Positions 1-39,587 of a DNA stretch of 39,587 nucleotides are shown piece after piece. Positions within the stretch are counted from its first letter, which is position 1, and the number at the start of each line of letters is the position of its first letter. Location: contig JBJTFZ010000167.1 of NCBI GenBank assembly GCA_046093685.1, positions 1 through 39,587 on the forward strand, given 5' to 3'. The stretch is from a bacterium. Its GTDB lineage: Bacteria > Bacteroidota > Ignavibacteria > Kapaibacteriales > UBA961. The notes below the pieces were generated by a model. It had not been told where the DNA came from, did no database searches, and saw only the letters and a list, made by a program, of their open reading frames with translations. A program made the position numbers and the translations under genes.

Positions 1-157
1 CAAAATACCCTATATTGCCAAGCTCAAAATACATGCATCGTTCACAAAGTTTTTTTATGACATCCCCGCCATGTGGATGGCTCGAATTTGATCATGTGCA
101 ATGAATCGTGAACGACCGATCATTTTCTTGTACCGCATCATGGCATGAAAGGAATTT

Positions 158-1963
158 ATGTCTGAATTGACCGAAAACAACACAATTGCAAAGCGTCCTT
201 CGCTTGCAGATCTCATCAATGGCGATTTCAATATGCCGATGATGGATGATGCAACCTTCAACAATCTGTTTCTGCAGAGTTTCTCCGCTGTTCAGGAAGA
301 TCAGATGGTGAAGGGAAATGTGATTCAAGTAACCAAAGACAATATCTTCGTTGATATTGGATTCAAATCTCTCGGTGTGATTCCAAGAGCTGAATTCGGT
401 ACAGCTGATATTTTCAAACCGGGTGATGAAATTGATGTATTCATCGAGAAGATTGAAGATGTCAATGGTCGCATGTTGCTATCTCGTCGTCGTGCTGATT
501 TCATGAAAACTTGGGAAGAAATCCTCAAGCTCAATGAAACACAGCAAATCGTGCAAGTTCGCATACTTCGTCGTATCAAGGGTGGTATGGTTGTAGACTT
601 GCTCGGTATTGAAGCATTCTTGCCCGGTTCGCAAATCGATGTACGCCCTGTGCGTGATTTCGATGCATGGGTAGGCAAGATGATTGATGTTCGAGTTGTG
701 AAGGTCAATCATCCAAGTGAAAATGTTGTGGTTTCGCACAAAGTATTGCTTGAAGAACAATTGGCCGATCAGCGCACCAAGATTCTTGGTACACTTGAAA
801 AAGGTTTGGTTCTCGAGGGAGCAGTCAAAGCCATTTCCGACTTCGGTGTATTCGTCGATCTCGGTGGAGTTGATGGTCTTGTGCACATCACAGATCTTTC
901 ATGGGGTCGCGTGACACATCCATCAGAGATTGTCACACTTGATCAAATCGTGAAAGTCGTCGTACTTGATTTTGATGGTGAGAAGCGTCGTATTTCTCTT
1001 GGCATGAAGCAATTGACTTCACATCCATGGGATACTATTGGCGAGAAATATGAGCCAGGCACAAAAGTGCAGGGCAAAGTAGTTTCTTTGACAGATTACG
1101 GTGCCTTCATCGAAATCGAAAAAGGAATCGAAGGTTTGATTCATATCAGCGAAATGAGTTGGACACAACATGTGAAGCATCCATCACAGATGGTATCCAT
1201 GGGACAAGTCATTGATGCGATTGTATTGAACATTGATAAGAATGACAAAAAACTTGCTCTCGGCATGAAGCAACTCGAGCCGGATCCATGGGCAGATTTA
1301 CTTGCGAAATATCCTGTGGATTCAGTTCACAAGGGAATCGTTCGCAATTTGACAAACTTCGGACTCTTTGTTGAGCTCGAGCCTGGCGTTGATGGCCTCG
1401 TTCACATCAGTGATTTGTCATGGACAAAGAAAATCCGTCATCCGGGCGAATTCGTCAAGAAAGGCGATGCTCTTGATGTGGTTGTTCTCAGCATTGATTC
1501 ACAAAATCGTAGAATCGCGCTCGGTCATAAGCAAATCACGGAAAATCCATGGGAATTCTTTGCTGAGCGTTATGCGGTTGGTGCAGACTCCGAAGGAAAG
1601 ATTGAGCGTATCATTGAGAAGGGCGTCATCGTTGAATTGCCTGAAGGCGTTGATGGTTTCGTTCCTGTGTCTCAATTGTCATTCGCACCTGTTCGCAACA
1701 TTGCAGAGTTCTTCCATACAGGTGACACGCTTCCACTCAAAGTTGTGGAATTCGACCGTGAGTCAAAGAAGATTGTTCTTTCGGCTGTGGAATATCTCCG
1801 CGACAAAGACCAAGCGATCATTGATGCATACAATGCAAAACATCCCGTTCCTAATGCGGACAAGTATGCACAAAACATAGAGGCAGTTGATTTGTCGGCA
1901 CTTGCCGAAGACATTGAATCAGTGTTTGAGGAAACAACCCCAAAGATTGACGATAAAGAATAA
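158..1963 (+). CDS. rpsA: 30S ribosomal protein S1
   Basis: 601-aa ORF made of repeated S1/OB-fold units with the recurring G.V..V...G.FV(D/E)(L/I)..G pattern (GNVIQVTKDNIFVDIG, GAVKAISDFGVFVDLGG, GKVVSLTDYGAFIEIEKG, GIVRNLTNFGLFVELEPG, GKIERIIEKGVIVELPEG). Purine-rich aaagga lies just upstream of the ATG. Confidence 0.95.
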   Translation: MSELTENNTIAKRPSLADLINGDFNMPMMDDATFNNLFLQSFSAVQEDQMVKGNVIQVTKDNIFVDIGFKSLGVIPRAEFGTADIFKPGDEIDVFIEKIEDVNGRMLLSRRRADFMKTWEEILKLNETQQIVQVRILRRIKGGMVVDLLGIEAFLPGSQIDVRPVRDFDAWVGKMIDVRVVKVNHPSENVVVSHKVLLEEQLADQRTKILGTLEKGLVLEGAVKAISDFGVFVDLGGVDGLVHITDLSWGRVTHPSEIVTLDQIVKVVVLDFDGEKRRISLGMKQLTSHPWDTIGEKYEPGTKVQGKVVSLTDYGAFIEIEKGIEGLIHISEMSWTQHVKHPSQMVSMGQVIDAIVLNIDKNDKKLALGMKQLEPDPWADLLAKYPVDSVHKGIVRNLTNFGLFVELEPGVDGLVHISDLSWTKKIRHPGEFVKKGDALDVVVLSIDSQNRRIALGHKQITENPWEFFAERYAVGADSEGKIERIIEKGVIVELPEGVDGFVPVSQLSFAPVRNIAEFFHTGDTLPLKVVEFDRESKKIVLSAVEYLRDKDQAIIDAYNAKHPVPNADKYAQNIEAVDLSALAEDIESVFEETTPKIDDKE

Positions 1964-1985
1964 TCACTGTATCAAATACCTGTTT

Positions 1986-2019
1986 CAAAGGCATCTCATG
2001 ATTGATTGGGATGCCTTTG
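1986..2019 (+). terminator. Hairpin downstream of rpsA (possible terminator or attenuator)
   Basis: A 10-bp perfect inverted repeat, caaaggcatc (1986-1995) and gatgcctttg (2010-2019), with a 14-nt loop. It sits 23 nt after the rpsA stop. The following T-tract is weak, so intrinsic-terminator status is uncertain. Confidence 0.35.
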
Positions 2020-2047
2020 TCACATACACTTTTCATGGAGCAATGAA

Positions 2048-3871
2048 GTGTTGACGAGTGAATTCAAACAACAACTGGGAATCATTCCCATCATCACATC
2101 CGGTTCAATCGCGATGGAGCTATCTCTGCGTGATAAACATGATATGCCTGCCGATGTTTGGAATTTGAAAGATCCGGTCATAATTGAATCCATCTATCGT
2201 GAATTTGTGGATGCAGGTGCAACATTATTGCTCACCAATACTTTGAAATCCAATCGACTGGCATTGGAAGCCTTTTCATTGAGTGACAAAGTATATGAAA
2301 TCAATCGAAAAGCCGTTTGGATTGCTCGAACTGCAGCATTGAGAAAAGCAATGGTTGCAGGTGTCATTGGTCCAACGGGACATTTCTTTGCACCAATCGG
2401 TGATTTAACTCAAGAAGAGGCGCATCAGGTATTCGCGGAGCAAGCCATGGCTTTGCTCGACAGTGGTGCGGACATCATCATGCTTTCTTCATTCATTGAC
2501 ATTGAAGAACTCATCATTGCAATTGATGCAGTGAGGGCCGTGAATTCAGACATCCCGATTATTGCGCTCAAATCATTTCCTGAGGACGGAACAGTACTTG
2601 CAACTTCATATCCTGCCGACATCGCAAAAAGATTGGAAGAGAAACAAGTTCTCGCATTGGGGAGCAATGGGATTGTTGGTCCGCAAAGAATGACAGATAT
2701 CCTTAGAGCACTCTCGGGTTCAACGATTCCGCTGTGCATATTGCCTGATATTGCAATACCGACACTCCTGAATGGTCGTCCCAAATTCAATGCCGAGCCT
2801 GACTATGTTGCCGATGTTGCCGTAAAATTGGTTCGTCAAGGAGCTTGCATCATTGGGGCTGATGGGGGTGCAACAATTGAACATATCAGAGCAATTGCCA
2901 ATGCCGTGAAAAACGAAAAACCCGGAAGCGGAAAACTTGAACCAAAGCCCGGCAAAACGATTGATGTACACCCACTTGAGAGCGATGAGGAAAGTGGATT
3001 CGCAAAAAAGGCAGGCAAACAATTTCTTATGACCGTAGAAGTTGAAATTCCTCGAGGACTGGACATGTCTTCAGTTCTTGAGTCTGCTCGTTTCTTGAAA
3101 GACAATGGTATTGATGGAGTGAATGTGTTTGATGGTGCGAGGGCGCGCGTAAGAATCAATCCGATAACGGCCTCACATATGATCATGCAGGAAACAGGCA
3201 TGGAATGCATCACGCACATGGCTTGCAGAGATCGCAATATGGTTGGATTGCAGAGCGATCTCATCGGCGCTTATTCATTGGGTGTGAGGAATATTCTTGC
3301 CGTTACGGGAGATCCCACAACCATTGGTGATTATCCATTTGCAACTTCCGTTTACGATGTTGATTCCATAGGTCTGTGCAGAGCATTGAACCATATGAAT
3401 CAAGGTCGAGATCTTCTTGGAAATCCGATGGGAAGAGCAACGAGGTTTACCATTGCTTGTGCCGTGAATCCTTGTGCGGATGATATGCAAACCGAATTGA
3501 GCAGACTTCAAAAGAAAGTTGAAGAAGGTGCAGCGATTGCTTTCACTCAACCTGTTTTCGACATGGAAACATTGTTGCCGTTTTTGGAATCCATTTCACA
3601 ACTCGATATTTCCATTATGCTTGGCATCATTCCGCTTAGAAGTGCAAGGCATGCGGATTTCTTGCATTATGAAGTTCCCGGAATGATTGTTCCGGCATGG
3701 GTTCGTGAAGCGATGCATGATGCTGGAAGCAATGCCGGAGAAATTGGACTGAACATAGCAACAGAACTACTCACTCAGGCAAAAGAACATGTTCAGGGAG
3801 TGTATATCATGCCGCCGGCGAAGCGATATGACATGGCAATTGACATGTGCAAACGAAGCGGTATTTTGTAA
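2048..3871 (+). CDS. metF: Fusion protein: homocysteine S-methyltransferase-like N-domain (zinc ligands absent) plus 5,10-methylenetetrahydrofolate reductase C-domain
   Basis: The N-terminal half aligns from memory to the Hcy-binding S-methyl_trans fold (SGSIAMEL.., LLTNT, IIGADGGATIEHIRAI). The C-terminal ~290 aa is MTHFR-like (NVFDGARARVRI.., LAVTGDP, FTQPVFD). The track ORF starts at TTG 2006, inside the upstream hairpin. I prefer GTG 2048, which has GGAG at 2037-2040 seven nt upstream; TTG 2051 is also possible. Confidence 0.85.
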   Translation: MLTSEFKQQLGIIPIITSGSIAMELSLRDKHDMPADVWNLKDPVIIESIYREFVDAGATLLLTNTLKSNRLALEAFSLSDKVYEINRKAVWIARTAALRKAMVAGVIGPTGHFFAPIGDLTQEEAHQVFAEQAMALLDSGADIIMLSSFIDIEELIIAIDAVRAVNSDIPIIALKSFPEDGTVLATSYPADIAKRLEEKQVLALGSNGIVGPQRMTDILRALSGSTIPLCILPDIAIPTLLNGRPKFNAEPDYVADVAVKLVRQGACIIGADGGATIEHIRAIANAVKNEKPGSGKLEPKPGKTIDVHPLESDEESGFAKKAGKQFLMTVEVEIPRGLDMSSVLESARFLKDNGIDGVNVFDGARARVRINPITASHMIMQETGMECITHMACRDRNMVGLQSDLIGAYSLGVRNILAVTGDPTTIGDYPFATSVYDVDSIGLCRALNHMNQGRDLLGNPMGRATRFTIACAVNPCADDMQTELSRLQKKVEEGAAIAFTQPVFDMETLLPFLESISQLDISIMLGIIPLRSARHADFLHYEVPGMIVPAWVREAMHDAGSNAGEIGLNIATELLTQAKEHVQGVYIMPPAKRYDMAIDMCKRSGIL

Positions 3872-3913
3872 ATAATCATCACGAATTCTATCATCATCTT
3901 TGGAATACATGAT

Positions 3914-5587
3914 ATGTCATTTCATCATTTGTTTGAACAACATGAAGCAACATTGAATGCGGCCATTGAAGCAAATCGAAATCGAGTGTTTCATGCACAT
4001 TGGCCGGAACCACCATCCGGAAAAATATATGGAGAAACCGCACAGGAAGATGGATTGAAAAGATTCCAATCTTCTTTGAATGGATCATTTGATTTTCCGC
4101 ATCAAAAAGGTGCAAATGGTACAATTGGTGCAGAACATTCACCGTATGGTTTCCCTCTAAACATTACATACCCCGCATATTCAACCGATATATTGATTTC
4201 CAATGCTGAAGAAGCATTGATGCAATGGAAAAAACTTACCCTGAAAGAGCGTGCAGGGATATTGATCGAATGTTTGGAAAAAGCATCGCAACAGTTCTTT
4301 GCGATTGGTTTCTCTACCATGCATACAACCGGGCAAGGTTTTATCATGGCATTCCAAGCATCTGGTCCGCATGCTTTTGATCGCGCTTTGGAAGCTGTTG
4401 CCACGGGATATATGGCGATTGATTCTTTTGCCCAACATGCACATTGGACCAAGCCGATGGGAAAGATGCAAGTTGATTTGAAAAAAGAGTATCATGTGAG
4501 GCCGAAGGGTATCAATCTTACGATTGGTTGTTCCACATTTCCAATTTGGAATTCATTTCCCGGAATGTTTGCTTCATTGATCACCGGAAATGTCACGATA
4601 GCAAAAACGCATCCTTCAGCGATTCTCCCTATTGCCTTATGCATACAGTCTTTTCAGGAGACACTCGCTTCTCTTGGATTGAATCCCCATATCATACAAA
4701 TCGCAATTGATTCCCAAGAGCAACCTTTGACTGTTTCTCTCGCCCAAAGATCTGAAATTCAAACCATCGATTATACAGGTTCTTCCGCATTTGGAAATCA
4801 CTTGGAAACTTTGGTTGCCGGCACACAGAAAGAACTCTTCACTGAGAAAGCCGGAGTAAATTGTGCATTGATCGGTGAGGTAGAAAATTTGGATGCTGTT
4901 TTGGATAATATAGCATTTAGTCTTTCATTGTATAGCGGACAAATGTGTACGACCACACAGAACATCTATATTCCAAAAGCCGGTGTAAAAACCAATGATG
5001 GAACAGTTTCATTTGATGATGTTTGCGCCAAGCTCAAAGAAAAAGTTGATGCATTGGTTTATAATGAAAAAATGGGCCCCGGTACTTTGGGTGCATTGCA
5101 TTCTCCCGCAGTAAAAGAAAGAGTGGAAAAAGCGAAAGCTTCCGGTTTGACAATCATCAGAGATTCTGAATCAATCACTCAGCAGGGTTTTGAACATGCA
5201 TTGTCATGCTCACCTTTGATCTTGAAAGCGGAATCCGCGGATCAAGCCATTCTTCATGAAGAGTGGTTCGGACCTATCAGTTTTATGATTCCCGTTGATG
5301 ATGTTTCCGCCGGTATTCGTGCGATGGCATATTCCATTCGATCACATGGTGCTTTGACGGCGCTTGTTCATCTTCAAAACGAGCAGTTAATCAATGAAGC
5401 AACACATGCCTTGATTGATGCAGGAGTGAATATCTCATTCAATTTGGTTGGACCCATTTGGGTGAATCAATCGGCAGGCTTCAGTGATTTTCATGGAACG
5501 GGTGCTAATCCTGCAGGGAATGCATCCTTTGCGGATCTCTCATTCGTGGCGAGGCGATACAATATCATCGAAATGCGCAGAGCTTAA
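3914..5587 (+). CDS. Aldehyde dehydrogenase superfamily, PaaN-like (phenylacetate-pathway ring-opening ALDH type)
   Basis: 557-aa ORF with an ALDH catalytic Glu context (FTEKAGVN) and Cys context (YSGQMCTTTQN). The size and N-terminus (FHAHWPEPPSGKIYGE) resemble stand-alone PaaN-family proteins as I remember them. Subfamily assignment is not verified. Confidence 0.7.
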   Translation: MSFHHLFEQHEATLNAAIEANRNRVFHAHWPEPPSGKIYGETAQEDGLKRFQSSLNGSFDFPHQKGANGTIGAEHSPYGFPLNITYPAYSTDILISNAEEALMQWKKLTLKERAGILIECLEKASQQFFAIGFSTMHTTGQGFIMAFQASGPHAFDRALEAVATGYMAIDSFAQHAHWTKPMGKMQVDLKKEYHVRPKGINLTIGCSTFPIWNSFPGMFASLITGNVTIAKTHPSAILPIALCIQSFQETLASLGLNPHIIQIAIDSQEQPLTVSLAQRSEIQTIDYTGSSAFGNHLETLVAGTQKELFTEKAGVNCALIGEVENLDAVLDNIAFSLSLYSGQMCTTTQNIYIPKAGVKTNDGTVSFDDVCAKLKEKVDALVYNEKMGPGTLGALHSPAVKERVEKAKASGLTIIRDSESITQQGFEHALSCSPLILKAESADQAILHEEWFGPISFMIPVDDVSAGIRAMAYSIRSHGALTALVHLQNEQLINEATHALIDAGVNISFNLVGPIWVNQSAGFSDFHGTGANPAGNASFADLSFVARRYNIIEMRRA

Positions 5588-5594
5588 AACAATA

Positions 5595-5627
5595 AAGGCC
5601 ATCCAATCGGATGGCCTTCATTTTTTT
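5595..5627. terminator. Bidirectional rho-independent terminator between convergent ALDH genes
   Basis: A 10-bp GC-containing stem, aaggccatcc (5595-5604) and ggatggcctt (5609-5618), with a 4-nt loop. It is followed by ca+ttttttt (5621-5627) and preceded by an A-rich tract that serves the minus strand. It lies exactly between the stops at 5587 (+) and 5633 (-). Confidence 0.8.
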
Positions 5628-5632
5628 GTTGA

Positions 5633-7183
5633 TTACTTTTTCTCGCTGATTGTTTTGGCTTGCAAGAACAGTAAAAGATAATCTCTTCCTCCGGCCTTTG
5701 AGTCTGTCCCGCTCATGTTAAATCCACCGAATGGATGCACTCCAACAAGAGCACCGGTACATTTACGATTCAAATACAAATTGCCACAGTGAAATTCCGC
5801 ACGAGCACGATTCAATTTCTTTTTGTCATTGGTGTATACCGCACCGGTCAAACCATAGATTGTATTATTGGCTATTGCAAGAGCATTGTCAAAATTCTTT
5901 GCTTTTATCACAGCAAGTACGGGGCCGAATATCTCTTCCTGAGAAATTCTTGCATCAGGCTTGATGTCTGTGAATACTGTAGGTTTGATATAATACCCGT
6001 TCAGTCCTTCCACCTTTCCACCCCCACAAAGGAGTTTGCCTTCTTTCTTGCCAATCTCGATATAGTTTAGGATGGACTGCTCTGCTTTTTTGGAAACCAC
6101 TGGACCCATTGAATGATCTTCTTTTGCATCACCTTGTTTGATTGCTTCGACGGCAACCTTCAATTTTGACACAAATTCTTTGTAAATGCTTTGATGCACG
6201 ATTACGCGTGAACATGCCGAACATTTTTGTCCTTGAAAACCAAATGCAGCTTGAACGGTGCCTTTTACAGCATCATCAATATCACAATCCTCATCGATGA
6301 TCATGCTATCCTTGCCACCCATTTCAGCAACGATGCGCTTGATCCAGACTTGTCCGGGAACGGTCTTGGCTGCCAATTCATTGATGTGCAAACCAACTTC
6401 CATTGAACCTGTGAATGAAATGAAGCGAGTCTTTGGATGCGAGACCAAATAATCTCCCGCTTCTGCGCCGGAAGCCACAAGATAATTCAACACTCCTTTT
6501 GGTAAACCAACTGAACGCATGATATCGGCGAATAACCAGCCCATCATGGGAGATTCAGATGAAGGTTTCAATACAACGGTATTTCCGGTTGCGATTGCGG
6601 CACTTGCCGTACCGACCAAAATCGCAAATGGGAAATTCCAAGGTGGAATTACCACTCCCACTCCGAGTGGGATATATGTCAATTGATTTTTTTCGCCCTT
6701 GATTGGAGTGATTGGTTGTTTACCTGCATAGCGTAATGCCTCTCGACCATAGAACTCCAAGAAGTCAATTGCTTCACAAGTATCGGCATCGGCTTCGAGA
6801 TAGTTTTTACCAACTTCAGAAATCATCCAAGCATTGATTTCAAGTCTGCGCTTACGAATGACATTCGCCGCCTTGAACAAGTAGGATGCTCGCTCTTTTG
6901 CAGGGACGAACTTCCATGTTTCAAAAGCTTTCAATGCAGCCTGCATGGCTTTTTCTGCATCATCTTTTCCTGACTTTTGAAAGATGCCGATTTTCTCGCC
7001 GGTATTTGATGGATTGATGGAAATGGTTTTCGCCTGTGTTGTCACCGCTTTTCCATTAATGAAATTCGGATATTCTTTTCCGAATTGCGCTCTTACTGTT
7101 TCAAGAGCTTTCTTCTGTTTTTTTGCAATTTTATGATTTGCAAAATTGAGGAAAACCTCATTAGTAAATTCTTTCATGTGCAT
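5633..7183 (-). CDS. pruA: L-glutamate gamma-semialdehyde (1-pyrroline-5-carboxylate) dehydrogenase
   Basis: 516-aa ALDH with EMGGKD and FGFQGQKCSACSR catalytic contexts. The N-terminus (FTNE..LNF......KKALE.V...FGKEYP..INGK) is typical of bacterial P5C dehydrogenases of the RocA/PruA type. Confidence 0.88.
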   Translation of the reverse strand: MHMKEFTNEVFLNFANHKIAKKQKKALETVRAQFGKEYPNFINGKAVTTQAKTISINPSNTGEKIGIFQKSGKDDAEKAMQAALKAFETWKFVPAKERASYLFKAANVIRKRRLEINAWMISEVGKNYLEADADTCEAIDFLEFYGREALRYAGKQPITPIKGEKNQLTYIPLGVGVVIPPWNFPFAILVGTASAAIATGNTVVLKPSSESPMMGWLFADIMRSVGLPKGVLNYLVASGAEAGDYLVSHPKTRFISFTGSMEVGLHINELAAKTVPGQVWIKRIVAEMGGKDSMIIDEDCDIDDAVKGTVQAAFGFQGQKCSACSRVIVHQSIYKEFVSKLKVAVEAIKQGDAKEDHSMGPVVSKKAEQSILNYIEIGKKEGKLLCGGGKVEGLNGYYIKPTVFTDIKPDARISQEEIFGPVLAVIKAKNFDNALAIANNTIYGLTGAVYTNDKKKLNRARAEFHCGNLYLNRKCTGALVGVHPFGGFNMSGTDSKAGGRDYLLLFLQAKTISEKK

Positions 7184-7198
7184 TCAAAAGATGTTGGA

Positions 7199-7657
7199 TT
7201 AAAGAATTGTTTTCAAAAGGAGATTGATTTGGAACAGTAATAGTCCGAGGCCTGCAAGACAGCATATCCAATTCAGGAGCAATGCAATATGATATCCTTT
7301 TGAGCCTGGTATCAGTGTGAACACTTCAAACAAATGTAAGGCTTCAGTGATATCGTCTTTCGTGATAAGCGAAACATCCTTATTGAGTTCTCTTGCTTTG
7401 CGTACAATGAAATCAAGTCTTTTGTGTTCTCTCCTAAAATCAAGTCCCCATAAAGTCAAGAGAACAACATACACTTGATATTGTTTTAGCTTGAACATTT
7501 CATGTCCTTGAAAAGGCATGATGGATTCAGGAAGATACAAGATGAACCAAAGGCATCCCGCGCATGCAAACAACAATGATGTGATTCTTTTCAGTCGATT
7601 CCTTTGCGGTTCATATAAACTTCTTACGGAATCGGAGAATAGTGGTGTAGATTTCAT
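7199..7657 (-). CDS. Hypothetical small membrane protein (about 3 TM segments)
   Basis: ORF sits 15 nt upstream of pruA on the same strand. Hydrophobic stretches: LLFACAGCLWFILYL, VYVVLLTLWGL, IALLLNWICCLAGLGLLLF. I use the internal ATG at 7657 (MKSTPLF..) because the longer 7762 start overlaps the divergent gene. No family recognised. Confidence 0.45.
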   Translation of the reverse strand: MKSTPLFSDSVRSLYEPQRNRLKRITSLLFACAGCLWFILYLPESIMPFQGHEMFKLKQYQVYVVLLTLWGLDFRREHKRLDFIVRKARELNKDVSLITKDDITEALHLFEVFTLIPGSKGYHIALLLNWICCLAGLGLLLFQINLLLKTIL

Positions 7658-7807
7658 AATGAGATATGCTAAGTTTGCGATGCCACTAAGGCATTGCACA
7701 AAAATACGGTTGTTTGGTGACTTCGCGGACTGAAATTCCAAGCAATGATGCCTGATAAACATGTTTGTGCTTCTTTTTGTTCACATGCAAGCAATTTTGG
7801 AGTTTTC

Positions 7808-8359
7808 ATGAATGATAGAGAGGGAAAGGCGCAAGCCACGATTCTTCCATATCAAGGCACAATACCGAATATCGGTAGGAATGTCTTGATTTGTGATGGA
7901 GTGCGCATCATAGGCGATGTCACCATTGGTGATGATTCCGGTCTTTGGTTCAATGCGGTCTTGAGAGGGGATGTTTTTCCCATTACCATTGGTAAGAGAA
8001 CAAATATTCAGGATGGATCAATTCTGCATGTCACGACCGATACGCATGCCTTGAATATTGGGGATGATGTCACTGTGGGCCACAATGCAATCCTACATGG
8101 AGCAACTATCGGTAATCGTTGTTTGATAGGCATGGGTGCCATTATTTTGGATGCTGCCGTGATTGGTGATGAAGCAATCGTAGCTGCAGGTTCTGTGGTG
8201 AGGCAGGGAATGATTGTTCCGCCCGGTGTCATGGTTGCAGGAATACCCGCAAAAATCATCCGTGATGTGAGCAATGAAGAGAAACAGGGATTCCTAGATA
8301 GCGCTGAACAATATAGAGAGATTGCCGAGCATTATAGATCACTTTATAAACAATCATGA
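7808..8359 (+). CDS. Gamma-class carbonic anhydrase / hexapeptide-repeat (YrdA/PaaY-like) family protein
   Basis: Left-handed beta-helix hexapeptide periodicity (VRIIGDVTIGDDSGLWFNAVLRGD..ITIGKRTNIQDGSILH..IGDDVTVGHNAILHGATIGN). ATG at 7808 (MNDREGK) is chosen over the 7745 extension. Confidence 0.85.
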   Translation: MNDREGKAQATILPYQGTIPNIGRNVLICDGVRIIGDVTIGDDSGLWFNAVLRGDVFPITIGKRTNIQDGSILHVTTDTHALNIGDDVTVGHNAILHGATIGNRCLIGMGAIILDAAVIGDEAIVAAGSVVRQGMIVPPGVMVAGIPAKIIRDVSNEEKQGFLDSAEQYREIAEHYRSLYKQS

Positions 8360-9394
8360 TGGCTCTACAAAGCCGATTTTCTTATACACCTTTCTCAATG
8401 TTTTGAAAGCCTGTCTTTTAGCCTTGTCTGCACCGGTTTTCAATAGGGCGGATAGTTCTTCCGGACGAGAGCGTAGCTCTTCGAAGCGTGAGCGAATGGG
8501 GGAGATGAGTTCAGCAACAGATTCTGCCACCGCTTCTTTGAATGGGGCATATCCCTTGCCATTGAATTCATCCGAAATTCCCTGCATGCTTTTTCCGGTG
8601 GCTATATGATGAAGTGTCATCAAATTTGAAATGCCGGGTCGAGTTTCCGTGTCATAAATTATATCGGTTCCTGAATCCGTAACCGCTCTTTTGATTTTAT
8701 TCTTGATGATTGCATCACTATCATGCAAGAAGATGCATGAATTTTGATTGGGGTCTGATTTAGACATCTTCTTTCGAGGCTCTTGCAAACTCATGATGCG
8801 TGCTCCTTCTTTGGGAATGAAGGGCTCCGGCACAGAAAAAGTTGGGGAGTAGAGATGATTGAATCTCTCGGCAAGGTTTCTAGTCAATTCAATATGTTGT
8901 TTTTGATCTTCACCAACAGGGACCAAATCAGCCTGATACAGTAAGATATCCGCTGCCATGAGAACCGGATAGGAAAACAAACCCACATTCACATTTTCGC
9001 TGTGTTGTTGTGATTTGTCTTTGAACTGCGTCATGCGTTGAGCTTCCCCGAAACCCGTAAAGCAATTCAATACCCATGCCAATTGGGCATGTTCAGGTAC
9101 ATGTGATTGGATGAACAATGTGGATTTTTCAGTGTTGATCCCACAAGCTGCATACATGGCAACAACATCAATCGATCGTCTGCGCAAATCGGCAGGGACT
9201 TGTCGGGTAGTGATTGCATGCATGTCAGCAACCATGAAAAAGCACTCATAATCATCTTGCAACTGCACCCAATTTTTCATTGCACCTGCATAATGACCAA
9301 TGGTCAAATCTCCGCTGGCTTGAATACCACTCAGAATGATTTTCTTTGATTGTTGTTCTGTATTCATGGTCTCACTAATAAAATTATATGACAA
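8354..9394 (-). CDS. trpS: Tryptophan--tRNA ligase
   Basis: Class I aaRS with SGIQASGDLTIGHY (HIGH-type) and KMSKS motifs. At 346 aa it is typical TrpRS length, and GEDQKQH is present. Its 3' end overlaps the convergent gene by 6 nt. Confidence 0.95.
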   Translation of the reverse strand: MSYNFISETMNTEQQSKKIILSGIQASGDLTIGHYAGAMKNWVQLQDDYECFFMVADMHAITTRQVPADLRRRSIDVVAMYAACGINTEKSTLFIQSHVPEHAQLAWVLNCFTGFGEAQRMTQFKDKSQQHSENVNVGLFSYPVLMAADILLYQADLVPVGEDQKQHIELTRNLAERFNHLYSPTFSVPEPFIPKEGARIMSLQEPRKKMSKSDPNQNSCIFLHDSDAIIKNKIKRAVTDSGTDIIYDTETRPGISNLMTLHHIATGKSMQGISDEFNGKGYAPFKEAVAESVAELISPIRSRFEELRSRPEELSALLKTGADKAKRQAFKTLRKVYKKIGFVEPS

Positions 9395-9439
9395 ATATAG
9401 GCTTTCGGGTCAATTTTCTCCATCTCTCCGGCACTGAAA

Positions 9440-10648
9440 ATGTCAAAGTGGAACGAAAATTGCACACTCCGAGGCATGAATATTGATCAATGGTTAGCCG
9501 TACCCGATGCCCCAATCAAAAGCTATTGGGAGCATACTGCATTCAACGAGGTTGACATATGCATCGTTGGTGCGGGTATCATCGGACTTTCTTCAGCTCT
9601 GGAGTGTAGAAAGCAATTTCCTGATGCATCGATTCTGATACTTGAGCAGGCACCTCATGGACATGGTGCAACAACCCGTAATGCAGGATTTGCTTGTTTC
9701 GGAAGCGCCACCGAATTATTGCATGACATTGATACTTTTGGCGAAGTGAATGCATTGGAGATTGCGCGCGAGCGATTCAAAGGATTGACCGCATTGTTGA
9801 AACGATGCACCCCATCAGCATTGCATTATGAGCATCTTGGTGGCGGCGAACTCATTCGTGAGCATGAAATGGATGTATTGGAGCGCATGGATGAAGTGAA
9901 TGCCTTTGCTGAAAAAATCACGGGTGACCCAGAAACATTCAGAGTGATGTCCTCACAGGAACAGCAAGCATTTGAATTTTCTGATGCTGTTCATGCCGTG
10001 ATCATGAATGCACATGAAGGACAATTGCATAGTGGGCATTTGCATGCAACATTGGAGATACTTGCGGGAGAAGCCGGCATCAGAATAGAACATGGAAGCG
10101 AAGTTGTTTCAGTGAATGATATTGATGATCATGGCTCCTTGCATGTTAAAACACAATTCGGCGAATATGCATTGAAGTCTAAAAGAATCATTCTGTGTAC
10201 AAATGCCATGTTATCCAGATTGGCTCCTATACTTGATATAAAGCCCGGACGCGGGCAAGTGATCGTGACTTCTTCCATACATGAACTTCCTTTTCAAGGT
10301 GCATTCCACATTGATGAAGGATATTATTATTTCCGATCACTTGGAGACAGAGTCTTGCTGGGAGGTGGAAGAAATTTGGATAAAACAGGCGAAGAAACAT
10401 TCGAATTCGGTCATTCAGCAATCATCATGAATGCGCTTGAGACAATGCTCCGCGAAGTTATTCTGCCAAACAGGAATTTTACCATCGATTATGCATGGTC
10501 CGGCTTGATGGGATTCACTCCGGACAAAAAACCAAGAGTGAAGAAATTGTCAAAACATGTGTACTGTGCTTTTGGCTGCAATGGAATGGGCATCGCTCTG
10601 GCTTCTCGTATTGCGGAACAGATTGCATCTTTACTGAGTGATTCATGA
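9440..10648 (+). CDS. FAD-dependent oxidoreductase (DAO family)
   Basis: N-terminal Rossmann dinucleotide motif ICIVGAGIIGLSSALE. About 400 aa, with a DAO-like C-terminus (GFGCNGMGIA). Substrate unknown. An alternative start at M13 (9476) is possible. Confidence 0.8.
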   Translation: MSKWNENCTLRGMNIDQWLAVPDAPIKSYWEHTAFNEVDICIVGAGIIGLSSALECRKQFPDASILILEQAPHGHGATTRNAGFACFGSATELLHDIDTFGEVNALEIARERFKGLTALLKRCTPSALHYEHLGGGELIREHEMDVLERMDEVNAFAEKITGDPETFRVMSSQEQQAFEFSDAVHAVIMNAHEGQLHSGHLHATLEILAGEAGIRIEHGSEVVSVNDIDDHGSLHVKTQFGEYALKSKRIILCTNAMLSRLAPILDIKPGRGQVIVTSSIHELPFQGAFHIDEGYYYFRSLGDRVLLGGGRNLDKTGEETFEFGHSAIIMNALETMLREVILPNRNFTIDYAWSGLMGFTPDKKPRVKKLSKHVYCAFGCNGMGIALASRIAEQIASLLSDS

Positions 10649-11580
10649 TGCAGTCAGTATTCTTTGCATATGTTTTTTTGATTTCGCTCGGAGTACTTTG
10701 GAAATTCATACCGAATCTTCCATCTCCTGCCACGATGCGAAATTCCATAAGTGCATTGGTGATTCACATCTTATTGCCACTGCTCACCATCTCGGTGATT
10801 GCTCGTGCTCCACTTGATCATGCCTTGTGGCAGATTCCCATGACGGGCGCATTCGTCACAATTGGGTGCTTGTTCATCGCATGGCTTGTATACAAGCTCA
10901 TGCAAAAGACGCTTTTCTCCAATATGGAGGATGGTACACTTGGAAGCATCATCATCGGGTCTGCTTGGTGTAATGCGACATATCTCGGTTTGCCTATTAT
11001 TACGGGCACATTTGGAGAGACTATGGCGTTTTTACCGGTGATATATGATGTTCTTGCCTTAACACCATTGCTTTGGACCCTTGGAGTACTGATTGCAGGA
11101 TATGCTCGTGGTGATTCGGAATCTCATTCCATGCGATTGAAGAATGCGCTAAAAAAAATTCTTTCGCTTCCACCAATCTATGCGGTGATATTCGGATTGA
11201 CAATGAAGTTTCTTCACATTGAATTGCCGGATTTTCTTTTGCAAGTTTCCGATATAGCCGGAAAGGCTGTTCCACCAATCATGATGATATCGGTGGGAAT
11301 GGCATTATCATTACCGAAAGTGAATACTTTCTTGATATTGATTCCGGCAATCATGATTCGATTGATGATTGCTCCGGCATTGGCATTTGCATGTACATTC
11401 ATCTTTAAAGTAGAACCATTGATAGGAAAAGCATTGATCATGGAATCCGGGATGCCTACAATGATATTGACAATGGCATTGATTGAGATGTATCAATTGG
11501 ATTCCGAAATACTTTCACATTTGATTGCCCTTACCACCATTGGTTCATTCATCACTTTGCAATTTCACTTGATCTCATGA
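10645..11580 (+). CDS. AEC (auxin efflux carrier) family transporter
   Basis: 311-aa polytopic membrane protein with about 10 hydrophobic segments and an AEC-like two-half organisation. Its ATG overlaps the upstream stop as ATGA (10645-10648). Confidence 0.8.
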   Translation: MMQSVFFAYVFLISLGVLWKFIPNLPSPATMRNSISALVIHILLPLLTISVIARAPLDHALWQIPMTGAFVTIGCLFIAWLVYKLMQKTLFSNMEDGTLGSIIIGSAWCNATYLGLPIITGTFGETMAFLPVIYDVLALTPLLWTLGVLIAGYARGDSESHSMRLKNALKKILSLPPIYAVIFGLTMKFLHIELPDFLLQVSDIAGKAVPPIMMISVGMALSLPKVNTFLILIPAIMIRLMIAPALAFACTFIFKVEPLIGKALIMESGMPTMILTMALIEMYQLDSEILSHLIALTTIGSFITLQFHLIS

Positions 11581-13208
11581 AAAAATTCTTGCTTATATGT
11601 TGTGCAATCTTGTCCATCACCGCAGGTGCGATTGCATTCAAGTTTTCCGATCAGGATTTGTTCTTGAAGATCACGAATGCCTTGGATCTTTTCGGTTCGG
11701 TGTTCCGTGAAGTCACATTACATTATGTGGATCCCGTGGATCCCATGAGTTTCGTGAATGATGGTACAAAAGCAATGTTGTCATCTTTGGATCCATATTC
11801 TGAGATACTTGATGATAGCGGAGAAGATGACATGGAGTTATTGTCTTCAAATACCTATACAGGTTTTGGGATGATCATCGGCGTGATTGATGATGAATTG
11901 ACCATCATGGATATCTATCCCGGCTACTCGGCGGAAAAGAATGGATTGAAACCGGGGGATCGAATCTGCTATGTGGATTCAACATTCGTATTGCATGATA
12001 CAACAAACATCATCCGATCATACAGTCGTGGTGCGGTTGGTGGGAAAGTCAGAGTGTCCGTGCTCAGACCCGGAAAATCAGACACCATCCATGTGACACT
12101 CACTCGTGAAACGATTCGCGTGCGTTCTCTTGGTGTGACCGGAATGGTGAATGATAGCGTGGGATATCTCAAAATCGAGAGATTTTCTTCGGGAACAAAA
12201 GATGAAGTGAAGCGCGTGCTTGCTCAATTTCGTCGGGAGAATCCAAAGTTTTCCGGTTTGATGATTGATCTTCGCGGAAATCCCGGTGGTTTATTGGAAT
12301 CTGCTGTTGATGTTTGTGATTTATTCGTTCCAATGAAATCCACAATCGTGATGACCAAAGGACGAAACACAGAAGAGGAAAGAGTATATGTATCTCAATA
12401 TCAACCCCAAGAACCCGATATTCCTCTTGCAATTCTGATTGATGGTGAAAGTGCCAGTGCAAGTGAAGTGGTTGCCGGTGCAATACAAGATCTTGACCGA
12501 GGAATCATCCTTGGTTCGCGTTCATTTGGTAAGGGCCTTGTGCAAACTGTTATGTCATTGCCCGGAAACAAATCGCTGAAACTCACCACTGCCAGATATT
12601 ATACACCTTCAGGCCGATGTATCCAAAGATTGCCCACATACACGGAGGACATTGCCGTGGAGGGTAAGGAAGTACTTTTCAAAACCTCAAATGGCCGACC
12701 CGTAACATCTCGTCATGGAATCGACCCTGATACAAGCTTTGAAGCTGAAAAGCCACTTAGACTATTGGAATTATTGGAAGAAGAGCAATTACTGTTCAGA
12801 TTTGTCAGTGAATACTGTGCAAATATCGACACACTGTCCAAAGACTGGAAAGCAGGCGACAAGGATTTCAAAAAACTGCAACAATGGCTCGCCAAACAAC
12901 AAGACTTGCCATTACCCGAACCATATTCCCTTTTGGATAAATCCGATAGTATTGCCCAAAAAAATGGATATACTCTCGGATATGCAAAGCAATTGAAAGA
13001 GATAAGAAATGCTTCCAAAAAGGATATGCTGAAGGGTTTGAACGCCATAAAATTGCAGTTATTGAGAAAACTTACCCTATCTGTGCAAACTCGGTATCGC
13101 AGTCATAAGGAATTGATACCATTACTTTTGCAAAATGACAATTTGATACAAAAAACAGCCATATTACTCTTGAATAAGAACTATGGAACATTATTGTCTC
13201 CCCGCTGA
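11577..13208 (+). CDS. S41 family C-terminal processing peptidase (PDZ-containing)
   Basis: N-terminal anchor or signal segment and a PDZ-like segment (GYSAEKNGLKPGDRI). S41 signature blocks DLRGNPGGLL, GESASASEVV (Ser nucleophile context) and SFGKGLVQ (Lys context). ATGA overlap with the upstream gene (11577-11580). Confidence 0.9.
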   Translation: MKKFLLICCAILSITAGAIAFKFSDQDLFLKITNALDLFGSVFREVTLHYVDPVDPMSFVNDGTKAMLSSLDPYSEILDDSGEDDMELLSSNTYTGFGMIIGVIDDELTIMDIYPGYSAEKNGLKPGDRICYVDSTFVLHDTTNIIRSYSRGAVGGKVRVSVLRPGKSDTIHVTLTRETIRVRSLGVTGMVNDSVGYLKIERFSSGTKDEVKRVLAQFRRENPKFSGLMIDLRGNPGGLLESAVDVCDLFVPMKSTIVMTKGRNTEEERVYVSQYQPQEPDIPLAILIDGESASASEVVAGAIQDLDRGIILGSRSFGKGLVQTVMSLPGNKSLKLTTARYYTPSGRCIQRLPTYTEDIAVEGKEVLFKTSNGRPVTSRHGIDPDTSFEAEKPLRLLELLEEEQLLFRFVSEYCANIDTLSKDWKAGDKDFKKLQQWLAKQQDLPLPEPYSLLDKSDSIAQKNGYTLGYAKQLKEIRNASKKDMLKGLNAIKLQLLRKLTLSVQTRYRSHKELIPLLLQNDNLIQKTAILLLNKNYGTLLSPR

Positions 13209-13315
13209 AATGGTTGTTTGATTCATGTTTTGCAAAAAAGTTTTGCACACATTTCATAGTTTGGCAAGACGATTGCTTAAATGAGCGATATAGACACTCT
13301 AATCAGGTATGCATA

Positions 13316-14803
13316 ATGAAAACTTGGATGTACTTTTTCTCTTTATTACTTGTCGGCATGGGGTATTGCAGTGAATTGCGTGGACAATTCACTCCCGATA
13401 GGTTTACGAATAGACCCCTCACTTTGATGAATGATGCAACCAGTGTTGGTTGGAATCCTGCATTGCTCGGCATGACAGGTGAGACGGATGCTGTTTTGGT
13501 GATTCCATATGACAGAACTTGGCAATCAACCAGACTCGTCGGAGGATTTTTCTCTTCTCAAGGGGTTGGACTTGGATATACTTCCATGAGAAATGAACAT
13601 CTGCCTGAATTCAGTTTCGTGCCTTGGAGTTTTTATGGTGGTTTGGGTGTGAAAGTGCCCGGCTACAATGTATGGACAGGCGCATCTTTCCGATATTCTG
13701 AATTTGGCGGAAGAACACTTCGATATAGTGGATCTGTTATCTACAATCCTTATGACAGATTATATCTATCTGCAGGGATTTCCAATCTGAATTCGGTGAA
13801 CACAAGAGACATCGTTTATCAATTGTCAACAACATATACTCCTTGGGATTGGCTCTCAATGTATGGCAGATTGCAATATTGTTCGGAAGCACCAATCTAT
13901 TTTGAAGAAAAATATTCATCCGAGTTCGGCATCAGTGCCGCCATCAATCGCAGAAGAATCATAGCCTCATTTTCCGCAAATCCTGTTGCACGCGAAGCTC
14001 GCTTTGGATTGGAATTCATATTTGACGTGTTCTCATTTGGTTCTTTGAATGATGCATCAACTTTGAATAGCGAGAGTAGAAGATTCAATGGTGGAAATAT
14101 CTTGCTCAGAGTGAATCATGATAATTTTTATGCATATGATCATTACAGATATCCGAAACAGATTTGCAAAACACAGCGTTGCAAAACTCGTGGATGCGAA
14201 GGTGAGCGATGCGGAGATGCACTTTGTCCTGCATATCGATGTGTGAATGTGGATTGCTCCGGCAAACCATGCACTCGCAGATCATGCAAAGGCTTGGTTT
14301 GTCCTTATGTTCGCAAGGGAAGCGGTCATATTCAATCTCCAGTGGAATTTGATCAAAGATCAGGGAAAGCCCATGGAAATTGTTCTCATTGTCAACATGG
14401 AAATACCGGAACTGGTCATACAGGAAATGTAGATGGTGAACATTCCATGAACTATGAAGATACATCACATGCTGAAGTGTATGTCGGTGGTGACCATAAG
14501 CATAATGTAGGATGTCCTCATTGTGGTTGCGTCTTGCCGGGCCATGAAAGAGCTACACCAATCAATAATGGTTCAACAGGAATTCAGCAGAATGCCGGGC
14601 CGGAAAATGGTAAAGGACCGGGTGAGAATACACAAACCAAGCAAAAGGGTGAAAAAATAAAAGAAAATACAATTGAAGAACCGGAAGAAAGTATAGAAAT
14701 TGAAGAAATAGATGGAACTGATGAAGAAGAAGCCGATTCAACTGAAACCGAGGAAGATTCTTTTGGTGAAGAAGATGAATCAGAAGATGAGCCGATACTT
14801 TGA
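13316..14803 (+). CDS. P1: secreted barrel-like-module protein with Cys ladder, His/CxxC-rich tract and polyacidic tail (uncharacterised)
   Basis: ATG 13316 gives a signal peptide (MKTWMYFFSLLLVGMGYC). A ~250-aa module is shared with the next two genes (FTNRPLTLMNDATSVGWNPALLG ... RFNGGNILLRV). It is followed by (C-X4)9-C at 14165-14302, a His-rich segment with CSHC and CPHCGC, and a D/E-rich C-terminus. It has no OmpA_C domain. Confidence 0.8.
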   Translation: MKTWMYFFSLLLVGMGYCSELRGQFTPDRFTNRPLTLMNDATSVGWNPALLGMTGETDAVLVIPYDRTWQSTRLVGGFFSSQGVGLGYTSMRNEHLPEFSFVPWSFYGGLGVKVPGYNVWTGASFRYSEFGGRTLRYSGSVIYNPYDRLYLSAGISNLNSVNTRDIVYQLSTTYTPWDWLSMYGRLQYCSEAPIYFEEKYSSEFGISAAINRRRIIASFSANPVAREARFGLEFIFDVFSFGSLNDASTLNSESRRFNGGNILLRVNHDNFYAYDHYRYPKQICKTQRCKTRGCEGERCGDALCPAYRCVNVDCSGKPCTRRSCKGLVCPYVRKGSGHIQSPVEFDQRSGKAHGNCSHCQHGNTGTGHTGNVDGEHSMNYEDTSHAEVYVGGDHKHNVGCPHCGCVLPGHERATPINNGSTGIQQNAGPENGKGPGENTQTKQKGEKIKENTIEEPEESIEIEEIDGTDEEEADSTETEEDSFGEEDESEDEPIL

Positions 14804-14850
14804 AGTCATTTCATCCATGATGAAAGATTGTTTTATCAGATAATTTCGCC

Positions 14851-14878
14851 GAGGCTTTCTACAAAATGTAAAGGCCTC
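14851..14878 (+). terminator. Imperfect hairpin after P1 (possible weak terminator)
   Basis: gaggcttt...aaaggcctc inverted repeat with one bulge, 48 nt after the P1 stop, followed only by tt. Weak. Confidence 0.25.
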
Positions 14879-15004
14879 TTCAATGAGTTGTGTTATGTCC
14901 GCTTATAAAGGGGATGTTTTCATAAGATTTATTCTACAAAATCTTTGTTGGTTTATTTTATTACGATATCATTGAATGTACAGTAGCGATTTTAAGGTCA
15001 ATAC

Positions 15005-16570
15005 ATGAGAAAATGTATACTGATTCTTTTTTGTGTATGTGGTTTTGCGAATAATGTATTTGCTCAATCATTATTTACTCCTGAACGCTTTACGAATCGT
15101 CCATTGACATTGTTCAATGATGCTACTTCGGTTGGTTGGAATCCCGCATTATTGGGACTGACCCCAAATTCAGATCTGGTTCTTGTTCTTCCATATACAC
15201 GCAACTTTGACTATAATGGACAGGTCGGAGGGTTTTACTCTCAAGATGGGATCGGATTGGGAATCACCTCGCAAAAAAATACTCAATTGCCCTCCAATCC
15301 CTATACCCCTTTTAGTTTCTATGGTGGATATGGATTCCCCATCATCGAAAACAATACATGGCTCGGTGCCTCTTTGCGCTATTCCGACTTTGGAACGAGC
15401 GTCATTCGATTCAATGGATCCTTGATTCATAAACCAATTGATGATCTTCTCATATCTGCAGGGATGACAAATTTTAATTCTGTGAATTCCGCAGATTTGT
15501 TGTACGGTTTTTCATTGGTCTATTCAGTGTTTGATTGGCTTTCCGTATTGGGAAAACTACAATTCACTTCTGATTCCACTTTGTTTGGCGGAGAGCATCA
15601 TTCCATGGAATTCGGTCTCTGCGCCGGAGCCCGTAATAATGCTTTCATAACTTCATTCATGGTCAATCCGGTATTGAGAGAGGCGCGATTGGGAATTGAA
15701 TTCACTATTGGTGCAATTTCACTCGGATTCCTCAATGATGCTTCAACCGTAAATAATTCATCCGGAAGATTCAATGGTGGAAATTTGTTGCTACGCTTTC
15801 AGCCCGATGGTGCTGAACCGGAAAATGATGAATTACCTGAGTTGATTGAAGAAATTCATGTTCATCACATAATAGACACGGTGCAAATCATCCATACCGA
15901 TACCGTGGACAGGTATCATGATTGCGGTATATGTAACCATGACTGTGTTCATGTGATCTGTATATTTTGTCATGGAATCACATGCATCCATTGCACTGCA
16001 TGTCCAAAATGTCCTGATTGTAAACCGGGAACCGTTCCTGTCGCACCACCTGTCGCACCACCTGTGACACCACCAGTGACGCCGCCTGTGACGCCGCCTG
16101 TGACGCCGCCTGTGACACCACCTGTGACACCACCTGTGACGCCGCCTGTAACACCACCTGTGACGCCGCCTGTAACACCACCTGTGACGCCGCCTGTAAC
16201 ACCACCTGTGACGCCGCCTGTAACACCCCCAACATTCATCATTGAGGGATGTGAATATCCATATAATGAATGTCAACCCTATGATGATTGTCCGCCAAAG
16301 GTTGATGAAATCATTAAGTTCTTGATGAACTTTCCGGATACATGCATTACCATCATTGCACATACTGACAGTATAGGAAAAGATGAAGATAATCTTAGAC
16401 TTTCTGAGTGTAGAGCAGAATCAATCAAGGAGATATTGATTGATGCAGGAATTGAAGAGTGGCGTATAAGCACTGTAGGGCGGGGTGAGTGGTATCCACT
16501 TACTTCGAATTCCACACCTGAGGGCAGAAGAAGAAATCGCAGAGTGGAGTATATGTTTGGTCCATGTTGA
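15005..16570 (+). CDS. P2: OmpA-family protein with N-terminal barrel-like module, Cys/His cluster and (V-[AT]-P-P)16 hinge
   Basis: Signal peptide MRKCILILFCVCGFANNVFA. The N-module is about half identical by eye to P1. A 10-Cys cluster lies at 15923-16021 and the proline-rich tandem repeat at 16040-16231. The C-terminal OmpA_C-like peptidoglycan-binding motif set is present (IIAHTDSIG..NL.LSE.RAESIK..L...G......GRGE..P......EGRRRNRRVE). Confidence 0.85.
   Translation: MRKCILILFCVCGFANNVFAQSLFTPERFTNRPLTLFNDATSVGWNPALLGLTPNSDLVLVLPYTRNFDYNGQVGGFYSQDGIGLGITSQKNTQLPSNPYTPFSFYGGYGFPIIENNTWLGASLRYSDFGTSVIRFNGSLIHKPIDDLLISAGMTNFNSVNSADLLYGFSLVYSVFDWLSVLGKLQFTSDSTLFGGEHHSMEFGLCAGARNNAFITSFMVNPVLREARLGIEFTIGAISLGFLNDASTVNNSSGRFNGGNLLLRFQPDGAEPENDELPELIEEIHVHHIIDTVQIIHTDTVDRYHDCGICNHDCVHVICIFCHGITCIHCTACPKCPDCKPGTVPVAPPVAPPVTPPVTPPVTPPVTPPVTPPVTPPVTPPVTPPVTPPVTPPVTPPVTPPVTPPVTPPTFIIEGCEYPYNECQPYDDCPPKVDEIIKFLMNFPDTCITIIAHTDSIGKDEDNLRLSECRAESIKEILIDAGIEEWRISTVGRGEWYPLTSNSTPEGRRRNRRVEYMFGPC
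16040..16231 (+). repeat. In-frame tandem repeat of 16 x 12 bp encoding V-[AT]-P-P; the last 8 units form 4 x 24 bp
   Basis: Read directly from the sequence: 2 x gtcgcaccacct, gtgacaccacca, 3 x gtgacgccgcct, 2 x gtgacaccacct, then (gtgacgccgcct gtaacaccacct) x 4, the last copy ending ccccca. There are no spacers, so it is not a CRISPR array. Confidence 0.97.
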
Positions 16571-16581
16571 TGGTTCTTGTG

Positions 16582-16589
16582 TAAGTTTG
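16582..16589 (+). promoter_or_regulatory. TAAGTTTG, an exact match to the Bacteroidetes-type -7 promoter consensus TAnnTTTG, upstream of P3
   Basis: The octamer lies 30 nt upstream of the P3 ATG (16619) in the 48-nt P2-P3 gap. It is only meaningful if the host uses Bacteroidetes-like sigma-A promoters, and a chance match is quite possible. Confidence 0.2.
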
Positions 16590-16618
16590 CACATATCCGT
16601 ACACAAACTATATGCCGT

Positions 16619-19600
16619 ATGAAAGTATTTTACCGAATTCTGTTCAGTTTCATAATATTGTTGTGTGTGAATGATGCATCCGCACAATTGACCTCTCATG
16701 CTCTTTCGAATCGTCGCATCGGTTATGCCAATGATGCATCAGCCGTGAGTTGGAATCCGGCTTTATTGGGGATGGTGCAAGGGACAGACTTACTTTTTGC
16801 TTCGATGCATGACAAGCAATTCAATGTGATGCCTCAATATGCCGGTTTTCTGAAATTTGGTGGATTGGCCGGTGGAATCATCCTTCCAACAGATTCTGTA
16901 TCTCTGTTTCAACCTGGAATTCCAATGACGCTTCATGCGGGCTATGGATTTCCACTCATCAGTGATTATGTATGGATAGGGGGAGCCGGAAAATATTCTG
17001 ATGATGGAACGGTGAATGTTCGATATGCAGCATCATTGATGCTATCTCTTCATTCAAGTTTTTACCTTTCAGGCGGTATCGACAATCTCTATACAAGAAA
17101 TGAAAATCATAGAGTGATGTCTTTCATGGGTGCATATTCACCGCTTGATTGGCTCACAATCCATGCGAGAGTTCTGTATTCGCAAGATTCAGTGTTGTTC
17201 GCAGGCAAGGAGATTTCACCCGAACTAGGAGTAAGTGCAGGAGTGTTGAGCAATTTCCTTGTTGCTTCTGCATCCTATAATCCCACATATAATCAAATGC
17301 GTCTCGGTTTGGAAATGAATCTCGGACCCATTTCCGTTGGTACGCTCAACAATTTCAATACGGCTTCTGGTAATGCAGATAGTTATGGTTATGGTGTGGC
17401 ACTTGCCCGACTCAATTTTTCGGGACATAAAGCCATAGCCCCCGCACGCAAAGGTCTGCCGTCATTTATTTGCCATCCCGAAGAATTACGTTGGCAACCC
17501 AATTTCCCAAATGGTAAAAAAGAATTGTTCGGCATTATGAAGGAACATGGTGGTGAACATGAAGACATAGCCGATGACTTGGAGTCAGATCTCAAAAATG
17601 CAGATCATGTGAATGACACCATACATGCCAGACATTATGCCCGCTTTGAAACGAAGGCAACCACCGGAGGAATTCCACAAAGGCTTCTTGGACATAAAAA
17701 TCCTGATTATGCAGTGATTGGTCTTGCCAATGATACTACAAAGGATATGATGTCCATGAAGGTGCGAGTTCAGGACAAAACAGGAAGAATGATTGCAAAT
17801 GTCAGTGATTCTGCATTCACTGTTTCAGACACAACAATGCGCATAGTATCTGTAATGCAAGCGGTTGCAGATAATCCTGTACCGGTTGACTTTGTGATAT
17901 TGATGGACTGTTCCGGTAGCATGGGAGATGAGATTGATGAAGTGAGAGCAAATGTCTCATCATTTGTGCAAAAACTCAAAGGAGGGGGCATTGATTATAA
18001 TCTCGGTTGTATTCTCTATGGTGAGTCCATTTTTGGAATCTTGGAACCCACACCGGATCTGAATCAATTCACCACTTTTTTCCAGCAGGCCGGTGCAATA
18101 GGCATGGATGAAATAACATCCACTGCCATTGAAAGAGCAACCCAGATGAATTTAAGACCGACGGCTCAAAGAATTTTCATTCTGATAACCGATGAATGCG
18201 CGATTCAAAAAAATGGAAGCAATACTGAAATATCTCTTCTCAAGAAATTATGGGATAAGGGGATAAAATTATACTCAGTCGTCAACACCGCTGAAAACAA
18301 TGGTGCGGTCATGACAAGGCTAAGTCTGGGAAAAGAATTCAGCATTCGCCAACCATTCACTTCAATTCTCAATGAAATTGCAAAAGATGTAAGTACAACT
18401 TATGATGTTCGATTGCAACCGAAAGAAAAACCACTTCCACCAAAAGTAACTGTCTTGAAAGGATTGATCAGAGGTGATGACGGAGAAATCATCAAAGGGT
18501 CACTTTCACTGTCCATGCTCACTCCTACACCAATGATAGACAGCATCAATGCTAGGTCCCATGGATATTCATTTGTCATTCCAAATCATGCTCCTTCAGA
18601 GTTGTCTGTGAAGGCCGATGGATACAGACCATATTCCGAAATTGTTGATTTTACTTATGTGATGAAGGGTGATACGCTTATCAAGGACATTATCCTCAAG
18701 AAGAGAATACGAACAATCGTAGCGAATATGGTTGATACTTTGGGGAATACTCTGATCGGAGAAATGAAGTTATCGGATAATGTCACGATGCAAACAACAA
18801 CTATGATACCCGCATCCACATCTGGATATCACGGAGTGATGATTCCTCCCGGAAAAGCATATACCATGAAAGGAAATGTATCAAATTATTCATGCGAAGA
18901 ATTGCAAATCAATGAAGATGTCTTTAAACAATCTGACACCGTTGTACTTTCAATGCGATGCAGAGAGCAAGATGTTTTTATTTCAGGATATGTGGTTGAT
19001 GAAAATGGCATGTTCACCAAGAGCACATTGATAATTGAAGATGTGTTAACAGGCATGAAAGTCAGCACGATTGAAACCGATGCCTCCGGATATTATTCCA
19101 TTCTTCTCAGGCCGGGTCGTGATTACCGTTTTACACCCATGAAAAAAGATTTCATCCCCGAATCAAAAGAATTTATCGCAAGTCAATTGAAGCCCGGAAT
19201 GCAGTTGTCGCATAATCCTCAGTTGACATCAATCAAACAAGCGATTTCAAAAGGAATGACATTTTCGCTTAAGAATATATTCTTCGATTCAAATAAATCA
19301 GACATAAAACCGGAAAGTGAAGCGGAACTTCAAAAATTATTGAAATTCATGAATGATAATCCATCTGTTTGCTTAGAAATAAGTGCTCATACCGATGATG
19401 TGGGATCAGTGAATGACAATGAATCTTTGTCGCAAAGAAGAGCTGAATCCGTTGTGAAATATTTGAATTCGAATGGCATTGAACCAAGGAGACTTACTGC
19501 AAAGGGCTATGGAGAACTCAAGCCCATCGCGGACAATAAAGAAGAAGCAGGTCGCCTGCAAAACAGAAGAGTTGAATTTGCACTCATCAATTGCAAGTGA
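16619..19600 (+). CDS. P3: OmpA-family protein with N-terminal barrel-like module, vWA domain and three CarboxypepD_reg-like repeats
   Basis: ATG 16619 gives signal peptide MKVFYRILFSFIILLCVNDASA. A divergent copy of the shared module follows (NDASAVSWNPALLGM ... GVALARLNF). The vWA domain carries a MIDAS DCSGS motif at 17906-17920 (VDFVILMDCSGSMGDEI). Three repeats at about 18452-19200 have the I.G.V.D..G...TD..GYY...PG.Y pattern, the clearest being ISGYVVDENG..TDASGYYSILLRPGRDYRF. A canonical OmpA_C domain lies at about 19252-19597 (NIFFDSNKSDI...ISAHTDDVGS...N..LSQRRAESV..YL...G....L.AKGYGE..P......EAGRLQNRRVEF). Confidence 0.85.
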   Translation: MKVFYRILFSFIILLCVNDASAQLTSHALSNRRIGYANDASAVSWNPALLGMVQGTDLLFASMHDKQFNVMPQYAGFLKFGGLAGGIILPTDSVSLFQPGIPMTLHAGYGFPLISDYVWIGGAGKYSDDGTVNVRYAASLMLSLHSSFYLSGGIDNLYTRNENHRVMSFMGAYSPLDWLTIHARVLYSQDSVLFAGKEISPELGVSAGVLSNFLVASASYNPTYNQMRLGLEMNLGPISVGTLNNFNTASGNADSYGYGVALARLNFSGHKAIAPARKGLPSFICHPEELRWQPNFPNGKKELFGIMKEHGGEHEDIADDLESDLKNADHVNDTIHARHYARFETKATTGGIPQRLLGHKNPDYAVIGLANDTTKDMMSMKVRVQDKTGRMIANVSDSAFTVSDTTMRIVSVMQAVADNPVPVDFVILMDCSGSMGDEIDEVRANVSSFVQKLKGGGIDYNLGCILYGESIFGILEPTPDLNQFTTFFQQAGAIGMDEITSTAIERATQMNLRPTAQRIFILITDECAIQKNGSNTEISLLKKLWDKGIKLYSVVNTAENNGAVMTRLSLGKEFSIRQPFTSILNEIAKDVSTTYDVRLQPKEKPLPPKVTVLKGLIRGDDGEIIKGSLSLSMLTPTPMIDSINARSHGYSFVIPNHAPSELSVKADGYRPYSEIVDFTYVMKGDTLIKDIILKKRIRTIVANMVDTLGNTLIGEMKLSDNVTMQTTTMIPASTSGYHGVMIPPGKAYTMKGNVSNYSCEELQINEDVFKQSDTVVLSMRCREQDVFISGYVVDENGMFTKSTLIIEDVLTGMKVSTIETDASGYYSILLRPGRDYRFTPMKKDFIPESKEFIASQLKPGMQLSHNPQLTSIKQAISKGMTFSLKNIFFDSNKSDIKPESEAELQKLLKFMNDNPSVCLEISAHTDDVGSVNDNESLSQRRAESVVKYLNSNGIEPRRLTAKGYGELKPIADNKEEAGRLQNRRVEFALINCK

Positions 19601-19648
19601 CTCTCCGAAAATTGAGTAAATTGTAGGCGATTATCGCAGAGAATCTCC

Positions 19649-21817
19649 ATGGCAAAAACACTCATAACAGCGGCATTGCCGTATGTCAACAGTTATATTC
19701 ATCTCGGACATTTGGCAGGTGCATATTTACCTGCTGACATGTATGCTAGATTTCTCCGTCTCACCGGAAGAGAAGTGTTGTTTGTCTGTGGATCCGATGA
19801 ACATGGCGTTGCAATAACCATCAGTGCGGAAAAAGAGAAGACCACCCCTCAAGCAATCATCGATAAATATCATCCCATGAATGAACAGGCATTTGCCGGT
19901 TTTGGGATGAGTTTCGACATATACTCTCGCACTTCGCTTCCAACTCATCATGAAACAGCCAAAGAATTTTTCAAAGATTGGTTGAAAAAAGGATTGCTCA
20001 TTGAAAAAGAAGAGCCGCAATTTTTTGATGAGTCGGCTAATATGTTTCTTCCCGATAGATATGTGGAGGGAATATGTCCAAATTGCAAGAAAGACGGAGC
20101 TCGCGGAGATCAATGTGATAGTTGCGGTGCAACCTATGAGCAAACGGCATTGATTTCTCCGAAAAGTGTGATCAGCGGAAAAACACCAATCGTGAAATCC
20201 ACAAAACATTGGTATTTCAAGATGGGAAATTTTCAGCGACAATTGGAAGATTATATTGAATCTCATTCCGGGGATTGGAAGGACAATGTTTTGCAACAAA
20301 GTCGCTCATGGCTAAAGCAAGGCCTGAATGACAGGGCAGCAACTCGCGACATGAAATGGGGAATTCAAGTTCCTGTGGATGGTGCAGATGGAAAAGTTAT
20401 TTATGTGTGGTTCGAAGCAGTATTGGGATATATCTCAGCTACCAAGCATTGGGCTCAGAATAATGGTCTTGATGAACATGCATGGAAAGATTGGTGGTCC
20501 GAACCAAAAGGCGAAGACAGAAATTATGTCGCCTTCCTTGGCAAAGACAATATCGTTTTTCATACGTTGATTTTTCCGATGCTCCTCATGTCCAAAGGTG
20601 ACATGATTCTTCCGCAATATGTTCCGGCAAATGAATTCCTGAATTTTGAAGGAAAGAAGTTCTACAAATCAAACAATTGGGGAATTTTCCTTCGAGACTA
20701 TCAACAGGATTTTCCGGGGGAAAGCAATGCGGATATCCTTCGTTATGCACTTGCAACAAATCTTCCTGAAACCAAAGACAGTGATTTCACTTGGAAAGAT
20801 TTTCAGGCGAAGACCAATAATGAACTTGCTGCAATTCCGGGGAATTTCATCAATCGGGTCACGCAATTCCTGACAAAGAATTTTGATTCGAAGGTTCCTG
20901 AGCTCAATGGCATATATGAGAATCTTCCTGAAACATGGAAAATGCTGATGAACCATTTTGCCCAACAGGAATGGTCATCAAAGGATGAAATGCTTTTATC
21001 CATCCCTCAGGAATGCAAAGTTACATTGAATGATCATGATTGTTTGATGCTTGCTTCATTGTATTGGGGAATGCATGCAACTGCTCAGCATTATCATGCA
21101 TTCAGACTTCGTGATGCCGTGATGGAAACAATGAACATCGCTAGAGCCGCGAATAAATACTTCAATGATGCCGAGCCATGGAAGTCAATAAAAAACAATC
21201 CTGAAGAGTGCGCCATGACATTGTATGTATGTTCGCAAGTGTTGCATGCTTTGTCCATTGCATTTGCTCCTATCATTCCACATTCAGCAAAAAAGATTGC
21301 AGAAGCATGTGGTCAGGAAGCACTAACAGGAGAGCGAAATTCCATCGGTTTGAATACATGGCATTGGATTGCTCAACCCGTTTTATCAACAGGACAATTC
21401 ATCCAACAACCGCCAATTCTTTTTTCAAAACTTGAAGATTCAGTCATAGAAGCAAAACTTATGTCCATGGAACAATCGACACAACCCGCAGATGATTTGA
21501 TCACGATAGATGATTTCAAGAAAGTGAAGTTGCGCACCGCGAAAATCATCGAAGCTGAAGCAGTTCCGAAAAGTGAAAAATTGGTCAAGCTTAAAGTTGA
21601 TCTTGGCAATGAGCAAAGACAAATTCTTGCGGGGATTGCAAAACATTATGCGCCCGATGCTCTCATTGGGAAGACTATTGTGATTGTTGCCAATCTCAAA
21701 CCTGCAAAGCTGATGGGCATGGAGTCGCAGGGAATGTTGCTTGCGGCAAATGCTGAAGACGGTTCTTTAGGTCTCGTCATACCCGAAATTGATATTATTG
21801 GATCAGAAGTTCGCTGA
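19649..21817 (+). CDS. metG: Methionine--tRNA ligase with C-terminal tRNA-binding (EMAP/Trbp111-like) domain
   Basis: Contains ALPYVNSYIHLGHL (HIGH), the zinc knuckle CPNCKK...CDSCG, a KFYKS (KMSKS-type) loop and a C-terminal OB domain (IDDFKKVKLRTAKI..AE.V.KSEKL.KL.VDLG...RQI.AGI). Confidence 0.95.
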   Translation: MAKTLITAALPYVNSYIHLGHLAGAYLPADMYARFLRLTGREVLFVCGSDEHGVAITISAEKEKTTPQAIIDKYHPMNEQAFAGFGMSFDIYSRTSLPTHHETAKEFFKDWLKKGLLIEKEEPQFFDESANMFLPDRYVEGICPNCKKDGARGDQCDSCGATYEQTALISPKSVISGKTPIVKSTKHWYFKMGNFQRQLEDYIESHSGDWKDNVLQQSRSWLKQGLNDRAATRDMKWGIQVPVDGADGKVIYVWFEAVLGYISATKHWAQNNGLDEHAWKDWWSEPKGEDRNYVAFLGKDNIVFHTLIFPMLLMSKGDMILPQYVPANEFLNFEGKKFYKSNNWGIFLRDYQQDFPGESNADILRYALATNLPETKDSDFTWKDFQAKTNNELAAIPGNFINRVTQFLTKNFDSKVPELNGIYENLPETWKMLMNHFAQQEWSSKDEMLLSIPQECKVTLNDHDCLMLASLYWGMHATAQHYHAFRLRDAVMETMNIARAANKYFNDAEPWKSIKNNPEECAMTLYVCSQVLHALSIAFAPIIPHSAKKIAEACGQEALTGERNSIGLNTWHWIAQPVLSTGQFIQQPPILFSKLEDSVIEAKLMSMEQSTQPADDLITIDDFKKVKLRTAKIIEAEAVPKSEKLVKLKVDLGNEQRQILAGIAKHYAPDALIGKTIVIVANLKPAKLMGMESQGMLLAANAEDGSLGLVIPEIDIIGSEVR

Positions 21818-21825
21818 GGAAAATC

Positions 21826-22236
21826 ATGAAAGCACTTGTTGAATGGAAAGGCGGAATGGTATTGGAAGGGAAGAATGCCGAAGGCATGTCTACTTTTTTT
21901 GATTCACATCATTCTGCGCAAGAGTATGCAACGCCGATGGAAATCATGCTACAGGCAATGGCATCATGTTCCATCATGGATGTTGTCAGTATTTTGGAGA
22001 AAAAGCGAAAGACCATCATCGCTTTGAATGTGGAAGTTGACTCGGATAGAGCCGAAAATCATCCCAAAGTTTTCACGGCCGTACGATTGAAATATTCATT
22101 GATCAGTCCGGATGCCGAGTTGAAGGATTTGGAGAGATCTGTTGAACTTTCCCAACATTCCTATTGCAGTGCATCTGCCATGTTTCAAAAGGCCGGTTGT
22201 GAAGTTTCATGGATTTGCGAAGTCAGTCAATCCTGA
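21826..22236 (+). CDS. OsmC family protein (peroxiredoxin-like)
   Basis: 136 aa with the two conserved Cys contexts typical of OsmC/Ohr-fold proteins (LQAMASCSIMDV and LSQHSYCSAS). Confidence 0.8.
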   Translation: MKALVEWKGGMVLEGKNAEGMSTFFDSHHSAQEYATPMEIMLQAMASCSIMDVVSILEKKRKTIIALNVEVDSDRAENHPKVFTAVRLKYSLISPDAELKDLERSVELSQHSYCSASAMFQKAGCEVSWICEVSQS

Positions 22237-23119
22237 TATTGCCCAAGACTTTCAATCGTTCCATTCTGGCCTTTTCATTCTGCATGAGCCATTCATCTTG
22301 ACTCAAGATCTCGTATGCAGATTCAAAAAATGGAACGGAATGATCCACTCGGCCTTTCGCCAGCAAACATTCACCGATTTCTTCGGAAAGATATCCATCA
22401 TTCGGAAGATCCCTTTGTTTTCTTTCTTCCGCAATCACATATAATTCACGAAGAGCCTCATCCGGTCTTTCAAGCAGACGCAACATTTTGGCCATGGACC
22501 AATGAGCAATCAATGCTTCCTCATGTCGATTCCTTTCTCTGTACCATATTTCATCATTCAAAAAACATTGCAGGGCTTCTTCATATCTTTCCAAACCATA
22601 TAATGTCCACCCCACATTATTGTAGAGGGCTCCAAGCCAACTTTTGGCTTTCATGTCATTTGATTGCTCGGCATATCGCATTGCCTTGAAATTCCAATCG
22701 AGTGATTCATCACCCGTGGAGACAATACCGAGCATGTGAGCAGCATCTACAGCGTAAAAGTCACATCCGTTCATGGTTGCATCATTCCAGGCAGTCATGA
22801 AATCAGAAACTCCACGGTCTTCCATGTTCATGGAATTCAACAATCTACCTCTCTCAATATGTAATCGTATCCGTGGAACGATTTGTTCTAGGGGATCGAG
22901 CTTTTCAATCAGTGGTTGAACTTTTGATAAATATATTTCACAACCTTCTTTGTCCCTCAATAAACTTCTGCATCTGCCCAATTGAGTGTACAATTGTGGA
23001 AGCAGAGTTTTGTCCTCATGAGTGATGAGAAGTTTCTCATATTCCTTGAATATGATTTCCGTGGACATTGGATCTTGAAATCTCCACTCTCGGTCAAATT
23101 CATGTGGTGCAAAATTCAT
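22223..23119 (-). CDS. Hypothetical TPR-like helical-repeat protein
   Basis: About 298 aa, cytoplasmic, with helical-repeat character (WLGALYNNVGWTLYGLERYEEALQCF, AHWSMAKMLRLLERPDEALREL). I use ATG 23119, which forms an ATGA overlap with the stop of the upstream ABC ATPase (23116-23119). The track's 23152 start would overlap that gene by 37 nt. No specific function recognised. Confidence 0.6.
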   Translation of the reverse strand: MNFAPHEFDREWRFQDPMSTEIIFKEYEKLLITHEDKTLLPQLYTQLGRCRSLLRDKEGCEIYLSKVQPLIEKLDPLEQIVPRIRLHIERGRLLNSMNMEDRGVSDFMTAWNDATMNGCDFYAVDAAHMLGIVSTGDESLDWNFKAMRYAEQSNDMKAKSWLGALYNNVGWTLYGLERYEEALQCFLNDEIWYRERNRHEEALIAHWSMAKMLRLLERPDEALRELYVIAEERKQRDLPNDGYLSEEIGECLLAKGRVDHSVPFFESAYEILSQDEWLMQNEKARMERLKVLGNIRID

Positions 23120-24210
23120 AGTCTCATTCCTGAATCGGAATCGAATACACAAATATGTTTATTGTCGAAATGAATGTCCAAAGGCATTCCTGCAACATAA
23201 GATTCGGAAACCGGAATCCGCATCGACTTTCTACTTCCCCCTGACATCATGTGCAGAATCATTTCATGACCATGATATTCTCTTTGCTCGACGATGGTTT
23301 TCCACACAGGATCATCATTTCCATAGGGATGTGGTGAGCAATGCTCCGGGCGTATTCCTACAGTGATGGTATTCGGAATTGTTTTGCCGGAAGAGAGAAC
23401 GGATGCAGGTAATATGAATCGTGCTCCATCATGATGTTCTGCAAAATGCAATGTACCTTCCTCGAGAGTAATCGTACCGGTAAAGAAATTCATTGTAGGA
23501 CTACCCAAAAAACCTGCGACGAATACATTTGCGGGAGACTCATAAATATCCTGAGGTTTTCCGATCTGCATCAGACGCCCTTTATTCAATACAGCAATTC
23601 TATCACCCATTGTCATCGCTTCCGCTTGATCATGCGTGACATAAATTCCGGTGATGCCGAGTCTCTTTTGAAGATTGACGATTTCTGCTCGCATGTGAAC
23701 ACGCAATTGTGCATCGAGATTTGATAGAGGTTCATCGAATAAAAAGACTCGTGGCGTACGAATGATTGCCCTTCCGAGAGCTACTCTTTGCCTTTGCCCG
23801 CCAGACAATTGTTTCGGTTTCCTTTCCAATAATGTTTCCAGGCCGACGAGTGTGGCCACCTCTTGTACTTTTTGCTGTATGTCTTTTTTGTTCACTTTAC
23901 GGAGCGTCAGGGGAAATGCGAGATTTTCTCCAACGGATAAATGAGGATACAGCGCATAATTTTGGAATACCATTCCGATGTCTCTTGCTTTGGCGGGCAT
24001 ATCATTGACGATAAGATCATCAAAAAGCAATTCTCCACCAGTTATTTCTTCGAGACCCGCAATCATCCGCAAAACAGTGCTTTTCCCGCAACCTGATGGA
24101 CCAACGAGCACAAGCAATTCTCCGGGTTCAACAGTGAGAGACAAATCGGGGATAATATTTGTACCCGACTCATATTCCTTGACAATATTTCTAAGTATTA
24201 CTTGTGTCAT
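23116..24210 (-). CDS. ABC transporter ATP-binding protein, MalK/UgpC-type with C-terminal regulatory (TOBE-like) domain
   Basis: Walker A GPSGCGKST, Q-loop, signature LSGGQRQRVALGRA, Walker B VFLFDEPLSNLD and H-loop VTHD. A ~120-aa C-terminal extension resembles that of carbohydrate-importer ATPases. No cognate permease or binding protein is present in the window. Confidence 0.88.
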   Translation of the reverse strand: MTQVILRNIVKEYESGTNIIPDLSLTVEPGELLVLVGPSGCGKSTVLRMIAGLEEITGGELLFDDLIVNDMPAKARDIGMVFQNYALYPHLSVGENLAFPLTLRKVNKKDIQQKVQEVATLVGLETLLERKPKQLSGGQRQRVALGRAIIRTPRVFLFDEPLSNLDAQLRVHMRAEIVNLQKRLGITGIYVTHDQAEAMTMGDRIAVLNKGRLMQIGKPQDIYESPANVFVAGFLGSPTMNFFTGTITLEEGTLHFAEHHDGARFILPASVLSSGKTIPNTITVGIRPEHCSPHPYGNDDPVWKTIVEQREYHGHEMILHMMSGGSRKSMRIPVSESYVAGMPLDIHFDNKHICVFDSDSGMRL

Positions 24211-24234
24211 GACATGTATTTCCCAAAAATGGAA

Positions 24235-26022
24235 TTATCTCAATTGTAAAGCGCAAAGGTGAGCATATACACCGTTTTTTGCAAGAAGTTCATCATGTGT
24301 TCCGTATTCAATGATTGTACCTTTGGAGAACACTGCAATTGCATTGCAATCTTTGATTGTTGAAAGCCTATGCGCAATGATGATTGTCGTTCGGGAGGTC
24401 ATCAATCGTTCCAATGCTTCGCTGATCAAGTGTTCAGAAGAAGAGTCAAGAGAACTTGTAGCTTCATCTAAAATCAAAATAGGTGGATTTTTCAAAATGG
24501 CGCGAGCGATGGCGATTCTTTGTCTTTGCCCACCTGAAAGAGTTATGCCTCTTTCTCCGACAATGGTTTCATAGCCTTCGGGAAATCGTTCAATGAATTC
24601 TTTTGCATTAGCAAGCTCTGCGGCATGTTGAATGTCTTCAATGCTCGCATGTATATCACCATAGCGAATATTATCTGCTATGGTCCCGCCAAAAAGCACG
24701 ATATCTTGTGGTACGATTCCGATTGATGCTCGAATACAGGCCAAACCAAGTTCGGAAGCAGGAATGTCATCATACAATATCATTCCTTCTGTCGGCTGAT
24801 AAAATTGCTGAATTAAAGAAGCGGTGGTGCTTTTCCCCGCACCGCTTTCACCCACGAATGCTATTCTTTGTCCGGATTTGATATCCAAATCGATTGATTG
24901 CAATGCCGGAATATCTGTGCGAGAAGGATAGCTGAATGACACATTCTTAAGTGTGACGGAATGCAGAGGCCTGAACATTGAGGTATCCTCCACTTCGAGC
25001 ATGTCCTCAGTATTGGTATCCAAGATTTCTTTTAGTCGCACCGAAGCTCCCAAAGCTTTTTGAATTTGTCCGAGCAGTTCAGCGAAGCTTCCCATTGCAC
25101 CGCCAACAAACATTGCATAAATCAAGAATGTGGCGAAATCTCCGATCGTGATGGTGCCTTGCTGAACGAGACTGCCCCCATACCAAATGACACCGGCTAT
25201 ACCACCAAAGAAGGTGAATAATATGAATGAAACAAATGCCGATCTCAATCGAGCTGTTCGTATTGCAAGTTCAATCACATGTTTGAGTGCTCCTTTATAG
25301 CGTTCTTTTTCATATCGTTCATTGGTGAATGATTTTACGCTTGCGATTGCCTGTAAGGTTTCTTCGATGATTGTTGCCGAAGATGCAAGCGCATCTTGTG
25401 TTTTCATGCTTTGTTTTCGGATGAATCTGCCAAACATGACGGCTATCAGAACCAAGATAGGCAATGCCAAGAGTACCGGCAATGCAAGACTTAGTCCGGC
25501 CGTCAGAATGAAACCAATGCCTCCGATGAGAAAGATTGTTTGCCGAAGCAATTCAAGAATCGTGAAGGCGAATGTTTCTTGTATTTGTGAAAGATCCGAA
25601 GAAAGCCTGGATGACAATTCGCCTACCCTTCGCTCGGCAAAGAAATGCATCGGGAGGCGGATGATGTGATTGAAAGCCTTTGTCCGTAATTCAGCCAAGG
25701 AAGTCTCTGTTATGCGAGCAATCGTCATTGATGCAAAAAAACGGATGGTGCTTTGCACTGCGATGAGGATCAACAATCCGATTGCAAGCATTCCCGGTGA
25801 TGGCGAAATCCCAAAGAATGAGTGCGAAGTTTCGGGATGAATGAAACCATCCAGCATGGTTCCAATCATGGCAGGGAAAATGAGCCCTATGGATGCCGTT
25901 ATCAACATCGTTACCAAGGCCACGATGCCTTTGAAAGCATAAGGTTTATAAAAACTCAATAAAAATCTGATTTGAGCACCGGCTTCGCCACGGTCCAATC
26001 TTTGTGAGGGTTCTTTTTTCAT
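24235..26022 (-). CDS. ABC exporter, fused permease/ATPase (MsbA / ABCB-type)
   Basis: Six-TM N-terminal domain followed by an NBD with [23 protein letters not shown] and ILILDEATSSLD. ATG 26022 (MKKEPSQ) is preferred over the 26088 extension. Confidence 0.88.
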   Translation of the reverse strand: MKKEPSQRLDRGEAGAQIRFLLSFYKPYAFKGIVALVTMLITASIGLIFPAMIGTMLDGFIHPETSHSFFGISPSPGMLAIGLLILIAVQSTIRFFASMTIARITETSLAELRTKAFNHIIRLPMHFFAERRVGELSSRLSSDLSQIQETFAFTILELLRQTIFLIGGIGFILTAGLSLALPVLLALPILVLIAVMFGRFIRKQSMKTQDALASSATIIEETLQAIASVKSFTNERYEKERYKGALKHVIELAIRTARLRSAFVSFILFTFFGGIAGVIWYGGSLVQQGTITIGDFATFLIYAMFVGGAMGSFAELLGQIQKALGASVRLKEILDTNTEDMLEVEDTSMFRPLHSVTLKNVSFSYPSRTDIPALQSIDLDIKSGQRIAFVGESGAGKSTTASLIQQFYQPTEGMILYDDIPASELGLACIRASIGIVPQDIVLFGGTIADNIRYGDIHASIEDIQHAAELANAKEFIERFPEGYETIVGERGITLSGGQRQRIAIARAILKNPPILILDEATSSLDSSSEHLISEALERLMTSRTTIIIAHRLSTIKDCNAIAVFSKGTIIEYGTHDELLAKNGVYAHLCALQLR

Positions 26023-26227
26023 TCCTGTTCGGATAAGTGTCAATAGGCACAAAGTACCGACATTCCATAAAGTTCGGTGATTCCGCAAGGAATTCTCATT
26101 TTTGTGCGATTCTTTGCAAAATTACGATGAATTCACACCCCCGCATTCATGAGTTTTCATTTCTTTTGAATATGCCACGAGGCTCGGGAATTATCCGAAA
26201 TAACCATGAACATTGAATGGAGTAATA

Positions 26228-26557
26228 ATGGCCGCTTTTTATGAAGTATCGATGCATGTTGATTCTTCCATTGCCGAAGAATGGGTTGAATGGATGCGGA
26301 CGGAGCATATCCCGGATGTCATGAAAACGGGGGTGTTCCTGTCATGTCAATTCCTGCGAGTGATTGAGCCCGCCATTGAGGGAAATGATTCATTCAGAAT
26401 AACCTATGAAGCCAAGAACCTTTCTGCAATTCAGGAGTATCGCATTTCATTATCCCCTGAACTTCGCAAAAAACATGATGAACGCTATGGCGAAATGTCT
26501 AGTGGTAGTAGAAGAGAAATGATAACTGAGTTTACATATAGAATTCCGGAGGCATGA
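26228..26557 (+). CDS. Small conserved protein, DUF4286-like (tentative)
   Basis: About 109 aa from ATG 26228, with GGAG 6 nt upstream. The pattern YEVSMHVD.SIAEEWVEWMR.EHIPDVM.TG.F matches my memory of DUF4286-type proteins but is not verified. Its stop overlaps the next start as ATGA (26554-26557). Confidence 0.55.
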   Translation: MAAFYEVSMHVDSSIAEEWVEWMRTEHIPDVMKTGVFLSCQFLRVIEPAIEGNDSFRITYEAKNLSAIQEYRISLSPELRKKHDERYGEMSSGSRREMITEFTYRIPEA

Positions 26558-27225
26558 TGGACGGAGTTCATTGTTATGTTCTTCCCGATGCACAGCATTT
26601 GCGCATACTTGCGATTGAAGCAGGACCTGTTGCAACCAATGGGTATATGCTCATGGATATGAACATGCATTCTGCCATTATCATTGATGCTCCTTATCAA
26701 AGCGTGAATGCATTTTGTTCATTTGCGGAAGAGAACGGTCTTCACATCACGGGTTTATGGCTTACTCATTCCCATTGGGATCATACCGCCGATGCCGAAA
26801 TCTGTGCCGAAAAGGGTTGGGATATTCTCATCCATCCGGATGATGAATATAGATTATTGGATCAATCTGCTCATACGGTGTGGCCTTTGCCATTCACATT
26901 GGGGAACATCATTCCAACAGGAAGAATCAATCATGGTGATATTCTCACATGCGGTGATTGGAATTGCATGGTTCTTCATACTCCGGGCCATACGGAGGGT
27001 GGAGTGTGTTTCGTGGATAGCATGCATTCATGTGCATTTGTTGGAGATACATTGTTTTCAGGGAGCATCGGAAGAACGGATTTGCCGGGCGGAAATACAG
27101 ATACATTATTGGCTTCGATTGCAGAACAACTCATGAAACTATCTGATGACATCACAGTATTTCCGGGGCACGGACCCTTGACGACGATCGGTGAAGAAAG
27201 ACAAAACAATCCCTTTTTACAATGA
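26554..27225 (+). CDS. MBL-fold metallo-hydrolase (glyoxalase II-like)
   Basis: Contains the THSHWDH metal-binding motif, HTPGHTEGG, and a downstream D and H (GDTLF..SIGRTD, FPGHG). Confidence 0.85.
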   Translation: MMDGVHCYVLPDAQHLRILAIEAGPVATNGYMLMDMNMHSAIIIDAPYQSVNAFCSFAEENGLHITGLWLTHSHWDHTADAEICAEKGWDILIHPDDEYRLLDQSAHTVWPLPFTLGNIIPTGRINHGDILTCGDWNCMVLHTPGHTEGGVCFVDSMHSCAFVGDTLFSGSIGRTDLPGGNTDTLLASIAEQLMKLSDDITVFPGHGPLTTIGEERQNNPFLQ

Positions 27226-27244
27226 AATCGGAACAGCAAAAACA

Positions 27245-27763
27245 ATGATGAACAACTATTCATATTTCAGTAATAGACTACTCACCTTCCTTTCCATAAT
27301 TTGCATCTCATTGTTGTCGGGATGCTATTCTTTCACGGGCGGATCCATACCGGATCATCTCAAGACAATCAGTCTTTCGCCGGTTCAAGATAATAGCGGT
27401 TTTGGAAATCCTCGATTCAGAGATGTGCTCACGAGGAGATTGCTGGACAAATTCCGTAATGACAATACCCTCGTGCTTGTGGATGCCAATGGCGATGCGC
27501 AATTGCAATCAACAATCGTCAGAATTGAAGATGTGGTTGTGTCTGTAAGCCCCGGCGAAGTTGAAAGAGAGAGAAGAATCACTGTATCGGTCGAAACAGA
27601 ATACACAGATATTGTCAAGAAAAAACAAGTCTGGAAAAGAACATTCTCAAACTTTCAGGTGTATCTCATAAGCCAGGGGCAGCAAGCAAGAGAGGATGCG
27701 GTAATCGCAGCTCTTCAGCAAATAGGCGAAGATATTCTTCTTGCCGTGGTATCGGGATGGTAA
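27245..27763 (+). CDS. LptE-like outer-membrane lipoprotein (tentative)
   Basis: Lipobox LLSGC followed by YSFTGGSIP..LKTISL, the pattern I associate with Bacteroidetes-type LptE family proteins. About 170 aa. Start at ATG 27245 rather than 27191, which overlaps the upstream gene. Confidence 0.55.
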   Translation: MMNNYSYFSNRLLTFLSIICISLLSGCYSFTGGSIPDHLKTISLSPVQDNSGFGNPRFRDVLTRRLLDKFRNDNTLVLVDANGDAQLQSTIVRIEDVVVSVSPGEVERERRITVSVETEYTDIVKKKQVWKRTFSNFQVYLISQGQQAREDAVIAALQQIGEDILLAVVSGW

Positions 27764-27814
27764 TCCCGCATTTCCGCGGTAACCATTCACTCACAATTTA
27801 ACCTAACAGATACC

Positions 27815-29266
27815 ATGGAAGTTGCAATACTCATTGTGTACTTTATTTCCCTCAGCATACTTTTTGCATTCGGTCTTCATGGGTTGGTGATGATTTATTA
27901 TTATCATAAAACCCGTGCCTATGCGACTCCCAATCTTGAACTTCCAACTGAATTACCAATGGTCACCGTGCAATTGCCGGTGTTCAATGAAGTATATGTC
28001 ATTGAGCGCCTCGTCAATGCCGTGTGTGAAATGGAATATCCAAAAGACAAACTTGAAATTCAATTACTTGATGATTCCACCGACGAAACCGTTGAGGTTT
28101 CGCGTCGCTTGGTTGCCGAATGGGCAGCTCGTGGTTTCGACATCAAACATATTCATCGCATTGATCGCACAGGCTTCAAAGCAGGTGCATTGAAAAGCGG
28201 ACTTGAAAAAGCAAAGGGTGAATTCGTCGCGATATTCGATGCGGATTTTGTTCCCAAGAAAGATTTCTTGATGAAAACCATCCCTCATTTTCGTAATGAT
28301 GGTGTTGGCATGGTGCAAACTCGCTGGGAGCATCTGAATGAGGATTATTCCTACTTGACCCGCGCTCAAGCATTGGCTCTCGATGGACATTTCGTCATTG
28401 AACAACAAGTGCGCAATAAAGCTGGATTCTTCATCAATTTTAACGGAACGGCCGGAATTTGGAGGAAGTCTTGCATCGAAGATGCAGGAAATTGGCATGC
28501 AGACACATTGGCCGAAGATTTGGATCTCAGTTATCGCGCTCAGCTTCGTGGCTGGAAATTTGTTTTTCTCAATGATGTGACTTCACCAGCTGAATTGCCC
28601 GCAGATATCAATGGTCTGAAAACTCAACAATTCCGTTGGACAAAAGGAGCCGTTGAAACAGCCAAAAAATTATTGCCGATGGTATGGAGTTCTTCACTTC
28701 CCCTCAAAGTGAAATTGGAGTGCACCGTACATCTAACGAGCAATATCGTTTTCCCATTCATTCTTCTCACAGCATTTTTGAATGTGCCTTTGGTGGTAAT
28801 CAAAAACACAGTGGAAGGATATGATTCAATCTTCACCATGATGGGAATTTTCGTATTGGCATCTGTCAGCACATTCATGTTTTACATGTATGCCCAAAGA
28901 GCGATTCATCTGGATTGGAGAAGAAGACTCATGTTATTCCCCGTATTCATGGCCGGAAGCATGGGTTTTGCCGTGAATAATACAAAAGCGGTGTTTGAGG
29001 CATTGACAGGAAAGAAATCAGCATTCCTTCGTACCCCAAAATATAAGATTGTCGGCGCAGAAGGTGATTGGAAGAAAAAGAAATATGTCCAGAAGAAAAT
29101 CGGTGGTGCCGTATTCATGGAATTGTTCTTCACGATGTATTTCATTGTGGGTATCTCCATTTCCTTGTTCTATTTGGAAATTGCCGCCATTCCATTCCAA
29201 TTGCTCTTTTTGGCAGGATTTGGAACTGTTGGTGCATTATCCCTGCGTCATGCTTTGGAGAGCTAA
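27815..29266 (+). CDS. Family 2 glycosyltransferase, processive cellulose-synthase-like (CslA/BcsA-type core)
   Basis: N-terminal TM segment. The catalytic D, D, D, QxxRW set is present: LPVFNE, LDDSTDET, AIFDADF, LAEDLDLSYRA, QQFRWTKG. A cluster of 4-5 C-terminal TM helices follows. Confidence 0.85.
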   Translation: MEVAILIVYFISLSILFAFGLHGLVMIYYYHKTRAYATPNLELPTELPMVTVQLPVFNEVYVIERLVNAVCEMEYPKDKLEIQLLDDSTDETVEVSRRLVAEWAARGFDIKHIHRIDRTGFKAGALKSGLEKAKGEFVAIFDADFVPKKDFLMKTIPHFRNDGVGMVQTRWEHLNEDYSYLTRAQALALDGHFVIEQQVRNKAGFFINFNGTAGIWRKSCIEDAGNWHADTLAEDLDLSYRAQLRGWKFVFLNDVTSPAELPADINGLKTQQFRWTKGAVETAKKLLPMVWSSSLPLKVKLECTVHLTSNIVFPFILLTAFLNVPLVVIKNTVEGYDSIFTMMGIFVLASVSTFMFYMYAQRAIHLDWRRRLMLFPVFMAGSMGFAVNNTKAVFEALTGKKSAFLRTPKYKIVGAEGDWKKKKYVQKKIGGAVFMELFFTMYFIVGISISLFYLEIAAIPFQLLFLAGFGTVGALSLRHALES

Positions 29267-29305
29267 GATTCCTTTCAGCAATGACTCTGAAATTCAGTAA
29301 TTTTG

Positions 29306-29337
29306 AAGGTGTTCGAATGAAAGCGAACACCTTTTTT
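29306..29337 (+). terminator. Rho-independent terminator after the GT2 gene
   Basis: A 10-bp stem, aaggtgttcg (29306-29315) and cgaacacctt (29324-29333), with an 8-nt loop, followed by tttt. It lies 40 nt after the stop at 29266. Confidence 0.8.
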
Positions 29338-29351
29338 ATTAAGGATATATC

Positions 29352-30332
29352 ATGAAACTCGTCACTTTTCAACCAGCTCCGAATATTGAACGATTAGGCA
29401 TACTTTGCAATCATTTGGTATTTGATCTTGCCACTCTGCGTTCAAATGCGCAGCCGGAAACAGCTTTTACTTTGCCTTATCTTCCTTCAGACATGCTCTC
29501 ATTCCTTCGATTGGGAGAATCTGCGATGCATGATGCAAAAGTGCTCGAAGGCATGAGTGGTGAAATGAAACACCTTGGGATTCCTGAACAACAAGTTCAC
29601 CTTCTATCACCTGTTCCTCATCCCACTTCAATGAGGGATGGATATGCATTCAGACAACATGTTGAGGCGGCTCGAAGAAATCGTGGCCTTGAGATGATCC
29701 CCGAATTTGATGAGATTCCGATATTTTATTTCACGAATCATCAAGCAGTATTTGGTCCGGGACCAATCACCGTTCGTCCGATGCACTTGGAGCAATTGGA
29801 TTTTGAATTGGAAGTTGCAATCGTCATTGGAAAGCAGGGCATTGACATTCCTGCATCAAAAGCCGATGAATATATTGCAGGTTTCATGGTGATGAATGAT
29901 TGGAGCGCGCGAGCCATGCAAATGCATGAAATGAAACTCAATCTTGGTCCGGCAAAAGGGAAAGACTTTGCGACAACGCTTGGACCTTGGCTTGTGACAA
30001 AAGAAGAACTCGCATCAAAAAAGATTGATACACCAAATGGTGCCACTTATGATTTGGAAATGACATGCACATTGAATGGAGAAAGAGTTTCTCTTGGAAA
30101 TGTTAAAGACATGTCATGGACATTTGCTCAAATCATCGAGCGAGCAAGTTATGGAGTGACATTGCACCCGAGCGATGTGATTGGTTCCGGTACTTGCGGA
30201 ACCGGTTGTTTTCTCGAATTGAATGGAAGCAAAGTATATGATCCACCATTATGGGTAAAAGAGGGAGACACCGTAGTATGCACCATTGATCAACTCGGCG
30301 CTTTGTCAAACACGATTGAGGTACAACGCTGA
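29352..30332 (+). CDS. Fumarylacetoacetate hydrolase (FAH) family protein
   Basis: 326 aa with FAH-fold blocks ([35 protein letters not shown]). Substrate unknown. Confidence 0.8.
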
Positions 30333-31276
30333 TGCCACGAATACTTATCACCGGTGGTGCTGGATTTTTGGGATCGCATCTTTGCGACAAATTCATAGGG
30401 AAAGGATATGATGTCATCTGCATGGATAATCTCATCACCGGATCAACCGACAATATCGCGCATTTGATTGGTAATGATCATTTTCGATTCATCCATCATG
30501 ATGTCACAGAATACATGTATGTCGATGGAGATTTGGATGCCATTCTTCATTTTGCTTCGCCTGCCTCTCCTGTTGACTATTTGCGATATCCCATTCAGAC
30601 TTTGAAAGTCGGCTCGCTCGGTACACATAAAGCACTTGGCTTGGCAAAAGCAAAAAATGCTCGATTTCTTCTTGCAAGCACAAGTGAAGTGTATGGCGAC
30701 CCACTCATTCATCCTCAAGAAGAAACCTATTGGGGAAATGTGAATCCGGTTGGAATTCGTGGTGTATATGATGAAGCAAAGCGTTTTGCTGAAGCCATGA
30801 CGATGGCATATCATCGTTATCACGGACTCGAGACGCGAATCATTCGCATTTTCAATACTTATGGTCCACGCATGCGAATTGAAGATGGTAGAGCAATTCC
30901 CGCATTCATGTCGCAAGCTTTGCGAGGAGAAGCATTGACTGTTTTCGGAGATGGTTCTCAAACTCGTTCGGTATGCTATGTGGATGATTTGGTGGAAGGA
31001 ATTTATCGACTGCTTCTTTCCGATGAATCGGATCCGGTGAACATTGGTAATCCCGATGAATTGTCCATGCTGGATCTTGCCAAAGAGATACTTGAAATTT
31101 CAGGTTCTTCATCAACCATTACATTCAGAGATCTTCCTCAAGATGATCCAAAAGTTCGTCAACCGGATATCACGAGAGCAAGAGCAATTCTCAAATGGGA
31201 GCCAATGGTTCAAAGAAGAGAAGGCCTGATCAAAACATTGGATTATTTCAAACAAGCACTTGGGAAAAAGGTATGA
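30332..31276 (+). CDS. UDP-glucuronate decarboxylase (UDP-xylose synthase)
   Basis: SDR with [16 protein letters not shown] and YDEAKR (YxxxK), and blocks typical of UXS ([35 protein letters not shown]). TGATG overlap with the upstream stop. Confidence 0.88.
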
Positions 31277-31515
31277 CAACCGAATTGCACATGCGCATTC
31301 AGGAAGTGATTGACCAAGACATCAAACCGGCAATCGAAAGGGATGGTGGAACGATAGAACTTGTTTCCATAGATGAGCAAGGCATTGTTCGTGTACGGCT
31401 GAAAGGTGCATGCTCCAAGTGTAGTGCTTCTTCAATAACTCTCCATGGTGGAATCGAAAGAATACTTCGCAAGCGATTCCCTGAAGTAACTTCCGCACAA
31501 TTGGCTGATGAGTGA
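31273..31515 (+). CDS. NifU-like (Nfu C-terminal domain) Fe-S cluster protein
   Basis: 80 aa from ATG 31273, with an ATGA overlap with the UXS stop. Contains [14 protein letters not shown]......V.V.L.GAC..C..S..TL..GIE, i.e. the CxxC Nfu signature. Confidence 0.8.
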
Positions 31516-32209
31516 ATCTTTACCCTTCAGTATTCTTCATCAAGATGAACATTGCATCGCAATTGCGAAAAGGCCGGGTATTCATGTTCATCATTCAGCA
31601 TTGTCCCCAAATGAAATATCCTGCATGCCTCTATTGAGAGATATGATCGGATCATATGTCTATCCCATTCATCGTATTGACAGAGCAACAAGTGGCATTG
31701 TGCTCTTTGCTTTGCATACCGATGCACATTCTGCATTCAATGCCTGCATGAGAGAAGGCGGAATGAAAAAACACTATCATGCAGTCGTAAGAGGATGGAT
31801 GCAATCAGGAATTTGTGACTCACCAATATCCACTGAAGACAAAACACAAGAAGCCGAAACGCATTTTCATGCAAAATCCCATGTGGAATTGGAATATCCA
31901 TCAATGCAATTTGATACCACAAGAATTGCTCTGATGAAAGTGGAATTGAAGACAGGGAGAAGGCATCAAATAAGGAAGCATTGCGCGCATTTGAGACATC
32001 CGATTGCAGGCGATGTGCGCTATGGAGATGGTCGTTTCAATGCACTTTTCAGAACTCAATTTGGATTGCATCGATTATTGCTTTTCGCAACATCGCTGAG
32101 TTTCATTCATCCCATTACCGGAATACCGGTGGTGATTAACTATAATCCTGTTGAACATGATGAACGATTGAACATGTTCTTTGGAAGATATGGATTGATT
32201 TGCGGTTGA
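31508..32209 (+). CDS. RluA-family pseudouridine synthase (TruC-like)
   Basis: Catalytic HRIDRATSG motif. The protein is short (233 aa), has no S4 domain, and contains RHQIRKH. It overlaps the upstream gene by 8 nt. Confidence 0.8.
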   Translation: MSESLPFSILHQDEHCIAIAKRPGIHVHHSALSPNEISCMPLLRDMIGSYVYPIHRIDRATSGIVLFALHTDAHSAFNACMREGGMKKHYHAVVRGWMQSGICDSPISTEDKTQEAETHFHAKSHVELEYPSMQFDTTRIALMKVELKTGRRHQIRKHCAHLRHPIAGDVRYGDGRFNALFRTQFGLHRLLLFATSLSFIHPITGIPVVINYNPVEHDERLNMFFGRYGLICG

Positions 32210-33193
32210 TCACTTTTCAATAATCTTTCCTGTTTTGAAAAATGCTGACCATGCATTGATATTCTTTTTTGACAATTTCTTTTCTTTTACAGCTCTGAAG
32301 TTTCCGTAGATGGTTGACTTACCTTTGACCACATGCCACAATTGCGATTCAGGTTTTTTGTGATTGTTGGTCATTGGAGCTTCAAGCACCGCAATCATCC
32401 AAGGAAATTGATTCTTTACATCTTGAGCTATGATTCTCATCTTGACTTTCGGCGCTCTCGAGCGGAATTCCTCAGTGACTGATGTGATGAATTCTTTGAG
32501 CGTTGCATTTTGCTCATAACCACGAAGCGTCAGCATCGCACCATATTCCGACCAATTGTCAGGATTTTCATTGTTCTTGAGAAACTCAATCAATCGGAAT
32601 GATGTATCTTCCATTGATGATTGCATCTTCCAACCTTCGCTTTCCGGCCAGGCTAGAACATATCCCTCGGTTGAATCCCATCTGTTTCCGCAATGTTTAT
32701 GATACAAATCAGTTCCTTCCTTGTCTCCCATTTCCATGGCATGGAGAAAGTCGGTGCAGGCAGTAACTGTATACCCCAAATACGATAAAATCTGTCCGCG
32801 CATTGTTAGATTGGGAGGATAGTCCGGGCTGATTGCTATTGCTTTGTCCAAATGTGGCAAGGCTCCGGCATGATTGTTTTCGGATAGATATGTGATTGCA
32901 ATCGAATAATACAAATCCAGATTCAATGGATCTTTCTCAAGATATGCAAGAAAATCAGCTCTGGCCTCCTGTTGCTTCCCCAAATTCATGTAGCAAGTTC
33001 CACGGCCAATATGCAATTCTATGAGGTTTGAGTCCAATTGAAGAGCGCGCGTATAATCCTCAATCGCCCCGGATAAATCTTGCATGCCTTGCTTCACGGA
33101 AGCCGATGCTATGAATTCCTTGGCAGTTGTCTGCGCATTGACTCTGCAAATTGTACAAAGAGCAATACATGTCAGTATGATGATGTTCTGCAT
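32210..33193 (-). CDS. Secreted TPR-repeat protein with uncharacterised C-terminal domain
   Basis: Signal peptide MQNIIILTCIALCTICRVNA. About four TPR units are visible (AIEDYTRALQLDSN, ARADFLAYLEKDP, ALPHLDKAIAISPD), followed by about 170 aa of unrecognised sequence. Its stop abuts the convergent truC-like stop with zero gap. Confidence 0.65.
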   Translation of the reverse strand: MQNIIILTCIALCTICRVNAQTTAKEFIASASVKQGMQDLSGAIEDYTRALQLDSNLIELHIGRGTCYMNLGKQQEARADFLAYLEKDPLNLDLYYSIAITYLSENNHAGALPHLDKAIAISPDYPPNLTMRGQILSYLGYTVTACTDFLHAMEMGDKEGTDLYHKHCGNRWDSTEGYVLAWPESEGWKMQSSMEDTSFRLIEFLKNNENPDNWSEYGAMLTLRGYEQNATLKEFITSVTEEFRSRAPKVKMRIIAQDVKNQFPWMIAVLEAPMTNNHKKPESQLWHVVKGKSTIYGNFRAVKEKKLSKKNINAWSAFFKTGKIIEK

Positions 33194-33288
33194 GGGTTAA
33201 TCCAAGTATGGGTTGCTAAATTACGGATCAAACATGGAAATTCTATGGAGAACACGGTATATTTGCATGCACTTCTCATCGGCCTGCC

Positions 33289-34350
33289 GTGATTCTGTAT
33301 GATTCACATATACCTCTGACCGATTATGCGCATCTACTCCATGAAGAAATGATGCCATTTGATGGTCGTAACTTGTCGAAAAAACTTTTACTCGACTCGG
33401 GTGTTCGTGCATTGTTCATCCGTTCTGTAACTACAATCGATCAATCGCTTATTTCCGGAACCTCTCTCCGTTTCATAGGTACCACAACTGCCGGATATGA
33501 GCATGTTGATATTCGTGCATTGCGAAATAAAGGAATTATTCTCGCTCATGCTCCCGGATCGAATGCGATGCCCGTGGTGGAATATGTGCTCACCGCATTG
33601 AATGAATGGAATGGAGAAAGAGCCAAACTTTCCGGACTTTCGATTGGTATCATAGGTATGGGAAATATTGGGATGAGAGTGGCAATGATGTGTACATCTC
33701 TCGGGATGAATGTCTATGCATCCGATCCGCCTCTTGAGTCATATGGATTAAACAGAATTCACGGGGTACAATGGGTTTCATTGAAAAAAATGTTTTCAAT
33801 TTGTGATTGCATCACCGTACATGCCGCTTTGACAGATGGTGATTTGTTTCCGACAAAAGATATGATAACTCCCCAACTCCTATCTTGTATGAAAAATGAC
33901 TCTTTGTTGATTCATTGTGCAAGAGGAGGAATCGTTCCGGAAGAAGGACTGCTTGAGGCAATGAATGAACATCATGTCAAACTCGCAATCGATGTATGGA
34001 ACAATGAGCCATCTTGGAATCATGCGCTTGCAAATCATTCATGCACATTGATGGCCACTCCTCATATCGCAGGATACACTCATGCTGCAAGGGTAAGAGG
34101 AATCGATATGATAGTGAAAGAATATTGCAAACAGATGGAGTATGACTTTGAATCGCAATGTCACGATGAAGGAGGACTTTCTTTTCTTCATCCTGATGCA
34201 TTGCATTTGATCAAAGAACGAAGATTCACAAAAGAAAAAATGCTGTGGCTACGCGGAAAGGATGTTGATGGGGCAATATTTGATGAGGGGAGAAGGAAGT
34301 TCATGCATGATCAAGAGACATTGCATGATATCATGCGGGATGAATCATAA
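33289..34350 (+). CDS. pdxB: 4-phosphoerythronate dehydrogenase
   Basis: GTG start. D-2-hydroxyacid dehydrogenase fold with a PdxB-like N-terminus (ALFIRSVT.I...LI.GT.L.FIGT.TAG..H.D......GI....APG.NA..V.EYVL.AL), GIIGMGNIG, and a PdxB-type C-terminal extension. Confidence 0.8.
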   Translation: MILYDSHIPLTDYAHLLHEEMMPFDGRNLSKKLLLDSGVRALFIRSVTTIDQSLISGTSLRFIGTTTAGYEHVDIRALRNKGIILAHAPGSNAMPVVEYVLTALNEWNGERAKLSGLSIGIIGMGNIGMRVAMMCTSLGMNVYASDPPLESYGLNRIHGVQWVSLKKMFSICDCITVHAALTDGDLFPTKDMITPQLLSCMKNDSLLIHCARGGIVPEEGLLEAMNEHHVKLAIDVWNNEPSWNHALANHSCTLMATPHIAGYTHAARVRGIDMIVKEYCKQMEYDFESQCHDEGGLSFLHPDALHLIKERRFTKEKMLWLRGKDVDGAIFDEGRRKFMHDQETLHDIMRDES

Positions 34351-35340
34351 TTGAATACCGAGAAATTCGAGAGCAGAGCGTGAAAACACTTGTTCTTTCA
34401 CTTCATCCGAAATATTCATTGATTCAATGAATGCTCCATGTTCCAAGTCACCCAATGGGAAAGGATAGTCGGTTCCATAACAAATCCGATTAGGTCCAAT
34501 CGTATCAAGTAAAAACGAGAATGCATGTTCATCATGGGTGATGCCGTCAACCCAAAATGCACCTGCATATTTTCGTGGATCCTGTATGCCATTCACATCG
34601 CATAAATCAGGTCTTGCATGCCAACCATGCGAGATTCTTCCCATGGTAAATGGAAATGAACCTCCTGCATGTGCGAAGAGAACTCTCAATCGAGGAAATT
34701 TATCGAAGATTCCACCGAATATCATCGATGTGATTGCAAGTGTGGTTTCGGCGGGCATACCCACGAGCCATTCCTGAAAATAACGTTTCATTCTATCTGC
34801 ACCCGCCATTTCCCATGGATGTACCATGATGCAAACATCCAAGTCCTGAGCTGCTTCCCAAAAAGGATGCAAACTCGGATCATCGAGATTCATTCCATTG
34901 ATATTTGATCCAATCTGCAAACCCGGCATGCCGAGTTCTCGTTTTGCATATTCCATTTCTTTGATTGCACGTGGAATGTCTTGCATTGGAGCGGTTCCAA
35001 GACCGATGAATCTGGGGAATCTTGAACATATATCGGCGAGATGATCATTGAGAAAACGAGACCAATCAGCGCCATGTTCGGGTTTAGCCCAATAATTGAA
35101 GAGAACAGGAACGGTGCATAATGTCATATAATCAACGCTGTGCTTGTCCATGTCCTGCAGGATTACCTCAGGGTCCCAGCAATTCTCTTGAATTTCTCGA
35201 AAAAAATACCCGTCATCTCGCATCATTTTTGCAGAACCCTCGCGATAATGATCGAGTTCTATAAAACCACCGTAGCCATACTTGTCTTTGAGAGAAGGCC
35301 AGGTCTTTGGAAGAATATGTGCGTGAATATCGAGTTTCAT
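34345..35340 (-). CDS. Amidohydrolase-2 family decarboxylase/hydrolase (ACMSD-like)
   Basis: Starts MKLDIHAHILP (metal-binding HxH) and contains IMVHPW, FAHAGG and GTDYPFP, consistent with the ACMSD/amidohydrolase_2 family. ATG 35340 is preferred over 35352. Confidence 0.78.
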   Translation of the reverse strand: MKLDIHAHILPKTWPSLKDKYGYGGFIELDHYREGSAKMMRDDGYFFREIQENCWDPEVILQDMDKHSVDYMTLCTVPVLFNYWAKPEHGADWSRFLNDHLADICSRFPRFIGLGTAPMQDIPRAIKEMEYAKRELGMPGLQIGSNINGMNLDDPSLHPFWEAAQDLDVCIMVHPWEMAGADRMKRYFQEWLVGMPAETTLAITSMIFGGIFDKFPRLRVLFAHAGGSFPFTMGRISHGWHARPDLCDVNGIQDPRKYAGAFWVDGITHDEHAFSFLLDTIGPNRICYGTDYPFPLGDLEHGAFIESMNISDEVKEQVFSRSALEFLGIQL

Positions 35341-35352
35341 GATGATTTGCAA

Positions 35353-37125
35353 TCAAGAAAATGAACGAGTACCGGGAATTGATTCGATGAGTCTTCGGGT
35401 ATAATCATTCTTTGGTGATTCATAAATTTCTTGAGCCGTACCCAATTCAATGATCTTTCCGGCATTCATCACGGCAATGCGATCGCTGATGAATTTCACC
35501 ACACTCAGATCATGAGAAATGAAAATGTAAGTCAATTTGAATTCTTCTCTCAATTTCACCAATAGATTCAATACTTGTGCTTGAACGGAAACATCCAAAG
35601 CGGAAACCGATTCATCGCAAATCAAAAATGAAGGTTTTAGCGCAAGTGCCCGCGCTATGCAAATGCGTTGCCTTTGTCCACCGGAAAATTCATGCGGATA
35701 ATTTCCATAATGATGAGGTTCAAGATTCACTTTATCCAGCAGATAATGTATGTACTCCCTTCGCTGAGCATCATTGTCCATCACATTATGTACTTTGAGT
35801 ACTTCCATGATGGCGCTTCCTACACTCAATCGAGGATTGAGAGAACTGTAAGGATCTTGAAAGATGATTTGGAAATCTTTTCGAAGAGTTTTCAGTGCGC
35901 TCTTAGACAAAGCCCTTATGTCTTTGCCGTCAAACTGAATGCTTCCTCCCGTAGGTTCTACCAGTCGGAGAATCGCTCTACCAGTGGTTGTTTTCCCGCA
36001 ACCTGATTCACCCACAAGACCAAGTGTTTCGCCGGGGTAAACATCGAATGAAATATCATCAACAGCTTTGACGAATCCTTTTGTTTGACCAAACACTCCG
36101 CCGGAGCGGATGGGGAAATGAACTTGTAGATTGTTAACGGAAAGAATTGGATGCTGAGCCGATAATTCCGCATTCCGTTGAATAATGGCTTCACGGGAAA
36201 TGACATTGCTTTCGATCACATTGTCGATTGATTCCCCGGCCAAAGCCTTTGGCGTTATGACTCCATCGGATGTTTCATCCATGAAATCTCGAACCGTTGG
36301 GAGAATATGAAGTTTTTTGTCCATGCGGGGTCTGCATGCGAGCAAACCTTTTGTATAAGGATGCTGAGGATTCTCAAAAATATCCTTTACACTTCCTTGT
36401 TCCACGATTTTCCCTTTATACATCACAATGATGTCATCGGCAATGTCTTTGATCACCCCCAAATCATGCGTGATGAACATCATTCCCATATTGTGCTTCT
36501 TTTGAAGTTCATGCATCAAATCAAGTATTGTTGACTGAACGGTGACATCCAATGCGGTTGTGGGCTCATCTGCAATAAGCAATGCGGGATTGCATGACAT
36601 TGCCATGGCAATCATGACGCGTTGTTTTTGTCCACCCGACAATTGATGCGGATATTGATCAAGCATTGCTTCAGGTCTTGGCAATTGCACTTCTTTCATC
36701 AATTGCAATGCTCGTTCACGGGCAACTTCTTTCTTCACTTGTTCATGGAGCATGATTGATTCCATGATTTGATCTCCGCATTTGAACACGGGATTCAGCG
36801 AAGTCATCGGCTCTTGGAAAATCATGGAGATGCGATTACCGCGATAAGTTCTCATTCGCTCTTCAGGCAGCGTCAACAATTCGGTGGTGGTTCCATCATC
36901 TTCATGAAACAAGATTGAACCGCTTGCAATATTACCCGGAGGATTGGGTATCAATCGCATCACCGAAAGTGAAGTGACACTTTTTCCTGATCCTGATTCG
37001 CCCACTATCCCGAGAGTTTTTCCTCTTTGTACAGAAAAACTTATGGATCGAACTGCTTGATGCACCCGATCTTCGCTGCGAAACTCGGTGATCAAATCTT
37101 TGACTTCCAAAAGAGTAGAATTCAT
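35353..37125 (-). CDS. Twin-NBD ABC ATPase of the Dpp/Opp (DppD-DppF fused, YejF/GsiA-like) type
   Basis: Two complete NBDs: GESGSGKSV / LSGGQKQR / LIADEPTT and GESGCGKTT / FSGGQRQR / LICDESVS. Each is followed by the oligopeptide-type C-terminal box ([16 protein letters not shown]). No permease or binding protein is present in the window. Confidence 0.88.
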
Positions 37126-37274
37126 ATGCTTGATGTGAGGATAAAAGTATACCGTAAAATACGACTTTTTTCGGGGGTGCGTAATCTTTGGTCGATTGAA
37201 AGAATGAATGGGGAAAAATGAAGAGGGAATTCTCTATTTTGCCTTAAACATGTTCATATCTAGGAATCCATACA

Positions 37275-37652
37275 ATGAAAGAACCCATACTCACCGATAA
37301 AGCTCCTGCGCCGATTGGCCCTTATTCCCAAGGTATAAAAGTGGGAAACATGTATTATTTCTCAGGTGTGATTCCGCTAACGCCTGACGGAGCAACAATT
37401 GTAGGTACAGAGATTGTTGACCAAACACGACAAGTCATTGAAAATTGCAATGCTTTGCTAACTTCATGCGGGCTTAGTGCATTGAATGTTGTAAAAACAA
37501 CTGTCTTTCTGAAGAATATGAATGATTTTTCTGCAATGAATGCCGTATATGCCGCTTTTTTCAGTGAATCAAAACCCGCAAGAAGCACGGTTGAGGTGAG
37601 CAGATTGCCGAAAGATGTGTTAATTGAAATCGAGATGATCGCTTCCGCCTGA
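37275..37652 (+). CDS. ridA: RidA/YjgF family reactive-intermediate deaminase
   Basis: 125 aa containing [10 protein letters not shown]......[25 protein letters not shown]....PARS.VEV..LPKDV.IEIE. Confidence 0.88.
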
Positions 37653-39047
37653 AATTCTTTTTCCATTTGCGTCATAGGGATGTCCCTGTTTTGGAAGGAT
37701 GATCTTGACCTCGCCGTTAAACATGTCTATCGCTTCCGCGGCAATCATTTCGCATGAAGCGCTCTCTCCGTGAATGAGCACGAGCGTTTTCGGGGATATG
37801 TCGCGAATCAAAGACAAAATGTCATTCTTTCTCGCATGCGCACTCATCCGAACTTTTTTTACAGAACACTTGCGTTCAATACGATGACCGGCAAAGAGAA
37901 AGGGTTCACCAAGCACTGAATTGCTGAGAGCAAAACCAGGTGAATCCGGCTCCTGCCATCCATTGAACAATATTCCGAATGATGGTTTTTGCATCCATTG
38001 CATTGCCAGCTTATGACTTGTTGTATTGGCATGCATCATTCCACTTGAGGCAATCACAATGGAAGGGGTTGAGAAAAATGGGGCTTTTCCCAATTCATCA
38101 TATGGCATCGGATGTACGGGGATATCGGAAATTTCAAATCCGGGCTGTATACGAGGAGAGGTATAGCAATATCGATCGAATACCGAGGAGATGGTTTTGC
38201 TCATCCCGCCGGAGTATATTGGTACATGAGGTATCATTCCTTTTCTTTGCATTTCATTTATCATGATCAAGGTCTCTTGTGTTTTTCCAAGCGCAAATGA
38301 TGGAATCAACACACTGCCATTTGCATTCGTGATTTCATTGATGAATGTTGCGCTCTCCTTCATGATGCTTTCTTTTGTGTGATGCGAGTCATCGGATCCA
38401 TTTGTGCATTCGCAAAACATCACATCCACATGATGTCGGGGGAAAGAGGCTTTTGGTATCAGCCATTGATCATGCAAACATGTGTCGCCCGTGTGAAAGA
38501 CCGACATTCCATTCCATTCCAATAATACACCTGCTGAGCCAGGGATATGCCCTGCATCATACAATGTGCATTCAATAGGAATAGTAGAGCGTTTTCCGAA
38601 AATTTCGAATGTTTCCTTATATCCATGGGTTTCGAAAACAGTGGAAATATAGTCGATGATTGACTTGTCATATAGGGAAATAGCATCCTGCATTTCTTTG
38701 GAAACATCAATCTGTTCTCTAATGAGTGAAACGGTATTTTTCAGCATCACCGAAGCAATGTCTCTGGTGAGTGGCGTGGTATGCATGGATACATATGGAT
38801 GTTGCTTCAAGAAAAATGGCATTCCTCCGATATGATCAGTATGGGCATGCGTGATGAGCAAAGCATCTATGTCTTTATAGGCGAGAGATTCAATGGAAGG
38901 AAATGCTCGCAAGTCTCTTTCCTTTGGATGCAAGCCGGCATCAATGATGATACCCGTTCCCCCGAATGAGAGAAATGTGCAATTTGCGCCGATTTCCTCA
39001 GCGCCTCCGAGCACATTGAAGTGAAATGACCTACTCACTCCATCCAT
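37620..39047 (-). CDS. MBL-fold beta-CASP family hydrolase (RNA-metabolising type)
   Basis: Starts [11 protein letters not shown] and contains [16 protein letters not shown] and DAGHIPGS, with later beta-CASP-like D/H/H positions (ECTNG, ..SAHA, LIHGE). It overlaps the convergent ridA by 33 nt and the upstream asnB by 13 nt. Confidence 0.8.
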
Positions 39048-39587
39048 ACCTTATGCCAAAGGGCAGCATTCAATGCGGTATACAAAGCCTTTCCATGTTT
39101 CCCGCGATGCTGCTTATGATCATTCAGCATCACCCTGAAATAGGCATCATTGAATATTCCGGATGTGGTGAGAGGTGATTGCAAAATATTTTTCATGGTG
39201 TAATTATACCATGGACCCCGAATCCATTCGGCAACAGGCGCTGCAAATCCTTGTTTCTTTCGATAGATGATTTCATGTGGAAGCAATGCATCAACACCTT
39301 TTTTCAATAGGTATTTTGATTCTTCATATGATTTTCGCTTGAGTTCAGGACGAATGCGCATGGTATATTCAACAAGGCGATGATCGAGAAAAGGCACTCT
39401 TGCCTCAAGTGAATGAGCCATCGTTATTTTATCGACACGCATGAGCAATAATTCAGGTAATCGATGAGCCAATTCATAATTGGCGATTCTTTGTGCATAA
39501 TCTTCCGGATGTGCTTGAATCTCGGAGATTTCTTTGTCCAAACGAAGCGGCATTTCACTCACTTCTTCGGCGAGATGTTTGAATGTG
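39035..39587 (-). CDS. asnB: Asparagine synthase (glutamine-hydrolysing), C-terminal part; 5' end outside the window
   Basis: The reading frame is open to the window edge (..TFKHLAEEVSEMPLRL..). It contains the LLMRVDKITMAHSLEARVPFLDHRLVEY block characteristic of the AsnB synthetase domain. Confidence 0.8.
   Translation of the reverse strand, partial: TFKHLAEEVSEMPLRLDKEISEIQAHPEDYAQRIANYELAHRLPELLLMRVDKITMAHSLEARVPFLDHRLVEYTMRIRPELKRKSYEESKYLLKKGVDALLPHEIIYRKKQGFAAPVAEWIRGPWYNYTMKNILQSPLTTSGIFNDAYFRVMLNDHKQHRGKHGKALYTALNAALWHKVWME

Follow-up and report, generated by a model that had tools for sequence, protein, structure and literature searches.

Paralogous outer-membrane proteins with a FadL-like barrel as candidate tethers to peptidoglycan in an uncultured member of the Kapaibacteriales

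Introduction

Three consecutive genes in the window (the whole stretch of 39,587 nucleotides that was analysed, from a bacterium of the Kapaibacteriales) encode proteins that each start with a signal peptide followed by the same N-terminal module, and then differ. We call them P1, P2 and P3. The locus raises the question of what the shared module is and whether the three proteins are parts of one machine or variants of one protein type. An earlier note, made from the sequence alone, had described the module as barrel-like, with the pattern of transmembrane beta strands, followed by three unrelated C-terminal parts, and had proposed duplication followed by domain shuffling, which may have produced a multi-component complex. 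Here we report on the fold of the module, the domains that follow it and the relatives of the three proteins.

Results

Three Same-Strand Genes Share One N-Terminal Module

The ORF coordinates (Table 1) give gaps of 201 nt between P1 and P2 and of 48 nt between P2 and P3, all three genes lying on the same strand, which is the tandem arrangement described before. The module common to all three proteins comprises approximately 245 amino acids. As the earlier note had estimated by eye, P1 and P2 are about half identical in this part (51% identity over 262 amino acids, E 1e-90, BLASTP) and P3 is more divergent (29% identity to P1, E 4e-37; 32% identity to P2, E 1e-44). Searching the six-frame translation with a module HMM identified exactly three copies in the window. 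The strongest conservation is seen in the stretch NDA[ST]xVxWNPALLG; among 28 family members N46 and P47 never vary, and A48 is the residue of the consensus. R228 and E232 are conserved as well.

Sequence models from Pfam, NCBIfam and PDB all fail to recognise the module. Profile searches, which had been suggested in the earlier note, yielded no above-threshold family match in Pfam or NCBIfam, the barrel part of P1-P3 had no NCBIfam match at E <= 1, and a 3-module and a 28-module profile both failed to find a meaningful match among PDB sequences. These searches also agree with the previous statement that the combination of domains fits no named system. The names given to these proteins at NCBI are "OmpA family protein" or "hypothetical protein", nothing more.

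Table 1. Positions of the genes and protein features in the window. Position: nucleotide position in the window; residues: position in, or length of, the protein; basis or remark: how the feature was identified or what characterises it.
Gene	Feature	Position	Residues	Strand	Basis or remark
P1	Gene	13316..14803	495 aa	+	ORF call
P1	Signal peptide		1-23	+	mature end starts with Gln
P1	Barrel module	13385..14113	24-266	+	BLASTP, module HMM
P1	Conserved box NDATSVGWNPALLG	13430-13471		+	
P1	Cysteine ladder	14165..14302	284-329	+	ten Cys, exact five-residue spacing
P1	His/Cys-rich tract	14324..14548	337-411	+	
P1	Acidic tail	14675..14803		+	stops where orthologues run on into OmpA_C
P2	Gene	15005..16570	521 aa	+	ORF call
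P2	Signal peptide		1-20	+	
P2	Barrel module	15065..15799	21-265	+	AlphaFold, 14 strands
P2	Cys/His cluster		305-340	+	
P2	Proline-rich (PPVT)n hinge	16025..16234	341-410	+	~70 aa
P2	OmpA_C	16298..16540	432-512	+	Pfam PF00691
P3	Gene	16619..19600	993 aa	+	ORF call
P3	Signal peptide		1-22	+	signal-peptidase-I type
P3	Barrel module	16685..17419	23-267	+	AlphaFold, 14 strands
P3	Conserved NPA box	16730-16771		+	
P3	Disordered linker, three-helix bundle, beta-sandwich		300-343 (bundle), 357-415 (sandwich)	+	between barrel and vWA
P3	vWA	17879..18418	424-573 (Pfam VWA)	+	MIDAS motif intact
P3	Three CarboxypepD_reg-like (CRD) beta-sandwich repeats	18434..19186	606-676, 685-765, 773-856	+	
P3	OmpA_C	19280..19567	888-983	+	Pfam PF00691

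The Module Is Predicted to Be a Small FadL-Like Barrel

Structure prediction argues against a soluble fold. Counting of the strands with DSSP showed a 14-stranded barrel in each of the AlphaFold models of P2 (pLDDT 65, pTM 0.66) and P3 (barrel pLDDT about 78-87, with the NPA segment also at 78-87), in line with the transmembrane beta-barrel proposed before. The P3 model shows an alternation of 2-4-residue and 4-15-residue loops, the pattern expected of periplasmic turns and surface loops. With the P2 module, Foldseek ranked 8gl6_F and 6h3i_F highest (E 2e-8 and 3e-7, TM 0.57-0.60), chain F of SprA/T9SS translocon entries, which we take to be PorV. OmpG and FadL follow, FadL chains being matched at E 5e-5, and the suspected likeness to PorV/FadL-type barrels is thus seen at the level of the fold. 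With full-length P3 as query, the fold search returned mainly vWA+Ig pilus adhesins and OmpA_C domains and contributed nothing new on the barrel.

The earlier note had also likened the N-terminal box to the signature of PorV/PorQ/FadL-type barrels, and profile alignment places the box on the FadL hatch. With hhalign, DASAVxWNPALL falls on the hatch of E. coli FadL, DDAGNVSRNPALI, the family NPA motif being aligned to FadL residues 58-60, and the alignment runs on over 115 columns. The score of 29.5 lies 5.6 sd above that of 100 shuffles (14.8 +/- 2.6, maximum 21.9), with a probability of only 12%, so that the sequence similarity is weak. Pfam Toluene_X (PF03349) hits the same segment in P3 (residues 17-62) with 15.6 bits, below the cut-off of 29.7. 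When the 28 members were scanned individually against Pfam at E <= 10, Toluene_X was seen in one, sub-threshold, and PorP_SprF (PF11751) in none; the sole trace of the 8-stranded OmpA_membrane / OMP_b-brl type was one member with OMP_b-brl at E 0.27. The NPA hatch motif is a hallmark of FadL and essential to its gating (PMC8407342), and PorV and PorP-like proteins are 14-stranded barrels of the FadL family (PMC9143113). Altogether, models and alignments support the module as a small, 14-stranded transmembrane beta-barrel of the FadL superfamily. The statement that it ends on an aromatic residue does not hold for P1, in which the last strand ends in LLRV.

This likeness suggests another explanation, that of a functional FadL-type channel in which hydrophobic compounds are taken up and released laterally through the wall of the barrel; the OmpA_C domain would only position or regulate it. 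Conservation in the family peaks in the segment required for FadL gating, the fold matches include FadL structures, and P1 of the window retains its barrel without a peptidoglycan anchor. However, the barrel has approximately 245 amino acids compared to approximately 420 in FadL, the predicted surface loops of at most 15 residues offer no obvious room for the low- and high-affinity sites of FadL, Toluene_X remains sub-threshold, and fatty-acid or aromatic-degradation genes are not conserved nearby. In addition, PorV/PorP-like members of the FadL family bind T9SS cargo (PMC9143113), so membership in this family is not equivalent to transport. We consider a function as transport channel unlikely.

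P2 and P3 End in OmpA_C Domains

For P2, the Cys/His cluster, proline hinge and OmpA_C domain named before were all found, and for P3 Pfam and iterative searches agree on vWA, three CRD-like repeats and OmpA_C. The OmpA_C domains score 59.2 bits (P2) and 75.8 bits (P3) against a cut-off of 27.2, and both contain the TD...RA motif (AHTDSIGKDEDNLRLSECRA at residues 452-471 of P2; AHTDDVGSVNDNESLSQRRA in P3). Its Asp (TD) and Arg (RA) correspond to the residues that contact DAP in the Acinetobacter baumannii OmpA structures; the OmpA–DAP entries 3td3/3td4/3td5 are among the fold matches of P3. Fold matches of the OmpA_C part include the peptidoglycan-binding domains of OprF and A. baumannii OmpA as well as PorE's C-terminal domain.

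The vWA domain of P3 (PF00092) was detected with 35.0 bits (cut-off 23.8). Its MIDAS consists of DCSGS (430-434), the Thr in EITSTA (498-503) and the Asp in LITDE (522-526), and is conserved in homologues. Pfam alone sees a single CarboxypepD_reg in P3 (788-845); iterative searches confirmed the three repeats. On the DNA level the P2 hinge is a 12-nt tandem repeat of 15.3 copies (16044-16227), which has two units fewer in the sister strain L052. The pN/pS between the two strains is 0.10-0.11 for both P2 and P3.

Two NCBIfam models cover only the C-terminus of P3. The PorE model NF052230 gives 119.9 bits (cut-off 600) at model positions 416-601, the CRD+OmpA_C part, and the model of the OmpA-like outer-membrane integrity protein CHU_0125 (NF053607) gives 123.7 bits compared to 620 at its C-terminal positions 452-638. 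An alternative function would be that of a T9SS accessory, a fused PorP–PorE, in which a PorV/PorP-like barrel binds secreted CTD cargo on the surface of the cell and a PorE-like CRD–OmpA_C tail fixes the assembly to the wall. It would agree with the SprA translocon chains taken as PorV being the best fold matches, with the resemblance to the two C-terminal models (E 1e-34 to 1e-35) and with a host lineage within the Bacteroidota; moreover, PorE is documented to bridge PorP to peptidoglycan (PMC9143113). Yet no member matches PorP_SprF at E <= 10, the P1-P3 barrels have no NCBIfam match at E <= 1, the PorE score stays at 120 of the required 600 bits, the motif of the module is of the FadL NPA type, and no genes for T9SS or CTD proteins are conserved beside the family (~40 loci) or present in the window. 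A search of the literature for Kapabacteria together with outer membrane or T9SS returned nothing relevant. A T9SS accessory function appears quite improbable.

P1 Is a Truncated Member

Sequence and Pfam scan agree with the description of P1 as cysteine ladder, His-rich tract and acidic tail without a peptidoglycan-binding domain. The scan found no Pfam domain and no OmpA_C, and P1 itself is therefore not a member of the PF00691 OmpA family. The ladder is a perfect (C-x4)x10. In P1 orthologues the position of the His tract is occupied by (GHGDHP)-like repeats, and the His/Cys tract of P1 might possibly be a periplasmic metal-binding spacer.

All P1 orthologues elsewhere carry a C-terminal OmpA_C, the length of this type being 620-670 amino acids. 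Three-frame translation, tblastn and blastn against the orthologous regions detected no OmpA_C remnant in the 201-nt gap between P1 and P2. The P1 of the window is a truncated derivative that lost OmpA_C and thus is by itself unable to bind the wall. The second sample, L052, contains a P1 allele of identical length (495 amino acids) that differs at four amino acids, all of them in the tail; the pN/pS of 0.46 is based on just 8 differences and has no statistical power. We did not adopt the interpretation of P1 as a dead pseudogene, since the barrel is intact with every family-invariant residue and the L052 allele has the same length. An intact barrel without OmpA_C implies that the barrel has, or recently had, a role independent of the wall in this lineage.

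Paralogue Number Varies Among Relatives

Among 1.84 billion proteins the family accounts for about 40 cluster representatives. Its 48 genome loci are all from uncultured MAGs, nearly all of which are labelled Kapaibacterium, Ignavibacteria, Chlorobiota or Bacteroidota. In every full-length member that was read the barrel is followed by C-terminal domains with an OmpA_C-like end; the only exceptions are P1 of the window with P0001, a twin of 99% identity, and P0016, whose chain breaks off behind the vWA domain. Alignment of P1 with P2 orthologues gives one HSP over barrel and Cys ladder and a further match over OmpA_C, and by sequence comparison the two ladders are homologous. Because P1 orthologues end in OmpA_C and the ladder is common to the orthologues of P1 and P2, P1, P2 and P3 all derive from a barrel–spacer–OmpA_C protein. 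The C-terminal parts are consequently not three unrelated ones, as had been assumed; P1 has merely lost its OmpA_C.

The form with barrel, vWA, CRD repeats and OmpA_C, represented here by P3, is the widespread one and is usually solitary. In the module tree, P1 and P2 together are sister to the local P3 clade and nested within the P3-type diversity; the P3 architecture is ancestral. By tandem duplication and spacer replacement it would have given rise to P1 and P2, and the P1 of the window would have shed its OmpA_C later. Duplication followed by domain shuffling, as proposed in the earlier note, is compatible with this tree, which fits duplication plus domain change.

Close relatives have one, two or three paralogues in the slot between the S41 protease and MetRS genes. 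With flanks that are 75-95% identical, P1 only is found in L010 and L013, P1+P2 in L002, L008 and L016, and P1+P3 in L003-L007; the whole trio was found again in L052. Distant genomes contain a single P3-type gene or two unlinked ones. Synteny with the S41 gene applies, with variable copy number, to the near lineage, in which the entire DAO–AEC–S41...MetRS block is syntenic, and not to distant genomes. A functional tie to the S41 protease was ruled out, the adjacency being local synteny of one lineage. Around P3-type genes in about 36 distant loci only lineage-specific synteny and no common partner gene was seen, which rules out an operon-based inference of function.

The distribution also bears on whether P1, P2 and P3 assemble as one obligate hetero-oligomeric tether complex. 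The genes are in tandem on one strand with just 48 nt between P2 and P3, the same trio recurs in the second sample, and the OmpA-like paralogues Pgm6/Pgm7 of Porphyromonas gingivalis form heterotrimers (PMC6112661). Against such a complex, relatives with the same flanks manage with P1, P1+P2 or P1+P3, and distant genomes with one P3-type gene or two unlinked ones. A dedicated three-component complex is thus not upheld, and we regard an obligate assembly as very unlikely. On the preferred reading the paralogues are individually dispensable and not parts of an obligate trio.

Discussion

What, then, are these proteins? We consider it probable, as one combined reading, that P1, P2 and P3 are paralogues of an outer-membrane protein family restricted to Kapabacteria/Ignavibacteria-type MAGs, and that this family acts as OmpA/OprF-like tethers between outer membrane and peptidoglycan, with a FadL-like barrel as anchor, as a one-chain analogue of PorP–PorE. 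A Sec signal peptide would be cut off, leaving an N-terminal Gln, and approximately 245 residues would fold into the small 14-stranded barrel, with the conserved NPA segment probably lying in the lumen as a plug. The remaining chain would be located in the periplasm, where the terminal OmpA_C would bind peptidoglycan non-covalently. The outer membrane would thereby be stapled to the wall in the manner of OmpA/OprF, the spacer setting the reach and adding binding capacity. In the P3 type the predicted spacer comprises a bundle of helices, an Ig-like sandwich, a vWA domain with competent MIDAS and a series of two or three CRD repeats; in P1/P2 a Cys ladder is joined to a hinge that is proline-rich or of low complexity.

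The conserved NPA hatch and the intact MIDAS, as read from the sequence, suggest a role beyond passive tethering. More speculatively, and in our view with little likelihood, the proteins could be a natural Rosetta-stone fusion in which a FadL/PorP-type surface barrel is linked covalently to a PorE-type CRD–OmpA_C anchor and a periplasmic, MIDAS-competent vWA, and would then form a cargo- or ligand-binding hub of the envelope. Such a hub, related to T9SS or invented independently, would use the NPA plug to couple surface events to a wall-anchored scaffold and, if real, would be more than a passive staple.

The findings describe a family of outer-membrane barrels that had not been annotated before. 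On the preferred tether reading, the 14-strand FadL-type barrel, already reused as PorV/PorP in Bacteroidota, would also anchor OmpA-like wall tethers, and the one-chain barrel–CRD–OmpA_C arrangement supports the idea, known from PorP–PorE of P. gingivalis, that such barrels are meant for coupling to peptidoglycan. The locus is a compact case of fast turnover of outer-membrane proteins among close relatives by duplication, spacer replacement, change of repeat length and loss of the anchor domain. The reach of these findings is limited by an uncultured lineage and by the familiar mechanism of a barrel plus OmpA_C.

Comparison With Known Systems

The family resembles OmpA/OprF in its N-terminal barrel, periplasmic linker, OmpA_C (above the Pfam threshold in P2 and P3) and presumed role as tether between outer membrane and wall. 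E. coli OmpA has a proline-rich hinge between barrel and OmpA_C, as does P2. In contrast to OmpA/OprF, the barrel is 14-stranded and FadL-like instead of 8-stranded (OmpA_membrane / OMP_b-brl), the spacers with vWA, CRD repeats or Cys ladder are far longer, and P1 has no OmpA_C. The predicted 14 strands and the D-A-x-x-V-x-x-N-P-A-L box on the FadL NPA hatch are shared with FadL/TodX; the much smaller module (~245 vs ~420 amino acids) with very short predicted surface loops and a Toluene_X score of 15.6 vs 29.7 bits, the C-terminal periplasmic extension and the lack of a transport gene context are not.

A 14-strand barrel of the FadL family is likewise found in Bacteroidota in T9SS PorV and PorP/SprF, and the best fold matches are to translocon chain F, but the family is without PorP_SprF or NCBIfam barrel matches and without neighbouring T9SS genes or CTD cargo. 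As in PorP–PorE, a CRD–OmpA_C module would link an outer-membrane barrel to peptidoglycan, whereas in P2 and P3 barrel and anchor are on one chain. P3 also differs from PorE, a TPR–WD40–CRD–OmpA_C lipoprotein, in not being a lipoprotein and in having no TPR or WD40 domains.

Treponema pallidum TP0856, TP0858 and others combine a FadL-like 14-strand barrel and NPA hatch with an added C-terminal periplasmic domain (PMC8407342), which is the same plan. Their extensions, however, are helical bundles and not OmpA_C, vWA or CRD; the proteins come from an unrelated lineage and share no detectable sequence similarity with the P1-P3 family. Pgm6/Pgm7 of P. gingivalis are, like P2 and P3, paralogous OmpA_C proteins of Bacteroidota and stabilise the outer membrane (PMC6112661), but their membrane parts differ and the copy number of P1-P3 varies among relatives. 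Compared to these systems, the family is no new three-part machine but a variation of a known membrane-to-wall tether.

Three paralogous genes with a common N-terminal module

The neighbouring genes P1, P2 and P3 are separated by 201 nt (P1-P2) and 48 nt (P2-P3). According to BLASTP their products have a module of ~245 residues in common, located after the signal peptide, with identities of 51% over 262 aa for P1/P2 (E 1e-90), 32% for P2/P3 (E 1e-44) and 29% for P1/P3 (E 4e-37). Six-frame translation of the window contains exactly these three copies according to the family HMM, and the HMM for OmpA_C, the C-terminal peptidoglycan-binding domain, matches P2 and P3 only. ORF calls, BLASTP, HMM and domain searches show that the trio had been described accurately in the earlier note (ORFs, gaps, common module, C-terminal features), except that the module was said to end on an aromatic residue; the last strand of P1 ends LLRV.

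Features of the window and of the proteins P1-P3
Feature	Window position (nt)	Strand	Residues	Remarks
Homocysteine S-methyltransferase (PF02574) and methylenetetrahydrofolate reductase (PF02219) fusion	2006-3871			621-aa single ORF
DAO oxidoreductase, AEC-family transporter, S41/PDZ protease	9440-13208			4-nt overlap at each junction
P1	13316-14803	+		495-aa ORF
P1 predicted cleavage site	13379-13390			RG/QF
P1 Cys ladder	14165-14302		284-329	perfectly periodic (C-x4)x10, ten Cys at exact five-residue spacing
P2	15005-16570	+		521-aa ORF
P2 predicted cleavage site	15059-15070			FA/QS
P2 proline hinge repeat	16044-16227			12-nt tandem repeat, about 15 copies
P2 OmpA			432-512	Pfam
Spurious antisense ORFs from the P2 repeat (three)	15833-16363, 15970-16242, 15978-16235	antisense		
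P3	16619-19600	+		993-aa ORF
P3 predicted cleavage site	16679-16690			SA/QL
P3 VWA			424-573	Pfam
P3 CRD-like repeats (three)			606-676, 685-765, 773-856	iterative search
P3 CarboxypepD_reg (one copy)			788-845	Pfam
P3 OmpA			888-983	Pfam
ABC exporter with fused transmembrane domain, LptE homologue, family-2 glycosyltransferase	24235-29266			envelope biogenesis
LptE homologue	27191-27763			

Gln is the predicted first mature residue of all three proteins, and their orthologues likewise start the mature chain with Gln. These predicted starts would fit the "Q-rule" of Bacteroidetes, whereby signal peptidase I exposes an N-terminal Gln that then cyclises to pyroglutamate.

The module is a divergent FadL-like barrel

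Pfam gave no match above threshold within the module of P1, P2 or P3, and no sequence model of Pfam, NCBIfam or the PDB captures it. The only Pfam signal is a sub-threshold match of Toluene_X to the N-terminal box (15.6 bits, cut-off 29.7). AlphaFold models of the P2 module (7-sequence alignment, pLDDT 65, pTM 0.66) and of full-length P3 (14 sequences, pLDDT about 78-87 in the barrel region) both give a barrel of 14 beta-strands. Short connections (2-4 residues) and longer ones (4-15 residues) follow each other in turn in the P3 model, as one would expect of periplasmic turns and surface loops if both termini are periplasmic; the surface loops would therefore be very short. Foldseek searches of the PDB with the P2 module returned chain F of 8gl6 (E 1.9e-8) and of 6h3i (E 2.8e-7) as top matches, with TM 0.57-0.60, followed by OmpG, FadL and general porins. 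Both entries are SprA type 9 translocons, and their chain F (345-367 residues) we take to be PorV.

The mature N-terminus, TNR-x6-NDA[ST]AVGWNPALLG, is the most conserved part of the family, with R32, D39, N46 and P47 invariant in 28 of 28 diverse members. With hhalign, the profile of these 28 sequences aligns its N-terminal box on DDAGNVSRNPALI of E. coli FadL, with 115 columns in register and a score of 29.5, compared with 14.8 +/- 2.6 (maximum 21.9) for 100 shuffled FadL sequences. FadL-family barrels characteristically carry an NPA motif in the hatch at their N-terminus (PMC8407342). We therefore assign the module to the FadL superfamily, as a miniature and divergent member; strand number, Foldseek matches and NPA box support the outer-membrane barrel of FadL/PorV type proposed from the sequence alone.

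The C-terminal parts derive from one plan

For P1 no Pfam domain was found, and its Cys ladder matches no Pfam family; a His/Cys-rich tract and an acidic tail follow. The ladder may serve as a rigid spacer stapled by disulfides or as a metal site, and the His/Cys-rich tract hints at metal binding. P2 carries a Cys/His cluster and a PPVT hinge of ~70 residues. The hinge differs by two units (8 aa) between the window and L052, a locus from a second sample (JGI metagenome) that is about 99% identical (P2 at 7698-9239).

P1 orthologues elsewhere (P0005, P0007, P0008, the 627-aa gene in L001 and genes in L003-L016) are 534-673 aa long and in every case continue through an acidic linker into OmpA_C. 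P1 of the window stops exactly at this junction (...EDESEDEPIL and stop, versus ...EAEDPLSEN... and then OmpA in L001), and no OmpA remnant was found in the P1-P2 gap. Since L052 has the same 495-aa allele and trio, the truncation is genuine and no artefact of assembly. One HSP between P0007, an orthologue of P1, and P0006, an orthologue of P2, spans barrel and Cys ladder to about residue 320, and the two align again over OmpA_C (37% identity). Together with the OmpA_C of the P1 orthologues this shows that all three genes derive from one plan of barrel, spacer and OmpA_C, and the three C-terminal parts can no longer be called unrelated. In P2 of the window most of the ladder is gone and the proline repeat has expanded; P1 has lost the anchor. 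The ladder core C..YPGCPGRKCTR...YRCIR.NCPG..C is kept in orthologues of both. In L002 (ENA contig, 952-2670) the P2 orthologue is broken inside the barrel into two ORFs (188 and 377 aa) and is either a pseudogene or misassembled; MetRS follows directly, with no P3.

The P3 spacer is modelled to hold also a three-helix bundle and an Ig-like sandwich. Its vWA domain has a complete MIDAS motif, and conservation of this motif throughout the family points to a periplasmic partner bound in a metal-dependent way. Just past the barrel, P3-type proteins have one conserved Cys with a Trp about 6-7 residues on (FICHPEELRW in P3, about residue 285; DADCNPRAIKW and DAGCTSWAIKW in homologues), marking where the periplasmic part begins; a partner for this cysteine is not obvious.

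Distribution and linkage

HMMER, run over all 1.84 billion cluster representatives, identified about 40 with the module, mostly of 850-1150 aa and P3 architecture. Among 185,579 species-representative genomes 48 loci were found, all in MAGs labelled Kapaibacterium, Kapaibacteriota, Ignavibacteria, Chlorobiota or "Bacteroidota bacterium", apart from a few oddly labelled bins. NCBI names the proteins only "OmpA family protein" or "hypothetical protein". Neither set contains a complete barrel-only protein, short matches being most likely fragments, and every full-length member read has an OmpA_C-like end except P1 of the window and P0016, a 615-aa representative that stops after the vWA domain. 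Two P3-type genes that are not linked to each other occur in five MAGs (L020/L047, L022/L045, L023/L043, L024/L046, L037/L042); with 1100-1156 aa they are a longer subfamily with more divergent OmpA_C-like ends and presumably extra spacer repeats. In a single sub-lineage only (L031, L035, L036, L041, L049) the P3-type gene is preceded, at a distance of 34-690 nt, by a small ORF (170-230 aa) whose signal sequence is lipoprotein-like; the window has no counterpart.

In a neighbour-joining tree of 61 modules the P1 and P2 clades are sisters; their joint sister group is the P3 clade of their own lineage, and the three clades are nested inside the wider P3-type diversity. Close relatives have flanks about 50-95% identical: the S41 protease gene, preceded by those for DAO oxidoreductase and AEC transporter, lies upstream, and MetRS lies downstream. 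In these relatives and the window the S41-MetRS slot holds P1 only (L010, L013), P1 and P2 (L002, L008, L016), P1 and P3 (L003-L007) or all three (the window, L052). In genomes further away a single P3-type gene lies in unrelated surroundings, and clustering of neighbouring ORFs at about 36 distant loci revealed no partner gene conserved beyond single lineages, which leaves a functional tie to the S41 protease without support. That P1, P2 and P3 form one multi-component complex, as proposed in the earlier note, has some precedent in Pgm6/Pgm7 of P. gingivalis, OmpA-like paralogues able to form heterotrimers, but is improbable given the relatives with one or two of the genes and the distant genomes with a single one. 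The variable slot content and the lack of a conserved partner argue that each paralogue is dispensable by itself, and against a three-part machine that needs all of them.

The remaining window genes are housekeeping genes, coding for ribosomal protein S1, TrpRS, MetRS, the MetH/MTHFR fusion, aldehyde dehydrogenases, ABC transporters, LptE and glycosyltransferases; T9SS genes are not present in the window. The DAO-AEC-S41 order is kept in all close relatives, and the overlaps suggest translational coupling. The downstream envelope-biogenesis genes are unlinked to the trio in distant genomes.

Proposed role and comparison with known systems

OmpA_C of P2 and P3 scores above the Pfam threshold, contains the TD...RA contact motif and matches the fold of the C-terminal domains of OprF, A. 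baumannii OmpA and PorE. On balance we favour the family proteins as OmpA/OprF-type tethers between outer membrane and peptidoglycan. The barrel would act as membrane anchor with the conserved NPA segment probably as luminal plug, the C-terminal chain would have to be periplasmic since the strand number is even and OmpA_C is terminal, and OmpA_C would bind peptidoglycan. Between the window and L052, pN/pS is 0.10-0.11 for P2 and P3, indicating purifying selection; the value of 0.46 for P1 comes from only 8 differences, all in the tail, and has no power.

Tethers of the OmpA type are already known; new here are an unannotated, lineage-restricted FadL-like barrel as their putative anchor and a rapidly evolving paralogue cluster. 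In working principle OmpA/OprF are closest, although their barrel has 8 strands and the FadL-like barrel of the family 14. Periplasmic extensions on FadL barrels also exist elsewhere, as in treponemal FadL-like OMPs with C-terminal helical domains (PMC8407342). Closest in architecture is PorP-PorE of the T9SS: the FadL-family barrels of PorV and PorP-like proteins have 14 strands, and PorE, a CRD-OmpA_C lipoprotein, bridges PorP to peptidoglycan (PMC9143113). The P3 C-terminus matches the CRD and OmpA_C section of the models for PorE and CHU_0125 (E about 1e-35) with 120-124 bits against cut-offs of 600-620, Pfam PorP_SprF hits no family member, and the barrel part of P1-P3 is matched by none of the NCBIfam models. 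P2 and P3 might thus function like a fused PorP-PorE, yet belong to neither family.
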